Source: a virus. Taken from it: DNA of 64,000 nt. Under the pieces are notes generated by a model. It did not search any database, was not told where the DNA came from, and was given only the letters and a program-made list of their open reading frames with translations. Position 1 is the first letter of the stretch; every line of letters begins with the position of its first letter. The translations under genes and the position numbers were made by a program. Shown piece after piece: positions 1 to 64,000 of this stretch. Where the stretch lies: the IMG/VR virus record IMGVR_UViG_3300035696_000019, positions 1 through 64,000 of that record; one strand, written 5' to 3'.

Positions 1-700
1 ATCGAACGATGTCGCCGCGACTGAACTCCACATGAGCAATGTTCGGAATCCACAGCAGGCGTTGCAATGCGTCAGCCAGGCCAGACTGTCCGGGGATGTC
101 TTTTTGCGTCACATCGCCGTTGACCACCACGGTGCAATTCTCGCCAATGCGCGTCAGGAACATTTTCATCTGCGTCGGGGAGGTGTTCTGCGCCTCGTCC
201 AGCACCACGAAGGCGTTCTTGAAGGTGCTGCCGCGCATATAGGCCAGTGGGGCGGCGACGATGCGCTCTTCTTTGATCAGCAGCTTTACAAAACTCGCGC
301 CCAGGCGTTCATTGAGCACTTCGCGGAATGGCGCCAGATACGGGTCGAACTTTTCCTCTTTCTCACCCGGCAGGAAGCCGAGCTTTTCGCCTGCTTCCAC
401 GGCGGGTCGCGTGATCAGGATGCGGTCGATCTGCTTCGCTTTGAGCAAATCCGCTGCGTGCGCGGCTGCTACGTAGGTTTTCCCGGTGCCAGCCGGCCCG
501 GTTGCGAAGATGACCTTGTGCGACTTCATGGCATTCAGGTAGCGCGATTGCCCCGGTGTTTTGGCGCGCAATGGCGTGGTGTCAATCTTGTCGCGCAACG
601 GGAGAGTCTGCTCGTAATCGGAGGACGGATCACGATGTCGAAACTCGGATTCACGCGCGCGTTTGCCATTGCGGTTGCTGCGACCTTGGTATTTACCCAT
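1..700 (-). CDS. phoH: PhoH-family ATPase (3' end runs off the window)
   Basis: Not in the ORF track. Manual translation from ATG at 700: MGKYQGR...IFATGPAGTGKTY...ILITRPAVEAGEKLGFLPG...AYMRGSTF...LDEAQN...LTRIGEN...NGDVTQ, all PhoH signature motifs. Confidence 0.95.
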   Translation of the reverse strand, partial: MGKYQGRSNRNGKRARESEFRHRDPSSDYEQTLPLRDKIDTTPLRAKTPGQSRYLNAMKSHKVIFATGPAGTGKTYVAAAHAADLLKAKQIDRILITRPAVEAGEKLGFLPGEKEEKFDPYLAPFREVLNERLGASFVKLLIKEERIVAAPLAYMRGSTFKNAFVVLDEAQNTSPTQMKMFLTRIGENCTVVVNGDVTQKDIPGQSGLADALQRLLWIPNIAHVEFSRGDIVR

Positions 701-714
701 GTGCTCACCTGTGA

Positions 715-738
715 AAAAGCCACCCGGAGGGGTGGCTG
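715..738 (-). terminator. GC-rich hairpin, probable terminator after the lysis cluster
   Basis: AGCCACCC-ggag-GGGTGGCT with an A-tract on the + strand (U-tract on the - strand). Confidence 0.55.
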
Positions 739-779
739 TCGTCAAAGAGATTAATTCAACCGAATTGCGCTCATGTCGC

Positions 780-1163
780 TTACAACTGATAGCCGGAAGC
801 GTTGGTCAGCACGTTTGCGCCACTCGTCACCGCCTGAATGTTGAGTGCGTTACCCGGCGAGGCACGCAGCGGGGTGCGGAAACTCAACACCACCGGCATG
901 GACATGTTGGCCGGCGCGTCGTAGGCGGCGAGCACCTTGGTGCCGTCCAGCACTTCAATCAGCGTGGCGGTGGCCGAGGTGTTTTGGTAATGCAGGTCAG
1001 TCAGACAATTGCGCAAGCTCACGCCATTGCTGACTGTCGCTTGCGCTAAGGTGGTGACGCCATTTGTGGTCAGTGCGCCGGTCGCGCTCCACGAGCTGTC
1101 GTCGCAGACCAGCACCATGGCCGCCACAGGCACGCCATCAACCGATCGGGTAGGATCAAGCAT
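780..1163 (-). CDS. hypothetical protein (beta-rich, possibly virion-associated)
   Basis: 127-aa ORF with an AAGGAG RBS, collinear with the lysis genes. Confidence 0.65.
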   Translation of the reverse strand: MLDPTRSVDGVPVAAMVLVCDDSSWSATGALTTNGVTTLAQATVSNGVSLRNCLTDLHYQNTSATATLIEVLDGTKVLAAYDAPANMSMPVVLSFRTPLRASPGNALNIQAVTSGANVLTNASGYQL

Positions 1164-1172
1164 GAAAACTCC

Positions 1173-1769
1173 TTATTTGGACGGTGCGCTTTGCGGCGGC
1201 GTGGATTGGGCCAGCAGGTCTTGGGCGCGATGCGCGGTGGCATTGGAACCGAAGAAGAACTGCAATACCAGAATGACGGCGGCGTCGAGCGTGCCCAGCA
1301 GACGAATGATGATCTCGCGCATATCGGCGGGAATGACGTGCTCCAGCAGGAACCACTGGATCAGCCCCCAGCAGGTCAGCACGACCATGCCGATAACGAC
1401 CTGTGGCAGCAGTGTGGTTTTGATCGCCATGATGCGTGCGCTGGCGCGATCTTGCTCGGCGGCCTGGATACTGGCCGTATCCGCTTCAGCCAACTTGCCG
1501 AGGTTGTCATAGCCCAGTTTCGTCATGACTTCCTGATGCTTCTGATCCGCCTGTTTCAACGCCAGCAATTGATCCGGCGCTGCGCCTTTGATGGCGGCAA
1601 TGACGGTTTCCGGACTGGCTTGCGTGGAGCCGCCCGAGCCATCGCTCAACCCCAATGCGTTGCACAAAGCACCTACCGCGACTCCAGCCACCGGGGTGCC
1701 CAGTGTGCCAGCGATCCAGGGCGCAATCGTGCCAATAGCCGATTTGACGCCGCTCCAATCTGCACTCAT
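1173..1769 (-). CDS. holin-like membrane protein
   Basis: Hydrophobic N-terminus, C-terminal TM segments ending QFFFGS, directly downstream of the endolysin. Confidence 0.7.
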   Translation of the reverse strand: MSADWSGVKSAIGTIAPWIAGTLGTPVAGVAVGALCNALGLSDGSGGSTQASPETVIAAIKGAAPDQLLALKQADQKHQEVMTKLGYDNLGKLAEADTASIQAAEQDRASARIMAIKTTLLPQVVIGMVVLTCWGLIQWFLLEHVIPADMREIIIRLLGTLDAAVILVLQFFFGSNATAHRAQDLLAQSTPPQSAPSK

Positions 1770-1778
1770 GACATTCTC

Positions 1779-2402
1779 CTAATCGTTGATTGGCGCATCG
1801 ATGCCGAACACGCCGCAGATTCGTTTGTAGAGTTCGACGCACTCGTCGAGTCCAATCTCGCCACCATTGACGCGACGGCGAATCTCTCTCTGCTTGCCGT
1901 TATCGGCCAGATCGTTGAGATTGCGCTGCGACCAGAACCAACCGGCGGAGGCGGCCCCATTAACCGGATCGAGTAGCAAATCGGGGTTACTGGTGATGTC
2001 GAGATTCAGCGCAATGGTCAATAGCGCCATATTGTCGGCGCCCGTGATCTGGATCGGGCCATGCCCGCGATTCTTCCAGCCGTCGCCGCTCGCTTCATCG
2101 CCATTACCCATGCGGTTCGCGTAAATGTGGTTCGCAATGCGTTCGGGATGACGTGCGTATTCACTTGCGCTCGCCTCGTCGAAGTGCGCGTGAAAGAGAC
2201 GCAGCAGACTTTCGGCGCTGTAATCCAGGTTCTCTTGCGTCACGCGCAGCATTTCCGATTCATGCAGCACTTGCGCGAGAAAGGATGCTTGACGCAGAGG
2301 GGTATCGATGCCGAATTGCGTCATGGCATTCGTCAGTGGGTCGGCCCATGCTTGGGCGATTTCGTCGGTTGTGCCGCAAGCGGCCAATTGCTCTGGTGTC
2401 AT
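1779..2402 (-). CDS. endolysin, glycoside hydrolase family 19
   Basis: Motifs FLAQVLHES, YANRMGNGDEASGDGWKNRGHGPIQITG, SAGWFW and RRVNGG. Confidence 0.92.
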   Translation of the reverse strand: MTPEQLAACGTTDEIAQAWADPLTNAMTQFGIDTPLRQASFLAQVLHESEMLRVTQENLDYSAESLLRLFHAHFDEASASEYARHPERIANHIYANRMGNGDEASGDGWKNRGHGPIQITGADNMALLTIALNLDITSNPDLLLDPVNGAASAGWFWSQRNLNDLADNGKQREIRRRVNGGEIGLDECVELYKRICGVFGIDAPIND

Positions 2403-2822
2403 TTAATGCCCCGTCAGTGCCGGCACATCCGGCAGCGTCATAAGTTTGATGAAGAGATACGCGATGATTCCGCCAAAAACCGTCCAACTGCTTTTGATCA
2501 TGGTGCTGCCCGTGCGAATGGAGGCAGATAAGGCTGCTTCACGCTGCTTGAGCATTTCCACGTCGTTTTCAGCTACCTCCAGCCGGTGACGGATGGTATC
2601 GTTGGCGGCGAGAATCAATTCCTGTTGATGCAACTTGTCTTCCAGCGATTCCTGCCGGTCTATCACGCGTTGCAGTAATTGATTGGCCGTGACCCCGCGC
2701 TCCTCTAACACCGCCAGTCGTGTCATGGCGTCGGCAATTTTGCTGACACTTTCGCGGATGTCGCTCATGTCGGCGCGAATTTCTCGGATTTCGTCCTGGC
2801 TGAAGTGAAGGGTGTCGCTCAC
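2403..2822 (-). CDS. coiled-coil protein with C-terminal TM helix (lysis accessory or holin-like)
   Basis: Heptad-rich body and a C-terminal WTVFGGIIAYLFIKL helix. Start placed at GTG 2822; the ORF track starts at 2879. Confidence 0.6.
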   Translation of the reverse strand: MSDTLHFSQDEIREIRADMSDIRESVSKIADAMTRLAVLEERGVTANQLLQRVIDRQESLEDKLHQQELILAANDTIRHRLEVAENDVEMLKQREAALSASIRTGSTMIKSSWTVFGGIIAYLFIKLMTLPDVPALTGH

Positions 2823-2883
2823 GGTCGCGCTCTCAAAGTGAATGCGCCAATTGTAGGCGCATTCACTCGATGTTTTCAAGTCA

Positions 2884-3312
2884 CTACTGACTTACATTCG
2901 TGAGTCGCAAAGCATCCGCAAAAGCATTGGGGTCGAAACGCCACGGCTCTTGCATGCCGATTGCCGTGGCGCAGGCTTCCGAGCAAAAGTATTTACCCTT
3001 ATCCTCGCCCACGGTTGGACGTAGCACGAAGCCAAACAATCCTCGATAGTCGTAGGGTAAGCCCTCTCGATTGGCAAACCACGCGCGCACCGTTTCAACA
3101 TCGCCCGGCCCCTCAATGATATCCCACTCGTCGCAACTCATCGAACAGGTGGTGATGCGCACGCCCGTTCCGGGCACGGAGGAGGCAATGGTGAACGTCG
3201 CATCGTCGTTGACCGACAGAATTGCCTCGACGTGACTGTATTGACCGCGCTCCCACCAGCAAATGATGCGATCAAGCAATGTGGACTTCTTTTTGTAAAA
3301 AGCGAATTTCAT
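2884..3312 (-). CDS. permuted papain-like (NlpC/P60-related) protein
   Basis: YSHVE...PYDY...YFCSE, the His-before-Cys permuted arrangement. Confidence 0.65.
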   Translation of the reverse strand: MKFAFYKKKSTLLDRIICWWERGQYSHVEAILSVNDDATFTIASSVPGTGVRITTCSMSCDEWDIIEGPGDVETVRAWFANREGLPYDYRGLFGFVLRPTVGEDKGKYFCSEACATAIGMQEPWRFDPNAFADALRLTNVSQ

Positions 3313-3315
3313 GCG

Positions 3316-3711
3316 CTAGGCTCCCGGTGCATGAGTGACCCAACCATAAGTGGCGGCCTGTGGTAGTTGCGCAAGTAGCGAGGCGGCATCCGGCGTCACA
3401 ATTTGCCCCGCCTGGTATTGTGCAAAGAGCGCATAGCACGCCTGCCACACCGCGTCGCGCCATGCGACGGCCGCCTTGGCGTCAGTCGCCCATTGTGTGA
3501 CGCCGCTGTTGTAGTAAGAGCTGCACGAGGCAAGGCTGCTATAACCGTTCGCAATGGCGGTTTTATCCAACCACGCCTGCACCGCCTGTTCCAGCGCGGC
3601 GGTATCTGGGCTGCTCTGGTAGGCGACCTGCTCTTGAGTGGTGGCTACGCGCCAACCATCCGGACAAAAATCTCCTACTGCAAAGTTATTATTTCCATCC
3701 GTCCATAACAT
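3316..3711 (-). CDS. tail fibre assembly/chaperone-like protein
   Basis: Follows the fibre gene; LDKTAIANGYSSLASCSSY...AVAWRDAVW pattern typical of phage fibre-assembly proteins. Confidence 0.6.
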   Translation of the reverse strand: MLWTDGNNNFAVGDFCPDGWRVATTQEQVAYQSSPDTAALEQAVQAWLDKTAIANGYSSLASCSSYYNSGVTQWATDAKAAVAWRDAVWQACYALFAQYQAGQIVTPDAASLLAQLPQAATYGWVTHAPGA

Positions 3712-3712
3712 A

Positions 3713-6259
3713 TCAGTAATCTCCCATCACACGAATGCGCCACGCCCAGTTTGCCGCCGTCATCGCAACAGATGCGCCAGTCGAGGCATGAATGGCGTAA
3801 AACGCCGTGACGGCTCCCGTCACGAAGATCGATGCGTTGCGCTGCTTGCGCGGCACAAAAGGCGTGACATAAGTTGAAGCCGGCAGCGTGATCGGCTCGA
3901 TGATGTCGCCCACCACAAAGCCGTTTTCCGACACCAGACACATCGCTTCCAGTTTCGCCTGCTTGAAGACGGTGCCGAGGTTGTCAGCGGCAGTCATCAA
4001 GGTGGCGACAGCAGGCAGTCCAAGCGTCCACTGCCCGGTATACCGTCGGTTGAATGCATAAGCGATCACGCTGCTGATGGCGGCAGCGCCCGCAATACAC
4101 TCGCCCAGATAAATGCGCTGAATCTTACTCAGAGTCGGGCCGCCCAATGTGCTGATGTTCGGCCCACTTGGGGTATACATCACGCCCGTTTCGTAGTCGT
4201 AATAATCAGATGCATAACCTGCGGCAGCGATACTGGGCGCAGAGACGGGCACACTGTAGGCTGTGCCGGCAGGGTGCAGGGTATACGGCAGCAATTCGAA
4301 GGCGTCAACGTAGCCGGTAGTGTAATAGGTGGTGCCTGCGGTATTGGATGCGCCCACGCGAATCGAGCCATTCGACCCTAGCCCGCAAACCTTTGCAGAG
4401 GATGTGACGACCGCCGTGCTATCCGCCGTGCCATTGATATAGACGTAATACTTGCCCGCTACCGGGTCATACGTCAGCTCGATCAGGTTGTAAGCGCCCG
4501 TCGTCAACACGGTGGTGCCGGCCAGTGCCGAAGCGATGTCCCAGGAGGTGCCGGTAGACGACAGGTTGAGTGATACCTTGCCTGTGGAGGCGACGTTGAC
4601 GACCGCGCCATAGCCTGCGCCATTAACGTTGGAAATCACCCCCGAGAGCGCGGCTCCAAGCGAAGTAAAGTAGACCTGTGCGCGCATCGTCCAGCCACCG
4701 CCATTAACGCCCAGATACGGGAATTGACCGGGGGAGCTGTAAAGGTAATCCGTGGTGCCGTTCAACACGTTGTTGGTGCCGCCGCCGCCCAGCGCGTAAG
4801 TGCCAAATTTCACCGCCGTGCTTTGTTGCTTGGCGCCACCTGCCGCAAACCACATACCACCCGCGTCATCAATGGGAGCGCCTGTTTCGAAATTCAACAG
4901 TGATTGGTAATACCCCTCGTTGGTGGCATAAGGAATGCCGTAACAGGTCGATCCGGGGAATTGGAGCGGAGGGGCTTGAGTGCTGCCCAACGTGAGCGCG
5001 CCCGTCGTGGTGTTGCGCTGCACATAGAGGAACGACTGCACGCTCGCCGGCACGGCTGGCCAGGACGTATCCGCATTGATCTGAGCGCCAACGTCAATCT
5101 GGCCTAGTGGCCCCATACCAAATGCAAAAGTCAGTGCCAGCGCAACGGAGGTGGCGAGCAACTTCGGCTGCAACCCAGACCCAGTGTTGATGAATGCCGC
5201 CGTATTACCGTTGCCGTTGGCGAAACTTCCCGCTTGAGCACAGTTGCGACGCTGTGTGGTGGGAAAGCCCTGAGCGGTTGCATTGGCAAAGTCAGATTGT
5301 TCGGGGAAGATGTTGGTGGCGTCCGACCAGATGGCATTACTTTGCCCCTGCGCGAGCGCAAGGCTGGAACCCGCCCCTGCGCTCGCCAGCGTGACGACAT
5401 AGTTGCCGCTCGTGGCATTGCGCACGATCCACGAACCGCTTAACGCGGGGAAGGTGACGGTCGTATTGGCTGTTAGCGCGCCCGTCAGGATGACCTCCAT
5501 AACGCCCGCTTGAGCGGCTGTCAGCGTGACGTTGCCACCCGCAAGCGATACGGATACCAGACCCGACACGGCGGTGCGCACAAAGGCATCCGTTGCCGGA
5601 GCGTTGGAGGCGTCACCCGCCGTCTGAGTTACCATCTGTGACAGCGCAAAGTCATTCTGTTCGGGAAGGATGTTGACCGCATCCGACCAGATGGCGTTCG
5701 ACTTGCCTTGCGCAACAACCAGAGAGGAGCCGGCGCCCGCTGATGCAATCGTGAGCGTATAGGCGCCACTGGTGTTATTGCGCACCACCCAGGAGCCGGT
5801 GAGCGCCGGCAGCGTCACGATGATGTTGGCCGTCAGTGCGCCGGTGAAATTGAGAATCATCGCCCCCGCTTGCGCCGCCGTCAGTGTGACATTGTTGGAG
5901 GTCAACGCGACGTTGGTCATGCCGGCGACGGCATTGCGCACAAAGGCATCTGTCGCCAGTGCAGTTGTGGTGTCGCCCGCGCTCTGCGTGGGCGCAGTGG
6001 GGTTGCCGGTAAAGTTTGGATTATTCAGATACGCCAACGTGCGCGTAAGGTCAATCAACAGCGTCCACGTCGGCGTGGCGGAGGTCAAAAGATAAAGCTG
6101 ACTCAAGTCGGTGCGCCAGCAAAGCATGCCAACCTGGAGGTTGGCCGTCGGGAACGCAGTGCCGGAGTTTTGCGACAACGCCGTCAAGTCGTTATTGAGA
6201 ATGAGTGCCAGACTACTTGCCAGCGAAGTGCCGGACGAAATCGACGTAAAGTTCTGCAT
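3713..6259 (-). CDS. tail fibre protein 1 with C-terminal LamG/ConA-like lectin domain
   Basis: PNFTGNPTAPTQ..ATDAFV fibre repeats, two ~120-aa internal repeats, and a LamG-like region (YYVYINGT...IRVGA...GYVDAF). Confidence 0.85.
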   Translation of the reverse strand: MQNFTSISSGTSLASSLALILNNDLTALSQNSGTAFPTANLQVGMLCWRTDLSQLYLLTSATPTWTLLIDLTRTLAYLNNPNFTGNPTAPTQSAGDTTTALATDAFVRNAVAGMTNVALTSNNVTLTAAQAGAMILNFTGALTANIIVTLPALTGSWVVRNNTSGAYTLTIASAGAGSSLVVAQGKSNAIWSDAVNILPEQNDFALSQMVTQTAGDASNAPATDAFVRTAVSGLVSVSLAGGNVTLTAAQAGVMEVILTGALTANTTVTFPALSGSWIVRNATSGNYVVTLASAGAGSSLALAQGQSNAIWSDATNIFPEQSDFANATAQGFPTTQRRNCAQAGSFANGNGNTAAFINTGSGLQPKLLATSVALALTFAFGMGPLGQIDVGAQINADTSWPAVPASVQSFLYVQRNTTTGALTLGSTQAPPLQFPGSTCYGIPYATNEGYYQSLLNFETGAPIDDAGGMWFAAGGAKQQSTAVKFGTYALGGGGTNNVLNGTTDYLYSSPGQFPYLGVNGGGWTMRAQVYFTSLGAALSGVISNVNGAGYGAVVNVASTGKVSLNLSSTGTSWDIASALAGTTVLTTGAYNLIELTYDPVAGKYYVYINGTADSTAVVTSSAKVCGLGSNGSIRVGASNTAGTTYYTTGYVDAFELLPYTLHPAGTAYSVPVSAPSIAAAGYASDYYDYETGVMYTPSGPNISTLGGPTLSKIQRIYLGECIAGAAAISSVIAYAFNRRYTGQWTLGLPAVATLMTAADNLGTVFKQAKLEAMCLVSENGFVVGDIIEPITLPASTYVTPFVPRKQRNASIFVTGAVTAFYAIHASTGASVAMTAANWAWRIRVMGDY

Positions 6260-6277
6260 GAATCACCTTTCGCTGGT

Positions 6278-6293
6278 AAGTCACTTGTGACTT
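6278..6293. promoter_or_regulatory. palindromic operator AAGTCA-N4-TGACTT (representative copy)
   Basis: Other copies start at 2878, 10357, 16835, 21989, 22932, 27331, 28382, 30996, 33058, 36708, 39219, 42332, 47176, 48879, 50476, 51679, 52165, 58534, 58835 and 63836. Confidence 0.8.
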
Positions 6294-6350
6294 ATTTAAC
6301 TGGTGGCAAGTATAACGCAGTTTCTTGCCACCAATCACAGTTTGATAGCG

Positions 6351-7721
6351 TTACGACACGGCGCCCTTCACATAGGAGGAGCTGTTGCCGTTGGTGCCGC
6401 CCCATGTCACGGTGTAACTGTTCAAAACGACCGCGTTGCCCGGAGAACCGCCAGGCCCGGCACTGTAGCCACCATTTCCGCTTCCAGACCCCGAGCCGCC
6501 AGCTACGCAAAGGTTGCTTGAGGCGCTACTGCCGGCACTACCGAGCGCGCCGCCATTACCGCCGTTGCCGCCATAGGCGCCATTTCCACTTTGCCCAGCG
6601 CTCCCGGAGGTTGCGCTTCCGTATCCCGCCCCCGCGCCCCCATTTCCGCCGGAGTAATAGGTATAGCTATGCGTTGTGATACAGTTATTGTGCGTGAGGA
6701 GGCCATTGGCGAAGAAGGTATGGGGGCCGTTTACGCGAAGTGTGTAGGTGCGAATTGCCCCCTCAATATACTCTACGGCAATGACCTTCACAGACTCTCC
6801 GCCTTGCGTCTGAATGGCACTCCCAATCACCAAGGGCACAACGGTGAGGTCGGGATAAGACGAGGCGGAGGCGTCGGGGTCGATGGATGTCCACGCTTGC
6901 GCTACGGGATCATAGAATGGGTGATCGTTCGTTGCGCCCGTGACCACGCCGTCACTCGTAGTGATGTTGTAATACCCGGCACGGAGTGGCTGAACCAGAT
7001 CCGTGACAACGACGACGCAATCGAGATGAGTCTCAAGGCTGTGAGCATAAATCGTTTCGCCAACTTCGATCGTCTCGATACGACGCTCGCCAAGCGGCGT
7101 CGAGACAAGAGTGCCCGCGATCAAACAACAATCGTTTGACTGGTTGTCATACCAGCCCTCTGCGCCACCACCACCACCGCCACCACCGCCACCAATGGTG
7201 CCATTGTTGATAATGGTCGTATTCATTCCCAGACCGATAGCGGGGCCGCCAGAGCCACCAGCGCCGCCAGAGCCGCCGCCACCAGCGCCACCAGCGCCGC
7301 CAGAACCACAACACCCCACCACTGTGCCATTGTTAGTGATACTGAATGACGACCCCGATGGGAGCGCGCATCCCGTCAGCGCCGCTGTGCCGGTCGAATT
7401 AGAGCCTAGCGTCACGCCGCTGTTGACCGTCAGCGTTGCCACAACGGGCTGTGTGCCATTCCACCCCGCTGCTGTAAGCGCGCTGGAAAGGTTGAATGGC
7501 GTGTTTGTGCTGGCACTGATTACGCCGTTATAAACGAAGTTCGACGACTTGCCGTAAAAGTTGGAAAGTGAAATAGGGCCAGATGCAACGCCGGCCAGAT
7601 TACGCACGGCCGCATCGTTCAATGAAATTTTTGCGCCTGCCGCATAGGTTCCCGGTGTGCTGGTATTAATTTCATTGGCGATGGTCTGGAGAGAGATTGG
7701 CCCGGAGGATGGAAGTGTCAT
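6351..7721 (-). CDS. glycine-rich gp38-like adhesin with inserted Hint domain
   Basis: N-terminal MTLPSSGPISL...ISLSNFYGKS, poly-Gly segments, position after an S74-bearing fibre; Hint domain CLIAGT..TNDHPF..FFANGLLTHN. Confidence 0.8.
   Translation of the reverse strand: MTLPSSGPISLQTIANEINTSTPGTYAAGAKISLNDAAVRNLAGVASGPISLSNFYGKSSNFVYNGVISASTNTPFNLSSALTAAGWNGTQPVVATLTVNSGVTLGSNSTGTAALTGCALPSGSSFSITNNGTVVGCCGSGGAGGAGGGGSGGAGGSGGPAIGLGMNTTIINNGTIGGGGGGGGGGAEGWYDNQSNDCCLIAGTLVSTPLGERRIETIEVGETIYAHSLETHLDCVVVVTDLVQPLRAGYYNITTSDGVVTGATNDHPFYDPVAQAWTSIDPDASASSYPDLTVVPLVIGSAIQTQGGESVKVIAVEYIEGAIRTYTLRVNGPHTFFANGLLTHNNCITTHSYTYYSGGNGGAGAGYGSATSGSAGQSGNGAYGGNGGNGGALGSAGSSASSNLCVAGGSGSGSGNGGYSAGPGGSPGNAVVLNSYTVTWGGTNGNSSSYVKGAVS
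6687..7127 (-). other. Hint domain (mini-intein or BIL-like, 147 aa, no endonuclease)
   Basis: Block A CLIAGTLV, block B TNDH (TxxH), block F/G TYTLRVNGPHTFFANGLLTHN. Confidence 0.88.
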
Positions 7722-8977
7722 GCTTCCTCCAGATGCTCAATGCGCGAGCGTAGATTGCGAATTTCACCAGTCAATTCCTTGATGGCCTCCACGAACAGAC
7801 CGGCGAGGTTGCCGTAGGCGATCGACAGCAATCCTTCTCTGTCCTCATTGACCGCCTCCGGCAATACCTCGCGCACATCCTGCGCCATCAAACCGGTCAT
7901 ACGACGCGCACGCCCGCCAAAGTTGAAGGTGTAGGTGTAGCCGGTAAGCATGCCCACTTTGTCGAGCGCGGACTCAATTGGCTCAAGGTCGGATTTCAGA
8001 CGACGATCCGAAGTGCCCGTCACATTGCCGGCCATTGTCAGATCACCTGAATCATCGATAGTAGCTATCGCCACTGCGCCAGCATTGTTCATCACATACA
8101 GGTTGCCATTCTGCACGCGCAGCGTTTTGCTCGGGGTTGTGCTGCCGTTGCCGGTCAGCAAAATGTTGACTCCATTGCTGTCGCCCGTCGCTGTGACAGT
8201 GAGCGAGGCGGTGTCCGAGGTGCCGGAATCCTGAATCGTGACGGGCGACTTGAGCGTAGAAACACTGGCAACGGTCAGCGAGCCGCCAACCGATTCGTTG
8301 CCGGCGACGGAATGGTTGCCGCCCACGCTTTGACTGCCCGTGACGGTCAGCGAACCTCCCACACTGGCACTACCCAGAAAGGCCGCCAGCGTTGCGCGCC
8401 ATACTTGCGACGAGCCGCCGACCAAATCCCACTCACCGGTCGTCTCGCGCGCCACAAATAACCCCGAGTCGCCAGGATTGAGTGCAATGGTAGTAGTCGA
8501 GGATGTTTCCGGCCCGTCATAGAGCGTATCCGAGCCTTGTGCGGTAACGGTGGCGACACCATTGCCATTGTTGTAAACCCAGATGGCGGCGCCCGGCCAC
8601 AGCGTCTCACCTAATGGCAGAGTGATGGCGGTTGCATTGGGTGAAGTGGCCTGAATGACGAAGCCGACATTGGCCGCCGTTAAGGTGGCCGACGAGGTGA
8701 GCGACAGCACACCGGCAAAACTACCCGTCGATGGCGCTACGCAGAACCCATCCGTCACACTGTAAATCAGCGTCCAGGTAGCCGTGTTGCCGTTCAGCGC
8801 AGTCAGTTGATAAAGCGCCGACAAGTCGGTGCGCCAGCAAGGCATCCCCACTTGCAGATTGGTGGTTGGGAAGGTTGTGCCGGAACTCTGCGACAAGGCG
8901 GTCGAGTCGTTGTTGATCAACTCTGGCAAGCTGGCGAGTAATGTCGCGCTGGTCTGGATATTGGTGAAGTTTTGCAT
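7718..8977 (-). CDS. tail fibre protein 2 with C-terminal intramolecular chaperone (Peptidase_S74)
   Basis: TSDRRLKSDL...GLMAQDV..LPEAV...YGNLAGLFVEAIKEL plus terminal coiled coil. Confidence 0.9.
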   Translation of the reverse strand: MQNFTNIQTSATLLASLPELINNDSTALSQSSGTTFPTTNLQVGMPCWRTDLSALYQLTALNGNTATWTLIYSVTDGFCVAPSTGSFAGVLSLTSSATLTAANVGFVIQATSPNATAITLPLGETLWPGAAIWVYNNGNGVATVTAQGSDTLYDGPETSSTTTIALNPGDSGLFVARETTGEWDLVGGSSQVWRATLAAFLGSASVGGSLTVTGSQSVGGNHSVAGNESVGGSLTVASVSTLKSPVTIQDSGTSDTASLTVTATGDSNGVNILLTGNGSTTPSKTLRVQNGNLYVMNNAGAVAIATIDDSGDLTMAGNVTGTSDRRLKSDLEPIESALDKVGMLTGYTYTFNFGGRARRMTGLMAQDVREVLPEAVNEDREGLLSIAYGNLAGLFVEAIKELTGEIRNLRSRIEHLEEA

Positions 8978-8989
8978 GTGACCGTCCGT

Positions 8990-9823
8990 CTAGTAGCCCA
9001 TCGCTGTCCACGACAGCGTGCCGGTTGTTGGTTGTTGCGAGGCGTTGAGAATCTGCGCGGTGAAGCCTGTGGTGGACACACTCAGCACGTTGGGCGAGCC
9101 GATCGAGCCATTCATCAGCGTCAACGCCACGACAGGGTTGGTCTGAAAGGTGCGCGCGAAATTGACCGTGATGGTTCCGGCGTTCGAAATGGTCACGACG
9201 CCCTTGTCGAGCACATCCACTGCCTGCACGGTCAGACTCACATCGGCCAATTCAGCCAATGCGGAGGGCGAAGAGGTTATCGCCACCTTGAACAGCGCGT
9301 CCTGATAGGTGTAATCGCCCACCATATAGGGGACGAAATTACTGAATCCAGGCGGCGCGCCATTGGAGAGAAGCGTCTGGAAATCGCTCAACTGCATATC
9401 GACACTTGAGGCGATCAGGTCGGAAATCACCGCGTTGGCATGCTTACGATAGGCGTCATGCGTTTGCCAGCTCTCGTAAAGCATCTTGGTGTTCTGGAAT
9501 TGTGGGCCGTCCGGTGTCGCCCATGTCTCATCTGCGTTGACGGCATAGACGTTGTTGCAGGGCACATTGACGGTATTCCAATTGCTGCTGACCGCGCCCG
9601 CGTCCGTCCAACACATTGTGGCCTGCGCCCAGGTCTGAGCGGTAGGTGCCCACTTCTCGATGTGTAACTCTGCACACTTGAGCGTTTCGCCAATCGCCAA
9701 CGTAAAGGTGTTGATCGTGGGCGCGCTATTCCACGACTGGTTTTGCGCCAACGGGTCAGACCAGATGAAGTTGGCTTGACCCCAGGTGCCGGCGACGACA
9801 GAAGACGAAACGCTTGTGGTCAT
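8990..9823 (-). CDS. tail or fibre-associated structural protein
   Basis: Between gpJ and the fibre genes; C-terminal TVNFARTF...STTGFT...SWTAMGY H-lectin/gp53-like tail. Confidence 0.65.
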   Translation of the reverse strand: MTTSVSSSVVAGTWGQANFIWSDPLAQNQSWNSAPTINTFTLAIGETLKCAELHIEKWAPTAQTWAQATMCWTDAGAVSSNWNTVNVPCNNVYAVNADETWATPDGPQFQNTKMLYESWQTHDAYRKHANAVISDLIASSVDMQLSDFQTLLSNGAPPGFSNFVPYMVGDYTYQDALFKVAITSSPSALAELADVSLTVQAVDVLDKGVVTISNAGTITVNFARTFQTNPVVALTLMNGSIGSPNVLSVSTTGFTAQILNASQQPTTGTLSWTAMGY

Positions 9824-9826
9824 TGC

Positions 9827-10327
9827 TTAGGACATCGTGAAAGTGAACGTGACGGTGATGACATCGTTCGTCGCCTTGTTGATCGCCGGGAATACCACAC
9901 GATCCAAGAAAGTGCCGGAACCGGTCGCGCTGTTGTTGACCACGCCCGCCTCGGTGTAGGCATTGGCAGCCACGCCCGCGCCAAAGGTAGTGGTCAGCGT
10001 GAAGACTTGCGTGCCGGCGGTGTGTGCATAGGTTGAACTCTGACGCACGACTTCTGTCACCAATGCCGTCTGACTATTGGCTACGGCGGTCGTCCCAGTG
10101 CCGATGGCGATGTAGCCCATCGCGGTCTGGCCGCCTGCGCCGATACAGGCCGCGATGAAGTCGAAGCCGCCCGACAGGATCATATTGTCCTTGTGCAGCA
10201 CCGTGGCTTCGCCATTCTCTTTGCGATGCTCGATCGTCAGCGCGCCGTGCAGGTTGAAACCTTCGCTTGCGCGGTGCCGACGGAAATCGAATCGCCCCTT
10301 GAATAAGCGAGACAAAATGGATTTCAC
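9827..10327 (-). CDS. tail-associated structural protein
   Basis: YIAIGTGTTA...TEAGV...FPAINK pattern common in fibre-attachment proteins. Probable GTG start at 10327 after an AGGAG RBS. Confidence 0.65.
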   Translation of the reverse strand: MKSILSRLFKGRFDFRRHRASEGFNLHGALTIEHRKENGEATVLHKDNMILSGGFDFIAACIGAGGQTAMGYIAIGTGTTAVANSQTALVTEVVRQSSTYAHTAGTQVFTLTTTFGAGVAANAYTEAGVVNNSATGSGTFLDRVVFPAINKATNDVITVTFTFTMS

Positions 10328-10381
10328 GGAATTCTCCTGAGTGTTTGAGGAATGATAACTCACTGATGACTTATCTTCCAA

Positions 10382-13300
10382 TCAATAAAGTTGAATGCTT
10401 GAGAAAGCGCCCAATGGCGCCATCTGTGCCGAGTTCCATTGTGTATTGCTGCCGTCCCACTTGCCGACATACAGCTTGCGCGTCGTGCTGTTCTGCGCCA
10501 CGCTAATCAGGATGCTGTCCCCTGTCGCATAAGTGAAAGGCACATTGACGCGGTTGCCAAGCTGGTCTACCAGCGCAAATTCGCTGTTGGTCAGATCGTA
10601 AATGACCGACAGCGAATAACCGCTTCCCACCAGAGTGAAATAGGTGGCGTCAATCTGCTGCGACGGGCAAATCCACAGCGACATCGACATGGTGGCCGGC
10701 AGACCGATCGACCACGACACATACTGCGCGTCGGCCACCATCAAGCCTTGCGAGAAGCGCCCTGGCTGGTAGGTGATTGTGCCGCTAGTGGTGGCGATTA
10801 CATTGTTCAGACTGGTCAGGTTGCCGTTCATGCGCACGCCGTCAATCTGCGTGACGGGGTTGACGGCATTAATCGCGACGAACATCGACGCATTGGTTGA
10901 GCTATTACTGAGTGTGGGCGCCCACTGTTCTCCCACGGGGAGATTGCCCCAAGTGGAGTTGATATTCGCCCACGTCAGCGAGGTCGCCAATGTGGAGATG
11001 GCATTGACTGAGCATTGCAGGGTGTTTTGCGCGCGATAGGTAGTCCCCAGGTTGATCTCGAAGTCGTATTCGCTGGCAATGTTGGCGGCGGTAGACAGCA
11101 GTGCACCACCCGAAGCCTGAAGCGCGTGCAAAACGCCAGGGAAGTTTACTGCCGCCTGATCGGACGTATAAATCGTTGTTGTGTTGTTGGCCGCCACCAC
11201 GTTGACCGTGAGTGGCATGGGGTCGGCGCTGTAGATCCCCGGCATGTCGACCGCCTTGATCCACACGGTCAACGTTTGCGAGGCGCCCGCCGGCATGGTG
11301 TAGTTGGTGGTGTTCACTTGCGCGATGAACTGGCCCGTCGCCCATGAGGCGCCACTTCGCAACTCATAGCCCATCAGCGTCGATTCGGGGTTGGCCGACC
11401 ATGAGAAATTCAGCGTATTGCCCGACTGGATGTAGGCAAAATTCTGCACATCCTGCGGCACCGGGATCACGCATGTCGCCGTGGTCACATCGGCGCTGTA
11501 ATACCCTTCCAGGTTGATGGCGCGCACCATGTAGTAATAGGTGCCCGCCGCAGCGATGGTTGGATCAGTGAAGGATGTGCCGGAAAAGCCGGTCGTCAGA
11601 ACAGTGCTCGCACCCCAACTCGTGCCGCGTCGCACTTCATAGCCCGCCAAATCAAAGTCGGTATTATCCGCCCAAGTCAACAAGATGCCGTTTGGTGTAG
11701 TCGAACAGGTCAGCCCGGTCACGTCGGCGGGCGGCGTGGTCTTGACGGCGACCGCGCAATTAACGGTGCTGGTGGCGCTGTTGACGCCCAGAGGATTGGT
11801 GGAATAGACGCTGACTTCGTAGGCTCCAGGCGTGAGTCCGGTGATGTCGCACGAAGGCGAGGTGGTATTGATGGTTGTCCAGTTGGTTGTAACGGAGCCA
11901 GCCATCCGATAGGACACGGTGAATTGCGAGCAATTACTCGACCACGACACATGCATCTTGTAACCCAGATGCCCCACCGATGCCAGATAGGTCGAAGAAA
12001 TCGCCTGCAACTCGCTGACCGCCGACACGAAGTTGGGCGAGAGCACCGTGGTATTGGGCTGCACCAGTGTGTAGCCCTCTTCGATGTATCCGTATTTGCT
12101 CTGATTACTCTGCACGGCCACGATGGTGAACTGGTCGGCCTTGGTCGATTTCTGCTTGATGCTGACGACGCGCGCCAGCATTGGCTCCAGATCGGCTTCC
12201 ATCACCAGCCAGACCGTGTTTGGCATTGGTGTCTGCGTCAGTGCCCCGTAGCCCACCCACGACACGTTGCTCCACGTTCCTACGCCTTGGTCGAGTGTCA
12301 CGTCGGCATAGCTGCCGTCCGGCTGACGAATCGACAGGGTGGCCGGCACTTGCGTGATGGTGACGGGCGCGTCCAGCGCGGCGGAGGTGGTGGTGGCGCT
12401 GGTGATGCGACCGCCCATCCGCCGACCAGCACGATTCTCATCATGAATCCAGACCAATTCGCCCGGCAGCACCATTGCCGCTTCGATCCCCACGTCAAAC
12501 GTGATGGCGTCCGTCTCGTATTGCTCGGTGTAGAGAATCCATTGCCCGACGCGATGTGCCTGACCTCGACTGGTAGTGCCGAATGCCACGACATCTAGCT
12601 GGCGCACGCCGAATTGCTGGATCAGGGTGCGGTTTTCTACATATTCGATCTGCTGTTTGTAGTTTTGCGCCGGATCATTCCACGTCACATTAACGACGCT
12701 GTGGCGATCCTTGCGCGCAGTGCTGGTATAGGCGAACAGCCCATCGACGACGTTCGCCTGACTGAAAATGAACGATGCCGAGCCTGGTGCATCCTGCATG
12801 AAACTGACCGAGTTGCCATTCCAGAACGCCATGCCGCGAAATACTGAGCAGATGTCGCTGATGACCTTGTAGGCTTCGGCGCGCGACTGGATGGCAGTAT
12901 TGATTTGGAAGCGCGGTTCGGTGCCGCCGAACCCGTCGGGCACCATGCCGTCGCAGTATTGGCCGATGGCATAGAGTGTCGCGACATCGATCTGTGACGC
13001 CGATAGATATTGCCCCAATCCATAACGTGAGTTGGTCAACAGGTCATACAGCACCCAGGCGGGATTGGACGACGCCCCAGTGGTGAAGGCGCCATTCCAG
13101 ACACCGGTATACTGGCGCGTGGTCGGGTTGTAATTCGATGGAATCTGAATCACCAGACCATACACGTCATAGGAACGCGTCGGGATCGAATTGAATTGCG
13201 CGGCGTTGATGCGCACCCCTACCAGTGCCGAGTTGGGGTAGGACAACTGCTGACTGATGATCTCGTAATAGGAGTTGAGCCAGGTGTCGTTGCAGACGAA

Positions 13301-14398
13301 GCTGCTGGCCGAGTCGGCAGTCAGACGCACCATGCGGATCATACAGTTGGCGCCTGGCGTGATGGGGATCAGGTATTGCGCCTGATAGGTGGAACTGCTC
13401 TTGCCACTGATGGTCAGTGTCGAAGTGGCATCGACAAAAGCCCCGCCATTGGTGGAAAGCTGAAACTTGAACTGAACTGTGCCGCCCGAAATGTCGCCCG
13501 AGTTGGAGTCGGTCGTCGTCAGACTTGGAAGTGATACCACCATACGCACCGTGTCGGCTTCCGGGTTCTGCACCGTCAGCGTATAAGGCATCGCGTATTT
13601 GATTTGGACGTTTACATCAAAGGGCGTCTCCACGTCAGAGAAGCCACCCATCGGTGTTTGCCCCTGCGAGCCATTGCGTGAGGCCCAGGTGATACCGTTG
13701 GTGTTGTAACTACCATTCGAGTTGGTGCCAAAGAAGTTGTAGCTGCCATCCGAATTCTGGAATGGCGTGTCGTTGAAATAGATCGACTGCCCGCCGTTGA
13801 CCAGCCCGCCGATCTGCCCCTCGCCAAGCAGGTCGAGCAGCGTGATCATGGCGTTCGATTGCAGGCTGTCGGGCGCTTCCGTGGCGCCCCCATTCCCCTT
13901 CCCGCCGCCACCCGCGCCCGACACAACCGGATAGCGGTCGCGGTGGCCGCCGTTATGCACACGGATGCCGTCGGCGATAAAGGTGTGGTAAGTTTCGACG
14001 GTCAGATTCCACACCGGTTCGTAGCCAATCAGCTCTGCGCCAATAATCGGGCGCAAATGCCCCATGCCGTCGATCAGCGCGTCGTGAGGCGTCAGGCGTC
14101 CCATTTCCGCAAAATTTTCGTATTGATTCAGCACCCAATGATTCGGGGTGATGCCCTGCATTTCTCCGCGCCAGTATTTGACGCACAAGAGCGGCTGCGG
14201 ATCGGCGTGGTAATGCACGGCGGCGACTTTCGCAACATGCAGAAAGCCCTCCTCGTCAAACGCCATCACCTCGTCGCCCGTCTTGAGCAATTCGATGGCG
14301 ATGGTTTTGCCGTGCTGTAGTTGGATTTGCGTGCCTGCACGGAAGCAGCCGCCACCACCGCCAGCGCCAGAGATGGCAATCAGATCGTCACGTTTCAT
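10382..14398 (-). CDS. tail tip / host specificity protein J with N-terminal Hint domain
   Basis: EAPDSLQS, LLGEGQIGGL, YPNSALVG, SNPAWVLYDLLT, EPRF and FN3 repeats, all lambda gpJ-like. Confidence 0.93.
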   Translation of the reverse strand: MKRDDLIAISGAGGGGGCFRAGTQIQLQHGKTIAIELLKTGDEVMAFDEEGFLHVAKVAAVHYHADPQPLLCVKYWRGEMQGITPNHWVLNQYENFAEMGRLTPHDALIDGMGHLRPIIGAELIGYEPVWNLTVETYHTFIADGIRVHNGGHRDRYPVVSGAGGGGKGNGGATEAPDSLQSNAMITLLDLLGEGQIGGLVNGGQSIYFNDTPFQNSDGSYNFFGTNSNGSYNTNGITWASRNGSQGQTPMGGFSDVETPFDVNVQIKYAMPYTLTVQNPEADTVRMVVSLPSLTTTDSNSGDISGGTVQFKFQLSTNGGAFVDATSTLTISGKSSSTYQAQYLIPITPGANCMIRMVRLTADSASSFVCNDTWLNSYYEIISQQLSYPNSALVGVRINAAQFNSIPTRSYDVYGLVIQIPSNYNPTTRQYTGVWNGAFTTGASSNPAWVLYDLLTNSRYGLGQYLSASQIDVATLYAIGQYCDGMVPDGFGGTEPRFQINTAIQSRAEAYKVISDICSVFRGMAFWNGNSVSFMQDAPGSASFIFSQANVVDGLFAYTSTARKDRHSVVNVTWNDPAQNYKQQIEYVENRTLIQQFGVRQLDVVAFGTTSRGQAHRVGQWILYTEQYETDAITFDVGIEAAMVLPGELVWIHDENRAGRRMGGRITSATTTSAALDAPVTITQVPATLSIRQPDGSYADVTLDQGVGTWSNVSWVGYGALTQTPMPNTVWLVMEADLEPMLARVVSIKQKSTKADQFTIVAVQSNQSKYGYIEEGYTLVQPNTTVLSPNFVSAVSELQAISSTYLASVGHLGYKMHVSWSSNCSQFTVSYRMAGSVTTNWTTINTTSPSCDITGLTPGAYEVSVYSTNPLGVNSATSTVNCAVAVKTTPPADVTGLTCSTTPNGILLTWADNTDFDLAGYEVRRGTSWGASTVLTTGFSGTSFTDPTIAAAGTYYYMVRAINLEGYYSADVTTATCVIPVPQDVQNFAYIQSGNTLNFSWSANPESTLMGYELRSGASWATGQFIAQVNTTNYTMPAGASQTLTVWIKAVDMPGIYSADPMPLTVNVVAANNTTTIYTSDQAAVNFPGVLHALQASGGALLSTAANIASEYDFEINLGTTYRAQNTLQCSVNAISTLATSLTWANINSTWGNLPVGEQWAPTLSNSSTNASMFVAINAVNPVTQIDGVRMNGNLTSLNNVIATTSGTITYQPGRFSQGLMVADAQYVSWSIGLPATMSMSLWICPSQQIDATYFTLVGSGYSLSVIYDLTNSEFALVDQLGNRVNVPFTYATGDSILISVAQNSTTRKLYVGKWDGSNTQWNSAQMAPLGAFSSIQLY
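13952..14347 (-). other. Hint domain (BIL-like, 132 aa) in gpJ
   Basis: CFRAGTQI...ITPNHWV...VWNLTVETYHTFIADGIRVHN, followed by Gly. Confidence 0.88.
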
Positions 14399-15000
14399 AG
14401 CGCGTTCTCGGGTGCGGTGTTGGCGGCCAACTGGTCGATGCTGATGCTGGCGGAAATGAGGTGCGAACCGACACGACAGCGCCCGTAGATAAGCTGAACC
14501 GGTGCGCCCTGGCCCGTGGTATTCACCGCGCCGTTGAAGTAGTAGGAGCCGTATTGCGTGCCGTTGTTATTGTTGGGCTGTGGAGCTAGCATCTGCACAA
14601 TGCCGCCTACCATCAATGCCACGCCGAGTTGAGCAACCCCGACGTTATCTGTGAGATAGCCAGCCACCACCAATGCCGTGCCAACAAGGATCTTCGAAGC
14701 CGCCCCTGATGCGCCTTCAATGATAGGTTCGAAGCGCATGACGGCTGGCTTGCGCTCCATGATGAGCGTTTCCTCCGATACCTCTTCGACGTAGCCGGTG
14801 TCGTATTCGCAGACGATGTGATACTTGCTGTAGGTCTTGAGGTTGTCGCGAATCCAGCGGATCAATTGATTGCCAGACAGGTTCACGTTGATCAGCTTCA
14901 GCGCGCCAAGTGGCGAGTTGACGCACAGTTCCCACTCGCGCCCGAACTTCTCGCCCATCACACCGTCAAGAATGACGCGGGTCAGTTTTTGGTCGCTCAC
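14395..15000 (-). CDS. tail assembly protein I-like
   Basis: LDGVMGEKFGREW...SYYFNGAVNTTGQGAPVQLIYGR. Confidence 0.88.
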   Translation of the reverse strand: MSDQKLTRVILDGVMGEKFGREWELCVNSPLGALKLINVNLSGNQLIRWIRDNLKTYSKYHIVCEYDTGYVEEVSEETLIMERKPAVMRFEPIIEGASGAASKILVGTALVVAGYLTDNVGVAQLGVALMVGGIVQMLAPQPNNNNGTQYGSYYFNGAVNTTGQGAPVQLIYGRCRVGSHLISASISIDQLAANTAPENAL

Positions 15001-15767
15001 ATCAGCTCCCGGTGTCGAAGATGATGCGTGGTGTGCTTGAGCCAGTAACTACCGCCATACACGTCAAAACGCGACAGCCGACCATGCGGGTGGTGCAAGA
15101 AGCGGTCGTTTCCGACATAAACGCCGATGTGGTTGGGGATACTGCCGTAGGTCTGGATCAGGAAGATATCGCCCGGCTTGGGTTCGACATTGATCAGTTG
15201 CTCAAAGCCCGTTTCGGAGAAGTTGTCTACGAAGAAGTTGTGACCCTTCTCCCAGAACTCGGGGATGCGCAGGTCGCCATGCGTCAGTAGTTCGATGGCG
15301 TATTCGCGTCGGTAGTAATCGCAAATCAGCGCATAGCAGTCGAGCATCCCCCACACGTAGGGGCGCCCAACATAGGGCTGTTCCTCGTCGCGCGGTTGCA
15401 CAATGGTGGGCGGCAAGACGACGTTCAGCGATCCATCTTCCTGGCGGTAGACGCTGACGATATACCACGGCACACTGCCCGCATTGCACGCTGCTCGATC
15501 TTCCGGCGAGGGTCTTGCGGCGCATTCGGTGTGAGAGTGCCAGACGGCCAAAATGGGGCCGTCTAGCTTGGCGGCTTCATATTCGCCGCGACCAATCGAA
15601 AAGAAATCGCGTGGCCTCTCGTGGATGTTTTCGCAGGGAATGAACCGCGCACGCTTGTGCGCGCCAACGATCAATCCGCACGCCTCTTGCGGATAGCGAC
15701 GTTTAGCCTCCACAACCATGGCGTCGCGCAACGCATCATGAAGCTCAACTATTACCGTTGATGTCAT
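14997..15767 (-). CDS. tail assembly protein K-like (JAB plus NlpC/P60)
   Basis: EACG, WHSH...PSPED (JAB); DCY...NHIGVY..FLHH (NlpC/P60). Start at MTSTVI. Confidence 0.9.
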   Translation of the reverse strand: MTSTVIVELHDALRDAMVVEAKRRYPQEACGLIVGAHKRARFIPCENIHERPRDFFSIGRGEYEAAKLDGPILAVWHSHTECAARPSPEDRAACNAGSVPWYIVSVYRQEDGSLNVVLPPTIVQPRDEEQPYVGRPYVWGMLDCYALICDYYRREYAIELLTHGDLRIPEFWEKGHNFFVDNFSETGFEQLINVEPKPGDIFLIQTYGSIPNHIGVYVGNDRFLHHPHGRLSRFDVYGGSYWLKHTTHHLRHRELM

Positions 15768-16455
15768 ATTGGACTGCTCCGGGGAAACCGCCATAAGGCA
15801 AAGGATTGCCCGCGCCGAAACGGCACTTGCAGGAAGAGAGTTTCTTGCCGCACACGTCGAGCGCAGCCGTGGCAACGGGGTTATCGTTGATGTCGAAATA
15901 CTTGGCGCCGGTGTAGCTGCATTGCGGGCCGCCATAGACCCAGGTGCATGAGTTCTGAACGACCTGGCGGTAAGGCAACATCACGCCGTTCACGTCGAAT
16001 ACCGAGGACAGGCTGAAATCGACTTGGTATTTGTTCTCTTTGACTTTCTGCTCAACGAACCACACGTCGTCGGGGTAGTATTGAGAGGGGTCGGCGGTAG
16101 GATTACCGTTGGGGAAGTTCACTGCATCCAGAAAGCGTGCGTGTGTGCGCTTGCGCGTCACCTTGGCGCCTGTCAGATTGTTGAACAGCATCAATTCTGC
16201 CGAAATCAGCCCACCGATGTTGGCAACGCTTATCTTTGGCTGTGGCAGCACACCCTTGCTACTCATCTCGAAGCCGGAGGCTTCGATTGGCATTGGCGCA
16301 TAGGTCTTCCCCTGCCAGACGATGTTGGTGCCAACCTGCGACATGCCGGAATGAAAGTAAAAGATCGAGCCGCCTAGCACGGTCAGGTCAAGCACGAACA
16401 ACTCGATCAACGCGGTGGGCGCAAGAAGCTGGATTTCGCTGGCAAGCGTGGTCAT
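15745..16455 (-). CDS. minor tail protein L
   Basis: IELFVLD, RTHARFLDAVNF and a C-terminal Cys cluster (CTW...C...DVCGKKLSSCKCRF...GGFPG). Confidence 0.92.
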   Translation of the reverse strand: MTTLASEIQLLAPTALIELFVLDLTVLGGSIFYFHSGMSQVGTNIVWQGKTYAPMPIEASGFEMSSKGVLPQPKISVANIGGLISAELMLFNNLTGAKVTRKRTHARFLDAVNFPNGNPTADPSQYYPDDVWFVEQKVKENKYQVDFSLSSVFDVNGVMLPYRQVVQNSCTWVYGGPQCSYTGAKYFDINDNPVATAALDVCGKKLSSCKCRFGAGNPLPYGGFPGAVQYDINGNS

Positions 16456-16456
16456 G

Positions 16457-16801
16457 TCAGCACGGCGCCTCGAACACTTGTTCGAAGTCGAAGTTCATGA
16501 GTGTCAAGCCGCCCTTGTAGGTTGCACGCCATTTGCGGCACACATACAGGTTGGTATTGCCCTCGACCGGGTCAGTCCAGTAGAACGACTGCACGCCGCC
16601 CGCGTTCTGCACGAACGTCAGAATGGCCGCCATCGTCGGGTTGTCCATTGAGAATTGCAGCGTCCACTGTTGGGGGTTGCTATTCAGGCCGTTTGATGTG
16701 CGCGTCTCGTAACCGTCGCCGAACTTGACGACGGTGACTTTGGGCGTTTGATTAAGCTGCGGTTCGCGGTCGGGAACCCAGGTGAAAGTCTGTGTAGCCA
16801 T
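16457..16801 (-). CDS. distal tail protein M
   Basis: VKFGDGYETR...GLN...SFYWTDP...FEQVFE. Confidence 0.9.
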   Translation of the reverse strand: MATQTFTWVPDREPQLNQTPKVTVVKFGDGYETRTSNGLNSNPQQWTLQFSMDNPTMAAILTFVQNAGGVQSFYWTDPVEGNTNLYVCRKWRATYKGGLTLMNFDFEQVFEAPC

Positions 16802-16870
16802 GAGACGACCAGTGACTTAAGATCGGATGATTTTAAGTCACTGGTGACTTACTTGCAAGGCGCATTGACT

Positions 16871-19800
16871 TCATTGGTTATGCAGCAGACCGCCCGGTCG
16901 TTGCTGGTTCATGATTTCCCCCTGAACCATCTGACTCAGGCGTTGCGCCAAGTCGCTCCAGCCTTTGCTCTGATCTGGCGCGGAAGAGTTGGCGTCCGTC
17001 GTTGTCTGGCCGCTGTTGGTGACGTTGACGTTGACGTAGTTTTGCGTGTGACTACTGCCGCTGTCCGACCCGCCAGTGGCTTTCATCGTGACGGGAATAC
17101 TGCGACCATCCGGCAGTGGCACATAGGCTTCGGGGGATGAGCCTTCGCCAAAAATGGCCATTTGCGGCGAATTGGCGACGCCACCACCAGAATACATTTT
17201 CAGCGGCATCGACCCCATGTCAGTCATGATGCCGCCGTTGGCGAACGCAAACGCTCCGCCCGCGCTATGTGCGGTTTGTGTTGCGGAAATTTGCCACAAT
17301 GCACTGGCGGCAGAATCGGCTGCGGTGGCTAATACCTGCATGGCGGTCGCGGCGGTTACTTCGGCGGGCTGCGACATTTCCATGCCAAACATCGTCCTGA
17401 TCTTATCCATCAGCGTGCCACTCTCGGTGGCCGCTGTGTGAGCAAGCAGCGCGGCTGCACTGGCTTGAGTGTTGTTAGTGAGCGCCGCTGTGCTGGCGGC
17501 CAATTTTTGGTTGTCGCTATCCTGCGCGCCGCCGCTCGACGACTTGCCGCCCAATAGACCGCCAAACAATCCCGCCGCACCGTTCAGGTTATTGGTCAGC
17601 GTGGTGCCCAGGCTGCCAAAGGCCGACGTGACAACATTGCTCAACGCCTTCTGGATGGCGATGTTGCCAATATCCTGCACCATGCCTGCCAGCGCCTTCT
17701 TCCAGTTGACCTTACCACCCTCCAGCGCTCTCTCGGTGTAGCTCATGAAGTTCTTGGCCCAACTGGCCGACGCTGAGTTCATCTGTTCGGTGATGTCCTG
17801 CCACTGGTCGCCCATCTTTTCCAGTTGCGTTTTGGTCTGGTTAGCGTAGCTCTGCTGAATGGCCGCCGATTCGACTTCGTGTCCCTTTTTGGCATCGGCC
17901 AATTGCGTCTGATAGTTCTTGTAGGCGGCGGAAGCCTTATCCAGACCGGCAGCATACTGGTTCAACAAGTCGATTTGCGTCTGATACCGCTGATTCTCTT
18001 CATCCAGGCGGGTCGCAAGGTCAGCATCGGCGCGATCATGCCCCGACAGCGACCCCTCGTTGGCCTTCTTCAAGTCCTGCTGCGCCTTGATATTGAACGC
18101 GTGCGAATCCGTCATCGTCTGGTTCAGCAACGCCTGCTGTTTGTTCTGCTGGTAGTCGGCCAGCGCGGCGCCGGCCCCTTTGGTGCTCGCTTCCAGTTCG
18201 GCAAAGTGACGTGTCAACTCTTGAAGCGCCTTCGAACCCTTGCCGCTGCCATCAACGGTTCGCGTCATTTCCTCGTTGTATTTGGCTTGCGTTTCAGCCA
18301 ATTGCTTGTTGGTATCCTCAAGCAATTCGGCCTCGCTGATATCCTTCTGTGTATTAGCGGTCGCGCTGATCTTTTGCTTGATCTGGCTGCCCTGCTCTTG
18401 CGTCAGCTTTTGCGCTTTAACCAGACTGTCGATGAAAGCGTCGGCGTTGGCCTTGCCCTCCTTGATCTGTGCGGAGAACTGCGTGATCCAGCTCAGGCGC
18501 TCACTCTGGCTGCCACCCACGACGTTCTTGACCTTCTTGCCATCTTTGCCTTCGCTCGTGGTGTCCAGTTCGCCCTTTGCGATGCGGCCCAATACATCAA
18601 GCGTCGCCTTGTCGTTGATCGAGGCGAGCCTGTCAACATTGCCCCGAGCAGCGGCTAGCCTTACCGACGCGTCAGCCTGTTGTGTTTCAAGTTCGGCGGC
18701 CAGGCGATTCCAGGGATCTTCGCGCTCAACGCCGCCAGCGCCTTTCTTTTTCTTGTCCGCCTGCACCAGCGTCGGGGCAACATTGTTGACGCCCTTGTTG
18801 ATCTGAGCTAGTCGGTTGACGTATTCCTGTTGCGCGTCACCCAGTGCCTTGCTTTGCGCGCGCAAGTCGGCGGCGTGCTGAGAATTTTGATCCTTCTCTT
18901 TCTTTTGCAGTGCGGCGATGGCGTCGAGGTTCTTCTGGAGAAAGTCGATATGCGCCTGTGTCTCCTTTGCGTCCAGTGCGTTGAGCGTGGGGTTTTGCTT
19001 ACCTTTGGCAATATCCCCCTTGCTCAACGAGGCAAGATAGGCGTTGCGCTGCTGAGTGAACTTGTCCTGCATGGGCGCCCACTGCGCATCCAGCAGACGC
19101 AATTGACCGTCGGCGGAGTCGTTGGCGTTTTGTTGTGTGAGCAATGTCTTTTGATCACCCAGAGTTTTGGCGGCCTCGGCGAGATCGGCTTTAGCGCGTC
19201 TGAGTTGCTCCTCGTATTTGTCGTTATACGTTTCCAGGTGTGAGGCAGGCGCTCTGCCGCCCGCCCCAGTGGAAATCTCGCGCGATCCCGCCTTTTTGAA
19301 AGCTTCCAGGTCGGCGATCTGCTTTTGCAACTCGGCCACGCGGCCCTGACCGTTGTTTACATCCTCTTCTGACGACACGCCTCGCGCAGCGCGTTTAGCG
19401 CGCGCACTAGCCTCTGCCGCCTTGTCCGCCTCGCTGCTGTAATTACTCCACGCCAGTCCCGCGACGCCAATGATCCCGATCAAAATATTCATCGGGTCGA
19501 TCAGCATCGCAATCGCGCTATCCAGCACACCGGTTGCGATGGCTGCGGCGCGCTCTGCCGCCGTCATTTCGACCGCTGCGGTGTCCAACTCTTGCAAAGT
19601 CACAATGGCGCCCGCTGCGGCCTCATTGCTTGCCAGCAATGCCATCTGTTCCTCATTGAGCGCAATCGTTTCCGCTCGCACCGTCGTCGCAGACTCCGCG
19701 ATCACCGCGTTTTGCTTCTGACGCATGGCGATGTTGGCTTCCATCTCGGCGGTTTCCGCCTTGGATAGTTCCAGCGCATAGCGTTTTTCCGCCGCTTCAG

Positions 19801-21208
19801 TGACTACGCCAGAAGACTTTTTCTTCCGCGCTCGGAGCAATTCAGCTTTCTCATCCAACGCGGCAATTTCGCCCTCATAAGCCTTCTGTTCGGCCAGCAA
19901 ACTGTCCAGCTTGGCCTGGTTGTCCTCAATTTCCTTCAGGTTGAATTGATACTGTGTCTCACTGAGCTTGAGACGCTGATTGATCTGCATTTCGGTTGCG
20001 CGCTGCTCGGAGGCGATCAACGCTTCGTTGACGGCCATCCGATCTTGCAATTCGGCGATCCGCCCCTGACGCCACGCCTCACTTTCCATGGCGAACTGTT
20101 CGCGCTCGGCCTGTTCGACGTCGGCGTAAAGCAAGAGCTTGCCGCGCATGGTGTCAATTAGGTTTGCCATCTCTTGCATCCCGGCGCGCAGCTTGCCCGC
20201 GCCCCAGTAAGCCAGCGCGACTTCGCCCGCGACCTTGAGTTCATCGCTGAACTTGACCACCATCTGACTCAAATTCACGACCGCGCTCACGGCGCTATTC
20301 AGATCGGCGCCCAAATGCGCGGCAAATTCATTGATGTTGCTGCCGCTCATGGCATTCAACACCTTGCCCATCTGTTCTTCGGCGTTGTCGAGCAGACCTT
20401 CCTTGCCCATCCGATCCTTGAACAGTAGCCATTGTGTTTCCAGACGGGATTCCATCCCCGTCCAGGTATTCATCATGCGGCTTGCCATGCCGTCATTCTG
20501 CGCCCCCAACACGGCAAACATGCGCCCCATCGCATCTTGCGCTTGCAGCGTGCCGGTCTTGACCAAAGCATCAAGCTGGCCGACCGACATATTGAGCGCC
20601 TGCGCCATCGCCTGAATCGAGTTCGGCATCGCCTGGCCCAACTGACGACGCAATTCCTTGAGCGATACCACGCCCTTGTCGCCCATTTCCTGCACTGCCA
20701 GCGAGACTTCTTTCAGTTGTAGCGATCCGCCGCCAAACTTCGCCAGCGTGTCGGTGACGGCTCTGAGTGAGCCATCCATCGGGTCGAGGCCGGCCGCCTT
20801 AAATTTGACGAAGGCATTGGACAATTCGGTAATGTTGAATGGCGTGGTCTGCGCCATGTCGAGCAAAAACTTCATGCTCTTGTTGGCGCCATCGGTCGAT
20901 CCGGTCAAGCCTTCCAGCATGACGTGCATGCGTTCCAGTTGGCCGCTGGCATCCGCAATGGACTTCGGGATACCGATCAGCACATCCTCGATATCCTTGA
21001 GCGCGAAGCGAACCAGCGACATTGAGAACACGGTGTCGTGGAATTTGGCGCCAAGCCCGGACATGTATTTTTCCAGCGTCGCGGTGGAGGCGCTGACGCT
21101 CTGAATCTTCTGATTCAGTTGCATCAGCGTCTCGCCCGCCTTCGCCGTCTTGACACTCATATCGCTATCGTCAAGCGACATGACGATCTTGATTTCGCCA
21201 CCCAACAT
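16871..21208 (-). CDS. tape measure protein
   Basis: 1445 aa, helical and Ala-rich, tape-measure N-terminal domain (AQTTPF), C-terminal FANGG..GEGSSPEA..IPV. Confidence 0.93.
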   Translation of the reverse strand: MLGGEIKIVMSLDDSDMSVKTAKAGETLMQLNQKIQSVSASTATLEKYMSGLGAKFHDTVFSMSLVRFALKDIEDVLIGIPKSIADASGQLERMHVMLEGLTGSTDGANKSMKFLLDMAQTTPFNITELSNAFVKFKAAGLDPMDGSLRAVTDTLAKFGGGSLQLKEVSLAVQEMGDKGVVSLKELRRQLGQAMPNSIQAMAQALNMSVGQLDALVKTGTLQAQDAMGRMFAVLGAQNDGMASRMMNTWTGMESRLETQWLLFKDRMGKEGLLDNAEEQMGKVLNAMSGSNINEFAAHLGADLNSAVSAVVNLSQMVVKFSDELKVAGEVALAYWGAGKLRAGMQEMANLIDTMRGKLLLYADVEQAEREQFAMESEAWRQGRIAELQDRMAVNEALIASEQRATEMQINQRLKLSETQYQFNLKEIEDNQAKLDSLLAEQKAYEGEIAALDEKAELLRARKKKSSGVVTEAAEKRYALELSKAETAEMEANIAMRQKQNAVIAESATTVRAETIALNEEQMALLASNEAAAGAIVTLQELDTAAVEMTAAERAAAIATGVLDSAIAMLIDPMNILIGIIGVAGLAWSNYSSEADKAAEASARAKRAARGVSSEEDVNNGQGRVAELQKQIADLEAFKKAGSREISTGAGGRAPASHLETYNDKYEEQLRRAKADLAEAAKTLGDQKTLLTQQNANDSADGQLRLLDAQWAPMQDKFTQQRNAYLASLSKGDIAKGKQNPTLNALDAKETQAHIDFLQKNLDAIAALQKKEKDQNSQHAADLRAQSKALGDAQQEYVNRLAQINKGVNNVAPTLVQADKKKKGAGGVEREDPWNRLAAELETQQADASVRLAAARGNVDRLASINDKATLDVLGRIAKGELDTTSEGKDGKKVKNVVGGSQSERLSWITQFSAQIKEGKANADAFIDSLVKAQKLTQEQGSQIKQKISATANTQKDISEAELLEDTNKQLAETQAKYNEEMTRTVDGSGKGSKALQELTRHFAELEASTKGAGAALADYQQNKQQALLNQTMTDSHAFNIKAQQDLKKANEGSLSGHDRADADLATRLDEENQRYQTQIDLLNQYAAGLDKASAAYKNYQTQLADAKKGHEVESAAIQQSYANQTKTQLEKMGDQWQDITEQMNSASASWAKNFMSYTERALEGGKVNWKKALAGMVQDIGNIAIQKALSNVVTSAFGSLGTTLTNNLNGAAGLFGGLLGGKSSSGGAQDSDNQKLAASTAALTNNTQASAAALLAHTAATESGTLMDKIRTMFGMEMSQPAEVTAATAMQVLATAADSAASALWQISATQTAHSAGGAFAFANGGIMTDMGSMPLKMYSGGGVANSPQMAIFGEGSSPEAYVPLPDGRSIPVTMKATGGSDSGSSHTQNYVNVNVTNSGQTTTDANSSAPDQSKGWSDLAQRLSQMVQGEIMNQQRPGGLLHNQ

Positions 21209-21222
21209 ACCGTCTTGTCCTT

Positions 21223-21935
21223 TTAGAACGCAGCCAGTGCCTTGAGTTCGGCAAAGCCCGCGCGGTTACTTTCCTTTTGGTCATCCGGCGGCACGATTGC
21301 TTCTGGCGCCTCGGACACCCATTCATCGCCTCCCTCGCGCTCCGGGCGTGCGATGTTGCCAATCTCTTCGCGCAATTTGGCGCTGTAATCCTTCAACCCT
21401 TCGCCGGTCTGCGCGGCGGCGTTGGTGAACATGCGCCGCATGTCCTGTTCGGCCTGGATGCGATTGACATTGCCGCTCAACAGCCAGAAGCGTTTGAGCG
21501 GCATGGTCAGCACATCTCGGTCGGTCAGTGAATAAAAATTCATGACGCGGCAGAAGAGAAAGCCGAAATCGACTTCATCCTCTGCCTGGGTTACTTTCCC
21601 CGTTCTTCAGCCTTCACTTCCGACTGCGGGCTGAAAATGCGCATCAGTTCTTCCGGCTCGGCGCCACGGATGAAAGCCACGATGGCTTGCAGCCGATCCA
21701 TCGTTTGCTTTTTCAGCACGTCCTCGGACAACCCGGGAATGGCGCGACGCACCATCTTCATGGTGCGCTGGATGGATTCAAGCAGATTGGCTTCCTTGCG
21801 GATGGCCTCGGCGTCTTCACTATTGAGAACGTAATCCTCGACCGACATGGGCCGCACCACATATTGCACACCTGCAATTTCCAGCACGCGCGATTCCGGG
21901 GTGCCGATGGCGTCAATGTTCAGAATTTTAGTCAT
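21223..21935 (-). CDS. tail assembly chaperone G (21591-21935) and GT frameshift extension (to 21223)
   Basis: G ends in GGG AAA G|TAA; the -1 frame is open into the 21223..21543 ORF. Confidence 0.85.
21594..21600 (-). other. programmed -1 ribosomal frameshift site GGGAAAG
   Basis: Same heptamer as the lambda G-T slippery site, located just before the G stop codon. Confidence 0.88.
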
Positions 21936-21960
21936 GATGAAAGTCTCCCGTGGATAGAAG

Positions 21961-21983
21961 TTGCCCCGCCAGAAGCGGGGCAA
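21961..21983 (-). terminator. hairpin after tail tube gene
   Basis: TTGCCCCGC-cagaa-GCGGGGCAA. Confidence 0.65.
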
Positions 21984-22002
21984 TGTTAAACTCATTACTG
22001 AC

Positions 22003-22905
22003 TTATACGCCAATACCAAACAAACGGTTGTTGTTGTTGGTATCGGGGTAGCCGCTGAACTCCAGGTTGAAGATGCGTTCGTTTTCCAGCTTGTAGGCGA
22101 ACTGCAACGAGCCAGAACACATCGCCAGATAAATCACGAAGTCTTCCGCGTTGTTCTGCGAGGCGACGTTGTAACTCGGACGCAGACGCAGCGGCTTCGC
22201 CAGCGACAGCAGCGACGTGCCGACGCCAGTGGCTGCAACGACGGTCTTGTAGTTCGGGTCAGTGCCGCCCGACAACGCAGCGCCCGACACGGTGATAGAG
22301 GCGCCTGCGGTGCCAGTTGCCAGCGTGAACAGGTTGCCTTCTGCCAGAGCCGCGCCGGTTGTGCCATACAGCAGCGCGTTACCGTAGGTGACGGTGACGA
22401 CAGCGGCGGCCACAGAGTAGGTCGCCAACGACAATGCCGGGTTGTTGATGGCGGCATTTAGCGCGGCGGCCAGGTTGGCGGCGGTGGCCGATGCGGATGC
22501 GCCAATCAGCACGTTCAGCGGCGTCGGCGCGTTGCTGGTGGCCGGCAACGCGGTGACGAACGTCACGGTTTGACCATTGACGACGATGGTCTGGTTGTTG
22601 GTCGGGTTGGTGGTGATGGTGATCGTGCCGGTCGCCACCGTGCCGCCGTTATAGGTCAGCGTGGTGCCCGGCATGACGGCGGTCAGGTTTTCCAGCGTGG
22701 TCTCCGCCAGCGGCACCTTGGCGGTTACTTCGCGCCCCATGATGTATTCGTTGATGGTGGACTTGCCAAGCTGATCCACGTTGACCTTGTGCGTCTCGGT
22801 CTTGACCGAGACTTCAACGCCGCCCTGAGTGAAGCCCAGATCGACGCCATTGAAGATCACCTGGCAGTAACCCAACTTGACGTTACTGGTTTTGTTGTTG
22901 CTCAC
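22003..22905 (-). CDS. major tail tube protein
   Basis: DLGFTQGGVEV...VPLAETTLENL; lies upstream of the chaperone and tape measure genes. Confidence 0.85.
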   Translation of the reverse strand: MSNNKTSNVKLGYCQVIFNGVDLGFTQGGVEVSVKTETHKVNVDQLGKSTINEYIMGREVTAKVPLAETTLENLTAVMPGTTLTYNGGTVATGTITITTNPTNNQTIVVNGQTVTFVTALPATSNAPTPLNVLIGASASATAANLAAALNAAINNPALSLATYSVAAAVVTVTYGNALLYGTTGAALAEGNLFTLATGTAGASITVSGAALSGGTDPNYKTVVAATGVGTSLLSLAKPLRLRPSYNVASQNNAEDFVIYLAMCSGSLQFAYKLENERIFNLEFSGYPDTNNNNRLFGIGV

Positions 22906-22991
22906 GCGATACTCCTTTGCAAAGGATAATTAAGTCACTTGTGACTTAGCTGGCAAATATAGCATACCATGCCAATTCGGTCGAGAAGCCG

Positions 22992-23498
22992 TTAAAAATC
23001 AACCCACAAGTAGTCACTAACGACCGCCACCGCATCGTTGACGATCTGGTCATTCAGTTCGATGGCGGCGCGCTCAAGGAATTCACCACCCACTTGAATA
23101 TCTGGGTTGAGTTCCTGCTTGAGTTGTGAGTCTTTACCTAATTGCCAGGTGCCGAGTGGTGGCAGATTGTAGTAAATCGCATAGGCGTAATCGCCCACCG
23201 AGGCTTCGCGCGTCTTGCCGTTTTTGTTGAACACGGTGAAGGTTTCTTCCATATCGATGTAGACCACCACCTCCTTGCGCGTGAACTGCCCGGTATCCTC
23301 GTCTCGCCCGCCGCCCGCGTCGTCGCACTTGATGGCGTGCTCCAGATTACCGCGCCAGATCGGCGCCATGCGTCGCGCCAGGTCGCGCAACTCCACGCCA
23401 TCCTTGCGCATGGAGTTGATGACGCGACGCTTGCAAGTATCACTCACCTGCTGAATGCGCATCACCATGCTTTCCAACCCCTCGACTTCGACACCCAT
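22992..23498 (-). CDS. tail completion protein (HK97 gp10-like)
   Basis: VEGLE...ARRMAP..GNLEHAI...FLERA. Confidence 0.65.
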   Translation of the reverse strand: MGVEVEGLESMVMRIQQVSDTCKRRVINSMRKDGVELRDLARRMAPIWRGNLEHAIKCDDAGGGRDEDTGQFTRKEVVVYIDMEETFTVFNKNGKTREASVGDYAYAIYYNLPPLGTWQLGKDSQLKQELNPDIQVGGEFLERAAIELNDQIVNDAVAVVSDYLWVDF

Positions 23499-23884
23499 CA
23501 GTTGCCCTCGACGTAGAAATTGCATTCCATGTAAACGGAGAATTCAAGGTTGTCGCCCTGCGACAACGGGAAGGCGACCGGCATGGTTTTGGGACGGCAA
23601 TAGTTGAAGAAATAATTGCCAATGGCCGTCTCCACCACGGTTAGCGCGGCGGTCGCTTGCGCCATGAGCGCTTCGCCATCAGCGTAATTACCGGCGCGCA
23701 CAATCATCTGAAATTGCGCCTTGTAATAGCCAGGGATTTCGTAATTGATGACGGTGCCGGACAGACGATTGCGCAGCAGCACGCCCAGATCGCACTCCAC
23801 CGGCATCATGTTGACGAAAATCGACTCGCCTTCGGTGCCTACACTCTGAGCGGCAAGACGGTCGGCAAGCGGCAGCAAATTCAT
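23498..23884 (-). CDS. tail terminator protein
   Basis: FQMIVRA..Y motif and position in the neck module. Confidence 0.65.
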   Translation of the reverse strand: MNLLPLADRLAAQSVGTEGESIFVNMMPVECDLGVLLRNRLSGTVINYEIPGYYKAQFQMIVRAGNYADGEALMAQATAALTVVETAIGNYFFNYCRPKTMPVAFPLSQGDNLEFSVYMECNFYVEGN

Positions 23885-23885
23885 G

Positions 23886-24233
23886 TTATCTCCACATCGC
23901 GGCGATGATTTTATAGTGGTCGAGCACGCCGACAATGTTGTATTGCGGGTGCTTCATCATCACGCGATATTGATCGACGCCAATCATGACGATGTCGTCG
24001 ATATTGATGACTGTGGAGGGAAGCAACAGCACCTGAGCCTCGGCGATGATTTCGCGCGCGTTGCCTCGTGAGCCGGAACTGTCGGCACGCACTGAGGTTT
24101 TTTCCTCAGTGCGGGTGACGCGCACAATGGCGCAAGGCTCCGTCACGCCCGTCTTTTCAGGCAAGGGTTGACCATACACATCGGTCTTGCCGCTGCTGAC
24201 AAAAAGCTGACAGGTGTTATTCGGCGTAAACAT
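23886..24233 (-). CDS. head closure / head-tail joining protein
   Basis: DVYGQP motif, size and synteny. Confidence 0.65.
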   Translation of the reverse strand: MFTPNNTCQLFVSSGKTDVYGQPLPEKTGVTEPCAIVRVTRTEEKTSVRADSSGSRGNAREIIAEAQVLLLPSTVINIDDIVMIGVDQYRVMMKHPQYNIVGVLDHYKIIAAMWR

Positions 24234-24912
24234 ACGGCTCCAGCGTGGCGCGTGAGTGATGGTGGAACACCGTATTCCAGTTCCGGTCGAGCGCAGGCCA
24301 GCCTGGTTGCCCGGAAATCGACAGCACGGTGCCGTGGTAAGTGTGTTCGGGATCGGGGTAGACCAGCTTTGCCAGATCGGTTGTCTTGGCGATGGTCACC
24401 ACTTGCGCGCGCAAATACGCCTGATACAGCGCGTGGCGCAGATCGGTGCGCACCAACTTATCCGCCGCCCAAGTGCGTCCCGCCGTGTCCTTGAGCGTCG
24501 ATTTGGGCTGTTCCAGCTTGTGTTGAAGCAGCTTACCCACCGCGCCATGCGCGTCGTGCAGCAACAACGCACTTGCATCCATTTGGCCGTTACCGCGCAA
24601 CTGTTTGATGCGCTGGTCGATGATTTGTCTCACATATCCGTCGAGCGTTTGCGCCGCATTCACCAATGGCTCGTGGACATTGGGTCGCTCACTCAGTTCG
24701 CTCGTCAAAGAGGACTCGTAAGTGGACAACACGCCCAGCGTATTACTAAGCAGTATCCCCGCCGCACGGTGAGCACGACGCTGGAATTCATTTACGGCAT
24801 GCGGCGTAATGGTGGCGCCAGGCGCGCGCAGCGTCATGTAAAGCCCATCCACCGCCATTGAGAACAACGCAAATTCGCGCGCAATGTCATGCGTCAGTTG
24901 ATCGTAGATCAT
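24217..24912 (-). CDS. hypothetical head morphogenesis protein
   Basis: DTAGRTW...VFHHHSR resembles minor-head (gp7/gpF-like) C-termini. Start at MIYDQ. Confidence 0.5.
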   Translation of the reverse strand: MIYDQLTHDIAREFALFSMAVDGLYMTLRAPGATITPHAVNEFQRRAHRAAGILLSNTLGVLSTYESSLTSELSERPNVHEPLVNAAQTLDGYVRQIIDQRIKQLRGNGQMDASALLLHDAHGAVGKLLQHKLEQPKSTLKDTAGRTWAADKLVRTDLRHALYQAYLRAQVVTIAKTTDLAKLVYPDPEHTYHGTVLSISGQPGWPALDRNWNTVFHHHSRATLEPYVYAE

Positions 24913-25790
24913 GGGCCGCGTCCGATGTGTTTGGCAAAGGTGACGAAGTAGCTGATGTAAGCCAGCGCACGACGACAGCATGGCAATTGCAGCGGCTTAC
25001 TGGCGCGATACATTTGCTTGGCGTCGCCCACCGAGTCGAGAATCAAGCCATTGGCGCGTTTACTCTCCATGTCTTGCCCCGACAGGATGTAATCCGCTTC
25101 TGCCAGTTGTGCCAGTTGTAGCGCGCGGATGAATCGCTTGGGCATTACCGCGATCTGTTCCGGTAGCAGCAATTCCAGATTGCCGGTAAACAGGAACAAG
25201 CTGTTCTCGGCAATGTAGGTGCTGTTGTATTGACCTTCCGGCACATACGCCAGTTGATCCTGGCTGTAGTTGACGTTGGAGTTCAACAGGTTGTAATTCA
25301 GTTTGCACAGATGGTTGCGCGCGTCGATCAGTGCCGCAATCTTGTTGTCGGTCGTCGCGCTATCCCACCCGGTCGTATTGGGCACGTCCAGCGCGGTCAT
25401 TTCCGCTTGAGCGAGCGTCTGGAAGGTATTCAGACCGAACGCCAACGGGCTATCCAGTTCAATGCCATAAGAGGCATCGATGCAGAGCGTGTTGCCGCTG
25501 GTATCGGTGACGAACAACTCGACCCCCCGCGCCGCGCGCAGGTAGGTCGTGTCATTCGGGTCGTTGGGGTCAGCCGCGACCCCGGTAAGCTGATTTGCCG
25601 TCGCCGGGACGGTGAAGGTCACGGACGGGCTGCCGGCCACGAAGCCCGCAACCGGCGTCTGTGATACCAGTTCGTTTTCGTTCTGATCCAGCACGCGATA
25701 TGCCACCGAGGCGGCATTGATCGCATTGCCATAACGATCCGTCAGAGGGATCGTCAACGTGACCGCCGTTCCGGCGAGGTAAATCAGCAT
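24909..25790 (-). CDS. head-tail adaptor-like protein
   Basis: NTFQTLAQA...AALIDA...AQLAEA; synteny. Confidence 0.6.
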   Translation of the reverse strand: MLIYLAGTAVTLTIPLTDRYGNAINAASVAYRVLDQNENELVSQTPVAGFVAGSPSVTFTVPATANQLTGVAADPNDPNDTTYLRAARGVELFVTDTSGNTLCIDASYGIELDSPLAFGLNTFQTLAQAEMTALDVPNTTGWDSATTDNKIAALIDARNHLCKLNYNLLNSNVNYSQDQLAYVPEGQYNSTYIAENSLFLFTGNLELLLPEQIAVMPKRFIRALQLAQLAEADYILSGQDMESKRANGLILDSVGDAKQMYRASKPLQLPCCRRALAYISYFVTFAKHIGRGP

Positions 25791-25800
25791 CGCTCAGTCC

Positions 25801-26421
25801 TTATTGAGCGACCGGCGCTTGCACGGCGCCCACCGGGGCGGCAGCAGCGTCAGCCAGAGCGACGGTCGGGGCCGGAGTGGCGGCGACAGCGTTGACGACA
25901 TCAGCACTCGGCACGACGCCAGGGGCGACGGCCAACGCGGGGGTTGCGTCTACCGGTGTCGGCGCAACAACAGGTGTGGTCGGAGCGACGGGGGCTGCGG
26001 AGGCAGTCGCCAGCGTCACGGTATCGGTAAAAACCGGAGCAACTACGGGTGCGACGGGCTGGACGGCAGGTTCGACAGCAGTCCCGCTGTCCACAGCAGG
26101 AACATCAGCCACAACATCAACGGCGTCTGCTTGCGGAGTCGGTTCAGCAGCCGGTGCAACGCCTTCACTCGCCGGCTGCTCGGGCTGAGAGGGGATGCTG
26201 TTCCCCATGTCCGGTGTCTGACAACCGCTACAGCCATGATCGAAGTCGCTCGCAATGCGGTTGAACGCACCGATATAAGCGGTCGTCAGCGCGACGCCCG
26301 CATCGACAATCTCATCGATCCCCAGATTGCCATTCATCAGCGCCTGACCCAGATAATCCAAAATGCGATCTTCCGGCTGCATGACGCATGCTTCACTCGA
26401 CTCATTCACGTTCACGTTCAT
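25801..26421 (-). CDS. Ala/Pro/Val-rich hypothetical protein
   Basis: Overlaps the upstream gene (ATGA); low-complexity C-terminus. Confidence 0.55.
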   Translation of the reverse strand: MNVNVNESSEACVMQPEDRILDYLGQALMNGNLGIDEIVDAGVALTTAYIGAFNRIASDFDHGCSGCQTPDMGNSIPSQPEQPASEGVAPAAEPTPQADAVDVVADVPAVDSGTAVEPAVQPVAPVVAPVFTDTVTLATASAAPVAPTTPVVAPTPVDATPALAVAPGVVPSADVVNAVAATPAPTVALADAAAAPVGAVQAPVAQ

Positions 26422-26906
26422 TTCGTTCCCTTCAAGTGAGTAATATCCTGCTCGCTGAGTGCATGCAGGATTTGAGAAATCAGCGAGCCAATCGATGTGC
26501 CTTTGATCCCCATCGGCGTGGCGATTTCTCGCAATCCGGCGATCCCCCGGCTATCCGCAATGGAGGCCAGTTCGTCTTCGGTGTAGTGCGGCGTTTCGAC
26601 CGGTTTATCCGTGGTGACAAGCGTCACGACCGGCGCAAGAGGCTGAGTCTCCACCACAACTTCAGGCTGAATGGGATGCTGCGTCAGGCCATCCGGCACC
26701 ATATCCGCACCCGTCTCGCGGTGATCCAGATAAATCTGGCTGACGTTGGCCGGTGTGCCGTCTTCCCATTCGGCGCCGATGACGGCGGCGATACGAGTGG
26801 CGTCCAGATGTGAGCAATCGGTGATGGACAGGCCGTCTTCGAAGAACAGCACGCCCATTTGCCCGTCGTAATGCTCAAATCCTGGCGCGGTGAGTCGAAT
26901 CTTCAT
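26418..26906 (-). CDS. hypothetical virion-module protein
   Basis: N-terminus paralogous to the upstream gene; C-terminal small helical domain (GIAGLREIA..GIK). Confidence 0.7.
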   Translation of the reverse strand: MKIRLTAPGFEHYDGQMGVLFFEDGLSITDCSHLDATRIAAVIGAEWEDGTPANVSQIYLDHRETGADMVPDGLTQHPIQPEVVVETQPLAPVVTLVTTDKPVETPHYTEDELASIADSRGIAGLREIATPMGIKGTSIGSLISQILHALSEQDITHLKGTK

Positions 26907-26917
26907 GGTGATGCCCC

Positions 26918-27277
26918 TTAGACCACTTCGCCGCCAACGCCATCCACGCCCGGATTGGTTTCGACGTTTTCAGTGGCGACCGAGCCGGTTCCGGCAATGT
27001 GAGAGTCGGCAGCAACCGTGCCAACCGCCCAACCATCGCCCGCTTCACCCGTCAGGTCTTCCACGATGACTGCGGTGCCAGTGATGTCGCTATTGACGGA
27101 GATGCCAGTGTCGGCGCCTGCATCGGTGATGTGCTCGACGCGCATGGTGGCGGCAATGCCGGCCATTTGTTCCTCAGACACGTCGTAATTGGAGACGCCA
27201 TTGGTGAACCAGACGTTCCCCATTTGTCCGGTAAACGACGTGAATCCCGGTTCCGTGAGTTGAATCTTGCCTGTCAT
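26918..27277 (-). CDS. hypothetical virion-module protein
   Basis: KIQLTEPGFTSFTGQMG...; directly after the capsid gene. Confidence 0.7.
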   Translation of the reverse strand: MTGKIQLTEPGFTSFTGQMGNVWFTNGVSNYDVSEEQMAGIAATMRVEHITDAGADTGISVNSDITGTAVIVEDLTGEAGDGWAVGTVAADSHIAGTGSVATENVETNPGVDGVGGEVV

Positions 27278-27295
27278 ATATCCCTCGCTTTAGCG

Positions 27296-27323
27296 AAAAA
27301 GGGTGGGCCTAAGCCCACCCTTT
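27296..27323 (-). terminator. rho-independent terminator after major capsid gene
   Basis: AAAAAGGGTGGGC-ctaa-GCCCACCCTTT. Confidence 0.8.
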
Positions 27324-27355
27324 CTATGATATGTCACTACTGACTTATCTGTCGA

Positions 27356-28291
27356 TCAAATGTTCGTCACGCCCATCAGACGACCGATCGAACGGGTGGA
27401 CTTCAGCACCATGCCGCAATACCACTTCAAGCGGATGCGGGTTGCATCCATGTTCTGAACGGTGCCGATGTTTTCCACCACGATACCCTGGTTCTGGCCG
27501 CCATACAGACCATGCAGACCATCCAGTTCGTTCAGGCGCAGTGCGTAAACGGAGGCGGTGTTGACGTTGGTGCCTGCGGTTTCTGCCGGGGACAGGAACT
27601 CGTTCATCAGGATCGGGATGCCATTGTGCGTCAGCATCGGGCGCCCGAAGTTTTCAAGCTGCTGCATCACGGCGTCGGTGCCGTAGGTGGCGCGCAGCAG
27701 AGCGCGGAACGCACGGATGGTGCCACGACGCATTACCAGCACGTCCGGGCCGTTCGGCACAGAATCGACCAGTTGGTCGAGCATGGTCAGGGTCAGTGCG
27801 CCGCCGTTGGTTCCGGCCAGGATTTGCGCAGCCGGCAGGCTTTGTGCGGTGGCTTGTGCATCGGCGGCAGCGGCCAGTGTCGGCAGACCATCGAAGGTCA
27901 GCGGATTGACGGCGCTGTTACCGGTCGCGAGGGTTTGATGAAAGATGCGCGCCAGACCCTTGGCCTTCTTTGCGATCTGAATCGCCATCTGGTCGTTGGT
28001 GTCGGATTCGACGGTTTGCAGGAACTTGTCGATATCCACATCGCCAGCCAGAATTTTCAGGGTCGCTACAACTTCCGTGAAGCCAGCGGCGCTTTCATTC
28101 ACGGTTGCGCTGGGCGCCAGGAAGTCGGCGGTCGGCAGCGTGTTTTCGCGGTTGTAGACGTAAGCCTTACCGTTTACACCGACGAAGGGCAGCACGGCGA
28201 ACATGTCGTCGCGCTCGATAATCTGGTCAATGACGCCTGCGACGAGCTGGTTGTTACTCAGCAGGTTGGCATCGGATTGCAGAAGCGGCAT
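27356..28291 (-). CDS. major capsid protein
   Basis: 311 aa after the scaffold; YNRE..LP, GDVDIDKF, RLKWYCG; HK97-fold MCP pattern. Confidence 0.9.
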   Translation of the reverse strand: MPLLQSDANLLSNNQLVAGVIDQIIERDDMFAVLPFVGVNGKAYVYNRENTLPTADFLAPSATVNESAAGFTEVVATLKILAGDVDIDKFLQTVESDTNDQMAIQIAKKAKGLARIFHQTLATGNSAVNPLTFDGLPTLAAAADAQATAQSLPAAQILAGTNGGALTLTMLDQLVDSVPNGPDVLVMRRGTIRAFRALLRATYGTDAVMQQLENFGRPMLTHNGIPILMNEFLSPAETAGTNVNTASVYALRLNELDGLHGLYGGQNQGIVVENIGTVQNMDATRIRLKWYCGMVLKSTRSIGRLMGVTNI

Positions 28292-28413
28292 TCCTTTTTC
28301 CTTTTTGAGAGATTAAACAACCGGGCTAAGTCGCTCTAGTCACCGATGGCCTGGATTGTGGCATATTTCACGCCACAAAACAAGTCACCGGTGACTTGTT
28401 TAACAATCGAGAA

Positions 28414-29283
28414 TTATCGATTGTGCGGATTGATGCCGGCGGCTTTCAAACCAGCAGCGATCATCGACACGCCATCGGTCGGCTTGGCGCTGCCCGGCAC
28501 GCCTGCGGGCTTTTGTGAACCCGAGCCAGCGCCCGGTTTCACTTTGGAGCGCAACAGATGATCCTTATCCGGGTCAGCTTCGACGATGCGCTTCAACGCC
28601 GATTCGAAGTCAAGATGCTCGCCCTGAGCATTTACCAGCGGCGTGCGGTTCGATGCACTGCGCGGTTTGTCAAATGGCACAACCTTGCCATCCACCACGT
28701 CGAAGTGCTCGCCGTAGATCACGCGTGCCTTGCTCGGGGTCAGCGTCAGTTCTTCGCCGATGAATTTGGATTGCGCGAATTGCGAGCCGATGGACAGTTC
28801 GTTGATCGTGCCGTCCTTCTGGCTGAGTTGGGTCTGCAACGCATCGATTTGCGCTTGCAGTGCGCTCTTTTCCCGACCGTGTTCCTCGGTCATCATCGCC
28901 TTGACGCGCTCGTATTCGCCCTTGGCTTCCAGTGCGCTGGTTTCAGCGGCACGCTGGTCGGCCAGCAATTTGCGCACGGCGTCGGGGTCGATGCCTTCGA
29001 AACGCTTGAGTGCCTCCTTGGCGGCGAACAGGTCATCATTCGTCTTTTTCAGTTGTTCCTTGCGCTGCATGTTCTCGCGCAGCAAGGCATGCTCGCTATC
29101 GCTCATGCCGGATTTCTTACCATCCGTTGCGCCGCTCGTTCCTTCTGCGGTTGCGCCAGCCCCCGCACCCTCTCCCGTCGTGCCGCCCGCGCCTTCACCC
29201 GCGCCCTCGGCATTGCCGCCACCAGCACCCTCGCCACCAGATTCAGGAGAGTAATATTTCAGCCACACATTACGAAATTTCAT
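28414..29283 (-). CDS. capsid scaffolding protein
   Basis: Gly/Glu-rich N-terminus and coiled coil; between portal and MCP. Confidence 0.8.
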   Translation of the reverse strand: MKFRNVWLKYYSPESGGEGAGGGNAEGAGEGAGGTTGEGAGAGATAEGTSGATDGKKSGMSDSEHALLRENMQRKEQLKKTNDDLFAAKEALKRFEGIDPDAVRKLLADQRAAETSALEAKGEYERVKAMMTEEHGREKSALQAQIDALQTQLSQKDGTINELSIGSQFAQSKFIGEELTLTPSKARVIYGEHFDVVDGKVVPFDKPRSASNRTPLVNAQGEHLDFESALKRIVEADPDKDHLLRSKVKPGAGSGSQKPAGVPGSAKPTDGVSMIAAGLKAAGINPHNR

Positions 29284-29346
29284 CTTGCTTCCTTTCGACC
29301 CTTCGCTTGGTCATGCGTTGAATCAGCCATTCTCTTGGCTGACGAG

Positions 29347-31002
29347 TTAATCAGCGTTATCCGTCTCTTTGGATAGCTCTCGATCCGAGGTCTTTTGCAG
29401 CGTTTGACTTGCCTGTCCCTCGGGACTGTTCGGGTCGATCAGCGTCGGATCAACCGGCCAGTCTTTCAGCTCGGCTTGCATCTTGGCGAGCAAATCCTTC
29501 GCCAATTGCGGGAACAGCTTGTCGATGACGGTCTGCATTTGCTGACGGCGCACCGTGTCCGGCGCTTCGATCAGCATCAGACGAGCGGCGATGTCGAATT
29601 CGTCGTAAAGCCCGCGCGTGTCGAAATTGCGCGGATACTCCACATAGCAGTCGTCACTGCCGGCAAATTCGCTCTCGCCATTCCACAGCGCGACGAGCTT
29701 ACTGATGCGGCTCTCGATGGATTCCAGACTTTCCGCCTTGGCCGCCAACAGAGCGTTCACTCGCTCGAAGTCATAGGCTTTGGCTACGCCACTGGAATTG
29801 TCGATCCCCAGCGCGTTGTCCTGTTTGGTGCGCTCGCCCGCCAGGCCAACGGTGTGATAAATCTCGTTGATGATCTTGTTGATGACGCCCAGAATGATCT
29901 GCGCCTGTTTCACGTCCGGCGACAGATAGAAGGGGGCCGCCCCACCCTCGCCGTCGTAGAGAAACACACGCTTGGTGCCCATCTCCAACAGCTTGGTGTA
30001 GTTGTCTTCGCCAGGTAGCACGTTTTGCGCCGGCATGGCGAGTTGCGAATAGGTCTGATCCTGAATGATCGCGTCGAGGTTGGACAGGTAGTTCGCCGAG
30101 GCACGATCGAGATAGGCGATGTCGTCAATCAGCGCCGGAGTGACATACAACTCCTCACTGATGATGTTGTCAGCCAGAATCAACGGCACCACGCCCAGGT
30201 CGTGCTCGCGGTAATCAACAAGCTGAATCGTCTTGGCTTTCTTCGGCCCCTGCACTTCCTCGTAAAGCTGCCAGTCGGTGCGTGTCCACAACCGATACTG
30301 CTCGCGTTGCTTCCCGGTGCTGGTCATCGGGTCTTGGTCGTCGCGCTTCACTTCCGCGATCAATGCCCACAGCAGGTCGCCACTGTCGTCATAGGCATAG
30401 TCGAGCAACTGCTGCGGCGTGACGATGTAGGCATAGGTCTTGAAGTTCTGGATTGCTTCATCGGCGCGCGACACCACCGGCCCCTCGGCGGTGTTGTCCA
30501 CAATGATGCCAATGCGACCGTAAATGGAGCACTTCTTGGAAACCTGCTTGGCGAAATCCTTGATCGACAGCCCGGTGCGCGTAGACGCCTTCCAGAAGGT
30601 TTTAACGCTCTGCGGCGCATCGGTGTCGTTGCGCACAATCTCCTGCTTGAACAGGTATTTGTTCAGCAGGTCAACCACCTCACGACTGTGGTTGAAGCGA
30701 TAGGCGCGATTCAGACGGTCGGCGTATTCCTGATCGCCTTCCTTGATGTAGCGGAAAATGTTGTTGGGGAACCAGTCGCGCCCGCCTTCGTAGGTCTTTT
30801 CCAGAAAGGCCCAATGGTCGATGTGTGTCCTGTAATCGGGGTGGCGTCGCTCAATCAGATGGCGCAATTTCTTCTGGTCGCCATCCAGCGCCACTGGCAT
30901 CCGAGGATTCAGCAGCGGGTCGTTCGGGTCGATGGTAAAACTCTCGCCCGGCGTAAACGGAGGGGTTGCGGTCGGTCGTTCCATAGGCTGATTATCAGTC
31001 AC
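29347..31002 (-). CDS. portal protein
   Basis: 551 aa after TerL; HPDY..W..YEGG, HDLGVVP, SGVAKAYDF. Confidence 0.88.
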   Translation of the reverse strand: MTDNQPMERPTATPPFTPGESFTIDPNDPLLNPRMPVALDGDQKKLRHLIERRHPDYRTHIDHWAFLEKTYEGGRDWFPNNIFRYIKEGDQEYADRLNRAYRFNHSREVVDLLNKYLFKQEIVRNDTDAPQSVKTFWKASTRTGLSIKDFAKQVSKKCSIYGRIGIIVDNTAEGPVVSRADEAIQNFKTYAYIVTPQQLLDYAYDDSGDLLWALIAEVKRDDQDPMTSTGKQREQYRLWTRTDWQLYEEVQGPKKAKTIQLVDYREHDLGVVPLILADNIISEELYVTPALIDDIAYLDRASANYLSNLDAIIQDQTYSQLAMPAQNVLPGEDNYTKLLEMGTKRVFLYDGEGGAAPFYLSPDVKQAQIILGVINKIINEIYHTVGLAGERTKQDNALGIDNSSGVAKAYDFERVNALLAAKAESLESIESRISKLVALWNGESEFAGSDDCYVEYPRNFDTRGLYDEFDIAARLMLIEAPDTVRRQQMQTVIDKLFPQLAKDLLAKMQAELKDWPVDPTLIDPNSPEGQASQTLQKTSDRELSKETDNAD

Positions 31003-31020
31003 TCATGACTTACATGTCAA

Positions 31021-32265
31021 TTAACGCGAAAGGCCGCCAATTTGCACCTTGCGCACCGGGAATTCCAATTCGATGCAGTAACCACCCGCGTCAGCGGAGT
31101 GTTCCACGCCGGCTTTCTTGTCTACATCGCGCGAACCCTTGAGATAAAGCGTCTGCTCCAGTGCATTGATGAACGCCTTGCAACGCTCGTCAATGCGCAA
31201 CCGAGCGTGACCGTTGGCATCTTTCAGCATGCGATTCATCGCATTGACGCGATCCGCCACCGCCGGATGCTTGCGTCGGTATTTGATGCGCTTAAACCCT
31301 TTCTCGCGCAAAATATCCAAGTCGGTTTCCCCGCGCGCATGCTGACGTTGGCCGCCCGCCGGGTCGGGGTAAATGGTGATCTGTTTCTGGTATTTCCAAT
31401 AACGCTTATCCAGTTCGTCGCAAATCTCCTCGGTGTTGGAGGAATACAGCACGACTTCATCCACCGCCCACACTTCGCCATTGGGTTGCGGCTGGAAGAT
31501 GACCGTGGACATTGGGTCGATGTTGAAGTCCATCCCTACCCAAATCGGCAGCGTCGGATTGAAGGGGTATTGCCCCACATGCACATTGCGATCGAATGGG
31601 TAATACACGCGACCCGACATAACCTCGAAGGATGCGTTGAACTCCTGATTGAAGGACTTCTCATCCATATCGGCGCGCGCAGCTTCAATTTCCGCCTTGG
31701 GGATGAAGGGCGAAGTGATCGTGGGGAACTGCCAGGACTCCCACTCGCCGCGCGCGACCGCGAGTGCGTCTTGCCCCTTTTTAAACACATCGTATAATAG
31801 GTTATAAGCTTTTGGCGTCCCAATGAAGATGGCGTGTCCGCCGGTATCCGCCAGCGTGGGGCGCAGCACCTTATACCATGTCTCCTCACTCATGTCCTGA
31901 AACTCGTCCAGCACAAGAAAGTGAATCCCCACCCCGCGCAGCGAGTCCGGTTTGTCGGCGCCTTTCAGCTCGATGCGTGTGCCGTTAAGCAACACGATCG
32001 CCATGTGAGTCTCATTGACACTCTTGATCCACTTGGTGGGGATCGTGTCTTTGATGTCGTTCCACATGATCTGCTTGGCCATCTTGTAGGTCGGCGCCAC
32101 ATACCAGATTTTGCGCTTGGGCATCCGGGCGAACTTGATGATCAGCACTTTCGAAAGCTGACTTTTTCCCCACCTGCGTCCCGCCACCACCACGCGAAAA
32201 CGCGCGCGCGACTTGAACACCTCCATCTGTTTCGGGTGCAGGGAAAGGCTGACACGCTCCGCCAT
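31021..32265 (-). CDS. terL: terminase large subunit
   Basis: Walker A VAGRRWGKS, LRG, Walker B LVLDE, GTPK, nuclease GMDFN...HSADA. Confidence 0.95.
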   Translation of the reverse strand: MAERVSLSLHPKQMEVFKSRARFRVVVAGRRWGKSQLSKVLIIKFARMPKRKIWYVAPTYKMAKQIMWNDIKDTIPTKWIKSVNETHMAIVLLNGTRIELKGADKPDSLRGVGIHFLVLDEFQDMSEETWYKVLRPTLADTGGHAIFIGTPKAYNLLYDVFKKGQDALAVARGEWESWQFPTITSPFIPKAEIEAARADMDEKSFNQEFNASFEVMSGRVYYPFDRNVHVGQYPFNPTLPIWVGMDFNIDPMSTVIFQPQPNGEVWAVDEVVLYSSNTEEICDELDKRYWKYQKQITIYPDPAGGQRQHARGETDLDILREKGFKRIKYRRKHPAVADRVNAMNRMLKDANGHARLRIDERCKAFINALEQTLYLKGSRDVDKKAGVEHSADAGGYCIELEFPVRKVQIGGLSR

Positions 32266-32951
32266 TACTCCTCCACTACGGCGTCGTCATCGTCTTCCGG
32301 CGACAGATCGTCACTCGCCTCACTCACCGGCGCTTCGTCGTCGTAAAGCGAGAAGGAGCGGTTTTGCAATGCCTCGACCTGGTTGGCGGTCAACTCGGAA
32401 ATCACCAGTTCGGGGATGGTCTGCACATCGACGGCATCCGGGCGATCCAGGCCCAGCACGACATAGCGTTCGTTACGACAGGTGGTCAACACCTTCGCTG
32501 CGGCTTCCAGTGACTTGAGGTTGGGGAGAATGGTCGAGAGCGCATCGCCACGATTGCGACAATCCATCACCTCTTTCCAGGTGATCATGGTCAGATTGCG
32601 CGCCATCGAGTAGTGCTGTTCCTTGGTTTCCTTGATGCGCTCCGTCAGCAGACTGGCTTCCATCGCTGCGGCTTTGGCATTCGCCTTCGCCACCGCATCC
32701 TTCACTTCAGCCGCGCGTGAGGCGCGCTTGACGCCGCGCACCTTGAAATGTCGTGACAGCGTGCTCTTGGACACACCGAATTTCGCCATCAGGTCAGTGA
32801 GCTTCATGTCGCCGGACTCCCACAGTGCCTCGACTTCCGCCCATTGCCGCATCGTCAGATGCTTGCGCTTGTCCGTTTTCGCTCTGGCCCGACGCCGCAG
32901 CTTGATGGGCGGCTTGGCGGCCTCGGAAGATTCGGGGACTTCGGTGGTCAT
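32265..32951 (-). CDS. terS: terminase small subunit
   Basis: N-terminal HTH (LMAKFGVSKSTLSRHF); directly upstream of TerL. Confidence 0.7.
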   Translation of the reverse strand: MTTEVPESSEAAKPPIKLRRRARAKTDKRKHLTMRQWAEVEALWESGDMKLTDLMAKFGVSKSTLSRHFKVRGVKRASRAAEVKDAVAKANAKAAAMEASLLTERIKETKEQHYSMARNLTMITWKEVMDCRNRGDALSTILPNLKSLEAAAKVLTTCRNERYVVLGLDRPDAVDVQTIPELVISELTANQVEALQNRSFSLYDDEAPVSEASDDLSPEDDDDAVVEE

Positions 32952-33055
32952 GCGGTCATCCTTTTGGCAAAAAAAATGGGCGTCGGAGACGGACGCCCTG
33001 GGGAACCGGGATTAATTGGTTACAGAGCGCAATCTACCTCAACAACTCAAAATAA

Positions 33056-33472
33056 TCAAGTCACTAGTGACTTACCGTGCGAACAACAGAAAGAAAGCGC
33101 GTAATCAAGCGCAGCGCACGCCGCATGGTCTTCGACAGCAAACGGTATGGTTTCATACAATTGGCACGCGTATTCGAAGACGCAGCTCCATCCCTGACGG
33201 TTCTTATCGCGCTGTCGGATCAACATTCCGTTGATTCCGATGCTTTCCAGCGTTTCGATCGAGGCGGCGGCATCTTCACACCAATCCGGCGCCAGAGCGA
33301 AGTCGTCCGCGTCCGTGAATGCGGCGGTGCCCCACATCAGCACCGTGTCGTCCTGAATTTCCGTCCGATATCCGAGTCTATTGGCAATGGACGCGTTCAT
33401 CCGGGGGCCGACGCTGAATCCTTTCCCGATAACCACGGGGCGGGAAATTTCCCGCGTAAGTTTTAAAAACAT
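33056..33472 (-). CDS. hypothetical protein
   Basis: 138-aa ORF; NASIANRLG...PDWCED..AA, weakly NinX/ABA-sandwich-like. Confidence 0.55.
   Translation of the reverse strand: MFLKLTREISRPVVIGKGFSVGPRMNASIANRLGYRTEIQDDTVLMWGTAAFTDADDFALAPDWCEDAAASIETLESIGINGMLIRQRDKNRQGWSCVFEYACQLYETIPFAVEDHAACAALDYALSFCCSHGKSLVT
33058..33073. promoter_or_regulatory. perfect palindromic operator upstream of the terminase operon
   Basis: AAGTCACTAGTGACTT. Confidence 0.8.
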
Positions 33473-33539
33473 ACTTAAACCTTAAAAGTATTTGTATTTA
33501 TATATACGGTGGGGAGGGGAATTTTACCCACCCCATGCC

Positions 33540-33899
33540 TCAGTCGTTGAACTCCAGAACCACGTCGGAGAGATCGGTTATTTCCATCTCCACGGGAGTC
33601 GATTTCACCAATCGTTTCAGAACATGCTCGGTCGCCGGAGTAATTCCCGCGGTCATGATCGAGCGACCGGTCACGGTTATTTCCACAATGCGTCGCGCGG
33701 TATGGTTACGCGAGGTCAGGTCGCCAAACTTCACCAGCCCGCGCTCCACCAGAAACCCCAGAGAGCAGCGCAATGCCTGGCGTGACGGCTTATAGGGCAG
33801 CGCCCCGCACAACTGCGGAATATCCATCGGGGTGCCATCCGGGTTGCCCTTGTGCAAGGTCTGCAAAATGGCGATCTGTTTGTAGCTTAGAGAGCGCAT
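33540..33899 (-). CDS. winged-helix DNA-binding protein
   Basis: LSYKQIAIL...SRQALRCSLGFLVERGLV...ITVTG. Confidence 0.7.
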   Translation of the reverse strand: MRSLSYKQIAILQTLHKGNPDGTPMDIPQLCGALPYKPSRQALRCSLGFLVERGLVKFGDLTSRNHTARRIVEITVTGRSIMTAGITPATEHVLKRLVKSTPVEMEITDLSDVVLEFND

Positions 33900-34789
33900 A
33901 GCTTCTCCAGATCAAGTGGCTGGTCGGTGGGTTGATTGTCGAACGCCAGCAAGGGCAGTCGTTCAGGCAACGCGCGTTCGAAATCCGGGTTCTTGTAAGC
34001 ACCATACAGCGGCGCGGCAAGCACCAATTGTTGCAAGCTCTTGATCAGTTCGCCCGGCGTCTTGGCGGCCACACGCTCGCGGCTGTTGAAGCGGTTATTG
34101 CCGGATTTTTCGCGCGCCGAATGGTCGTAATACCACTTGTGCAACTCTTTCAGACAACGCTCGCGCACGGCGGGAGAAAACGAATCCAGTTCCTCCAGCA
34201 GTTCCACATAGTCCGCCGGATTGCCGTCGAACCAGCGACGGAATACTTCAAGCCCATGCTCGTAATAGGTTGACCGCTCCGGCTCGCCAAACTTGACGCC
34301 TGCCTTCAAGGCGAACGGATTGATGCGCGACATCGAGGACTGGAATTCGAGGATCTTAAACCCGGACATACGCATGGCGAGATTTTGCAGACGATAGGCG
34401 ACACCCACGCTGCGAAACACCGGATCAACCACGATGCGCGAATTGACACGAATCAGGCGATTGATCAGGTGGGCGCGATAGCTGTTGACGAGCTTGTTGT
34501 CCATGCCGTTCCGGTTGGGACACAACCAGGGAAACATTTTGTTGCGCGCGCGACTGGTTAATCCCGGCACAGACATGATACTGACGCCGATCAGCTTTTC
34601 GCCCATCTTGCAGCGGAAGAACAGCGGCCCGACGCCGAGTTTGCCTTCCTTGTAGTGCAATTCGTGCAACTGGTTCCAGTCTTCTACTGTTCCACGCTCA
34701 ACAATCATCCGCTCCAGCAATGAAAAGCGGTATTGCTCGGGCGGGGAGACGCGCTCGACGCGCCATTCAGCATTGTCAGTGATGATCAC
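33887..34789 (-). CDS. GNAT/Mom-like acyltransferase
   Basis: LHELHY, and SRIVVDPVFRSVGVAY (acetyl-CoA-binding motif A), MSRINPF..KAG. Confidence 0.75.
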   Translation of the reverse strand: MIITDNAEWRVERVSPPEQYRFSLLERMIVERGTVEDWNQLHELHYKEGKLGVGPLFFRCKMGEKLIGVSIMSVPGLTSRARNKMFPWLCPNRNGMDNKLVNSYRAHLINRLIRVNSRIVVDPVFRSVGVAYRLQNLAMRMSGFKILEFQSSMSRINPFALKAGVKFGEPERSTYYEHGLEVFRRWFDGNPADYVELLEELDSFSPAVRERCLKELHKWYYDHSAREKSGNNRFNSRERVAAKTPGELIKSLQQLVLAAPLYGAYKNPDFERALPERLPLLAFDNQPTDQPLDLEKLCAL

Positions 34790-35181
34790 GACTTATCCTT
34801 TTTGGCGCGCAGGAATGGTGCAAAATGCGCGTAAAGCGTATCGAGCAGATAGCAGAATGTTTCACGGTTGCCTTCGCCCGTTTCTACGCCGGCTCGATCC
34901 AGCACATCGAAGGTGCAATGGGCCAGTTCGTGAATCAGCGTCGTGCGATTGTGACCAAAGACGCCAATCAACCCGACGGCGCCCTGCTCGTTCTCGAAGT
35001 AACTGGTGACACCCAGGTTGCCGGTCAAGTCCGGCGCTGGGCGCTCTACGCGGTTCAGTCGGCGGAGTTCGGCATGCGCGGCCAGAAAGGCTTTTCGACC
35101 GGTCGCCATATAAATGTGCCCACCAAAGATCGGCACATGCAGATGCGGGAGCGATTCAAATGGATGAGGTTTTTTAGCCAT
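34786..35181 (-). CDS. HExxH-motif protein
   Basis: TLIHELAH...ETFCYL. Confidence 0.6.
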   Translation of the reverse strand: MAKKPHPFESLPHLHVPIFGGHIYMATGRKAFLAAHAELRRLNRVERPAPDLTGNLGVTSYFENEQGAVGLIGVFGHNRTTLIHELAHCTFDVLDRAGVETGEGNRETFCYLLDTLYAHFAPFLRAKKDKS

Positions 35182-35187
35182 GATGGT

Positions 35188-35295
35188 TCACGCGAAGTCG
35201 TCAAAGTCATCGTCGGCACCCTGTCGGTAATACGCCGCGATAAGACAGATAAGTATCAATGCGGGCAATCCACCCACGGCGAAAAGTCCGATCAT
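35188..35295 (-). CDS. 35-aa membrane peptide with acidic tail
   Basis: Manual translation MIGLFAVGGLPALILICLIAAYYRQGADDDFDDFA; fills the gap and overlaps the upstream stop. Confidence 0.5.
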   Translation of the reverse strand: MIGLFAVGGLPALILICLIAAYYRQGADDDFDDFA

Positions 35296-35594
35296 TTACC
35301 ACCTCTCATCAGTGCTAGCAGTTCATCCGGCGCGAGTAATCCCTCAACGCGCAATGTCGTTTGGCCCTTTTCGATGCGCAGCATCGCGGGCGTCCGGTTG
35401 ACGCGCCAGGCGTTTGTCCACGCCTGCCCGATTTCCATCTCGTCGATCAATACAACAGGAAGGTCGTGAAAGCGATCTGCCCAATGTTGCTGGCCGGCAT
35501 GCCAACTCTGATAAACCAACACAAACACCGGAGCTTGTTTGGAAGGCTCAATTACGTCGTGATGGAAATTGATGAGGTTGGTTTTCTGGCTCAT
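35292..35594 (-). CDS. thioredoxin-fold protein lacking CxxC
   Basis: FHHDVIEPSKQAPVFVLVYQSW...WRVNRTPAML..KG; the active-site cysteines are absent. Confidence 0.55.
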   Translation of the reverse strand: MSQKTNLINFHHDVIEPSKQAPVFVLVYQSWHAGQQHWADRFHDLPVVLIDEMEIGQAWTNAWRVNRTPAMLRIEKGQTTLRVEGLLAPDELLALMRGGK

Positions 35595-36241
35595 GTCGGC
35601 TCCTCGGCGCGCACCACGGACACCTTCTCGCGGTAGCGTTTGACGATGGTCAAGTTGGGACACAGGTCTTGCACCATGTCACTGTGCGTGGTTGCCACCA
35701 TGAGCGTGACGCCCAACTGTCGCGCCATCTTTTGCAGCGTGCCGGAAATGGCTTTGGCGCAATCGCGGTCGAGCACGGCGCAGAACTCATCCGCGACCCA
35801 CACCTGAGCGCCGGACTCGATCAGTTTCGCCAACTTGAGGCGGTAGAGCTGGCCGTCGGAAAGCTGATCCGGCGTGCGCAGGAACAGGTAGGCATCATTC
35901 ACGCCCGTGCGCGTCAGGAAGTCACTAGCCTCCTTCATGTTATTGCCCAACTGGTCGATCACCGGCAGGTTGTAATTGAGCTTGACGGTATCCAGGTTGG
36001 CGACCTGCAAGCCTTCTGCCTGCATCTGTTTCGCCAGTTCGCGCAGCGCAATGGATTTGCCGGAGCCGGACTCGCCTGTGATGTAGACCACATCGCCGGG
36101 ATTGACCTCGATCTGAGCCGCGTCATAAACCACGAACTCACGATCATCCAGCCCCAGGCCGAACATTTCTGCCACCTCCAGAGTGCGCGGCGTGCGCTTG
36201 ACGCGCGTGTGAAAGCGTTTGTCGAGGGTGTAGACGGTCAT
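35591..36241 (-). CDS. stand-alone ABC-family ATPase
   Basis: GESGSGKS, LSDGQ, VADEF, TTH; no permease nearby. Confidence 0.9.
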   Translation of the reverse strand: MTVYTLDKRFHTRVKRTPRTLEVAEMFGLGLDDREFVVYDAAQIEVNPGDVVYITGESGSGKSIALRELAKQMQAEGLQVANLDTVKLNYNLPVIDQLGNNMKEASDFLTRTGVNDAYLFLRTPDQLSDGQLYRLKLAKLIESGAQVWVADEFCAVLDRDCAKAISGTLQKMARQLGVTLMVATTHSDMVQDLCPNLTIVKRYREKVSVVRAEEPT

Positions 36242-36714
36242 GACAGCAGCCCTCCCGTCCGTTTCTCGTTCCGCATCACATCGCGGATCAATGCGACAAT
36301 GTGTGGATCGATGGGCACATCAAGCGGATTGATGATATTGACGACGCTGGATTCGTCAGACTCACGCTTCGTCTCTTGCGGCACGGGGTGGTTAAGGCAT
36401 TCGAAGTGGTCGCGCAACACATGCTCAAAGGCTTCGCCCACCGAATCGAAATGCTTGCCGTCAACTTCACAGCCTTTTTGATGCATCATTGGGCCGCCGC
36501 CGATTTTGCAGGCGAATTCGCTCAGATCCGGCTTGGGCGTCCGTTGGATCAGATCATTGTTATGGCTCAATTCATGCAGCCAGTCGTCGGGCAGCGGCGT
36601 GCCGGCTTTGGCATAGCGCAGCATGGCGTGCAAGATTTCATACTGCCGTTCCAGCAGGAAGGTATGACGGGAGCGCAAGCCAAGGGGCGGTTTATTCAGA
36701 TTCATATATGTCAC
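36238..36714 (-). CDS. hypothetical protein
   Basis: KPPLGL...EILHAMLRY...W..EL domain common in phages. Confidence 0.6.
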   Translation of the reverse strand: MTYMNLNKPPLGLRSRHTFLLERQYEILHAMLRYAKAGTPLPDDWLHELSHNNDLIQRTPKPDLSEFACKIGGGPMMHQKGCEVDGKHFDSVGEAFEHVLRDHFECLNHPVPQETKRESDESSVVNIINPLDVPIDPHIVALIRDVMRNEKRTGGLLS

Positions 36715-36728
36715 TCGTGACTTTTTTA

Positions 36729-37382
36729 TCAGGCCGCCAAAATGCCACTGATGAATTGGATGAAGGCTTCGGCGGGCGGAAGGCCGGAGTCGGATTCGAT
36801 TTGCGCCATGAAGCGTGTCAGCACGCGCTGGTGACGCGCGGCAATCTTCTTGAAGCCAAACACCTTGTCGATGGCGATTTCCTTTTCGTCGGTCGCTTCG
36901 ATGTCGGCGGCAGTGGCGTGCTCCTGCTCGGATACCGAACTCATGATGTCGAACGCCAGAGCGTCTTCGTTGATTTCGGTCAGATCGGCCTCCATGAAGG
37001 CCAGTTCCTTGTCGTCAAAGATGCCCTGCATGCTGAGTTCCAGCGAGGCCAGTTCCTCTTGCAGCATCAGAGTATCAATGGCGGATTCCGCTACGCGGTT
37101 ATCGGCCAGGCGCGCGGCCTTCACCTCCGCCGGCGTCAGGTTGTCGCGCACCCACACCGGCACCTCGGTCAGACCAAGAGAGATCGCCGCCAGACGGCGA
37201 CCATGCCCACCAATAATGACGCCATCCTTATCGACGGAGATGACGCTTGTCCAGCCAAACCGCTTGATCGACTCCGCGATCTTCTGCACCTGCGCCTTGT
37301 CGTGCTTTTTGACATTCTTTTCATAAGGGATCAGCCGATCAATCGGCCATTTTTGGATATTCAGTTCAATCTTGCTCATCAT
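36729..37382 (-). CDS. ParB/Srx N-terminal domain protein
   Basis: LIPYEKN...SIKRFGW...IIGGHGRRLAA...RLADNR. Confidence 0.9.
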   Translation of the reverse strand: MMSKIELNIQKWPIDRLIPYEKNVKKHDKAQVQKIAESIKRFGWTSVISVDKDGVIIGGHGRRLAAISLGLTEVPVWVRDNLTPAEVKAARLADNRVAESAIDTLMLQEELASLELSMQGIFDDKELAFMEADLTEINEDALAFDIMSSVSEQEHATAADIEATDEKEIAIDKVFGFKKIAARHQRVLTRFMAQIESDSGLPPAEAFIQFISGILAA

Positions 37383-37551
37383 AATCTCCGAGAAAATCGC
37401 GGAATTCAGCCAGCGTCATGCTGCGTTCGCTCTCATCGCCGGAAGGGATGAGCGTGAAATGAAAGGCGTTGTAGCACTGGGTGCAAAGACGCCGATCCAG
37501 TTCGGCGTTGATACAATCAACGCATTGCGGGAAGTAGCCGGGCTTGCTCAT
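37366..37551 (-). CDS. small Cys-rich (Zn-binding) protein
   Basis: CVDC...CTQC. Confidence 0.55.
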   Translation of the reverse strand: MSKPGYFPQCVDCINAELDRRLCTQCYNAFHFTLIPSGDESERSMTLAEFRDFLGDYDEQD

Positions 37552-37559
37552 ACCGTCTC

Positions 37560-37925
37560 TCACGCGATCTTGCAGGGGATGGTCGCATCTTCGTTGAGTA
37601 GATACACGGCGCAAACGCGGTGGTATCCGTCAGCGATGACAAGTCGATCATTATCGGTGCGAACCAGCAGGATGGGCGATAGCGGCTTGCCCTGCTCGAT
37701 CTTGCGCAGGTTCTTCCTGACGTGCGCGTTGGCTTCATCCAGTCGCGGCTCTTTTGAGGCGCGCAGAATGTCTTTCGCCTTGAACTCGGACATGTCTACA
37801 AGGCGCAGCAGGTTCGTCAGTGCCTCGGCTTTGGTGAGTGACATCAGCAACGACAGAAAATCTTGCGCTGCGGGATAGTCGTGGTCTTCCGGCTCGGGCA
37901 GCCAGGTGGGTTCGCGTTGTGACAT
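37560..37925 (-). CDS. ParB/Srx-like protein
   Basis: PILLVR...IADGYHRVCA. Start at MSQREP. Confidence 0.75.
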   Translation of the reverse strand: MSQREPTWLPEPEDHDYPAAQDFLSLLMSLTKAEALTNLLRLVDMSEFKAKDILRASKEPRLDEANAHVRKNLRKIEQGKPLSPILLVRTDNDRLVIADGYHRVCAVYLLNEDATIPCKIA

Positions 37926-37929
37926 CAGA

Positions 37930-38286
37930 TCACACTCCGACAGGTTGCGCGACCGCGCGGACAAGCGCCATGATGCCCGTCTGGATGTCGGTCTTGCCAA
38001 CTTCCGCCCATCGCAGCGGCTCGGCTGCGATGAAGCGTCGAAACTCCTGACATTCGTCGGTGGCGCCACTCCACTCGTCATAGGGATAGCCGTTCGGCTT
38101 TTTCTGACCCCACACCGACGTGCGCGCGGCGGACAGCTTCATTTCGTGGTCGGTGGAGAGACGACCGACCAGTTCAGCCTGCAAGTTCAGCAACTCTCTG
38201 CCGGCGGTCTTGATGCGGTTCATCAGGTCGATTTCTTCTCGACTCAGCTCGCGATAGCCATCAATTTTGCGATGTTGGTTTTCCAT
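37930..38286 (-). CDS. acb2: anti-CBASS cyclic-oligonucleotide sponge, Acb2 homolog
   Basis: MENQHRKIDGYRELSREEIDLMNRIK...AEPLRWAEVGKTDIQTGIMALVRAVAQP matches the Acb2 N- and C-terminal signatures as I recall them. Confidence 0.88.
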   Translation of the reverse strand: MENQHRKIDGYRELSREEIDLMNRIKTAGRELLNLQAELVGRLSTDHEMKLSAARTSVWGQKKPNGYPYDEWSGATDECQEFRRFIAAEPLRWAEVGKTDIQTGIMALVRAVAQPVGV

Positions 38287-38294
38287 TACGATGT

Positions 38295-38546
38295 TCACTC
38301 CGGCTTTGGCCGGCGTCCTTGTGTGTGCCAGTGGAATGCGTGCCAATCAACCTCGCCACCGCAGTGCTGACAACGGTAGTGACGCGGATGGCCGAGGTAA
38401 TTGGCCGACGACTCAACCGGCGCGAATTCGTGATACGCGCAGCCGTTGAGTCTTGCCTGATTGAGCTTGACCGACCCGGCCAGCGATAGCAGTTCATCGC
38501 GTGGCAGCCCCGTCAAGGCGGTGAGCGTGTCAAGGCTGTCGCTCAT
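38295..38546 (-). CDS. small Zn-ribbon protein
   Basis: CAYH...CQHCGG. Confidence 0.6.
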   Translation of the reverse strand: MSDSLDTLTALTGLPRDELLSLAGSVKLNQARLNGCAYHEFAPVESSANYLGHPRHYRCQHCGGEVDWHAFHWHTQGRRPKPE

Positions 38547-39196
38547 TTGAATTCCTTGAGGAGATGCACCAGTGCGTCGCCGGCGTTGGTCAGCGAGTCG
38601 TCCTCGGTGAAGCGTTGCGCCTTCATGGTTTGCGTAATCAGATCTTCCACCCAATCCGCATCCTCGACCGGCACCTTGAACTTCATCACGCGGTGCGTCT
38701 GCAATGTCTTTTCAGCAGCAGGGGGAGTGCTCGCGGCGAGTTCTTCGGCGGTCAGATCAAGATCGTCCAACGCTATGCTTGAGTTTGAGAACAGCGAAGT
38801 CAGGTCTTCTTCACTCATCGGCATGAACATCGCAAGTTCTTCGGGCGAACCCAGATCAAGCAGCAGATCGTTGAGTTTCAGCGGGTCATCTTCGCCATAG
38901 CGGTTGTTATCGACCAGGCTGATTTCCTTCGCGCGTCGGTCGCTGATCTTGCCGAGATTCACAATCGGCACTTCGGTCAGACCAATGCGCTTCGCGGAGA
39001 GCCAGCGATGTTCGCCGCCAATGATTTCGCGTTCGCCACTGGGTAACTCGCGCACCACGATCGGTTTGAACACGCCAAACTTGTGAATACTCTCGTCGAG
39101 TTTGGCTTCGTGATCCGGCGACATGACGTTCACGTTCCAGGGGTTTGGAGTCAATGAATCAATTGGCGCGGTTTGAAGGGAAAGCGTGTTTGGCAC
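38543..39196 (-). CDS. ParB/Srx N-terminal domain protein
   Basis: LTPNPWN...KPIVVR...IIGGEHRWLSA...DNNRYG. Confidence 0.88.
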   Translation of the reverse strand: MPNTLSLQTAPIDSLTPNPWNVNVMSPDHEAKLDESIHKFGVFKPIVVRELPSGEREIIGGEHRWLSAKRIGLTEVPIVNLGKISDRRAKEISLVDNNRYGEDDPLKLNDLLLDLGSPEELAMFMPMSEEDLTSLFSNSSIALDDLDLTAEELAASTPPAAEKTLQTHRVMKFKVPVEDADWVEDLITQTMKAQRFTEDDSLTNAGDALVHLLKEFK

Positions 39197-39218
39197 AACT
39201 ATTACCCGTTTGTTGGCT

Positions 39219-39234
39219 ATGTCACTAGTGACTT
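39219..39234. promoter_or_regulatory. operator in the divergent ParB/helicase intergenic region
   Basis: ATGTCACTAGTGACTT. Confidence 0.75.
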
Positions 39235-39271
39235 ATACTAACCCACGATCAAATTATTTGGCAAGAACACC

Positions 39272-40834
39272 ATGAGCAAAGAAATCATCACCATCGCCAG
39301 CAACGCCACATTGGGCAAGCTGCACAACTCCTCGCGCGAAGCAAAACTGGAGGCGCAGCGCATCCTGTCGTATGTGGTTGCCGGCGCCGAAATGAGCGAG
39401 TCGTTCAAGCGCGGCACCTGGGATGGTCGCAGTTCTTTCTTCGACTACCGCAGTGGCACGTTCCCGGCGGGCTTTGTGCATTTCCTGGCGCACGGTCTGC
39501 GTCGTGCCGGTTTCCAGACCAACTGTGTTGCGCGCCCCTTCCCCGAGCCAAAAGGTCAGAAGCGCGCCAAGGTCGATGCCTTCCCCGAAGACCCGCGTTA
39601 TGACTATCAACATCAGGTGGTAGAGAAACTACTGACGCACGGCAAGATCATCGCGCGCGTGGCAACAGGCGGCGGCAAATCAAGGATTGCCAAACTGGCC
39701 TTTGCCGCCATCCGTCGCCCGGCGCTGTTTCTCACCACGCGCTCCATTCTCATGTATCAGATGAAGGATGCGGTTGAGCGCGACATGGGCATCGAGGTCG
39801 CGGTGTTGGGCGATGGTCAGTTCGGCGTGGTCAAGACAGACGCCAATGGCGACGAACGTCGCTTCATCAAGATGTTCAACGTCGGCATGGTGCAGACGTT
39901 GGTATCGCGTCTGGCGCTCCCCTGCCCCGACGATTCGGTCGAAGTGCAGAATAAACAGATGGCAATTCGCAAGCAGACCATCGACCTACTTGGCAAGTTT
40001 GAACTGGTGATCGGCGAAGAGGCGCACGAAGCCTCCGGCAACAGCTATTACGAAATTCTGCAACATTGCACCAGCGCGCATTACCGCCTGGCTATGACCG
40101 CCACGCCATTCATGAAGGAGAACGAAGAGTCGAACATGCGCCTGATGGCCGCATTCGGCCCGATCGGCATCCATGTCAGCGAGCAGACGCTTATCGAGCG
40201 CGGCATTCTGGCAAAGCCCTATTTTAAGTATGTCGATCTAACCGAATGCCCGAAGCATCTGTCGCGCGGCACGGGTTGGCAGGCCGCTTACCGTCTCGGA
40301 ATCGTCACGCACGCACAGCGCAACCGCATCATTGTGGACGAAGTGAAGCGCGCCAGTCGCTACGGATTGTCGTCAATGGTATTGGTGCAGCAAACCAAAC
40401 ATGGCGATCTACTGCGCGACTTGATGACGGAAGCTGGTCTGCGCGTCGAGTTCATCCGTGGCGAAAATGATCAGAAAGGTCGCAAGGCGGCACTTGCGCG
40501 TCTGAGCAACGGCGAGATCGACGTGCTGATTGGCACCACAATTCTCGACGTGGGCGTGGATGTGCCGGCGGTGGGGTTGGTTATTCTGGCAGGCGGGGGC
40601 AAGGCAGAGATCGCTCTGCGTCAGCGGATTGGCCGGGGCTTGCGCGCCAAGAAGAATGGCCCGAACATGTGCTTCATTCTCGACTTCAGCGACGCTCAGA
40701 ACAGCTACCTGAAAGATCATGCCACGCAACGTCTGAATGTGGTGCGCAGCACGCCGGGGTTTGTCGAAGGGGTGTTGAGCGGCGCCGACTTTGATTATGA
40801 GGGACTTGGTTTCGAGAAATTGACTTCAAAATAA
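39272..40834 (+). CDS. superfamily 2 helicase
   Basis: ATGGGKS, GEEAH (DExH variant), TATP, DVGVDVP, QRIGRGLR. Confidence 0.93.
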   Translation: MSKEIITIASNATLGKLHNSSREAKLEAQRILSYVVAGAEMSESFKRGTWDGRSSFFDYRSGTFPAGFVHFLAHGLRRAGFQTNCVARPFPEPKGQKRAKVDAFPEDPRYDYQHQVVEKLLTHGKIIARVATGGGKSRIAKLAFAAIRRPALFLTTRSILMYQMKDAVERDMGIEVAVLGDGQFGVVKTDANGDERRFIKMFNVGMVQTLVSRLALPCPDDSVEVQNKQMAIRKQTIDLLGKFELVIGEEAHEASGNSYYEILQHCTSAHYRLAMTATPFMKENEESNMRLMAAFGPIGIHVSEQTLIERGILAKPYFKYVDLTECPKHLSRGTGWQAAYRLGIVTHAQRNRIIVDEVKRASRYGLSSMVLVQQTKHGDLLRDLMTEAGLRVEFIRGENDQKGRKAALARLSNGEIDVLIGTTILDVGVDVPAVGLVILAGGGKAEIALRQRIGRGLRAKKNGPNMCFILDFSDAQNSYLKDHATQRLNVVRSTPGFVEGVLSGADFDYEGLGFEKLTSK

Positions 40835-40879
40835 ATGCAGACTAATATTAAGCTATGAATAAATTTTGTGGAGATAAAC

Positions 40880-41149
40880 ATGGCAGGTAGACATTCTGTG
40901 GCGGCGTCTTCTGAAGTGTTGGAAATGCTCAAGGTATTGTGCGACCGCTACAACGTCAGCCAAATAGACGTGTTTGACGGGGTGTTCGACCAGATGGACG
41001 AGACGAAGCTGGAAGAGTTTTTGCAGCAACGTCGCTTGGCGAAGTCCGAACTGAAACAGCGATACCACGCGGTCAAACGTCAACTCAACAATCTCTCGCC
41101 CGAAGAGTTGGAGCGCACGCTGACTTTGCTGCAAGAGAAGCAGGCGTGA
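40880..41149 (+). CDS. small putative DNA-binding protein
   Basis: GGAG RBS before ATG 40880; RHH-like N-terminus. Confidence 0.6.
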   Translation: MAGRHSVAASSEVLEMLKVLCDRYNVSQIDVFDGVFDQMDETKLEEFLQQRRLAKSELKQRYHAVKRQLNNLSPEELERTLTLLQEKQA

Positions 41150-41403
41150 CACGCAGTCAGTTCGACGACTGGATTCGTTCGGTCGATGCGAATGCGGTGT
41201 CAGCCTGGGCGAAGTCGTTACAAGGCGAGGACGCTACCTACCGTTCGTTCCTCGCCTTTGTTTCGACACGGCTGGAGTATCCCGCCGGGTCGCCCGACGC
41301 CGAGTCAGATGACGAGGCGGAATGGATGACCCGCTTGAAGAACTGGTGGGAGACGGGCCGACCTGATCTGGATGCGCCAGCGACGGAAGCTGACGCCTGG
41401 TAG
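41146..41403 (+). CDS. hypothetical acidic protein
   Basis: Overlaps the upstream stop (GTGA). Confidence 0.55.
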   Translation: MTRSQFDDWIRSVDANAVSAWAKSLQGEDATYRSFLAFVSTRLEYPAGSPDAESDDEAEWMTRLKNWWETGRPDLDAPATEADAW

Positions 41404-41493
41404 TTCGAGGAGTAGTTGAGCAAATAAGCGATTACTCGTATTCTTTTCTCAATTCATCAGCCGGGCGAGTGACGGCCTGACAGGTCAGACGAC

Positions 41494-41526
41494 AAACGGG
41501 AGCCTTCGGGTTCCCGTTTTTGTTTT
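41494..41526 (+). terminator. rho-independent terminator of the helicase operon
   Basis: AAACGGGAGCC-ttcg-GGTTCCCGTTTTTGTTTT. Confidence 0.85.
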
Positions 41527-41549
41527 GAGGCTTGGAGCCTTGGGCTTCA

Positions 41550-41660
41550 GGGCTGAAAGGGTGATGTTTTGAGGATTTGGCTCCGGGGTGAAAGGGTGAT
41601 GTCTGGAAGGTCGAAGACAGTGGAGGGTGGGCCTCCTCTACATAAAAATTTTTCTAAGAC
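41550..41660. other. probable genome terminus / packaging initiation region
   Basis: Abrupt compositional switch at ~41640, convergent transcription, AAAAATTTTT tract and a TGAAAGGGTGATGT direct repeat. Inference. Confidence 0.4.
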
Positions 41661-41753
41661 ATGAGCTATTCAGCACGCACGCGCTACGGATACAAAAAAT
41701 CGACCACACATATATGCGCGGTCGATTAGTTTATATTCGCTCGCGATTATTAT

Positions 41754-42284
41754 TTATTCTATCGTGTAGATATATTCTATCGTCGGATATATCGACGTTT
41801 TATCATCGATGCATTGCATGATATCGTTCATGCATTGTGTAGTTATTATTCCGTCCTTATTCAGATTCTCTAAAGCGTCAAAAGCATAAGAGATATTCCG
41901 CTGTTTTTGATTGATCAAAGCAGTCATTTTTCGCGCTGTCGATTCTACGATCGACTGATACACAAGCGCGTAAAAGATAACCAGCGTCCTTTCACACACA
42001 GTCGCGTCATACGCGCGTTTCTTGCTCGCGAGCATATCAAGGTATTCCGATGCATACGCGCGCGCACCAGTCAGTGTTTCTGTAGTCGCTACGCGGTCGG
42101 AGATGTAACCGCTCGACTTTACTTTGACGTAGTAGCGTGACTCCTGCTCACTCCAAAAGATCCACGCTATATCATGCGCACTGGATACATGCGCGACGAT
42201 AGAATCAGACTTTGCGGTAAAGAAAATTTTGCGCGCTGCATTAGCAATCATTGCGAGACGTTGCGCTTTAGTCATGGTGCTCAT
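41754..42284 (-). CDS. early hypothetical protein
   Basis: 176-aa ORF with AAAGGA RBS; poor in Gly and Pro. Confidence 0.7.
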   Translation of the reverse strand: MSTMTKAQRLAMIANAARKIFFTAKSDSIVAHVSSAHDIAWIFWSEQESRYYVKVKSSGYISDRVATTETLTGARAYASEYLDMLASKKRAYDATVCERTLVIFYALVYQSIVESTARKMTALINQKQRNISYAFDALENLNKDGIITTQCMNDIMQCIDDKTSIYPTIEYIYTIE

Positions 42285-42308
42285 TTTAATATCCTTTCAG
42301 AATTAAAA

Positions 42309-42342
42309 ATTAGTGACTGAATAATATTATTCAGTCACTAAT
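42309..42342. repeat. perfect 34-bp palindrome
   Basis: ATTAGTGACTGAATAAT|ATTATTCAGTCACTAAT. Confidence 0.95.
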
Positions 42343-42348
42343 GAGTTA

Positions 42349-43131
42349 TTATTTAGATTGGAATAGTCGCGCTACTTCACGCGCGATGTCGGAGTCCAGC
42401 AAAGTGATACTGTCTTTTGCTGCACCTTTTTTGATGCTCGCAACACCGATAAAGGACAGCATCATGCGCGTGCTACTGCACTGAGTCGATGCTGTCGACT
42501 CGCTGCAGTTGTGCAGTCGCTTTATATCCAGCGTCTGATCCATCGCATCGTATGTGATGCTGCTGCAAATCGTCATGCGCGCGCTTTTATTATCGACATA
42601 GTTCAAACGAATCAGATTCGATATGATAGAGCGCGAATAACCATCAAAACCGGATTTAATACCACTCGCGATAGCAAAAATCGCTTTGCGGATTTTTTGC
42701 ACTGCGTAAATTGCAACAAAATCCGCGCTGGACTTGTCTGTGATGCTGATTTTTTGCGCAAGCGCAAGCAGGTCGACATCCAGATCAAGCATCTTCTTAA
42801 TCGCGAGCTTTGCAGCGCTTTTTTCAAAAGCTTTACGCTCTGTAATAAAGCTGTGCGTCTGATTCGCGCACGGTGCGTGATCCGCGCGAGCTTGAAGCGA
42901 CTCTATAAGAGCGGAATAAATCATGTCGATTTTGTTTTCGTTCTTTTTTGCTGCGAGTGTCGCAGCGCGCTTTGCTGCGATTTCCGCTTTTTGCGTATCG
43001 GTCAAAGCTACTTTTTTAGCAGTAGTCTTTTTGACGCTTTTCTTTTCAGCAGTAGCGGAAACAACCGCATCGATAACGGTATCAACTGCTGTATCCACTG
43101 CTGTATCCACTGCTACGGTTTGCTTTTCCAT
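42349..43131 (-). CDS. early hypothetical protein (Lys/Ala-rich N-terminus)
   Basis: GGAG RBS before MEKQTV; upstream TTGTAG..TGTATAGT promoter at ~43203-43231. Confidence 0.75.
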   Translation of the reverse strand: MEKQTVAVDTAVDTAVDTVIDAVVSATAEKKSVKKTTAKKVALTDTQKAEIAAKRAATLAAKKNENKIDMIYSALIESLQARADHAPCANQTHSFITERKAFEKSAAKLAIKKMLDLDVDLLALAQKISITDKSSADFVAIYAVQKIRKAIFAIASGIKSGFDGYSRSIISNLIRLNYVDNKSARMTICSSITYDAMDQTLDIKRLHNCSESTASTQCSSTRMMLSFIGVASIKKGAAKDSITLLDSDIAREVARLFQSK

Positions 43132-43489
43132 GATGCATATCTCCAGATAACGCGCAAAGGTGCGCACATCGATGCAGCGCGTTAGTGCGCTGTCGATGTA
43201 GTCACTATACACGCTTACTTTTCATCTACAAAAAATATGTAGCTGAAAACTTGACCTAGATCAATTTACAGAATGAGTTACAAATAACGCGCGGATTAAC
43301 AACAAACGAACTGGATACCTGAGCGAATTACTCGGAATCGCAGAGCAAAGTTGATTTATGTCAAACAAACGAACGGTGTCGGAGTGAAAACGCGGTCTAG
43401 CTACTTGACAACCGCTAAAAGCAGCTCAAAAACGCTGTTTTTCTTGATATAAGTCAACAAAATCGACCGGTTTGACCAATTTTTAAGCA

Positions 43490-43825
43490 GCCCTGGACGG
43501 TTGCGAGACGCAATGAAGCGGTTCCGACACTTTCCCTAGGGTTTCCGACGGTTTTCGGTATTTCTCCTACCCCTAGGGCACCTTCCCTAGCCCTTACCAG
43601 TCCTCGGGTGGCACCTAACCAGTCCTCGGGCGGCCCCTAGGCAACCACCCCAAGGCACAAAGGGAATCCCCAAGGCTCCAGGCATCAAGCCCGAGGTGTC
43701 ACCAGGCGTCGGGCGGCTCCTCACCAGGCAGGCAATGGCAACGCCTAGGCGTCAGGCAATAAAAAACCCTAGGTGTATCCTCGGGCGTGAGAAAGTGAAA
43801 GTCCCGAGAGTTGCCCGAGGAGATA
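43490..43825. repeat. CCTNGG-dense non-coding spacer
   Basis: About a dozen CCTAGG, CCTCGG/CCGAGG and CCAAGG sites in ~330 bp. Confidence 0.85.
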
Positions 43826-43860
43826 AATCCATAAACCGCACGGTGGCGGTTTCTGCTGCT

Positions 43861-44157
43861 TTAGAATTCATCCAAAGCATTTGCAATTAGCGTTTTGAAC
43901 ATAACGCGCGCTTGTCTGTAGTCGCGATTATTGAAAACGAACGCGGTGCGGAATGCGTCCTTTTCCATCAGCGCGCTATTTGCGTGAGAGATATTAGAAC
44001 AACCTTTTGCGTCAAAAATTGCAACAATGTGCGTGTATTCGTCCACGGTAGAAAAATCAAAGTGCTGACCAGCGATAACCGCGAACCGGTTACCCATGAT
44101 GGATTTAGCGGATTCCATCATCGCGGAATATTGCTCAAACGTCGTTATAACTCGCAT
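43861..44157 (-). CDS. early hypothetical protein
   Basis: Own promoter (44193-44221), AAAGG RBS and a downstream hairpin (~43833-43852). Confidence 0.75.
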   Translation of the reverse strand: MRVITTFEQYSAMMESAKSIMGNRFAVIAGQHFDFSTVDEYTHIVAIFDAKGCSNISHANSALMEKDAFRTAFVFNNRDYRQARVMFKTLIANALDEF

Positions 44158-44192
44158 GGTGCAGACCTTTCGTGTTTGGTTTCGATGAAATA

Positions 44193-44221
44193 ATTATCGC
44201 AACCGGATATTGGCACTTCAA
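44193..44221 (-). promoter_or_regulatory. sigma70-type early promoter
   Basis: TTGAAG-17 bp-GATAAT. Confidence 0.75.
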
Positions 44222-44426
44222 GAGAGTTAAACACGATTGGTTTGGGCGTTTTAAACCGTAGGTGTGGCCTAGCGATCCATAAGCACCGCCTAGGTGTTGT
44301 GGCCTAGGCATGGTCAGGCAGAGGATTGGCCTAGCGATCAATAGGCAGTGCCGAGGAATTGAGTGAGATTAATACCTAGGTGTTGTGGCCTGGAGATGGA
44401 TGGGCAGTGCCTAGGAGGATGCGAAG

Positions 44427-44523
44427 TAAACCGCACATAGGCGGTTTATCTGGCTACTCCAGATCACGCTCAGCAAGTCGTGCGCCCTCCAAATCATCCA
44501 CACCAAACACGGTGCGCGGTTCG
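44427..44523 (-). ncRNA. candidate small RNA or micropeptide transcript
   Basis: Promoter at 44530-44558 and hairpin at 44427-44448 with no convincing ORF between them. Confidence 0.35.
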
Positions 44524-44529
44524 CACATA

Positions 44530-44558
44530 ATTATCACAACCGGATATTGACGTTACAA
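44530..44558 (-). promoter_or_regulatory. sigma70-type early promoter
   Basis: TTGTAA-17 bp-GATAAT; spacer nearly identical to the 44193 promoter. Confidence 0.7.
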
Positions 44559-44653
44559 GCAATCAGCGTTGGGAGATTTGAACGAATTTTCGCTCGCCCG
44601 AGGAGAACCCGAGGAAGAATTAAAACAACCACTCATAGGAGTGGTCTGGTTGA

Positions 44654-45088
44654 TTACCATGGGAGAATGCAGTTTTCACCGTCGTCATCATCGAACTGGA
44701 TTTCATCCAGATCAGCGAAATAAACCGCGCGACCAAATTTTTCATGCATATGCAAGCGGTCATCATCAAAGCACAATTGCTCTACCGAGAGAATGATTGC
44801 ATCGTGTTGAATGTATTCCGCGCTGTAGTGCTTGCTTAAACACTCATTCAATTCCGCGTAGTCGGAACCCAACGCGAATTGTTCTTCAATCAGTTCTCCA
44901 GTCACGATGTTAATCGTGCGGTAAAACATGACATCGTTGAAGTAATCCGTTTCACCGTCGTCATTAGTCATGCTGACCACGCTGACCACGTATGACGCGC
45001 TGCGATTTCCAGCGTTGACGTAGCAACACTCAAACAGCGGTATAGATTTAAACTGACTGCTTGCACGGTCGATAGCGTTTTGTTCCAT
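44654..45088 (-). CDS. acidic early protein
   Basis: MEQNAIDR..., strongly Asp/Glu-rich; promoter at 45130-45158 and hairpin at ~44628-44645. Confidence 0.75.
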   Translation of the reverse strand: MEQNAIDRASSQFKSIPLFECCYVNAGNRSASYVVSVVSMTNDDGETDYFNDVMFYRTINIVTGELIEEQFALGSDYAELNECLSKHYSAEYIQHDAIILSVEQLCFDDDRLHMHEKFGRAVYFADLDEIQFDDDDGENCILPW

Positions 45089-45129
45089 GATGTTACCTTT
45101 CATTCGGTAGCGAGTTATCAGACGCATTT

Positions 45130-45158
45130 AGTATCCATGACCGGTATTGGCACTTCAA
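45130..45158 (-). promoter_or_regulatory. sigma70-type early promoter
   Basis: TTGAAG-17 bp-GATACT. Confidence 0.7.
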
Positions 45159-45529
45159 GCGATCTACTTGGGAGCTTTCTACTCAGGGAGCACCCATCGT
45201 CCGGTAGGATACCGTTTCCTCGGGCGCTGACGCCCCTAGGAGACGCCCAAACACTCTAGAGCTACCCAACCCTTCCCCTGCTAGCGAAAACGCCTAGGAA
45301 GCGCTCTGTGTGCCCGAGAACATTTCACCTATCCCTACGTCGCCTAGGTGTCGGTAGGCAACGCCAACACCCAACCAGGGATGCGCCGCACTCAACCAGA
45401 CCTCGGGCGGCTCCTATCCAGGCTTCGGGCGGCAGAGAAAACGCCTTGGGGTCAGAGTGTGTTGAAACGCCCGACGGTGCGCTGCGTCGGGTGAGGTGAG
45501 TGACCGCGCGATGACGCGGTCAAGATCGA

Positions 45530-45811
45530 TCAGTATTCGATTTCCAGCGTATCGGACATTTCCTCACCGTAACCAAAATAATTGTCCGTTTGATCGCGCA
45601 CCGTCGCGAGCAGCGCACTTGCTGCGTAAAGATCAACGGTGGTCATGGTGACTTTGATGTTGCGCTCGTTTTCACCATCGGTCTGAAAATCCAGGCGGAT
45701 GTCCGCGACCACACCGTCGTTATCGCGGATCAGTTGGGCACAAACATAGTTGTCGTAGTCCGGGTTAAATTCCGTGATCTTCACGGTTCCTTTGCGGGGG
45801 ATATGTGTCAT
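45530..45811 (-). CDS. acidic early protein
   Basis: GGAG RBS; promoter at 45846-45874 and hairpin at ~45501-45522. Confidence 0.75.
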   Translation of the reverse strand: MTHIPRKGTVKITEFNPDYDNYVCAQLIRDNDGVVADIRLDFQTDGENERNIKVTMTTVDLYAASALLATVRDQTDNYFGYGEEMSDTLEIEY

Positions 45812-46164
45812 GGTGGTTTACTCCGTGGTGGGTTTCGATACTCACAGTATCGCGCAGCGGAATAGGCTTAGAAAGCGAAAAACAGGCTGTTTGCGCAATT
45901 TTTCACTCATGCGCCCGCGAGGTGATGGGTTGAATATTGCTCGCAAAGTGCATTTATTGGCATTTTCCACCGCGCTCAACTGTGACACTCGGCAGGGTGT
46001 CACATAGAGGAGAAATGCACCCCTCGGGTGTCAATCGTGGTCTGAGATGGGTCAGGCAGCGCCTCGGGCTGGCCTGGAGTGGAATAGGTAGTGAGTGCGC
46101 TATGGCGTGGCCTAGGTGCAGAGAGGCAGCAGAACAACCGGACTGATGACCGGTCGGGTGTTGG

Positions 46165-46359
46165 TTACGGCATACAGGGATCAACCCTGGCATCGGAAAC
46201 CCAACCGAGTTGCATGGCGTGTTGCTCGGACTTTGGCAGTGCGTCGAACTGGGCGCGCGTCATGTCATTGCATTCGATGATGGCTTCGATCAGGTCGTCG
46301 TCGCCCAGACGACGGTTGAACTCGGCGTCGATCACATCTCCGTCACGGTAGGTTTCCAT
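46165..46359 (-). CDS. small acidic early protein
   Basis: GGAG RBS; promoter at 46392-46420. Confidence 0.7.
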   Translation of the reverse strand: METYRDGDVIDAEFNRRLGDDDLIEAIIECNDMTRAQFDALPKSEQHAMQLGWVSDARVDPCMP

Positions 46360-47280
46360 GATTTTATGCTCCGGTCGGTTGGTATGAGCACAGCATGACC
46401 ACGCAGTATTGGCATGAAAACACGTTTTAGAGGGATTTCGCGCAATCTTTCATTGTCGTTTTCGAGGGTGTAGGGGCATAAAATGCTAAAACGGCGGATT
46501 TTGAGCGGCAAGGGTGTCCCATGCCGAGGGGTTCGGCTGATGGCAGGGTTTCCCGATTCCGTGGTATCTCTGTGGCCGAGGGCTTTCGACTCCCGCCAGT
46601 AGACGGTAGGCACCAGGTGAGCGCCGCAGGCGCGAGCCGGTGCCGTTCTACTCCCGAGGATATCACCAGGCCGAGGGCTTTCCCTCTCCGCTACCTAGGA
46701 TCAGTCCTACCACTCCCTAGGGGTCAATCCCTCTGCCAACCATGCGCCTTCGGCGCCAACTGGCACTGGGAACACCCTTTCCAGTCTATAGTTGGCAGGG
46801 AATTTTTATACCGTGGATGAATTTTTCCCTCGCGCGCGCGCATTTAGAAAAAACCGACGAAGCGAGAGGAGGAGCCGGATGACGACGAGCGAAGCGAGGA
46901 GGAAGAAGGCTCCGTAGCGAAGCGAAGGAGGTTTTTTCCAGAGAGGAAGTAAATCAAGAGAGTCGAAACTCAGAAACAAGCCCCCCTCCCCCAAACGCTC
47001 TATGAAACTGAGCACCAGTAACGACTTGCTTGTCACTAGCGGGAGAGGGAAACCGTTTCAAGGCGTTGAGCTTAGTCGTGTCGATGGCGAAACAACAGAG
47101 CGAACCCAGAAACAAGCCCCCAGAAGAAAGAGTAAAGCGAGAGAACAAATCGCTCAACATCCCGAGACGGATAGTAAGTCACGGGTGATTTATCTGTCAA
47201 GTGGAGTAGGTGAGACCAATGCAGGTCGGTGAGAGGGGTAGATGGCGACAATGAGTGGAATACCGCCGCCCGCCAGTCAC

Positions 47281-47340
47281 CCCACTGTTGACCCACTGTT
47301 GACCCACTGTTGACCCACTGTTGACCCACTGTTGACCCAC
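47281..47340 (+). repeat. 11-bp tandem repeat (CCCACTGTTGA) x5 plus partial copy
   Basis: Seen directly; an extra copy lies at ~47403. Confidence 0.95.
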
Positions 47341-48334
47341 CAGTTACTCCTCTATAGCCGCCAGCAACTCTCGCTTCACTCCCACCACCACCACACTATG
47401 AACCCACTGTTGATTCACTGTCGCTCTCACCATTGCCCCCACTATCCCGCTATTCCATCTCTCGTCATTCCCCACTCTTCTCCCGATCGTTCTCTTTCTC
47501 TCCGGTATCTTATGGTCTGGTCATGCATACTCACTGGCCTGGAGATAGACAACCAGTTTGGCCTTGTAATGTTCGGGCAGCGTTTGTGCGTTCCCTGATG
47601 TGTGATTGGATCAGATGTTGATCTGGATGGTTTGGCGCGCTGTTATGGATTGCTACGTCTTGGGAATGGATATCTGGATTGGTCGGTTCGGGTAGTCTTT
47701 TCGCTTACGGTTTGTGATTGCCCGAGGCGGTTTCATTTGATCGAGGAAGGGGTTCGGGAGCCGCTATTGTGTTTGATTACGAGAGAAGTTCTCGGGAACC
47801 GGTGTTGGAGGATTTCCCGTTCCATTCATTTGACTTTTCCATTGATTTCCCCTTGTTTTGTCTTTGTGGGGTTTCATGGGGAGTCAGCCGTATGTTTAAT
47901 CATGAATTGTTTTGTTTTATATTTAATATTTATATATACGGTGGGAAGAGGTATGGGGAGTCGTCGGCTCCCAGTGTTCGCGGTTTTGGCGAAACGCTTG
48001 TAATCGCGTTGTGCGCGCTTGTTTTATGCTCTGGTATATCTCGGTATACCAGCGATTCGGGGAACGCTTCTATGGTTGTTTCTGTGGTCGGAATCGCTAT
48101 ATCACTTGCATCTATGGTCTGGATAGACTCAGATTGCGGATTGTGACTCGGGTGTCAATTTGTTTCATTGCCAAATTCCCCTTTAGAATCATAGGCTTAT
48201 AACGCTTATTGCGTTAATCCTCGGCGTCGAATTGAGAAAAACGCCTGAAAATGCAAAAAGTGTCATTTGCACACAAGCCCGAGGGGTGATTCAGCAATTG
48301 GAAAAGGCGACCGGGAGTTCCGATCGCCTTTACT

Positions 48335-48565
48335 TTAGAGTCGCGCCTTAACCAGTTCAGCGAAGCGCGCCCATGCTGCGTCGCGCCCTTCATTGGTCGG
48401 CGGGAACACTTCATGGTCGGGCAGTATTATGTCGTCGCGTGGGCGGCGGGTGTCGATCTTCTCGACGACGTGATACGCCAGGTTCTCGTCCTCGTCGAAG
48501 TCATTGACCAGTAAAATCGACTCAATCCCACAGTAGTCGAAACGCTTGATGGTGAATTGGGGCAT
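48335..48565 (-). CDS. hypothetical protein
   Basis: GGGAG RBS; part of the early operon. Confidence 0.65.
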   Translation of the reverse strand: MPQFTIKRFDYCGIESILLVNDFDEDENLAYHVVEKIDTRRPRDDIILPDHEVFPPTNEGRDAAWARFAELVKARL

Positions 48566-48580
48566 GGTGCCGTCTCCCTG

Positions 48581-48811
48581 TCAGTTGTGAATGAGATCGA
48601 CCAGTTTTTCGAAAGGGAGTGCCTGCGAGGATTCGATCTGACCGGTGATCTGATCGATTACGTCGAGGACAACGCCTTCGTGCGTGATCTGAACATGCAG
48701 ATCCTTGAAGCTGTCGTCGTCCTCGCACGTCTCGCGACAAACGATGCGCAACCCCTTCGGCGCGTCATGCCAGGTTATGCCGTCATCCGTGGAATACTGC
48801 GTGTGGGTCAT
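48581..48811 (-). CDS. small acidic hypothetical protein
   Basis: AAAGGA RBS; promoter and operator upstream (48851-48894). Confidence 0.65.
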   Translation of the reverse strand: MTHTQYSTDDGITWHDAPKGLRIVCRETCEDDDSFKDLHVQITHEGVVLDVIDQITGQIESSQALPFEKLVDLIHN

Positions 48812-49115
48812 GGTCTTTCCTTTCGTCGCGTGGTTTGTTTCCATGCACTCAGTATGACCGACCGGTATTGGCGTAGATACGTCAGTTGTGACTTAGCCAA
48901 ATGGATCGCCAACGCCGGTTGGAGGCGCTCTTGGCGTGAAGAAGGAAATGAAAGCGCCTGCGAGAATGCAGGCGTTGGAGGGATTAGAGCTTTTTGAGTA
49001 GCGCGACCTGGCGCTCGGCCACCAGGCGCATTGTCGTAGAACTTGGTGGTGTTACCGGTGATGTGATCGATTGACCAGCCGGCATCAGCCAACCGCGTGT
49101 TGATCTGTCCTCGGG

Positions 49116-49418
49116 TCATGAAAGATCCTCCATGTGAGACTTCGGAACGGGGCCGCGCACGAATTCATAGTTGGAAATCTCACAGGCGTGTCGGTCGCGA
49201 CCGAGCATGGCCTTTCTGAATTTGCCAACTGCCTTGCCAACCCAAAAGGGACAGACCACATCGGCACGAATCCAACCCAAGCGATTGATCGGACCGCCGC
49301 CGTAAGTCGCCGTTGTGGCGAGATAGTCGGACTGACCGGTGTAGGTCAGCGACAGTTGGCGCACCAGATCGTCGGCCAGGATAACGTCGTCATCCTCAAG
49401 AATTTGAACAGAGATCAT
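49116..49418 (-). CDS. hypothetical protein
   Basis: Part of an overlapping ORF chain. Confidence 0.6.
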   Translation of the reverse strand: MISVQILEDDDVILADDLVRQLSLTYTGQSDYLATTATYGGGPINRLGWIRADVVCPFWVGKAVGKFRKAMLGRDRHACEISNYEFVRGPVPKSHMEDLS

Positions 49419-49728
49419 GGCATTTTTTCTCGTATTTCTTCAGCAGATCCTCGCCGTATTCGATCCACTCGGCGGCTGTCATGGTGACGATGGTTGGCCG
49501 CCCGCGCACAAACTCCTCCATGTCGGTAATCACATCCCACCAGGCGTGCATTGAGCCGTAGGGCGCAGCGATGGCGCGCATCTTTCGGGTGATTTCCAAA
49601 ATCTGCACAGCCTCAAGCAGCTCCTCCAGAAGCAGGAGAGCAATATCGCCATCTTCGAACGAGTGGCCGTTCGTATTGCGGGTGACTTTTCGCGCGCGTT
49701 CAAGCCATTCTTGAGATAGGAATTTCAT
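49396..49728 (-). CDS. hypothetical protein
   Basis: MKFLSQEW start overlaps the upstream stop. Confidence 0.55.
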   Translation of the reverse strand: MKFLSQEWLERARKVTRNTNGHSFEDGDIALLLLEELLEAVQILEITRKMRAIAAPYGSMHAWWDVITDMEEFVRGRPTIVTMTAAEWIEYGEDLLKKYEKKCHDLCSNS

Positions 49729-50108
49729 TTCAGCAACTCCTCCGGCACGTCCACCGAATCGCCCAGCTTGCTCGACACGTAACAGCGCATGGCGGCGATC
49801 AGCGGGGTTGGGCCGTCTTCGACGATAGTTCCGCCCGCGTTTCCGGCAGACCACTCGTCGCCCAAGAAGACCAGACCGATGCCTGCCTGCTCAATGATCG
49901 GGCCGCCTGCCTCCCACTTTTGCGAAAAGAGTAGGTCTGGGCCGGCCAAGTAGCACCCGTTCAACTTCCCGTCCTCGTCGCGCAAATATCGGAAAAGGCC
50001 GTCGCTTCTGCTCCAGGGAAGTTTCAATTCTTCGGACGGGATGCCCTTTGCGATGGCGACCGCCCAATCAAGGGCGGCGTCAGTCAGTTTGTTGGTCTTG
50101 ACTTTCAT
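49725..50108 (-). CDS. NinX/DUF2591-like protein
   Basis: LTDAALDWAVA...WEAGGPIIE...GPTPLIAAMRCYVSSKLGDSVDVPEEL. Confidence 0.8.
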   Translation of the reverse strand: MKVKTNKLTDAALDWAVAIAKGIPSEELKLPWSRSDGLFRYLRDEDGKLNGCYLAGPDLLFSQKWEAGGPIIEQAGIGLVFLGDEWSAGNAGGTIVEDGPTPLIAAMRCYVSSKLGDSVDVPEELLK

Positions 50109-50410
50109 TCGTCGTCCTCGACAAAGAAGCCGTGTTCGCGCAGGCCGGCGGCGACCGCTTTCGGCAGGCAAACAACGCCGTCGTAATCTGTGAGCATGAC
50201 CTTGGCACCGGATGCGATTGCTGCCTGGTATTTGCCCTGCTCGAAGTCGAAGAAGCGATCCGGGGTGATCGGGGCAAGCCACAGACCACCGCCGCACTCA
50301 TCGCCGCGCTCATCGTGCTCGAAGTAGCCGTAATTGGCCGCAGTGTCGATTTCGACCGTGAATTTGCCTGCCTGGAATTTCAGGTCGAAGTTGTATTGTT
50401 GTCCGCCCAT
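50105..50410 (-). CDS. hypothetical protein
   Basis: YGYFEH..GGGLW...LTDYDGV..LP; AAAGGA RBS. Confidence 0.7.
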   Translation of the reverse strand: MGGQQYNFDLKFQAGKFTVEIDTAANYGYFEHDERGDECGGGLWLAPITPDRFFDFEQGKYQAAIASGAKVMLTDYDGVVCLPKAVAAGLREHGFFVEDDE

Positions 50411-50582
50411 GATGCTTTCCTTTCATGCTGTGCTGTTCTGATGATTCATTATCGCAAGCGGTTATTGGCACTGCTACGTCATGAATGACTTACCCAAGCA
50501 AGTCGCCAATGCCGCAGAATTCTCGCCCAAGGGCGCTGTCCGGACGTGAAAAGGCCGACCAGTTGGTCGGCATGAGTCGATT

Positions 50583-51305
50583 TTAGGGGCATGTGTCCGG
50601 CCAGCAGCCATCCACAAGGCGACTGCCAATCGCGCAGCACTCACTGACAAGAGCCTGAGATAGATTGCCACGGAAGAACGACTCGACGCAGCCGAGAATG
50701 CTGCCGCGCAGCGTCTTGCGAAGCTCGACCATAAGCCACTCTTCGCCGGGCTTGCGTTCCAGCAGCCAGCGACTGAAGTCAGCCCCGACCACTTCCGACG
50801 CCTCATAGACGAACATGCCGCCAAAGTTCTCGCCACGCGCCTCCAGCATCCTCCACGTTGCGTCCTCAATGTCCGCAAGCAGCACGCCGATTTCGGCGAC
50901 CTGCTGGTAGAGTTCGGCACAACCCTGATCCCATATGGGCAGCAAATTGGACAGCATGTCGGGCTTGTCGCAGGTCAACATGCCGGTCATGACTGCGGCG
51001 GCATGGTGGGCGAAGTATTGCGGTTCCATATTGGCATGTGTTTGGCTTTTGACGTTCATGACAGTTCCTCTCAGGTTCGGGCCGACGCGCAGGCCGCCTT
51101 TCGGGCCGACGCTCAGAACGTAATCGGGGTCTTCTACGACCTCATCGTAAGTCTTGGCGATGTGGATCGACGCAGGCTCGGGCTGGTTGCCGAACGCCAA
51201 CATTTCGTTGACGTAGAGCACGTATGCGCACTTGGCGTTGTTGACGCTATGCAGGCGTCTTCCTTCGGTGACAGGCGTTGAGCCGATGCAGAGAATGCAT
51301 TTCAT
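50583..51305 (-). CDS. hypothetical protein (possibly two genes; internal start at 51059)
   Basis: Internal GAGG RBS before MNVKSQ. Confidence 0.55.
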   Translation of the reverse strand: MKCILCIGSTPVTEGRRLHSVNNAKCAYVLYVNEMLAFGNQPEPASIHIAKTYDEVVEDPDYVLSVGPKGGLRVGPNLRGTVMNVKSQTHANMEPQYFAHHAAAVMTGMLTCDKPDMLSNLLPIWDQGCAELYQQVAEIGVLLADIEDATWRMLEARGENFGGMFVYEASEVVGADFSRWLLERKPGEEWLMVELRKTLRGSILGCVESFFRGNLSQALVSECCAIGSRLVDGCWPDTCP

Positions 51306-51317
51306 GATGGATTCCTT

Positions 51318-51644
51318 TCAGGCAGCAAGCGCCAGGCGGTCGATGTAATGACGAGCAACCCGTTCCATCGCCTCCTTCAGATCGGTGACGCCCAAGTGGT
51401 AGCGAGTCATCAGCGGGCGTTCCGAGAACTCGTATTTGGTCAAATACCGACTCAGATAACCCACGCGACCGTAGCAGTCGCTCACCAACCACGTCTCCCG
51501 CGTAAAGACGCTGAAGTCGATCACCCAATCTTCCTCGTCGGTTTCGATGTGGTAGTTGTGATCGTCATCCTTGACGAGCGCGAAGCGGGCATCGCCCACC
51601 ATGAAAGTGCGTTCGATCATGTTTATCTCCGGTTTCGTTTCCAT
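51318..51644 (-). CDS. hypothetical protein
   Basis: Directly downstream of a promoter/operator module. Confidence 0.65.
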   Translation of the reverse strand: METKPEINMIERTFMVGDARFALVKDDDHNYHIETDEEDWVIDFSVFTRETWLVSDCYGRVGYLSRYLTKYEFSERPLMTRYHLGVTDLKEAMERVARHYIDRLALAA

Positions 51645-51891
51645 GCATACAGTATGCGACGTGAGAATAGGCGTTACTATGTCACCGATGACTTACCCAA
51701 ACAAGTCGCCAAAGGCAGAATCAGGATTTCGAAACCGGGAGAGGAAGACAATTCGCGCCAACGACGGTGGGCGTAATCGAAGGCCATGCGACGATCCGCC
51801 ACCATCTCCTCGGGCCGTCCGTTATCAGTAACAAGCCAATTGCCTTCACCGAGACTGCGCAGTGTGACAATTGGTTTCATGATGGCTCCTG

Positions 51892-52155
51892 TTAGAACAT
51901 GAGGGCGTGACGCGAGCGCACGTCGACGTAATCAATACCCTTCGTAGCCCGCAGCCAATGATCCAGATCGCCTTCCGTGCAGCGCGCCTGCACATGCACC
52001 TGGGAGATTGTCGGGTCTTCACGATAGACGCCACCATCGCGCGCTACATCCACCCAACTGAGCTTCTCCAGACGCCGGATCAGCGTCGCTTTGGCTTTGG
52101 TCGACACGTCGATGACGAACTGTTTGGCTATAAGCGTTTTCTTCGGTTTCATCAT
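51892..52155 (-). CDS. hypothetical protein
   Basis: Operator (52165-52180) and promoter upstream. Confidence 0.6.
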   Translation of the reverse strand: MMKPKKTLIAKQFVIDVSTKAKATLIRRLEKLSWVDVARDGGVYREDPTISQVHVQARCTEGDLDHWLRATKGIDYVDVRSRHALMF

Positions 52156-52239
52156 ATCACCTATAAGTCAGTTGTGAGTTATCTGATGAATATATTATCG
52201 CAAGCGGATAAAGGGCTTTCCGCTTGCGAACAGGGAGAG

Positions 52240-52659
52240 CTACAGCAGGGTGTGCAGATGCCCGATGAATACCGAGAGCACGACGGGGTCGCCCTCCGCC
52301 ACTTCGAACAAGCGTTCGCGTGCCGCCTCGGGCGTGTCGGCGGCCAGGTGGAAAACGAAGGGCTGGAGATTGTCGGCATAATAGCCAACCACGGTGAAGG
52401 CCGAGTCGGCGCCAACGACACGGGTGTTGATGGTGCGGATGGTGATCGGCACTTGCTTCTCGCGGATCGCCTGCAAACGCTTGGCGAGGGTCTTATGAAC
52501 CATTTCAGGCGCCTCCTCGACCACGCCAACGCCATTGTCATCGCGGATGTCAGCACGCAGCATGGCTGATCCGAGAAACTGGCCGATGGCGTAAGCCAGA
52601 GCGGTCTTGCCAACCCCTGCCGGGGCACATACCGTGATGTGGATTTCGGGAGTCTTCAT
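52240..52659 (-). CDS. small P-loop-containing protein
   Basis: APAGVGKT; AGGA RBS before MKTPEI. Confidence 0.55.
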   Translation of the reverse strand: MKTPEIHITVCAPAGVGKTALAYAIGQFLGSAMLRADIRDDNGVGVVEEAPEMVHKTLAKRLQAIREKQVPITIRTINTRVVGADSAFTVVGYYADNLQPFVFHLAADTPEAARERLFEVAEGDPVVLSVFIGHLHTLL

Positions 52660-52842
52660 TGCTTGGGGTTCCTGTAAGTGTTCAACCATGCGAGGCCGAA
52701 CTGGTTGCGAATCTGTTGCAGCAAGGGCTGGTCGGCTACCGGCAGATGGCGATAGTCGCCCGTCATCCAGCAAAGACGCAGAGCCTTTCTCCAGAATCGC
52801 CCATGCGTGACGGCAAAGCGCCGCAACGCCGCCTACTGATCT

Positions 52843-53208
52843 TCATTGGGTTGTTGCTTCATTCGAGGCTCCTTCCAGCGCTTTCAATGCCTGGCGCAGT
52901 TCGTCGCGCCCGTAGTCGGCGGCGTTGAAAGTGCATTGGGCGATGTCGTCCAGTTGTTCGATAATCCAGACTACTTTCTCTCGGTTGTCACCCCGGACGT
53001 TCTTAGCCAGGGCATGCAATTGGCTGAGAATTCCACTCAGGAAGTCTTCAGCCGGGTATTGGGTCATCGCCTCCTCGACGTGTGCGTCGATACCCTTGAC
53101 AGCCTGAAGCTGGGCGTCAAGGGTCAGCAACTCCTCGATGCGGTCTTCGGGCAGTGTGCCGTTAAGGCGGAAGTGCTCCGCGTTGGTCAGGTTGGTGGCG
53201 TAGACCAT
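52843..53208 (-). CDS. hypothetical protein
   Basis: MVYATNL... helical ORF. Confidence 0.6.
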   Translation of the reverse strand: MVYATNLTNAEHFRLNGTLPEDRIEELLTLDAQLQAVKGIDAHVEEAMTQYPAEDFLSGILSQLHALAKNVRGDNREKVVWIIEQLDDIAQCTFNAADYGRDELRQALKALEGASNEATTQ

Positions 53209-53260
53209 AACTTTCTCGCTTGGGTTTGTTGGTTCGATAGGGTTATTGTGCCGATTGGGG

Positions 53261-53857
53261 TCAGACGCAAAACACAAAAATGCGCCCCTGCGCCTTGAGG
53301 TATTGGGTATCCGCGAACATGTCGGTAAGCACCAGATGATCACCACGCGCCATCAAGTTCGCCCCATGCACGTCCAGCTCCAGGGCGCCGATCCAGTTGG
53401 TAGCGAAATGCTCAACATCCAGTATCGCGTTGACGTAATCGTCGTCGCCGGTTGACTCTGCGTGTTCCACCATCGCTGCGAGCCTTCTGCGCTGCCAGTC
53501 TCGCCCTCGCCACTCCTCAAAAGCAGCACGGTTGAAGGCGCGCACGAGCCGACGCCCCTGCTTTGCAACTGGCGCTCCTGCTCGATGTAGTGGCGTAAGT
53601 TTTTCAATCTCCAGCACGTCGATCGGCAATCGCGCACTGTCCTCTCTGTGGCGGCCATACAGCGCTGGGAAGAAATCGCCCTTGCAGTAGTCGAGAAAAT
53701 TGACGTATGCCAGGTCGCTCGTCACCTTCATGACACGATCACCACAGTCGTATACAGCAGAGAACATACCCCGGCCAATCGGCTTGGCATCGTCCAGCCC
53801 ATACTTGAACAGAATGTTTCTGATCCCGGGGTCGCGTAGGCTAAAGGTGCGTCTCAT
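53261..53857 (-). CDS. protein-kinase-like fold protein
   Basis: IGRGMFSAVY Gly loop, VMKVT lysine, LDVHGAN catalytic loop, LTD. Confidence 0.7.
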   Translation of the reverse strand: MRRTFSLRDPGIRNILFKYGLDDAKPIGRGMFSAVYDCGDRVMKVTSDLAYVNFLDYCKGDFFPALYGRHREDSARLPIDVLEIEKLTPLHRAGAPVAKQGRRLVRAFNRAAFEEWRGRDWQRRRLAAMVEHAESTGDDDYVNAILDVEHFATNWIGALELDVHGANLMARGDHLVLTDMFADTQYLKAQGRIFVFCV

Positions 53858-53887
53858 GGTCGTTCTCTGCGTGTTGTTTCGATAGAT

Positions 53888-54418
53888 TTATTGTGCCGGG
53901 GCCGCAGTGGATGGCGAATTCAAGGTCTTGAGCGCTGTCTGAACCGTCTGGACAATCTCCTTCAGATCCAGATAGTCCGGGTTGGGCTTTTCGGACAGTT
54001 GAAGCCACCACTCGTCGCCAAATACCCCATAAAGAAAGTCGCCCTCCTCGCTGTGGTGGCCCATCAACTCGGATCGATCAAACAGTCGCCGCGCGTCTTT
54101 CTTCGACAAGTCACCTTCGCGGCGCTGGCAACAGATCGCCGCTCGGACGTGAGCGGGTAACGCGTCTTCATCGACGACCATGCTCGACATGTCAGGCTTG
54201 AGCTTGTTGACAAGGTAGGGTGCATCACACTCGGCTAAGAAGGACGTGATGGTGTGACTCTCGCCCATGTGACTCCAATAGTGCGACCAGGCTTCGCCGA
54301 CGCGCTCGATGGTGATGCGGCCGGCGCCAGGGCCAAAGTCTTCGAGGAAGACATTGATGGTGTCGCGTTCTTCTTTGAGAATGCTGATCTTGCGCACGGT
54401 GGATTCGGTGATTCTCAT
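53888..54418 (-). CDS. conserved phage hypothetical protein
   Basis: VFLEDFGPGAGRITI...WSHMG...PNPDY. Confidence 0.7.
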   Translation of the reverse strand: MRITESTVRKISILKEERDTINVFLEDFGPGAGRITIERVGEAWSHYWSHMGESHTITSFLAECDAPYLVNKLKPDMSSMVVDEDALPAHVRAAICCQRREGDLSKKDARRLFDRSELMGHHSEEGDFLYGVFGDEWWLQLSEKPNPDYLDLKEIVQTVQTALKTLNSPSTAAPAQ

Positions 54419-54419
54419 G

Positions 54420-54647
54420 TCAGTTCTCGATCAATTTGACCATGCGCTTGCAGCGCCGGATGTAGCGCTCGATCATGCCTGCCACGCGCCCAATGCGCGT
54501 CTCATACTCGACCTCGTGACGAATGCACGTCCTGAACACGAACTCCTCCACCGCCTCAACACCGTCATACGGGCCATCGGTGGTGTCGTAGTCGATCCGG
54601 CAGGTGTAGACGGTTTCAATCTTGACCTGCGGCTTTTAGGCTTTCAC
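54420..54647 (-). pseudogene. disrupted small ORF
   Basis: GTG AAA GCC TAA followed by a protein-like frame KPQVKIETVY...; a probable second frameshift near the 3' end. Confidence 0.35.
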
Positions 54648-54883
54648 TTTGGTCTCCTTACAAGATCGAAATGAGTGTCATCGATCATGTAGGCATTGAG
54701 TTCGTTGTGATCTACCGCTATCGGGTAGGTCTCCTCCGGGAAGGTGATGGACTCGTCGGCCACGCCCACTACGCGCATTTCAAGCGTCTTCATGTGAGAG
54801 AGGCCGAGTTTGCGACCAAAGATGATTTCCAGTCCGTTGTCGTTCAGACGCACGATGTCGCCCATTTTCAGTTTGCAGGCCAT
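54644..54883 (-). CDS. hypothetical protein (SH3-like)
   Basis: LKMGDIVRL; GGAGG RBS. Confidence 0.6.
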   Translation of the reverse strand: MACKLKMGDIVRLNDNGLEIIFGRKLGLSHMKTLEMRVVGVADESITFPEETYPIAVDHNELNAYMIDDTHFDLVRRPK

Positions 54884-55113
54884 TACGCGCCCTCCGTGGC
54901 CGTGGTCCGATTGGTGTCGCGCACAAAGTCCACCAGACCGGCGAAGTCCAGCTTGCCGACCTGATGAACGAAGCGATAAAAGCAGGACTCGATGGACTCG
55001 CCATTACGGTCCAGCAGATGAACCTTGCGCGTGGTGATCTTCACGCCATACACGCCACACAGGTCGCCCATGAATGTCGGCGGAACCATTACGGATACGA
55101 GGTCAGCAGTCAT
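54883..55113 (-). CDS. hypothetical protein, paralog of 55856-56053
   Basis: VPP...GVKIT...LLD...LDF..LVDFVR. Confidence 0.65.
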   Translation of the reverse strand: MTADLVSVMVPPTFMGDLCGVYGVKITTRKVHLLDRNGESIESCFYRFVHQVGKLDFAGLVDFVRDTNRTTATEGA

Positions 55114-55343
55114 ACGCACCCCTTCTTGATCCAGGCAGCGACCTGCTTGTCGTGAATGGCCTGAAGTAGCTTATGCAGGGCGGCATACGGCTTGCGCTGC
55201 TCGTTCGCCTCGCGCTCCGTCTTGCCCTCGCAACGCGATGCGGTGTTGTCCAGGTCGCGGAGAAAGGCCGTCTGCGTCGGCCAGGACAGCGCCGCAAAGA
55301 GGGATTCCGTCATTTCCAGCAGGTGTTTGTTCGGGGCGCTCAT
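55110..55343 (-). CDS. hypothetical protein
   Basis: GGAGG RBS; part of the ORF chain. Confidence 0.55.
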   Translation of the reverse strand: MSAPNKHLLEMTESLFAALSWPTQTAFLRDLDNTASRCEGKTEREANEQRKPYAALHKLLQAIHDKQVAAWIKKGCV

Positions 55344-55428
55344 ACAGCCTCCTTGACGACTTGTTCGATCAAGCTCTGCGTGAGCCGCGACAGGTAGGCG
55401 CTGAGAACCTTTGCGTGTTGGGCGTTAT

Positions 55429-55653
55429 TCATGATTGTTTCCTCGGTTGCGTGGGCGGAAGAACGTAGGCGGAGCGGCAATTGCCACTTGTCAACATGCG
55501 CCGACAGTGAGCGTCCGCCTCTTCCGCCGAATCCCACAATGAGCGCGACTGAAAGCCGCTGCCTTTGGCAGTTTCGACAACCGCCCACTTTTCCGCGCGG
55601 TAAAGCGGGGTCGGATTGTGCTTGGCTGCTTGAGCCTGATGCCAGGTGGTCAT
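55429..55653 (-). CDS. hypothetical protein
   Basis: MTTWHQ start with GGAGG RBS. Confidence 0.55.
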   Translation of the reverse strand: MTTWHQAQAAKHNPTPLYRAEKWAVVETAKGSGFQSRSLWDSAEEADAHCRRMLTSGNCRSAYVLPPTQPRKQS

Positions 55654-55859
55654 TTGCGTTCCTCCAGCCAGTAGAACCATGTGTCGGGCTGCTCTTTATT
55701 CCACTTCGCGACTAGGCTGGCGCAGACCTTCATCAGTGCGCACTCCGGGTGGCCGTCGGGGTCAGACAACATCCAGTGCTGATAACCTGTCCATTTGGCC
55801 TCGGTATCAATGCCCGTTGGTATATGCCTGCGTATCAGGCGCGGAAGTTGGGTTTTCAT
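55650..55859 (-). CDS. hypothetical protein
   Basis: MKTQLP start overlapping the upstream stop. Confidence 0.5.
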   Translation of the reverse strand: MKTQLPRLIRRHIPTGIDTEAKWTGYQHWMLSDPDGHPECALMKVCASLVAKWNKEQPDTWFYWLEERK

Positions 55860-56053
55860 TGAGCGCCCCTCACGAAATCCACCAGTCTGCCAAAGTCCAG
55901 ATTGGCGATCTGACTGACGTGACGGTAGGTTTTGGATTCGGTCGGGCGTCCCAACTGATCCAGCAGACGCACTTCGCTGGCGGTGATTTTCACACCAAAG
56001 GCGCCATAGATTTCCGCCAGGTAAATCGGCGGAACAATAACCGATGAGGTCAT
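55856..56053 (-). CDS. hypothetical protein, paralog of 54883-55113
   Basis: GGGAG RBS; shares motifs with the paralog. Confidence 0.65.
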   Translation of the reverse strand: MTSSVIVPPIYLAEIYGAFGVKITASEVRLLDQLGRPTESKTYRHVSQIANLDFGRLVDFVRGAQ

Positions 56054-56064
56054 AACACTCTCCC

Positions 56065-56394
56065 TTAGCGGTGCGTGAAGTAAACGCGACGCCATTCGGC
56101 GAACTCGGGATGGTCGGGACGAACTTCGCTCCTGACAATGCAGTAGCTTTGGCCCTTCGACTCGCTCACATACATGAAGCCCGCGTAGCAGCCGGCGCGA
56201 TGCATCGCCTCTTCAAGCATGGTGTTGGCACCATCCGCCAGACCGACGTAATAGTCGGCGGATTTCTCGCGCACATGATCGGCTTGGCTCTCGACCGGCA
56301 CAGTCGCCTTCACCCGCAGCACCTCATCAACGTGCCGTAAAATCAACTCTTGGCGCTCCATCAGCCTGAGCACATGAGTGGGGGTTTTCGCCAT
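56065..56394 (-). CDS. hypothetical protein
   Basis: GGAG RBS; promoter at ~56429. Confidence 0.65.
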   Translation of the reverse strand: MAKTPTHVLRLMERQELILRHVDEVLRVKATVPVESQADHVREKSADYYVGLADGANTMLEEAMHRAGCYAGFMYVSESKGQSYCIVRSEVRPDHPEFAEWRRVYFTHR

Positions 56395-56461
56395 GATTGC
56401 GTCTCCGGTTGTTTCGTTTCGATAATTCATTGTCGCAAGCGGATAGAGGACTTACGCTTGT

Positions 56462-56728
56462 TCACGCGGGAGATTGCGAAGACGGCCTGTGCGTGCGTGT
56501 ATCGCCCCGTGGCAGCGCCAGAATCTCGCCATTGCCGATCATGCGGTGACGCCATCGACCCTCGGGGGTGCGCGTGGGCGAACCATGCAGCCGCATGATG
56601 TCCTCGATATACCAGACCACCGCCGACTCCTCGGTATGGGCGGCGATTTCAATCATCGGGAAACGGCGCGACCCGCGCGTCAGATCATTCGACACCGGGT
56701 CATGCCGGCCAATCATAAAAACCTTCAT
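56462..56728 (-). CDS. hypothetical protein
   Basis: MKVFMIG start overlapping the upstream stop. Confidence 0.45.
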   Translation of the reverse strand: MKVFMIGRHDPVSNDLTRGSRRFPMIEIAAHTEESAVVWYIEDIMRLHGSPTRTPEGRWRHRMIGNGEILALPRGDTRTHRPSSQSPA

Positions 56729-57118
56729 TCCATCCTCAACATTTGCATGGCGCGTTCGTTGCACGCCTTAATGACTCGCTGACACAAGTCAACGTCAAAC
56801 ATGCCGATGTGACAGTCAGCGGGGTCAATTCCCAACGCCTCCGCAAGCCACTTGTAGGCACTGACGCGCGCCACGTTCTCACCCCCTCCAGATCGGGTCA
56901 AAGGCGGCGTGGGCGGCCGACTTCATGCTGCGCAGTTCGGCATCAGCAAGCCTGCCCAGCGGGCGCTCGGAATGCGGGTGACACCCGACATACGCATCAC
57001 AGGGCGCGCAGCGGTAAAAGACCTTGGCATACAGGTCAGGGCGGTGCGAATAGATGACCTTGCCCGATACCTTCTCAGACCACTTGCCGCAATACGGGCA
57101 TTTAGGATTGATGTTCAT
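56725..57118 (-). pseudogene. DUF3268-like zinc-finger gene frameshifted at a G5 run
   Basis: CPYCG...C..CDAYVGCH...AHAAFDPIW stops; the shifted frame continues AYKWLAEALGI..CHIGMFDVDLC. Confidence 0.75.
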
Positions 57119-57461
57119 GGTATTCGTTGGTCACCAGGAGTTTGATCGGGCGAACTTTGAGTGACATCACCCGAATGAAGGAAAGAATACGCGCCGCTGC
57201 CGCGAAAACATCACGCTCGGATTTGCCGACAAAAGAAATGCGACAATACGGGTGCTTGCTGGAGCGGGTGTCGTTTACCTTGCAACGAACGCCAAATCGC
57301 TTGGCGGTGGCAAATGCAAAATCTTCGACGTGCGCAATGGCGTCGATACTCGAATAGGCATGAAGGGAGTCCAGAGTGTCGTAACAGATAACGACAAGGA
57401 AGGATCTTTTGCCAGCGCCCAGCTTCAAGCCAGCGGCCTCCACGATTTCAGAAACGTTCAT
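57102..57461 (-). CDS. hypothetical protein
   Basis: GGAG RBS. Confidence 0.55.
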   Translation of the reverse strand: MNVSEIVEAAGLKLGAGKRSFLVVICYDTLDSLHAYSSIDAIAHVEDFAFATAKRFGVRCKVNDTRSSKHPYCRISFVGKSERDVFAAAARILSFIRVMSLKVRPIKLLVTNEYHEHQS

Positions 57462-57621
57462 ATCTATCTCCTCCGCCGCAGCGGCACAATATCTCTTGCA
57501 AACCCGCAGCCTTCTACCCGGATGCAGTGCTTCACTTTGTTGGCGTAAAGCTGACCCCAGGCCAGCGCCCAGTCTTGTCGGTCAAAGTGCCGACCCACCA
57601 CGATGTAATCGGCACTCATGG

Positions 57622-58233
57622 TCAATTGCCCTTCGCTTGCAGACGCGCGCACAGAAAGGCCAACATGTCGTTGACTACGTCCGTCGGCAGATAGGGCAAG
57701 TTGATCGAGGTGGTTTGACTGTCGCCCGATACGGAAACGGCGGCATAGCGCCCGCGCCCGCCCGGCAGCGTCAGATGCAGACGCCTGGGGCTGTCGTCGC
57801 CCGAAGCGAGACGTTCAACCGTGCGCGTGTCTCCCGCCGTCGTCGCCAGGCGCACCGCCATCGCCTTCTGGCGGTCGGTTTTCGCGTTCGATTCGGCGAC
57901 CATATCGAGCGATTTTTGCCACGCGCCGTTCAGCAGAGGCGTCAACAGTCGGCGGCGAATGTCTCGCGCCAACGTTTCCGCACTGCGTGTCATCGTCAAC
58001 TTGATGGGATACAAATCATGATCACCCACTTGCCGATAACTCTGGGCGTCTTCCGGCCAAGCCACGCTGACCGTCACCTTGTCGATATGAGGATGAACGC
58101 CAAACACGACACGCAGCGTCGGCCCATCGGAGTGCGTCAGCTTGAACGTTTCACCTGCGCCGCATGGGTTGCGGAATTCGGCAACGCAGCCTAGTAAAGC
58201 GCCAATCTCATTGGCCTTTTGATCGTATTTCAT
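57622..58233 (-). CDS. hypothetical protein
   Basis: MKYDQK start with GGGAG RBS. Confidence 0.65.
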   Translation of the reverse strand: MKYDQKANEIGALLGCVAEFRNPCGAGETFKLTHSDGPTLRVVFGVHPHIDKVTVSVAWPEDAQSYRQVGDHDLYPIKLTMTRSAETLARDIRRRLLTPLLNGAWQKSLDMVAESNAKTDRQKAMAVRLATTAGDTRTVERLASGDDSPRRLHLTLPGGRGRYAAVSVSGDSQTTSINLPYLPTDVVNDMLAFLCARLQAKGN

Positions 58234-58469
58234 TGAATGTTCTCCCAAACATGCGCACCCACCTTGCGGCATTGCGCGAAATTCGCCTCAAGCATGGACA
58301 GGTCATCCACTTGCGGCTGACGGTCACAGCGGCCAACCAGCGTCGGCACGCCCACTTCATTCAGCACGCGAAACTCGTAGGGCAGTTCGCGTCCAGAGGG
58401 CAGCAAATCACCCCCGATCGCGTTTCCGCGCTCTAACGCCTGTGCGCCTTTGGTCACAATCCATTTCAT
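58230..58469 (-). CDS. hypothetical protein
   Basis: MKWIVT start downstream of a promoter/operator module. Confidence 0.55.
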   Translation of the reverse strand: MKWIVTKGAQALERGNAIGGDLLPSGRELPYEFRVLNEVGVPTLVGRCDRQPQVDDLSMLEANFAQCRKVGAHVWENIQ

Positions 58470-58864
58470 CGGTCGTCCCCTTTCGGTTCCGTTTTCTGAT
58501 GATTCATTATGACCAGCGCGGCTAGGCATTTCTATGTCACCGATGACTTACCCGACCAGATCGCCAACTCGCGCAAAAGCAATAAATCGCCCTGCCACAG
58601 AATCGCGTTCTGAGAGCGTTTTACAGTTCGGATAAGGTCGGACTATGGAAACGGTAAAATAATCGCGTATAGCGCGATTCTGTGCGTCTACCTACGCACT
58701 TGCGATATAGCTCGCGTTACAACCAGCACAGCGCATTGGGCGCACTCCGTTCAAACCCCCAAGGGGGTCAGCCGACTCAAAAAAACACCCGTCCAGAGGA
58801 CGGGCATGGCTCGTGGGAAGAACAAGAGTGAGATAAGTATGTGGTGACTTACCTTCAATGTCAA

Positions 58865-59206
58865 CTACCAGGCATCGTCTACCGTGGGCTTGTGCGGCGC
58901 AGGCGCAGGCTTGACCGGCACCAGTTTGCGTGGTGACGCCACCACCACGCAAAACTCGGGTGATGCGCGCCATTTGCCACGACTCGGGTGGGGGTTGCCA
59001 TATTCATCGGTTTGATCGCCCGACAGCGTTCGGCTGTTGATGCGATTCACTCGCATGTAGATATCCTCACCAATGCGGTTGGTAAACTTCACAATCGCGC
59101 CAACACACAATTGACGATCCATACGACGTGACTGTTCGGCATTCACCGCGTCAAACAGTTTGGCGAACGCCTCTTCCGAGAGATTCTGCAAGGCGGCAAT
59201 ATTCAT
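58865..59206 (-). CDS. hypothetical protein (SH3-like)
   Basis: VGAIVKF...VNRIN...WRASP. Confidence 0.6.
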   Translation of the reverse strand: MNIAALQNLSEEAFAKLFDAVNAEQSRRMDRQLCVGAIVKFTNRIGEDIYMRVNRINSRTLSGDQTDEYGNPHPSRGKWRASPEFCVVVASPRKLVPVKPAPAPHKPTVDDAW

Positions 59207-59259
59207 GGTCGAGTCTTTAAACGGGCGACACCGCGATAGCGCCGCCCTGGGTGAGTAGA

Positions 59260-60159
59260 TTACGCCAGACCGAGTTGCGCGTAAGCGGCGGCGAGGATGG
59301 TGGAGTCTTCGTTCGGCGTCATGCCGCCTTTGGTTTTGACGCAGATGCCGAGAATCGGAAACAGCATGAACACTTGGTTGGCCTGCGCCCGGCACGTCCC
59401 CAACGAATACGGTTTCAGCGCCAGATTTTGCTGCAAATTTCCCTTGTCGCCCGACGTAAGCTTGCCCTCTTCGTGCAGCACCACGAAGGCGCGTCGCAGC
59501 ACATCATTCATCTGTGCGCCCGCCGCCAGCCCGGTCAAGAGCAGAATCGCCTTGTCGCGCACCTTGATGGCAATCTTGTCCGGGTCGTTCATGTCGGCGA
59601 CGAAGGCGTCTTGCTTGAGAGCGAGTTCACCCGCTTCCAGTTCGGCGTCCGCGAACGAGAACACGAGCATGTCACGCGCCTTTGCTCCGAGTTTCGCCAT
59701 CAGCAGATCGCCAGGCTTGTGCGTGATCGACGTGGCGCGCGGCGCTTTCGGTTCCTTCGCGGGCTTTTCCATTTCCGGTTCAGCAACCGGAGGGGTCGGT
59801 TCCGGTTCGGCCGCCGCTTCCGCCTTCTTGCCACGCTTGCCACCCTTCTTCTTCGGCGCTTCAACTTCCGGCGTTACTTTCGGTTCCGGTTCGGCAACCG
59901 GCGCCATCTCTACCGTCGGCGTCATCAAATCCAGATCGGCAAGGAGGTTGTCCACTGCCGATTCGGCGCTCAACGGGGCTTCCGGCACCGTCGGGCTAGT
60001 CAGTAAAGCGGCGTCCAGATCGGATTCCAGCAATTCGTCGGCACTGAGTGCAGGCTCGATACCGGTGGGTTCCAGCAACTCCGAGCCGAACAGATCGGCC
60101 AACAGAGCTTCGTCGGATTGGGTCAGTGCGTCGGTTTGGGTATCCATTTCATTCTCCAT
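59260..60159 (-). CDS. hypothetical protein with acidic/Pro-rich N-terminus and globular C-terminus
   Basis: 299 aa; promoter at ~60187. Confidence 0.75.
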   Translation of the reverse strand: MENEMDTQTDALTQSDEALLADLFGSELLEPTGIEPALSADELLESDLDAALLTSPTVPEAPLSAESAVDNLLADLDLMTPTVEMAPVAEPEPKVTPEVEAPKKKGGKRGKKAEAAAEPEPTPPVAEPEMEKPAKEPKAPRATSITHKPGDLLMAKLGAKARDMLVFSFADAELEAGELALKQDAFVADMNDPDKIAIKVRDKAILLLTGLAAGAQMNDVLRRAFVVLHEEGKLTSGDKGNLQQNLALKPYSLGTCRAQANQVFMLFPILGICVKTKGGMTPNEDSTILAAAYAQLGLA

Positions 60160-60435
60160 TCACGTTAAAATTCATTCATTGATGACAGTATCGCAAGCGA
60201 CTAAAGGCGTTGAAAGCGTTTATACAGGCGACTTTCGCGTCTTTTCTTTACTCGTTGCGTCATTCAGTAATGACGGTATCGACAGCGCGGCTAGGGGAAG
60301 GAAGTGGTTTACTTGGCGATCAGGCTTGGGCACGTGCGGTCGCCAAGGGAGTGAAACGATATGATTCCATATGATATCGCCCAAGGGCGGATATAGAGCA
60401 AAAGAAAAGCGCCCGAAGGCGCTTGAGATGAGGGG

Positions 60436-60609
60436 TCAGTATTCTCGCTCGACCCAATCGCCCCTCTCATCCTGAACCACCTCGATCAGCGAATCGAATT
60501 CCCGCTGGCACTCGGCGGGATCGACATTCCAACGCGGCATTTCCGCCAACCAGTTCTCGCGGGTATCGACCGAACCGGTCTTGGGATTCATCAGCATGAC
60601 ATCAGCCAT
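60436..60609 (-). CDS. small acidic protein
   Basis: Manual translation MADVMLMNPKTGSVDTRENW...DWVEREY; AGGAG RBS; terminator hairpin at 60405-60424. Confidence 0.65.
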   Translation of the reverse strand: MADVMLMNPKTGSVDTRENWLAEMPRWNVDPAECQREFDSLIEVVQDERGDWVEREY

Positions 60610-60645
60610 CTTGCTCTCCTGAAAGTGTGTATGAGGATGGTAACC

Positions 60646-61011
60646 TTAATCCATCCAGCGAACCATATCCTCCCACTTGTCGGCATGGTCGAACAGCCCG
60701 AAGAATTCATTGTGCCACTTGCCAATCGCGTTGAAGGTGTCGAAGCCCTGACGCTTCAAATTGGCGAGAAAGCGCCCGACTTCGCGCGTCGTGACGCAGG
60801 AACAATCGCTGGATTGCTCGATCAGGTAAGCCCTTGTGAATGAAGGATTCACCGCGTCGGTCGCATAGAACCCAACTACCTCAGCCCCATCATGACGCGC
60901 CTTCATGACGCGCCCCTGATTGTTCGGTATAGCGGCTTCAAGACGATACCCGATGATCCGGTCAGTCGTTAGAGTGCGGACGGTGCGAATACGGACAACA
61001 GCGCGTTGCAT
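60646..61011 (-). CDS. hypothetical protein
   Basis: AAAGGGG RBS. Confidence 0.6.
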   Translation of the reverse strand: MQRAVVRIRTVRTLTTDRIIGYRLEAAIPNNQGRVMKARHDGAEVVGFYATDAVNPSFTRAYLIEQSSDCSCVTTREVGRFLANLKRQGFDTFNAIGKWHNEFFGLFDHADKWEDMVRWMD

Positions 61012-61391
61012 GGTAAACCCCTTTCGTTGGTCGTTGCTGCGTTTCAGTGATTGCAGAATACAAACCGGACTGCGGGGTTACAGCGTGTTTACAGGCGACT
61101 TTGCAAGATGCCCAAGCCTCTCAACACGCGCGCGTATTAATGAGCGCGCACGCGATAATCAACACATGCAGGGAGAGCAAGCGGTGGCATTGGGAGAGTC
61201 GTCGGGTGAGTGCGTGGGCGGTTGGGTGCGTCGGGCAAGACGCCTAGGACGGACAGACGGTTGGGCGTATGAGGAGAATGCCTAGGGCGAAGCGCCGCGC
61301 AAATAAAAAGGCACATCAAATGATGTGCCCGTATACGCCTATCCAGGCATGAAATGGCAGGGAAATCGAAACCAAAATCAGAACTCCCAAC

Positions 61392-61838
61392 TCACCAGGC
61401 TTCGCCACCGTCAATCAGACCGGCGTCACTCGATGGTCGATCGGTCGGAACAGGCGGCGGAGGCGGTTGCCTCTGCTCCAGTGTGTTGTCTTCCGACTCG
61501 GTGAAGTTGCCCTCCTCATCCACCAGGCTGTCCGTCCAGCGCAGCATGAAGTCCTCGTAGGCGGCAACTCCCGAAGATTCCGTGCCGAAGAACTTGTCGC
61601 GGAAGTTGGGATCATCGACCAACTGACCAGCATCCAGATAATTGAACACGCGCAACTGGAACAGTTCCCAATAATCCTCGAACGAGTCGGGGGTGGACAC
61701 CTTGCCATACCATTCCAGCAGCACCCGCACCTTGCCATTATCAAACTGGCGGATGGTGCGATAGCTATCATCGGCGCGCTTGTTGATCCAGCCGGATTTA
61801 CTGATCAACAGGCCATCCTTGTCCATATACGCCACCAT
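61392..61838 (-). CDS. hypothetical protein
   Basis: GGAGG RBS; terminator hairpin at ~61309-61329. Confidence 0.7.
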   Translation of the reverse strand: MVAYMDKDGLLISKSGWINKRADDSYRTIRQFDNGKVRVLLEWYGKVSTPDSFEDYWELFQLRVFNYLDAGQLVDDPNFRDKFFGTESSGVAAYEDFMLRWTDSLVDEEGNFTESEDNTLEQRQPPPPPVPTDRPSSDAGLIDGGEAW

Positions 61839-62224
61839 TACTCGCCCTCCTTGCCCAACAGAGCGTCCGCAGACGGCACAATCTCGACTCGATCCGCGCC
61901 AGTTGCAAGACCCGTCAGGCTCAGGCCCACGCAGCAGACAATCAACAGCGCGAATTTGAGGCCGATTTCACTGACGCACTTGATGAAACGCAACAGCACA
62001 TACAGCACCGCGCCAGTTGCCAGGCCGGCCTCACGCACGATCGGCCAGGCCAACGACTCAATAAGCAGTCTCGGCAGCCAAAGGATCAGCGAGGGAATCG
62101 CCAAAAGTGATTTCCACCAGATGTTACGCCGCGCGAAAATCAGTCGCGGATCAGGCAGCAAGTGTTCGCGCCACACCAGAAGGTTGCCATCTTCGTCCGG
62201 CGCAGTTTCAATGATGTTGGACAT
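61838..62224 (-). CDS. membrane protein
   Basis: Several hydrophobic helices; GAGGAG RBS. Confidence 0.6.
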   Translation of the reverse strand: MSNIIETAPDEDGNLLVWREHLLPDPRLIFARRNIWWKSLLAIPSLILWLPRLLIESLAWPIVREAGLATGAVLYVLLRFIKCVSEIGLKFALLIVCCVGLSLTGLATGADRVEIVPSADALLGKEGE

Positions 62225-62382
62225 GCAGACTCCTCTGGATGATGTTGAGTGGCAGTGTGACGCCATTGGTGCATTTACTGAACACCGTGCAGCACAGCAG
62301 CGTAACGAACAGCACACCCATCAGAAAATTGCCAAACGAACGGCTGTTGCCGTGCCGCCCTCTTCCTCTCATGATGCTCTCC

Positions 62383-62928
62383 TCAAGCGGCAATACCTGC
62401 CGGCAGCGTAAAGAAACCGAGGTCAAGCCCTCGGAAGAAGCACTGCGCCATGACTTCCACGTCGTATTCGGCGGCGTGTGCGCGTGTCGTGTCGTAGTCG
62501 ATACCAAGCGCAAAGCACAACTCACCGAGCTTGGGCCATTTGCCATTCGGCGTCGCCCAGCGCGCTTGCGTCATGGTGTCCACGCCGGGGAAATCGAACG
62601 GCGCCAGGCCGGCGGCAGTAAACTCGGCAGACAGCATGCCTTTATCGAACTCGATGTTGTGTGCCACGGTCACATCGCACGATTCGAATTGCTTGCGCAC
62701 ATCCGCCGCCAACGCGCGGAACTTGGGTTGGCCCACAAGCTCACCATAGGTGATCCCATGCACCGCGAGCGCGTCGGGATGGATCGGACATTCCGGGTCG
62801 AAGCGTTGCACCAGACGATGCACACAGGCGCGCGATGCACTGTCGTAAACAAGCAGCGCCAGTTCAATCACGCGATCCGTGCCGGCTTTCAGCCCGGTGG
62901 TTTCAGTATCGAAGAACCCGATTAACAT
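62383..62928 (-). CDS. DEDDh 3'-5' exonuclease (DnaQ-like)
   Basis: FDTETTG, AHNIEFD, DT, AHAAEYDV. Confidence 0.92.
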   Translation of the reverse strand: MLIGFFDTETTGLKAGTDRVIELALLVYDSASRACVHRLVQRFDPECPIHPDALAVHGITYGELVGQPKFRALAADVRKQFESCDVTVAHNIEFDKGMLSAEFTAAGLAPFDFPGVDTMTQARWATPNGKWPKLGELCFALGIDYDTTRAHAAEYDVEVMAQCFFRGLDLGFFTLPAGIAA

Positions 62929-63182
62929 TTCCCTCTCTCCTCCAGTTTTGCGATCACCCGATCTGAAATTTGCTCGATCAGGTCGGCGCGATCTTTTTGA
63001 GCCTGTTCTTCGAGCGCCTTGCGTTGGCTCTCTTGAGCTTGGAACCGAAGCTTCCGCTCCTCTCGGTATTCACACATCAGACAGCGACCCAGCTCTTTAA
63101 CGAGAAGATCGTGTCGAGTGTCGCCACAAGGCGGTATGGGTTTCTCTGCTGTGATTTTCTTCGAAAACGGCCAAAAGACCAT
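62922..63182 (-). CDS. hypothetical protein
   Basis: AGGAG RBS. Confidence 0.6.
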   Translation of the reverse strand: MVFWPFSKKITAEKPIPPCGDTRHDLLVKELGRCLMCEYREERKLRFQAQESQRKALEEQAQKDRADLIEQISDRVIAKLEERGKC

Positions 63183-63308
63183 GCTATCTCCTTGCGAGCC
63201 ACGCGGCTCAAAAAATGGCTCAAGCGTTGACTGATGCAGTCATGAACAATTCATCCATAACCGCATGATAAACGCTCGATAGCGGGGCGACAGCACCCCG
63301 CAACAGGG

Positions 63309-63542
63309 TTAATGCTGATAGATGTGAATCACCGGTTGATCGCCAAACGCCACCTCGACCACTGCCGGGGTCGGCGTGGGGTCGGTAATGGTCGGCGCAA
63401 TCGGCGCAGCGACCGGGGCCGCTACAGTTTGCGCCACAGCGGCGACAACCGGTGTCGGGGTGACAGATGGTTGAGAAAGGGTTGACGCGGCGGTCGCGCT
63501 GGAGGGTTGGGACGCCTGTGCGTCGGTTGCCAAATCGGGCAT
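63309..63542 (-). CDS. Ala/Pro/Thr-rich small protein
   Basis: AAAGGA RBS. Confidence 0.5.
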   Translation of the reverse strand: MPDLATDAQASQPSSATAASTLSQPSVTPTPVVAAVAQTVAAPVAAPIAPTITDPTPTPAVVEVAFGDQPVIHIYQH

Positions 63543-63559
63543 TGCGGTTCCTTTCGTGG

Positions 63560-63814
63560 TTAAGAGACTTTCTTGCGGCCCAGGTGCAGGCCGATGCCGC
63601 GACGGAAGCCACGGTCATTCTGGATGTCGAGCAGTTTCACTCGGTCGATGAACATCGGCTTGTAGGCGCGCACAGCGGTCAGCACCTCGCCATTGATGCG
63701 GATTTCGATCAGGTCGCCCGGTTCGATCATGCGCGCCGCGTCCTCTTCGCGGATGAGGTTGAATTGAGGCTCCAGCAGCAGGTCGCGGTTGGATTCGGCA
63801 GTGCTATGTGCCAT
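63560..63814 (-). CDS. hypothetical protein
   Basis: GGAG RBS; operator-like site upstream. Confidence 0.6.
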   Translation of the reverse strand: MAHSTAESNRDLLLEPQFNLIREEDAARMIEPGDLIEIRINGEVLTAVRAYKPMFIDRVKLLDIQNDRGFRRGIGLHLGRKKVS

Positions 63815-64000
63815 AAATTCGTTTCTCCGTATGATATGTCAGTAGTGAGTGATTATAGCGCACAAAGCAAACGACTTGCTTTGTGCGCTATTTGCATTAC
63901 GCTGCGAGTGGAGCATTCAGAACAACTGGCTGGAGCGTATCGACTTCATCGAAGTTGGCATATGGCTTCTTGGCGACAAAAGCATTCCAGGCCGCCATGA

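Follow-up and report, generated by a model that had tools for sequence, protein, structure and literature searches.

Adhesins of the gp38 type are the best-understood case of loops setting phage host range, and they are used in host-range engineering. The locus described here carries a Hint domain inside such a loop, which raises the questions of what class of Hint it is and what becomes of the adhesin around it. BIL domains, gp38 adhesins and the variable loops of gp38 are each already known. A literature search of incomplete coverage turned up no paper in which a phage tail fibre, adhesin or receptor-binding protein carries a Hint or BIL domain. A self-processing domain in a gp38 loop would add a post-translational maturation step that nobody has looked for.

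Phage and gene neighbourhood

The window, the whole stretch of DNA analysed, is the first 64 kb (64,000 nucleotides) of a 105,923-bp IMG/VR virus record from an uncultured phage of ~106 kb, with a completeness estimate of 98%. Its tail module is of the lambda-like siphophage type, and the host-recognition end around the adhesin lies entirely on the minus strand. Genes for the tape measure, minor tail proteins, tail assembly protein and central tail fibre J are followed by those for fibre-like proteins of 184 and 277 aa, a 419-aa fibre, the adhesin and an 848-aa fibre (Table 1). The adhesin ATG overlaps the stop codon of the 419-aa fibre gene (ATGA) with GGAGG 4 nt upstream, and the two genes appear to be translationally coupled. 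The phage genome encodes one gp38-like gene and exactly two Hint domains. Megablast against 50,697 phage records gave no DNA-level match to the tail-fibre block, and tblastn of the whole adhesin against the same records matched only its N-terminal 60–135 aa, in six records.

Table 1. Coordinates of the adhesin gene, its parts and the neighbouring tail genes, as positions in the window
Feature	Position	Strand	Remarks
Downstream tail fibre, 848 aa	3713..6259	-	N-terminal ~60 residues common to the 419-aa fibre
Adhesin gene, 456-aa precursor	6351..7721	-	198-aa N-extein, 147-aa Hint and 111-aa C-extein
C-extein, aa 346–456	6354..6686	-	31% Gly; part of the gp38-like fold in the model
Asn346 (+1) and Cys347 (+2)	6681..6686	-	Asn346 is a non-nucleophile
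His344-Asn345	6687..6692	-	C-terminal His-Asn of the Hint, predicted site of Asn cyclisation
BIL-type Hint domain, aa 199–345	6687..7127	-	Cys199 is the Cys1 nucleophile; without homing-endonuclease insert
Block B, Thr264-Asn-Asp-His267 (TxxH)	6921..6932	-	Thr and His invariant in alignment A1
Cys198, -1 residue of the N-extein	7128..7130	-	Predicted to bear the thioester on its carbonyl
Run of 10 Gly, aa 177–186	7164..7193	-	Aligns with the long Gly-rich motif of S16 gp38 (helix 3, GGGGGGGG 151-158; PMC6851490)
N-terminal ~60-aa domain	7542..7721	-	Conserved across the ~300-aa family; three short helices in the model; three ..ISL.. pseudo-repeats
Upstream tail fibre, 419 aa	7718..8977	-	C-terminal Peptidase_S74 intramolecular chaperone domain
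Second, divergent BIL-type Hint, aa 18–149 of central tail fibre J	13952..14347	-	Junctions ..GGGGG|CFRAGT and RVHN|GGHRD..

The adhesin

A search of 5.8 billion proteins returned 591 homologues of the adhesin. The best 119 are mostly 278–340 aa long, with a few longer, up to 787 aa, and match well only over the first ~190 residues of the adhesin. The insert is absent from all 119, and Hint-less alleles, which the first-pass annotation had proposed to look for in relatives, are the rule. Alignment with 25 homologues revealed a conserved ~60-aa N-terminal domain and a beta-rich body with conserved Gly runs between variable loops. The N-terminal domain probably attaches the protein to the fibre, as the three-helix attachment domain does in S16 gp38 (PMC6851490). 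The loop that follows the long Gly run has a different length and sequence in each aligned homologue, and Hint-less homologues carry Cys-rich versions of it.

Whole or split, the adhesin has no match to Pfam GP38 (PF05268); three relatives, P0017 (34.2), P0029 (30.1) and P0161 (35.7), exceed the gathering score of 25. The top PDB match of a profile of Hint-less relatives is phage S16 gp38 (6F45_D, E 8e-4 with heavy composition bias). The full-length AlphaFold2 model has a pLDDT of 85, lower in the C-extein and low in the linkers, and a pTM of 0.57. Its exteins align by VIA-align to 6F45_D with Z 16.4 (228/248 residues, model range 2–456) and to PP01 gp38 (9V85_C) with Z 14.6 (rmsd 3.2 Å over 193 residues), which together with the Pfam scores of the relatives bears out the earlier description of the host protein as gp38-like. 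The low complexity of the C-extein makes its support at the sequence level weak; the Hint-less homologue P0009 has a C-terminus 68% identical to the last 22 residues of the adhesin. Since both exteins belong to one gp38-type fold and the C-terminus resembles that of Hint-less relatives, they are genuine halves of one adhesin.

The adhesin is predicted to sit at a fibre tip and bind a receptor, as supported by the position of its gene between two fibre genes of the tail module. Helix 3 is the long Gly helix of S16 gp38, whose host range is determined by loops at the distal end (PMC6851490). When the two proteins are aligned, the Hint-bearing loop of the adhesin follows this helix and corresponds to a hypervariable segment of gp38. 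From the published S16 topology, this loop would be distal and receptor-facing (PMC6851490). The Hint had first been described as lying between two poly-Gly segments. It does occupy a loop between Gly-rich motifs and follows the 10-Gly run, but the sequence downstream is only Gly-rich and holds no second pure run.

The Hint insert

The junctions read ..SNDC198|C199LIAGT.. and ..LLTH344N345|N346C347ITTH.. in the adhesin reading frame, exactly as the first-pass annotation gave them (NDC|CLIAGT and LTHN|NC). The 147-aa Hint domain that it recognised between them is upheld by structure prediction. Modelled alone with AlphaFold2, the insert has a pLDDT of 95.3 and a pTM of 0.89. Foldseek matched this model with probability 1.00 to >40 Hint structures, with TM scores of 0.86–0.88 to Tetrahymena BUBL1 BIL2 (6Y75/6TMM) and 0.79–0.88 to a Clostridium thermocellum BIL (2LWY). 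VIA-align over Hint structures gave Z 15–23; the best structural match is BIL2 (Z 23.2, rmsd 1.9 Å over 148 residues), and values for the others include 2LWY at Z 20.5 (rmsd 1.4 Å over 134 residues), mini-inteins at Z 17–20 and Hedgehog (1AT0) at Z 17.0. Searched against the PDB, the profile of the insert family matched 6TMM at E 3.8e-21 and 2LWY at 4.7e-20, with inteins beginning at 7e-9.

TIGR01443 (intein_Cterm, cutoff 15.6) scored 18.5 on the isolated insert and 14.7 on the whole protein. As a single sequence, the insert reached 20.6–23.3 bits with Pfam Hint_2, below the gathering score of 28.4, and 15.5–19.1 with Intein_splicing, far below the cutoff of 35.8; GP38 failed to match the adhesin, as described above. 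The insert matches the 147-position family model as a single uninterrupted stretch. Both this model and TIGR01443 end the domain at Asn345, so the +1 residue is Asn346, and the early doubt about canonical splicing, raised on this residue, was justified.

The catalytic residues Cys199, Thr264/His267 and His344-Asn345 are intact, and they are conserved also in P0133 and P0161, the two nearest Hint relatives. The Cys199, Thr264 and His267 columns are invariant or nearly so in alignment A1, and the block F residue His334 is present. Within TxxH, His267 aligns with the block-B His of Tetrahymena BIL2 (TVNH), taken here as the catalytic H69 named for BIL2 (PMC8616854). The termini of the Hint are spatially adjacent, and the full-length model shows it as a separate domain. 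Its GC content (0.565) and GC3 (0.64) are similar to those of the exteins and neighbouring genes. A recent foreign insertion was considered and rejected because GC and GC3 resemble those of the host gene.

Hint relatives

Searched exhaustively with HMMER, 1.84 billion cluster representatives yielded 2999 relatives of the insert, 385 of them at E <= 1e-10. Family statistics were drawn from 307 domain copies in the 149 best of these 2999. Cys1 is invariant (307/307), and 284/307 copies end in His-Asn. At +1, 197 copies (64%) have Lys, 21 have Arg and only 28 (9%) have Cys, Ser or Thr. Many of the proteins hold 2–7 Hint copies set 1–5 residues apart as tandem arrays, and many stop one to three residues past the domain (..HNK-stop). 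Among 80 related IMG/VR loci, the two kinds separate cleanly. Cys or Ser occupies +1 at all 33 loci with an interrupted Hint, the endonuclease-type inteins of enzymes; of the loci with an uninterrupted domain, 27 have Lys or Arg there and 11 have Cys. The insert thus has relatives in a large phage and bacterial family of BIL-type Hints that is barely characterised, mostly with Lys at +1, in arrays of up to seven and frequently C-terminal. Its chemistry, amine ligation without a nucleophile side chain, is relevant to protein ligation tools.

The adhesin Hint belongs to a sub-type with Cys at -1. Among non-tandem copies, Cys at -1 goes with a Cys at most 8 residues downstream (27/53 versus 22/120; Fisher p 2e-5, uncorrected for relatedness), and the Cys(-1) copies lose the +1 Lys (25% versus 76%). 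Among relatives, the downstream Cys lies anywhere from +1 to +5.

A tblastn search with the insert against the 50,697 phage records gave no match in a tail gene; its only matches, all weak (E 2e-6 to 4e-3), were to genes such as those for terminase and helicase. The Hint-only family member P0205 gave no match to the same records. A related-locus search of IMG/VR with the insert and P0133 as queries also gave no match. A word-indexed homologue search limited to the Hint region, a method too insensitive here, yielded two weak relatives only.

Class assignment

By predicted fold, sequence profile and family signature, the insert is a BIL-type domain and not a canonical intein. The family signature is the lack of a +1 nucleophile and of an endonuclease; Cys1 is invariant, His-Asn is nearly so, and +1 is Lys in most copies and a nucleophile in few. 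BIL domains occur in hypervariable regions of non-conserved proteins, end in His-Asn and are often without a C-flank nucleophile (PMC7765530, PMC5874633). The adhesin Hint has the conserved C-terminal His-Asn of A-type BILs, no nucleophile in the C-flank position (Asn346 at +1, with Cys347 at +2), a site in a variable adhesin loop, in keeping with the hypervariable sites in non-conserved surface or secreted proteins that mark the type, and the size of a mini-Hint (147 aa) without homing endonuclease. As a proxy for the A-type motifs of Amitai et al. 2003, the family profile matches the C. thermocellum BIL (E 4.7e-20) ahead of every intein.

Two features of canonical inteins are missing. There is no Cys, Ser or Thr at +1, and the site is a hypervariable loop, with the insert absent from the 119 closest homologues, rather than a conserved site in a conserved protein. 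The Hog features of Hedgehog, a sterol-recognition region and no terminal Asn, are missing too; the insert ends in His-Asn and is followed by a Gly-rich C-extein. The adhesin-loop location had been thought anomalous by the standard of inteins. That view is set aside, as the domain is a BIL and hypervariable sites in surface proteins are the BIL norm (PMC7765530, PMC5874633); a variable loop is the usual location of such a domain.

Related adhesins and a second Hint domain

P0133 and P0161 (44% and 40% identity to the Hint) are the only other Hint-bearing gp38-like proteins found. P0133 shares the N-extein (51% identity) and has the same insertion point, with an apparent end ..HN|NLDGC on a 3.8-kb ENA contig. 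In P0161, encoded by an IMG/VR phage of 220 kb, a complete gp38-like body is followed by the Hint and then by ..HN|SNNC-stop, and the next gene is on the opposite strand. In both, the Hint is at the C-terminal end with 4–5 residues after it, the end of P0133 being apparent only on its short contig. In IMG/VR, a degenerate DNA pattern for CC(L/F)I(A/S)GT.(V/I).TP, with which Hints of this clade begin, found only the P0161 phage; in the JGI metagenomes, it found the P0161 phage again and one unrelated toxin-like protein. As these pattern scans of IMG/VR and the JGI metagenomes turned up no further cases, the combination of a gp38-like protein with a Hint is rare.

The second Hint of the phage lies near the N-terminus of central tail fibre J (Table 1). 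The idea that the adhesin Hint is a duplicate of it was rejected, as the two domains can barely be aligned. Two divergent Hints in two tail-tip proteins, with no other in the genome, argue for function and not parasitism.

Predicted processing

The Hint has the fold, catalytic residues and family signature of a BIL domain and is placed in a loop between two intact exteins. We infer that its reactions occur and that ligation predominates over cleavage. The Hint may thus remove itself post-translationally with BIL-type ligation, leaving an adhesin of ~309 aa, the normal size for the family. This reading is tentative, with a confidence just under even. The residues support competence for both intramolecular Hint reactions, the formation of a thioester at Cys198-Cys199 and cleavage through a succinimide at Asn345, and on the same residues the standard transesterification to a +1 side chain is excluded.

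In the proposed route, Cys199 with Thr264/His267 would form a thioester on Cys198 by N-S acyl shift. At His344-Asn345, Asn345 would cyclise to a succinimide, cutting the C-terminal junction and freeing the alpha-amine of Asn346. This amine, possibly aided by the Cys347 thiol, would attack the thioester in the manner of A-type BILs. The product would be the ~309-aa adhesin with ..NDC-NC.. at the loop, with cleaved N- and C-fragments as side products. Passages of PMC5874633 and PMC7765530, both citing Dassa 2004, state that A-type BILs splice or cleave without a C-flank nucleophile. In splicing by A-type BILs, as cited in a passage of PMC5874633, the amine released by Asn cyclisation attacks the thioester.

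Self-excision with ligation is favoured because the exteins, being parts of one fold, would hold the thioester and the Asn346 amine together. It is supported by the length of the Hint-less relatives, ~300 aa, which equals 456 minus 147, and by a Hint fold and profile closest to BIL domains. Against it, the +1 residue is Asn and not the usual Lys of the family. PMC7765530 has A-type BILs cleaving at the C-terminus and unable to ligate, whereas PMC5874633 has them able to splice, so the efficiency of ligation is uncertain even for characterised A-type BILs. The C-terminal Hints of P0133 and P0161, with 4–5 residues after them, fit cleavage or transfer better than splicing and are the main evidence against splicing as the purpose of the family. 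Splicing, cleavage into two chains and Hedgehog-style transfer, the three outcomes offered by the first-pass annotation, are all chemically possible and could give the post-translational control of host range suggested there.

Cleavage alone is possible, if on the unlikely side. One or both junctions would be cut and the Hint released, and the two chains (aa 1–198 and 346–456) would stay together through the polyglycine sandwich, with a Cys198-Cys347 disulfide as a possible further link. The adhesin has the catalytic residues that both cuts need, there is no +1 nucleophile, and A-type BILs are described as cleaving without ligation (PMC7765530). The association of Cys at -1 with a Cys soon downstream, uncorrected for relatedness, and the Cys-rich loops of Hint-less homologues would also suit a disulfide-linked pair. 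However, a nick beside the central Gly helix may destabilise the fold, and exteins that fold together, as in the model, would favour ligation by proximity.

It is rather unlikely that the Hint goes unprocessed and remains on the tip of the mature adhesin, whether with a structural or binding role or as a tolerated passenger. Adjacent termini would let it sit in the loop without breaking the host fold, as the separate domain in the model suggests, and processing of the tandem arrays of many family members would leave only tiny linkers. Yet all catalytic residues are conserved in the adhesin Hint, P0133 and P0161, and the adhesin would be masked by 16 kDa of extra protein on the loops that face the receptor.

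Such masking might itself be used. The Hint could be a switch on the receptor-binding face that covers the distal loops until slow, redox-gated or metal-gated removal arms the virion after release; or its thioester could bond the tip covalently to the fibre or to a host amine. Gating by redox or metal is suggested by Cys198/Cys199 and Cys347, which flank the Hint, and by the closest relative, BIL2, which is Zn-activated. We regard a role of this kind as distinctly unlikely. If it were true, together with the BIL domain of J, Hint chemistry would be a general maturation device of phage adsorption organelles.

Transfer as in Hedgehog or BUBL proteins is improbable. An outside nucleophile, such as a Lys of the fibre, another virion protein, a host surface molecule or a small molecule, would capture the Cys198 thioester and link the N-terminal part of the adhesin to itself covalently. 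The closest solved structure, BIL2, does make Lys isopeptides with other proteins (PMC8616854), P0133 and P0161 have a Hedgehog-like C-terminal Hint, and Lys is the dominant +1 residue of the family. In the adhesin, however, the 111-aa C-extein is integral to the gp38 fold, there is no sterol-recognition or other adaptor region, and Pfam searches showed no partner enzyme gene near the adhesin or near P0161.

A canonical, class 1-like intein using Cys347 as C-extein nucleophile, with the boundary at ..HNN|C or with the +2 thiol reaching the thioester, is just as improbable: Cys1, TxxH and His-Asn are present with a Cys two residues past Asn345, TIGR01443 passes on the isolated insert, mini-inteins are structurally close (Z 17–20) and P0161 has Ser at +1, but both the family HMM and TIGR01443 stop at Asn345, P0133 has the same HN|N with no Cys directly after it (NLDGC), the Pfam intein model scores 15.5–19.1 against 35.8, there is no endonuclease, the site is hypervariable and not conserved, and the downstream Cys moves between +1 and +5 among relatives.

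Comparison with known systems

The C. thermocellum BIL (2LWY), an A-type BIL, and the adhesin Hint share a mini-Hint fold, an N-terminal Cys and a C-terminal His-Asn. Like A-type BILs generally, the adhesin Hint is without C-flank nucleophile and endonuclease and occupies a hypervariable site in a surface protein, and both families place several domains in one protein. Unlike A-type BILs such as 2LWY, the adhesin Hint is phage-encoded and lies inside a receptor-binding adhesin; its sub-type has Cys at -1 and a Cys soon after the domain instead of the usual +1 Lys, and its activity is predicted.

BIL2 of Tetrahymena thermophila BUBL1 ranks first against both the structure of the insert and the sequence profile of the family, and it shares with the insert a segment ..H(P/R)FYDP..W.S(I/V).P... 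It joins its N-extein to an amine, forming a Lys isopeptide with other proteins (PMC8616854). BIL2 is eukaryotic, has ubiquitin-like flanks, transfers its N-extein to a Lys side chain and is activated by Zn, whereas the adhesin Hint is flanked by the two halves of a single adhesin fold, with no Lys close to the junction.

The mini-inteins gp41-1, Npu DnaB and NrdJ-1 share with the adhesin Hint the Hint fold (Z 19–20), Cys1, TxxH and the terminal His-Asn. In inteins the +1 residue is Cys, Ser or Thr, the insertion site is a conserved one within an enzyme, and a homing endonuclease is often present or was so in the past. The adhesin Hint differs on all three counts: +1 nucleophile, conserved enzyme site and endonuclease. 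The Hedgehog Hog domain has the Hint fold (1AT0, Z 17.0) and the N-S acyl shift at Cys in common with the adhesin Hint, and P0133 and P0161 have a Hedgehog-like layout of cargo followed by a C-terminal Hint. Unlike Hog, the adhesin Hint has no sterol-recognition region, ends in His-Asn and is internal.

S16 gp38 (6F45), PP01 gp38 (9V85) and the adhesin share an N-terminal attachment domain and a body of Gly-rich motifs and hypervariable segments. The adhesin matches the S16 and PP01 folds at Z 16.4 and 14.6, respectively, with 24% identity, and the gene adjoins tail-fibre genes in both systems. Unlike T-even-like gp38, it belongs to a siphophage with a lambda-like tail, has much longer poly-Gly runs and has no Pfam GP38 match. 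We know of no gp38 with an inserted domain. Peptidase_S74 chaperone domains, which are unrelated in fold and chemistry and to our knowledge always C-terminal, resemble the adhesin Hint in function only, as self-removing modules of phage receptor-binding proteins, and one is found in the adjacent fibre.

The 848-aa and 419-aa fibres flanking the gp38-like adhesin gene share their first ~60 residues (MQNFT..WRTDLS.LY.LT). This sequence likeness suggests a common anchor on which the two fibres are alternatives. The adhesin has its own N-terminal domain, and the three ..ISL.. pseudo-repeats there may correspond to the three-fold symmetry at the tip of a trimeric fibre.

Coordinates of fibre features and Hint-bearing proteins
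Feature	Sequence	Position	Strand	Description
848-aa fibre	Window	3713-6259	-	
Adhesin N-terminus	Window	7542-7721	-	Pseudo-repeats
419-aa fibre	Window	7718-8977	-	C-terminal Peptidase_S74 self-cleaving chaperone domain
Hint in central tail fibre J	Window	13952-14347	-	BIL-type; within gpJ (10382-14398)
L023 protein	L023	2365-3507		Tail protein (phrog_2048), then 11 Gly, then C-terminal Hint
L022 protein, 803 aa	L022	2152-4560		Four poly-Gly runs; internal Hint followed by Lys
P0161	L002 (220-kb phage)	8001-9407		gp38-like with C-terminal Hint

A second bacterial intein-like (BIL-type) Hint domain is encoded in gpJ, which opens with a 17-aa leader; the 132-aa Hint comes next, and after it a second copy of SGAGGGG and the N-terminal sequence typical of J. 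Its junctions are ..SGAGGGGG|CFRAGT.. and ..RVHN|GGHRD... It scores 53 bits against the HMM built from relatives of the adhesin Hint, and the two Hint domains are barely alignable with each other. Elsewhere in the window, GC content in 2-kb steps falls from about 0.57 to 0.48–0.53 at 40001-48000.

Poly-Gly directly preceding a BIL-type Hint was also seen in other phage proteins, on IMG/VR contigs L023 and L022. The gene for P0161, a Hint-family protein, has as neighbours one gene that weakly resembles QueC and others lacking annotation, with no obvious tail module at that locus.

Two sub-types were distinguished among 173 non-tandem Hint copies. In the first, position -1 is occupied by a residue other than Cys, and +1 is Lys in 76% of copies. 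The second has Cys at -1, seldom has Lys at +1, and carries a Cys 1–8 residues downstream, with which the protein often ends (..NLDGC, ..SNNC, ..ADDC, ..WC). Hint-family members P0121-P0132 are large proteins consisting almost entirely of 4–7 tandem Hint domains, separated by joints of 1–5 residues (HN-K-GG-C, HN-KC-C, HN-RS-C) and often ending in Pro-rich, collagen-like tails. If these arrays are processed, nothing but tiny linkers would remain.

Follow-up and report, generated by a model that had tools for sequence, protein, structure and literature searches.

A 1.86-kb stretch of a phage genome (positions 41,632–43,489), referred to here as the island, contains no GGC, GGG, GCC or CCC trinucleotide. 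The ban acts on both strands of the DNA and is maintained by purifying selection, being conserved among related phages in lineage-specific variants. Judging from promoter-like sequences and gene arrangement, the stretch appears to be expressed early and as a unit of its own, from the minus strand. The best reading of the island, to which we give an even chance, is immunity by absence, whereby this unit would escape a putative DNA-reading factor by lacking the short word that the factor reads.

The island lies in a window of 64,000 nucleotides (positions 1 to 64,000 of IMG/VR record IMGVR_UViG_3300035696_000019). Flanking GGS/SCC sites (S being G or C) start at 41,631 and 43,490, leaving a 1,859-bp gap; the second-largest gap across the 105,923-bp genome is 281 bp (44,868–45,149) and lies near the island. 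Mean density over the window is 72 sites per kb. Against the zero observed, about 136 sites are expected at genome frequency (Poisson log10 P about −59), 78 from the island’s own base composition and 32 by a first-order Markov model, in agreement with a preliminary description that had placed the site-free stretch at ~41,640–43,489 and held that composition would predict dozens of sites. Other features reported there are equally evident: GG is followed by A (37 times) or T (29 times) and by nothing else, both strands counted; GCGC and CGCG are plentiful (33 and 34 occurrences versus 4.2 expected from composition); and the left edge is sharp, the 172 bp just before it carrying 128 GGS/SCC sites per kb. 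CC/GG dinucleotides number 67 versus 239 expected. Owing to the loss of GG/CC alone, with CG and GC dinucleotides near the genome level, the GC content of the island is low (0.44 versus 0.57). Identical contigs from two peat-metagenome runs cover the island, one of them spanning its right boundary, so the island is no assembly artefact. The source is a ~106-kb siphophage from soil (peat metagenome), related to Nickievirus and SSU5, with a genome rated 98% complete.

The ban is strong enough to have altered non-coding DNA, the choice of codons and the junctions between them, and the amino acids that the encoded proteins contain. In the codon-shuffled control that the preliminary description had proposed, the synonymous codons of each island ORF were shuffled among themselves 2,000 times, and the depletion holds: the 260-aa ORF (gene X) acquired a mean of 13.5 GGS/SCC sites (minimum 5) and the 176-aa ORF 6.7 (minimum 1), with a zero-site outcome in none of the 2,000 codon-preserving shuffles. 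When the ORFs are recoded by the codon usage of the genome, 41.7 and 21.7 sites result, respectively. Both ORFs are, as had been noticed, poor in glycine (5 of 260 and 3 of 176 residues versus 7.9% genome-wide) and proline (1 of 260 and 1 of 176 versus 3.9%). Among 11 homologues of X, glycine amounts to 1.9% and proline to 0.6% (8.1% and 4.2% in background genes) and tryptophan is nearly missing; GGT makes up 82% of glycine codons versus 21% in background genes, and GCC 5% of alanine codons versus 40%. The median Gly+Pro+Trp content of 150 representatives of the X family is 4.7%, versus about 13% in background genes. Free of GGS/SCC as well are 544 bp of non-coding DNA inside the island, and since this DNA and the codon junctions are also purged, the constraint works on DNA.

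Table 1 Features of the island and its surroundings (positions in the window; promoters and terminators are predictions).
Feature	Position	Strand	Remarks
GGS/SCC-free island	41632–43489	−	Putatively one early expression unit: promoters, two genes, terminators
Gene X, 260 aa	42349–43131	−	ATG at 43131 preceded by GGAGAT; in-frame GTG upstream at 43212
Second island gene, 176 aa, orphan	41754–42284	−	AAGGAT before ATG; terminator after stop
Predicted sigma-70-like promoter of X	43204–43231	−	TTGTAG, 16-nt spacer, TATAGT; consensus reading of sequence
Further −35-like boxes TTGACT/TTGACA	about 43453–43458 and 43359–43364		Upstream of X promoter
Terminator-like hairpin, bidirectional	42309–42342	.	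Perfect palindrome, 15-bp stem, between X and 176-aa gene
Intrinsic terminator-like hairpin and T-run	41698–41727	−	After 176-aa gene
Two 26-nt direct repeats	41547–41607	+	Core TGAAAGGGTGATG; 35 bp apart; adjoin downstream edge of island
Upstream spacer	43490–43860	.	127 GGS/kb; 5 CCTAGG sites; ACCAGTCCTCGGGYGGC repeats
Neighbouring putative early cassette	43861–44222	−	98-aa ORF (43861–44157), one GGS site, 3.4/kb; repeated promoter CTTGAAG...GATAAT
Neighbouring putative early cassette	44654–45159	−	~144-aa ORF (44654–45088), two GGS sites, 4.6/kb; third copy of repeated promoter
DEAD-box/ResIII helicase, convergent	39272–40834	+	Synteny anchor, 1.0–3.3 kb from X in metagenomic relatives
Imperfect inverted repeats flanking island	41499–41544 and 43648–43688	.	

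By consensus matches, the region contains sigma-70-like promoters, including one repeated three times, as well as terminators and repeat-rich spacers (Table 1). The ban fits expression units, its boundaries lying near promoters and terminators both here and in the relative Nican01. The depletion had been described as fading rightward, which is true of gene bodies, where the two sparse neighbouring cassettes are followed by an ORF at 45,530–45,811 with 25 GGS/SCC per kb and by normal density farther right, but not of the intergenic spacers. Those between purged genes hold 54–127 GGS per kb, and spacers abutting or separating expression units are 1.7-fold enriched in banned words. The core of the downstream direct repeats is absent from the rest of the genome. 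Rfam searches over 40,500–47,500 returned zero known RNA families.

Extending the analysis to relatives, another proposal of the preliminary description, revealed the depletion there too. In 12 of 15 related viral contigs or loci, an X homologue occupies the corresponding position and bears the longest GGS-free run of the locus, and X is kept beside the convergent helicase. Cultured Nickievirus phages of Pseudomonas syringae have 1,083 (Nican01), 1,115 (phiK7B1) and 1,137 bp (nickie) without any GG/CC in the syntenic place, and in Nican01 GG is missing even from the ribosome-binding sites. Lineages vary in what is banned: GGS here, GGV in some contigs and all GG/CC in Nickievirus. We take the Nickievirus island as equivalent to the X island from its position and the shared downstream repeat array; the genes themselves, Nican01_00136 and Nican01_00137, have no detectable homology to X or the orphan (BLASTP, hhalign, 116-member profile). 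The arrays of relatives, in the matching place on the strand opposite X, consist of GTATAAGGAT in 2–5 copies about 34 bp apart, and that of Nican01 of three copies of GTGTAAGGG. CCTAGG-containing 7-mers are 34–66-fold enriched upstream of X in 7–8 of 11 related loci. No island exists in the temperate relative SSU5, where GGS-free runs reach at most 237 bp and GG/CC-free runs at most 154 bp.

The ban is kept at about 45% protein identity between syntenic orthologues, and the Nickievirus islands stay poor in GG/CC despite 22% DNA divergence. The islands of nickie and Nican01 are separated by 267 substitutions, but nickie carries just 4 GG/CC; when equally many substitutions are placed at random, 67 result on average and never fewer than 43, so selection is ongoing. 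The initial claim that the purge is real and selected is thus upheld by the shuffles, the non-coding DNA and the conservation.

Gene X has 17 homologues at 40–50% identity and 190 clusters in the representative library. Its AlphaFold2 model (pLDDT 84.8) has a helical N-terminal part and a C-terminal winged helix, in which helices 196–207 and 211–228 and strands 231–234 and 241–244 would form a helix-turn-helix followed by a β-hairpin wing. Residues ~145–260 match winged-helix domains, including those of MarR, ArsR, PadR, TubR and others, with Z of 7.2–8.9 over about 80 residues (VIA-align), and an invariant motif, HNCSESTASTQxSSTRMML, corresponds to the turn and recognition helix. X is a predicted winged-helix DNA-binding protein, the winged helix being a common fold. 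Comparison of X with Pfam gave zero matches at E ≤ 0.01 and Foldseek against solved structures nothing significant (best E 0.038); matches in PHROGs were confined to 4202 and 9272, both families of unknown function, and those in the ESM Atlas to unnamed clusters. Among 50,697 phage records, neither megablast with the region nor tblastn with X gave a match. Homologue searches of 5.8 billion clustered proteins with the 176-aa gene were empty, as were its searches against Pfam and PHROGs, and its single-sequence model (pLDDT 47) is unusable. PADLOC matched neither gene. X was also considered as the reader of the word itself; its recognition helix is invariant across loci with different banned sets (GGS versus GGV), which argues weakly against this role.

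The pattern suggests avoidance of a short target as the most economical reading. This had been proposed in the preliminary description and is supported by the purge on DNA, the selection, the relatives and the host-polymerase-type early promoters. Under immunity by absence, a putative factor would read a short GG·CC word on duplex DNA early in infection and would cut, block or mark the DNA wherever the word occurs. X and, though less strictly, the two neighbouring early cassettes would have to stay transcribable while the factor is active, which is the reason we propose for their freedom from the word. In this lineage the ban covers GG·CC only if G or C follows. Candidates for the reader are a nuclease or defence system of the host and a phage function aimed at host DNA. 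That some factor in the infected cell reads this word is probable; we infer its existence, nature and timing. We know of no nuclease, modification enzyme or PAM whose target is exactly GGS, GGV or GG, and of no PAM or restriction site that equals GGS. A counterpoint is the richness in the word of the spacers directly beside the unit: cutting at every site would be fatal unless something shields the spacers, a hit does no more than block transcription, or that copy of the DNA is expendable.

A bolder form of this reading, which we put forward as speculative and rather doubtful, is that sequence composition, and not base modification, lets these phages distinguish self from non-self. A putative pre-early phage function, or an exploited host system, would attack or silence GG·CC DNA (the host chromosome and possibly the phage’s own expendable terminal-repeat copy), only word-free units would be expressed, and the banned set (GGS, GGV or GGN) would co-evolve with its reader. 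If true, such composition-based self recognition would be a concrete case of a mechanism proposed, but never shown, for the escape of T5 pre-early DNA from its own nuclease.

Phages are known to avoid motifs mildly, as a statistical bias over the whole genome, whereas here the word is abolished in one unit, and the literature searched contained no account of this phenomenon. Persistence of the ban across deep divergence would imply a factor that reads a very short word and is of great importance in the first minutes of infection. The strictest ban is found in the cultured P. syringae phages nickie, Nican01 and phiK7B1, which makes the question bench-testable; an answer might uncover a defence or host-takeover activity that is new, or bear on the survival of pre-early phage DNA during the destruction of host DNA.

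The long terminal repeats of SPO1-like phages and Kayvirus hold host-takeover modules, arrays of small early genes each with a strong host-type promoter and terminator, which the island resembles in having small early genes with promoters and terminators of their own. We know of no report of a di- or trinucleotide ban in those repeats. To the pre-early region of T5, its closest parallel, the island is analogous, not homologous, a likeness drawn from sequence: small early genes with host-type promoters (here by consensus match) point toward a presumed end and are interleaved with large untranslated repeat regions. First-step-transfer DNA of T5 has no GG/CC ban (longest GG/CC-free run 80 bp), whereas the purge here extends over 1.2–1.9 kb and follows single expression units. 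No match to T5 dmp, A1 or A2 was obtained at E ≤ 1 in tblastn searches of this genome and Nican01. Davison is said to have proposed that sites for the A1 nuclease are absent from T5 pre-early DNA. This DNA is the only T5 DNA vulnerable to CRISPR and to EcoRI or host restriction (PMC5389539; 10.1101/866236), and it must survive host nucleases as well as the phage’s own A1-driven DNA degradation, by means that are an open question (10.64898/2026.04.02.716235).

The island might instead be the contiguous first-injected end of the genome, lying in a long terminal repeat and purged of restriction sites or CRISPR PAMs since it would be exposed ahead of anti-defence proteins. We consider this unlikely. 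In its favour, Nican01 is classed by PhageTerm as ‘DTR (long)’, a class given without coordinates (PMC11256456, Table 2), and the genome-unique repeat array, conserved in relatives, adjoins the island, a position that would suit a packaging signal or a terminus. The fading of gene-body depletion with distance, and the orientation of the island genes toward the presumed end, like that of dmp, A1 and A2 in the T5 left terminal repeat, point the same way, as does the restriction of CRISPR targeting to pre-early DNA in T5; the word banned in Nickievirus, a bare CC/GG dinucleotide, is PAM-sized and not restriction-site-sized. However, spacers rich in GGS lie between the purged genes and directly on either side of the island, and because of them contiguous leading DNA would still be cut or targeted; the purge is also short for such an end. 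A CC/GG PAM (type I-F or Cas9), named as a candidate target in the preliminary description, does not fit, since the banned set is GGS, and GGA/TCC and GGT/ACC persist in the island at 0.80 and 0.51 of their genome frequencies. The only public runs with this sequence are two peat metagenomes (contigs, depth 2–6), with no starts or ends and no depth step, and no public phage record was found to hold the Nickievirus island in two copies.

Restriction-site avoidance and PAM depletion (Kupczok and Bollback 2014, PMC4246573) share with the island the under-representation of short words by selection, recognized with codon-aware nulls. Those cases are genome-wide statistical shortfalls of 4–6-bp sites or defined PAMs; here, by contrast, a 2–3-nt word is fully lost from one expression unit, with the removal of glycine, proline and tryptophan as the cost.

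A constraint on RNA, in which the transcript must do without GG/CC, for instance because an endoribonuclease, Rho loading or GGA-binding Rsm/Csr proteins have to be evaded or secondary structure kept low, is improbable. It would account for a purged zone that coincides, here as in Nican01, with the transcription unit between promoter and terminator, for unpurged spacers, and for Nican01 ribosome-binding sites devoid of GG. On RNA, however, GG and CC are unrelated words, and a symmetric ban would mean that both are avoided to the same extent, whereas one duplex DNA step covers both. About 280 bp upstream of the best promoter are also site-free, although more upstream promoters are possible, and the abundance of GCGC and CGCG shows that strong RNA helices are not avoided.

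Slightly more doubtful still is that the phage modifies its own DNA at GG-type motifs, the early unit being motif-free so as to stay unmodified and readable. DpdA of phage CAjan reportedly directs 7-deazaguanine modification at GA and GGC, and such systems are alike in their short guanine-centred motif, including GGC, and in a specificity that varies by lineage, which would suit the lineage-specific banned sets; a modification blocking transcription only would spare the spacers from the purge. Unlike in those systems, neither a DpdA/TGT nor a preQ0-pathway gene is present here: the 98%-complete genome lacks TGT/DpdA, QueC, QueD (PTPS), FolE and C5 or N6/N4 methyltransferases, and the Nican01 annotation likewise lacks these enzymes. 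Searches of the genome with PF01702, PF06508, PF01242 and PF01227 gave no match, with control genomes responding; the methyltransferase search, limited to families PF00145 and PF01555, was likewise negative. The suggestion in the preliminary description that the target is the phage’s own modification motif thus lacks its enzyme, and would call for an undescribed system hidden in proteins annotated as hypothetical.

A compositional by-product (a horizontally acquired low-GC cassette, the target of an AT-seeking silencer, or local mutational bias) is hardly credible: the low GC content, the orphan second gene and the flanking imperfect inverted repeats would suit it, but the loss is confined to GG/CC, and the dinucleotide, shuffle and divergence data given above largely refute it. 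The related idea of a mobile cassette bounded by inverted repeats was discarded, as these repeats were not found in Nican01. Runs of GC-rich alternating purine–pyrimidine sequence, considered as potential Z-DNA, are 5–10-fold enriched in the islands, an automatic consequence of banning GG/CC while G+C is kept.

Lying between 41632 and 43489 is a minus-strand, probably early expression unit, referred to here as the island, from which GGC, GGG, GCC and CCC are absent. These four words (GGS sites, counted with their complements) total 4,620 in the window (72 per kb), and none starts between 41631 and 43490; the second-longest gap in the source contig (105,923 bp, 57% G+C, viral; the window is its first 64 kb) is 281 bp and lies close to the island. 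The absence noted in the preliminary description is upheld against three nulls, which predict ~136 sites from genome frequency (Poisson log10 P ~ -59), 78 from the island's own base composition and 32 from a first-order Markov model. Identical contigs from two peat-metagenome runs cover the island and bridge its right edge, and it is therefore not an assembly chimera.

The loss is confined to the GG/CC dinucleotide (67 observed versus 239 expected), with CG (152 versus 182) and GC (159 versus 183) near genome level; the purge thus accounts for the low G+C of the island (0.44) and did not arise from it. Relative to genome frequency, GGC/GCC and GGG/CCC stand at 0, GGA/TCC at 0.80 and GGT/ACC at 0.51, so that what is banned in this phage is cleanly a three-letter word and not GG/CC as such. 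GCGC and CGCG are indeed plentiful, eight-fold over composition expectation. Shuffling the synonymous codons of each ORF within that ORF (2000 trials) left means of 13.5 and 6.7 sites in the two island ORFs and reached zero in 0/2000, and recoding by genome codon usage gave 41.7 and 21.7. The 544 bp of non-coding island DNA are likewise free of GGS sites. GC-rich alternating purine–pyrimidine runs of at least 10 nt are 5–6-fold enriched at 41632–43489 and at Nican01 96241–97499, and those of at least 12 nt more than 10-fold (for example, ATGCATACGCGCGCGCAC at 42050); such runs are Z-DNA-prone, but are probably a by-product of the GG/CC ban.

Features of the island and its repeat array
Feature	Position	Strand	Details
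Gene X	42349–43131	-	260 aa
Orphan gene	41754–42284	-	176 aa
Perfect palindromic hairpin between the two genes	42309–42342
Terminator-like hairpin after orphan gene	41698–41727
Sigma-70-like promoter before X	43231–43204	-	TTGTAG, 16-nt spacer, TATAGT
Array core, this genome	array 41547–41607		TGAAAGGGTGATG; 2 copies, 41554 and 41589
Array core, metagenomic relatives	150–900 bp downstream of X		GTATAAGGAT; 2–5 copies ~34 bp apart
Array core, Nican01	L016 (Nican01 locus) 7536–7648		GTGTAAGGG; 3 copies

By its portal protein (52–56% identical to portals of the SSU5/Nickievirus/RHEph10 group) and PHROGs matches to tail and portal proteins, the genome is assigned to a siphophage akin to that group. 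Gene X has 17 homologues (40–50% identity; 190 clusters in a 50%-identity library) and no Pfam family. AlphaFold2 models it (pLDDT 84.8) as a helical protein with a winged helix at its C-terminus, whose turn and recognition helix carry the invariant motif HNCSESTASTQxSSTRMML; structure searches returned only generic winged-helix domains (Z 7.2–8.9). On this basis X is probably an early protein that binds DNA. Its N-terminus (43000–43131) carries a VDTA-VDTA-VDT repeat arising from direct DNA repeats (ACTGCTGTATCC), an extension absent in 17/17 homologues. The orphan yielded neither relatives nor a usable structure model. A search of 40500–47500 for Rfam families gave no match.

Upstream of the X promoter are additional -35-like boxes, and to the right lie more small cassettes on the minus strand, served by a promoter that occurs three times. 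The rightward fading of the depletion, as previously described, holds for their gene bodies (1 and 2 GGS sites; 3.4 and 4.6 per kb) but not for the spacers between them, which are enriched (54–127 versus 73 per kb); GGS sites are also dense (128 per kb) in the 172 bp bordering the island on its left. The purge therefore tracks expression units rather than one contiguous block. Of 18 genomic CCTAGG sites, 15 fall in non-coding spacers between early cassettes (43490–46730), and words containing it (CCTAGGAGAC type) are 34–66-fold enriched upstream of X in 7–8 of 11 related loci; these clusters are probably operator arrays.

Relatives of X are encoded on 15 viral contigs, at a conserved position 1.0–3.3 kb from a convergent DEAD-box helicase, and in 12 no GGS-free run anywhere in the 5–20-kb locus is longer than the one on the X relative; two loci have zero sites across 978 and 943 bp. 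Pooled, all GG/CC-containing trinucleotides except GGT/ACC are reduced to 0.24–0.48 of background. GGT accounts for 82% of Gly codons, against 21% in background genes, and GCC for 5% of Ala codons, against 40%, with Gly at 1.9%, Pro at 0.6% and Trp at ~0% of residues; over 150 family representatives the median Gly+Pro+Trp content is 4.7%, against ~13% in background genes, and is zero in eight. The banned set varies with lineage, being GGS in this phage and GGV (GG followed by A, C or G) in loci L005, L008, L009 and L011.

The depletion recurs in three cultured Pseudomonas phages of Nickievirus. Nican01 96376–97459, spanning tandem sigma-70-like promoters to a terminator, has not one GG or CC in 1083 bp, in a genome that otherwise has one per 8 bp and a second-longest gap of 164 bp; its two encoded proteins lack Gly, Pro and Trp, and its ribosome-binding sites also lack GG. 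Stretches of the same type occur in phiK7B1 (1115 bp) and nickie (1137 bp). Although 267 substitutions separate nickie from Nican01 in the island, nickie has only 4 GG/CC; the same number placed at random yields 67 on average and never fewer than 43, a contrast that is direct evidence of ongoing purifying selection. No homology of the Nickievirus island proteins to X is detectable, and SSU5, a temperate relative, lacks an island. Upstream of the Nickievirus island (L016 6125–6400; Nican01 96124–96399) are three tandem promoter-like sites (CTTGCA...TAGAAT type) overlapping palindromic GCTTGC/GCAAGC operators.

Common to the islands is a conserved cis element, a tandem repeat array that borders them downstream and runs on the opposite strand to the genes. 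Its core is unique in this genome, and a looser pattern has one further match in Nican01; in metagenomic relatives every unit doubles as overlapping TTGAAT-N16/17-TATAAG promoter-like sites. Possible roles for the array are terminus or packaging signal, origin iterons and operator.

Literature searches found no published description of such a ban; motif avoidance is known as a mild, genome-wide bias (PMC4246573). The symmetry of the ban, and its extension to non-coding DNA, call for a factor that reads a duplex DNA step. A GG·CC match seems to count inside the expression unit and not in neighbouring spacers, for which reason immunity by absence, operating on expression units, is the favoured reading: a factor reading GG·CC would cut, block or mark other DNA, while X, and less strictly the neighbouring cassettes, would have to be transcribed as it acts. 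The first proposal, a contiguous, first-injected leading end, retains some support from the 'DTR (long)' class of Nican01 (PMC11256456), the unique boundary array, the T5-like gene orientation and the T5 precedent, in which pre-early (first-step-transfer) DNA alone is vulnerable (PMC5389539; 10.1101/866236), but the GGS-enriched spacers are awkward for it. Nor does GGS match any known PAM, and with GGA/TCC largely retained the banned set of this phage differs from a CC/GG PAM. A constraint at the RNA level would match the unit boundaries, but two unrelated words would need equal banning. No C5 or N6/N4 DNA methyltransferase, TGT/DpdA, QueC, QueD or FolE was found in this genome (rated 98% complete) and none is annotated in Nican01; self-modification of known type, one of the options raised earlier, is therefore unsupported. 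The dinucleotide pattern, the codon shuffles and the conservation together rule out import of low-GC DNA or a mutational bias.

Homologues of T5 A1, A2 and dmp are absent from this genome, and T5 pre-early DNA, unlike the island, has no GG/CC ban; T5 can therefore serve only as an analogy. A phage-encoded reader aimed at host DNA, if true, would parallel an unsolved puzzle in T5, namely how pre-early DNA is spared by A1 (10.64898/2026.04.02.716235).

Flanking the island are imperfect inverted repeats (41499–41544 and 43648–43688; 75–90% complementary); none were seen flanking the island of Nican01. A second low-GC dip (0.48) at genome positions 90000–92000, outside the window, shows mild GGS depletion (gaps of 138, 124 and 110 bp). 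The contig ends (1–150 and 105770–105923) overlap by ~150 bp with two mismatches, as would be expected if the genome had been assembled as a circle or a terminal repeat had been collapsed; the IMG/VR class is linear.

Follow-up and report, generated by a model that had tools for sequence, protein, structure and literature searches.

Several described systems resemble the non-coding spacers of the early-gene block analysed here. The stoperators of Cluster A mycobacteriophages (L5, Bxb1) and the CIRs of Streptomyces phage phiC31 are 13-17-bp sites occurring singly in each gap, the stoperators being asymmetric and oriented. They share with our locus the distribution of many copies of the site of a phage protein across the gaps of a controlled block, although here the binding is only proposed; the locus differs in several ways: each gap carries a 6-8-bp palindrome in 3-15 copies, all these gaps fall within a single 3-kb block, the palindrome centre varies between lineages, and the neighbouring unit is purged. 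KorB of the IncP plasmids, a CTPase of the ParB family, reads 13-bp OB sites, one per promoter. As in that system, palindromes are placed at a distance upstream of several promoters of potentially host-toxic genes, to be read, as we propose, by one element-encoded protein acting from afar, but the candidate protein (p287) has no ParB domain. TubR (at tubC), ParR (at parC) and the ParB protein of pB171 bind cooperatively to short tandem repeats spaced by about one helical turn, a repeat spacing also found here, and the winged-helix protein TubR is the top fold match of p287; unlike tubC and parC, the present arrays are interleaved with genes and have no linked partner NTPase, ParA being missing in most array-bearing relatives. 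The first-step-transfer/injection-stop region of T5 and the left end of T7, with its short repeats, are composed of repeat-rich non-coding DNA. They too place repeat-rich spacers among the first-expressed genes, transcribed by host RNA polymerase, but our repeat unit is a defined palindrome that is excluded from the rest of the genome. Finally, the PeSL (promoter-early stem-loop) cassettes of T4-type phages, reportedly described by Arbiol et al. in 2010, also consist of hypervariable early genes arranged as promoter-gene-hairpin cassettes with repeated borders; unlike our locus, they contain no short-palindrome arrays and no dedicated gene for a binding protein. The PeSL features (an early promoter and a stem-loop at the borders, variable genes) are displayed here by the cassettes and not by the CCNNGG arrays.

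The window (positions 1-64,000 of IMG/VR record IMGVR_UViG_3300035696_000019) belongs to the 105,923-bp genome of a temperate phage of the SSU5/nickie/RHEph10-like group, which is not T5-like. This genome contains 18 CCTAGG sites in total, 15 of them inside positions 43535-46716, where every one is located in a spacer (43535, 43572, 43636, 43744, 43768, 44289, 44303, 44375, 44410, 45235, 45293, 45343, 46111, 46694 and 46716). The only three others are found at 61243, 61281 and 68735; there is none in 1-43534, in agreement with the original prediction that the 41-kb structural region is free of CCTAGG. In the six spacers used for density calculations (1,211 bp summed), the 15 sites correspond to 12.4/kb; the remaining intergenic DNA (13.3 kb) has 0.15/kb and coding DNA 0.01/kb. 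The wider class CCTNGG/CCNAGG reaches 28/kb (34 sites) against 1.65/kb in other intergenic DNA. The predicted richness of the early-gene spacers relative to other intergenic DNA was overwhelming (Poisson P = 1e-24 to 1e-30). When the spacers were shuffled under a first-order Markov model, they contained 0.8 +/- 0.9 CCTAGG (maximum 5), compared with the 15 observed. At least one CCT/AGG half is present in 34 of the 37 spacer CCNNGG sites, and the intergenic interval containing the first spacer holds 12 sites, where about a dozen had been anticipated. The supposed crowding with CCAAGG/CCTTGG needs qualification, this pair by itself being only weakly enriched in this genome, and the view that the spacers are not copies of one another holds only in part, since they have in common degenerate 17-40-nt repeats of two types.

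Inspection of the locus revealed a common grammar: the hairpin terminator of a minus-strand cassette is followed by an array and then by the sigma-70-type promoter (TTGAAG-17-GATAAT) of the next cassette, the array site nearest to the -35 box lying approximately 40-150 bp upstream of it. The same grammar was found in the related locus L040 and in Rhizobium phage RHEph10. The largest array (array 1, 43485-43830; five CCTAGG, five CCTCGG/CCGAGG, two CCAAGG and near-sites) separates the p98 cassette's terminator from the p287 promoter region, and its left edge forms the sharp border of a GGS-free zone. Array 2 (type B, 44255-44425; four CCTAGG and one CCGAGG), composed of units TGGCCTAGG...GGCAG, lies upstream of the p98 promoter. 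A mini-array at 44590-44620 (two CCCGAGG, 11 bp apart) has the p157 terminator on one side and the promoter 44558-44530 on the other. Array 3 (45160-45460; three CCTAGG, two CCTCGG, one CCTTGG and near-sites) precedes the p157 promoter; it is followed by array 4 (type B, 45985-46125; one CCTAGG and two CCTCGG) and array 5 (46515-46735; two CCTAGG and four CCGAGG), the latter adjoining an origin-like non-coding region. An outlying mini-array at 61220-61300 (two CCTAGG, 38 bp apart) obeys the same grammar, being located after the terminator (approximately 61300-61330) of the gene at 61392-61838 and upstream of the gene at 60646-61011. None of the core promoters is overlapped by CCNNGG sites, and the cassette promoters contain a conserved spacer sequence of their own that could be the true operator, two points that speak against the arrays as operators. 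No Rfam match at E <= 1 and no tRNA were found in the 41-50 kb region; the arrays sit downstream of terminators and only their palindrome is conserved, which does not correspond to structured RNA, CRISPR or tRNA-derived repeats.

The cassettes themselves are simple, and all are encoded on the minus strand. The p98 gene (43861-44157; promoter TTGAAG-17-GATAAT at 44221-44193, terminator at 43832-43852) belongs to no family and has almost no homologues. A short unit at 44427-44558 (promoter 44558-44530, terminator 44427-44447), whose sole ORF has 14 codons, may specify a small RNA. The p157 gene (44654-45127) has a promoter at approximately 45158-45130 and a terminator at 44627-44646; translation probably begins at 45088, given that only 3 nt separate the ATG at 45127 from the -10 box (45135-45130). 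The p93 (45530-45811) and p64 (46165-46359) genes have no homologues in 80 related loci. The cassette genes are thus hypervariable while the arrays persist, and a 33-nt promoter family (D6) and a terminator family (D16) recur from cassette to cassette. The early genes probably serve in anti-defence or host takeover. Abutting array 1 is a zone (41631-43490) of one or more transcription units free of GGC, GGG, GCC and CCC (i.e. GGS/SCC), comprising the p287 promoter region, p287, a 34-bp palindrome/terminator (42309-42342), p176 (41754-42284) and a further terminator (41698-41727).

Alignment of 275 unique sites demonstrated that the information content is limited to the 8-bp palindrome (not-A)CCTAGG(not-T), with A at 2% in position -1, T at 7% in position +1, and G and C preferred. 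The minimum distance between sites is 10 bp, and this spacing also forms a peak, being shared by 15 unique pairs; RHEph10 has six consecutive CCNNGG sites with five 10-bp steps and one 11-bp step. Aligned sites were retained in 39 of 65 cases (60%), compared with 38% for other hexamers in the same alignments. As in regulatory arrays, the sites are therefore repeated at conserved regulatory positions and are under purifying selection.

The pattern is also present in relatives, as the original prediction required. CCNNGG clusters occupy the same place in IMG/VR relatives (helicase 51-68% identical, GC content 41-67%), a Paraburkholderia prophage, RHEph10 and Pseudomonas phage nickie, and the same array layout recurs in dozens of related phages. 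The array regions of 21 related loci contained 223 CCTAGG sites; their upstream flanks, 307 kb in all, contained none. Among complete relatives, a single 5-kb window contains all 17 sites of G005, 21 of the 24 of G009 and 4 of the 5 of G001. The central dinucleotide depends on the lineage (CCTAGG, CCATGG, CCGCGG or CCAAGG); phage nickie, for example, carries CCGCGG/CCACGG arrays together with a purged unit. This GGS/SCC-free transcription unit of 1-2 kb next to the arrays is likewise conserved. Arrays persist, too, in IMG/VR records classed there as proviruses and in the apparently integrated Paraburkholderia prophage, an observation that does not speak against a role at infection.

The sole gene of the module conserved across relatives is p287 (42349-43212, minus strand), which encodes a protein with a helical N-terminal part, a predicted C-terminal winged-helix domain and a near-invariant helix (STASTQxSSTRMML, with the core STASTQxSSTR). 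In essentially all loci whose flank was long enough, a profile search placed p287 downstream of the helicase, at a distance of 2-5 kb; its homologue in RHEph10 is the ORF at 96195-96953 of NC_034248, and no homologue was detectable in phage nickie. In an AF2 model (pLDDT 73), the C-terminal domain consists of a helix-turn-helix and a beta-hairpin and matches winged-helix DNA binders, namely TubR (Z 7.4, the best match), RosR (7.3) and the MarR/ArsR families, with winged-helix domains of ORC also among the matches; all are below Z 8, and so show only the common winged-helix arrangement. The central dinucleotide of the arrays changed at least five times on the p287 tree. Variants of the helix tend to accompany particular dinucleotides (TA[D]TQ with CCATGG in two lineages, TA[E]TQ with CCAAGG, and SQI[K/R] with CCATGG), a covariation that comprises few independent events and has exceptions: one locus (L092) combines the standard helix with CCAAGG arrays, and two others (L063, L064) switch the motif with the helix hardly altered. 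The presence/absence pattern of p287 is common to several other genes, including that of a phage sigma factor. A 6-8-bp palindrome is short for a winged-helix dimer and is more typical of ribbon-helix-helix proteins and of restriction/modification enzymes. This shortness, the lack of a detectable p287 homologue in nickie, the covariation exceptions and the other genes with the same presence/absence pattern count against p287 as the binder. Two other candidate binders were poorly matched: a 301-aa HTH protein, absent from 18 of 18 relatives searched, and a ParB_N protein (38543-39196), which also occurs in SSU5 and Cyrano, phages that have no arrays.

Since the palindrome is packed in the spacers and avoided elsewhere, and the layout recurs in relatives, docking arrays for a DNA-binding early-gene regulator appear most likely. 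Four features point to arrays of regulator sites: a symmetric site of 8 bp, a spacing of at least 10 bp, placement between terminators and promoters, and a linked winged-helix gene. We tentatively suggest, at somewhat less than an even chance, that the spacers are binding-site arrays for a sequence-specific protein, most likely p287, that controls or insulates the early cassettes. Such a protein would read the short symmetric duplex site CC-NN-GG, which in this phage is chiefly (G/C/T)CCTAGG(C/G/A) and CCTCGG. The binder may be p287, encoded beside the arrays, whose presumed recognition helix is almost invariant across the clade. Bound at many copies on five arrays that flank every promoter-gene-terminator cassette, it could build a higher-order nucleoprotein complex. 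Strong early promoters of the host type would thereby be shut off, silenced or insulated, together with the accessory genes, toxic or costly, that they drive. Silencing purely in the prophage cannot be a general function, since nickie-type phages are reportedly lytic (PMC8537276). If the proposal is true, a large, widespread group of phages and phage-plasmids of approximately 105-118 kb, with hosts including Paraburkholderia, Rhizobium and Pseudomonas syringae and some of them considered for biocontrol, controls its hypervariable early genes by an unusual regulator-plus-array system. The unusual features are (i) dozens of 6-8-bp palindromes, excluded from the remaining genome in the CCTAGG-type relatives examined, (ii) several switches of the recognition centre (CCTAGG, CCATGG, CCGCGG, CCAAGG) and (iii) an adjoining 1-2-kb transcription unit devoid of any GGC, GGG, GCC or CCC. 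Array-based control of early genes of this kind would be a system without earlier description, and it is directly testable because RHEph10 and nickie are cultured.

An alternative role, in replication, is unlikely. The CCNNGG clusters would then be control arrays of an adjacent origin, setting replication timing or copy number by titration or handcuffing of an origin binder (possibly p287), as in incA of P1 or crr of P4. The arrays indeed abut an origin-like non-coding region (46.8-48.3 kb) with six tandem 11-bp iterons (ACTGTTGACCC; 47284-47345), an AT-rich stretch (47900-47945) and purine-rich repeats; TGTTGAC-type iterons adjoin the arrays in RHEph10, and repeats adjoin them in L040. Winged-helix domains are typical of origin binders, those of ORC are among the fold matches of p287, and the phage group is related to phage-plasmids (PMC7969092, PMC4447125). 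However, the origin function is itself only presumed and GC skew gave no signal, p287 matched no Rep family of Pfam or NCBIfam, and four or five expressed cassettes alternate with the arrays along 3 kb, with a mini-array 14 kb away (61.2 kb). Iterons are usually direct repeats of about 17-22 bp, located at or beside an AT-rich unwinding element and an initiator gene, whereas the units here are irregularly spaced palindromes of 6-8 bp. The 11-bp tandem repeats and AT-rich stretch beside the arrays (47.3-47.9 kb) thus indicate that the arrays neighbour an origin-like region and are not iterons themselves.

The purged unit is more striking than the arrays, and we know of no mechanism demanding the loss of a trinucleotide class from both strands across a whole transcription unit. 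The original prediction had linked the arrays and this zone as an undescribed system, and we agree that they have this appearance. In a more speculative form, to which we assign a small probability, arrays and GGS/SCC-free unit would be two halves of one undescribed DNA-marking system reading CC/GG content: a protein (p287 or another) would load at the dense CCNNGG arrays and act on any DNA with GG(C/G) steps, only units wholly purged of them would stay expressible, and this composition switch would set the active part of the genome at the start of infection or in the prophage.

Three further readings are decidedly improbable. One holds that the arrays are pause/ratchet sites for staged DNA entry, comparable to the injection stop of T5, or packaging sites, the purged unit being the first DNA exposed in the cell. 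T5 and T7 do carry repeat-rich DNA near the first-entering end, and our module is an early block of strong host-type promoters. A Nickievirus terminase groups with those of 3'-cos phages (PMC8537276). Were cos located just upstream of the terminase genes (approximately 33-35.5 kb), the end that is packaged last and injected first would be about 6-14 kb away from the purged zone and arrays. Contigs of several relatives stop 0.1-1 kb past the arrays, but breaks at repeats are expected assembly artefacts; the genome ends were considered from low-depth contigs. To our knowledge, no protein reads DNA sequence during ejection, and the injection-stop mechanism gained no support.

An equally low probability applies to the arrays being densely modified by a phage enzyme or serving as a decoy for a host defence protein that reads CCNNGG, two suggestions of the original prediction that found no support. 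Type II restriction/modification enzymes do read bare palindromes of 6-8 bp whose flanking preference is symmetric (AvrII CCTAGG, NcoI CCATGG, SacII CCGCGG, BsaJI CCNNGG). The neighbouring unit is purged of GGS/SCC, and the very strong genome-wide avoidance of palindromes (GTAC, GGATCC, CTCGAG and CAGCTG are all absent) indicates restriction pressure. A decoy of real sites would nevertheless be costly, since unmodified sites get cut and one cut is lethal rather than protective. A scan of approximately 85 proteins against Pfam or PHROGs revealed no gene for a methyltransferase, a TGT/DpdA-like enzyme or any other modification enzyme, although the genome also encodes several proteins of unknown function, and an enzyme substrate needs neither the 10-bp minimum spacing nor a fixed place relative to terminators and promoters.

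The third, of similarly slight likelihood, is that the arrays, with the shared promoter and terminator sequences, are joints for cassette swapping by homologous or site-specific recombination, as in T4-type PeSL or attC. Hypervariable genes between persistent arrays and the repeated D6 promoters and D16 terminators would suit it, as would an approximately 830-bp insertion distinguishing L074 from L073 (97% identical), which runs from immediately behind the first array to a CCTAGG. This indel is a single example, no recombinase is linked to the module, and recombination joints require neither such numbers of sites (dozens in each spacer) nor a symmetric 8-bp core, a 10-bp minimum spacing or absence from the rest of the genome. 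Recombination is compatible with operator-like arrays and could be a side effect of them.

Lastly, it is very improbable that the arrays form a centromere for the small partner of the type Ib ParA (92706-93371) in segregation of a plasmid-prophage, a role that is unlikely for this ParA: type Ib/II centromeres are indeed short-repeat arrays bound by small dimeric proteins, the parA gene is followed by a 102-aa ORF and the centromere binder TubR (Z 7.4) is the best fold match of p287, but the arrays neither adjoin nor consistently co-occur with a partition NTPase operon, ParA being approximately 46 kb away in this genome and missing in 10 of 17 complete relatives, among them G005 and G009, whose arrays are the densest, while arrays are also present in provirus-classed records and in reportedly lytic nickie-type phages. 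The pairing of array and purged unit is conserved from peat-soil phages to RHEph10 and nickie.

The hexamer CCTAGG occurs 15 times between positions 43535 and 46716 of the viral genome and is absent from positions 1-43534; the only other copies are located at 61243, 61281 and 68735. This is exactly the placement claimed in the original prediction, in which the motif crowds the non-coding spacers between early gene cassettes and is missing from the structural region. CCNNGG sites form five arrays (array 1, 43485-43830; array 2, 44255-44425; array 3, 45160-45460; array 4, 45985-46125; array 5, 46515-46735) and a mini-array (44590-44620). Genes were called with a crude codon-usage caller, and intergenic DNA was then compared with coding DNA. 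The density of CCTAGG is 12.4 per kb in the six spacers (1,211 bp), compared with 0.15 per kb in the other intergenic DNA (13.3 kb) and 0.01 per kb in coding sequences. For the broader class CCTNGG/CCNAGG the respective values are 28, 1.65 and 1.24 per kb, and the spacers are thus far richer than other intergenic DNA, as had been proposed. The Poisson probability of the enrichment is P ≤ 1e-24, and dinucleotide-preserving shuffles of each spacer yielded 0.8 CCTAGG versus the 15 observed. At least one CCT/AGG half is present in 34 of the 37 CCNNGG sites of the spacers. CCAAGG, also named in the prediction as a crowded motif, shows no notable enrichment on its own in this genome. The spacers, described in the prediction as otherwise not copies of one another, have in common two types of degenerate repeat: (i) ACCAGnCCTCGGGCGGC units and (ii) TGGCCTAGG...GGCAG units. 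An exact 17-mer of array 2 was absent from IMG/VR.

All genes of the array block are encoded on the minus strand. Three of the cassettes (promoter-gene-terminator units) carry near-identical 33-nt promoters (minus strand; 44221-44193, 44558-44530 and ~45158-45130), consisting of TTGAAG-17-GATAAT plus an upstream TG, and hairpin terminators of the cassettes are located at 43832-43852, 44427-44447 and 44627-44646. Each array occupies the gap from the terminator of one cassette to the following cassette's promoter. Upstream of the -35 box, the first array site is reached after ~40-150 bp, and the core promoters are free of sites. The outlying pair of CCTAGG sites at 61.2 kb obeys the same terminator-array-promoter grammar. 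The 33-nt sequence common to the promoters (44190-44222, 44527-44559 and 45127-45159) includes the -35/-10 spacer (ACCGGATATTGGCAC); since sigma-70 needs no conserved sequence between these boxes, this spacer may be a separate operator.

One minus-strand unit (44427-44558), with a promoter-terminator distance of ~100 nt, holds just a 14-codon ORF and may be a small RNA or micro-peptide cassette. The longest ORF of p157 starts at 45127, and the -10 box of the same cassette is just 3 nt away; translation probably begins instead at an ATG located at 45088, behind an AAAGG. The cassette proteins of 98, 157, 93 and 64 aa have no family match and almost no homologs in 80 related loci. Comparison of these proteins and of p176 with PHROG, Pfam and NCBIfam gave nothing meaningful, and single-query protein locus searches of IMG/VR with p157 and p287 retrieved no loci. 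Neither an Rfam family in the array region nor a tRNA was detected. T7-like promoters were rejected as an identity for the CCCTAGGGAGA-type sites, since no single-subunit RNA polymerase was found among the scanned proteins and there are too many sites, each too short.

The 80 related loci were collected from IMG/VR by anchoring on the helicase encoded at 39272-40834. Most of those that extend far enough downstream have CCTAGG clustered 2-8 kb past the helicase, with none in the 10 kb upstream, and this is seen across G+C contents from 41% to 67%. In 21 pooled loci, 223 CCTAGG sites were found in the array regions, compared with 0 in 307 kb of upstream flank, which is the opposite of the absence from relatives that would have spoken against the original prediction. 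A whole-genome check of complete relatives placed 17 of 17, 21 of 24 and 4 of 5 CCTAGG sites inside one 5-kb window. Other lineages carry arrays of a different hexamer: CCATGG (loci L019, L027, L030, L051, L041 and L063), CCGCGG (L064 and Pseudomonas phage nickie), CCAAGG/CCTTGG (L065 and L092) or CCATGG/CCACGG (Rhizobium phage RHEph10), so that CC-NN-GG is the constant part over all lineages. Outside the arrays, exclusion of the motif is complete in the CCTAGG-type relatives and partial in nickie. SSU5 and Cyrano contain no CCTAGG or CCATGG genome-wide, and no CCNNGG pairs with 10-bp spacing. In nickie, CCGCGG/CCACGG arrays (101028-101378 and 103338-103546, corresponding to 2529-2879 and 4839-5047 of locus L211) separate small early genes whose promoters are of the TTGCAAGCGTTTA type.

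Analysis of 275 unique CCTAGG sites revealed that the information is confined to the hexamer and one base per flank. The flanks are symmetric, with A preceding 2% of the sites, T following 7%, and G and C preferred. The minimum spacing of sites is 10 bp, and exactly 10 bp is also the commonest distance; RHEph10 contains a run of six consecutive CCNNGG sites, with five 10-bp steps and one 11-bp step. Where the array DNA of moderately diverged relatives could be aligned, 39 of 65 sites have been retained at their positions, versus 38% of other hexamers. This symmetry, together with the minimum of one helical turn, the selection and the genomic exclusion, is as expected of sites for a dimeric protein that binds duplex DNA. 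An RNA role of the arrays is unlikely, because they follow terminators, the palindrome alone is conserved and the Rfam search was negative. The best-supported reading of the sequence data is that the arrays are operator-like site arrays for a phage-encoded regulator. Bound arrays would flank each cassette and could repress, time or insulate the strong early promoters; the promoters under such control would drive variable accessory genes. Since nickie-type phages are described as lytic (PMC8537276), while the genome studied here and others have integrases or a provirus classification, early-gene shut-off or insulation in general is more likely than prophage silencing only.

The regulator of the arrays is probably p287 (42349-43212). 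Among the module genes it is the sole conserved one. In essentially all loci whose flank is long enough, profile searches identified a same-strand family member 2-5 kb past the helicase; further members were found in the complete relative G001 and in RHEph10. Several other genes, the sigma factor among them, have the same distribution in a gene-by-gene presence table; p287 alone is adjacent to the arrays everywhere and is a predicted DNA binder. Nickie possesses the arrays and the purged unit (see below), but a p287 homolog was found there neither by profile search nor by hhalign. The RHEph10 member is a 252-aa ORF (96195-96953 of NC_034248; 8196-8954 of locus L146), whose frame differs from that of the annotated gp103 (96170-97060), an Arg-rich nonsense frame on the same strand. 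Directly after the p287 stop codon comes an AT-rich palindrome of 34 bp (42309-42342), perfect and with 15-bp arms, and long palindromes are also present 3′ of the p287 homolog in loci L073/L074 (13283-13320 and 13421-13452); these are probably bidirectional terminators.

All homologs of p287 are unnamed and without Pfam domains; p287 itself matches only two PHROG families, neither with an assigned function. Searches with p287 against Pfam and NCBIfam gave nothing meaningful, its profile had no match among PDB sequences, tblastn found none in phage records, and every cluster retrieved from the protein atlas consists of hypothetical proteins. In the AlphaFold model (pLDDT 73) the N-terminal part is helical and the C-terminal domain comprises a helix, a second helix with the near-invariant segment of the family (NCSESTASTQASSTRMML), a beta-hairpin and a helix. 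Foldseek gave weak ArsR/SmtB matches. A structural scan with residues 172-287 returned winged-helix DNA binders throughout: TubR (Z 7.4), RosR (7.3) and the winged-helix domains of MukF, MarR, PadR and ORC. With Z below 8, the model supports a winged-helix fold and no particular function. A homodimer prediction for residues 70-287 scored 0.00, which is evidence neither way. In a tree of 53 p287 homologs, the dominant array hexamer departed from CCTAGG at least five times. The Ser of TA[S]TQ is replaced by Asp in two separate CCATGG lineages, a Ser of the invariant helix by Glu in a CCAAGG lineage, and SST[R] by SQI[K/R] in another CCATGG lineage; L092, L063 and L064 are exceptions. With few independent events, the tendency of helix substitutions to track the array hexamer is no more than suggestive.

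Two other proteins were rejected as the binder: (i) a 301-aa HTH protein (64793-65698), absent from 18 of 18 relatives, and (ii) a ParB_N protein (38543-39196, minus strand), conserved in the array-less SSU5 and Cyrano and a core gene across the SSU5/nickie/RHEph10 supergroup. The gene of the latter is divergent from the helicase gene and has a weaker paralog ~1.8 kb away.

The p287 gene lies in a stretch (41631-43490; 1,859 bp) containing no GGC, GGG, GCC or CCC (GGS/SCC), of which ~78 are expected from the base composition of the zone; the genome mean is 71 per kb. The dinucleotides CC and GG are depleted alike (observed/expected 0.38 and 0.37), CG and GC are enriched, and GGA, GGT, CGG and CCG have about normal frequency. 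The purged zone corresponds to the last transcription unit(s) of the block (p287 promoter, p287, the 34-bp palindrome, p176 and a terminator), and it begins at the border of array 1. Many relatives have an equivalent GGS-free run, 0.9-2.2 kb long, directly next to their first array. Such runs are also present in RHEph10 (98813-99982) and nickie (103798-105074), where the unit with gp019 directly follows the arrays; there are none in SSU5 or Cyrano. Where the block contains a second p287 gene at another location (L061 and L024), that copy lacks the purge, which therefore follows place and not protein. It is also independent of the central dinucleotide of the arrays, which fits CC/GG as the constant part of their motif. 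Half-site avoidance was rejected as the cause, because GGA, which commonly flanks the sites, is unpurged. CRISPR PAM avoidance (type I-F CC, NGG), primase trinucleotide sites, mRNA-interferase motifs or another RNA-level cause, and codon bias all fail to account for the purge, which is strand-symmetric for GGS/SCC and leaves GGA, GGT, CGG and CCG in place. Comparison of the p287 family with the purged-unit genes of RHEph10 by hhalign (E 0.021, probability 2%) did not establish homology, nor did those with the nickie purged-unit genes and with p176. The plus-strand CDSs annotated in the RHEph10 purged zone (gp098/gp097) look wrong; a 204-aa minus-strand ORF (11196-11810 of L146) is more plausible.

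The most plausible alternative to an operator function is that the arrays control replication from the region adjacent to array 5. The ~1.5 kb of non-coding DNA to its right (46800-48330) contains (i) a (CG)5 run (46828-46845), (ii) purine-rich GAAGCGAGG repeats (46860-46930), (iii) six tandem 11-bp repeats ACTGTTGACCC (47284-47345) and (iv) an AT-rich stretch (47900-47945), and by these features looks like a replication origin; the GC skew of the genome gave no origin signal. TGTTGAC repeats similar to ACTGTTGACCC adjoin the arrays in RHEph10. Second in plausibility are signals tied to the first-injected end of the genome, followed by substrates of restriction or modification. Recombination joints for cassette exchange, ranked fourth, are favored by the loci L073 and L074, which are 97% identical and differ by a ~830-bp cassette indel (~14670-15515). 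One end of this insertion immediately follows the first array and the other coincides with a CCTAGG; both borders carry a 44-nt repeat. Least plausible is a partition centromere, since the ParA of this genome (92706-93371, followed by a 102-aa ORF) is missing in 10 of 17 complete relatives; the relatives with the densest arrays are among these 10.

The arrays partly resemble multi-site repressor systems, PeSL cassettes, KorB-type regulons, the leading-end repeats of T5/T7 and centromere arrays. To our knowledge, none of these systems has dense arrays of bare 6-8-bp palindromes with a lineage-variable center, excluded from the remaining genome and located beside a purged unit. A literature search for CCTAGG in phage intergenic DNA found nothing relevant, and the keyword-matched passages of publications on RHEph10/pLM21S1 and a Nickievirus isolate do not mention the arrays.

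The genome (IMG/VR virus record, 105,923 bp, the window being its first 64 kb) is 98% complete according to CheckV. The stretch is present in two peat-metagenome DNA sequencing runs, in both as low-depth contigs, and no RNA run is listed as containing it. No match to the region turned up in a nucleotide search of 50,697 phage records. The genome avoids palindromes very strongly: there is not one GTAC in its 105.9 kb, AGGCCT, CAGCTG, CTCGAG, GAGCTC, GGATCC and GGGCCC are each absent versus 9-21 expected, and several others, among them CTGCAG, GACGTC and CCGCGG, are ~10- to 30-fold under-represented. The portal (51-56% identity), terminase, capsid and tail proteins assign the virus to the SSU5/nickie/RHEph10 group of ~100-120-kb siphoviruses and phage-plasmids. 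Elsewhere the genome carries genes for a split DnaE, a primase, a DnaB-like helicase, RecA, SbcCD, a FEN-type nuclease, ThyA, CobS/CobT-like proteins, a 412-aa integrase and a small XerD-like recombinase. A sigma factor of ECF-like type (Sigma70_r2) is encoded on the minus strand at 86653-87312 (2653-3312 of locus L088, a piece of the same genome); by tblastn, its gene is present in the array-bearing relatives and RHEph10 and not in nickie, SSU5 or Cyrano. One relative is embedded in a Paraburkholderia MAG contig of 450 kb, where ~12 kb separate its portal gene from the array module. This relative appears to be integrated, and the element described here is therefore temperate or has near temperate relatives.
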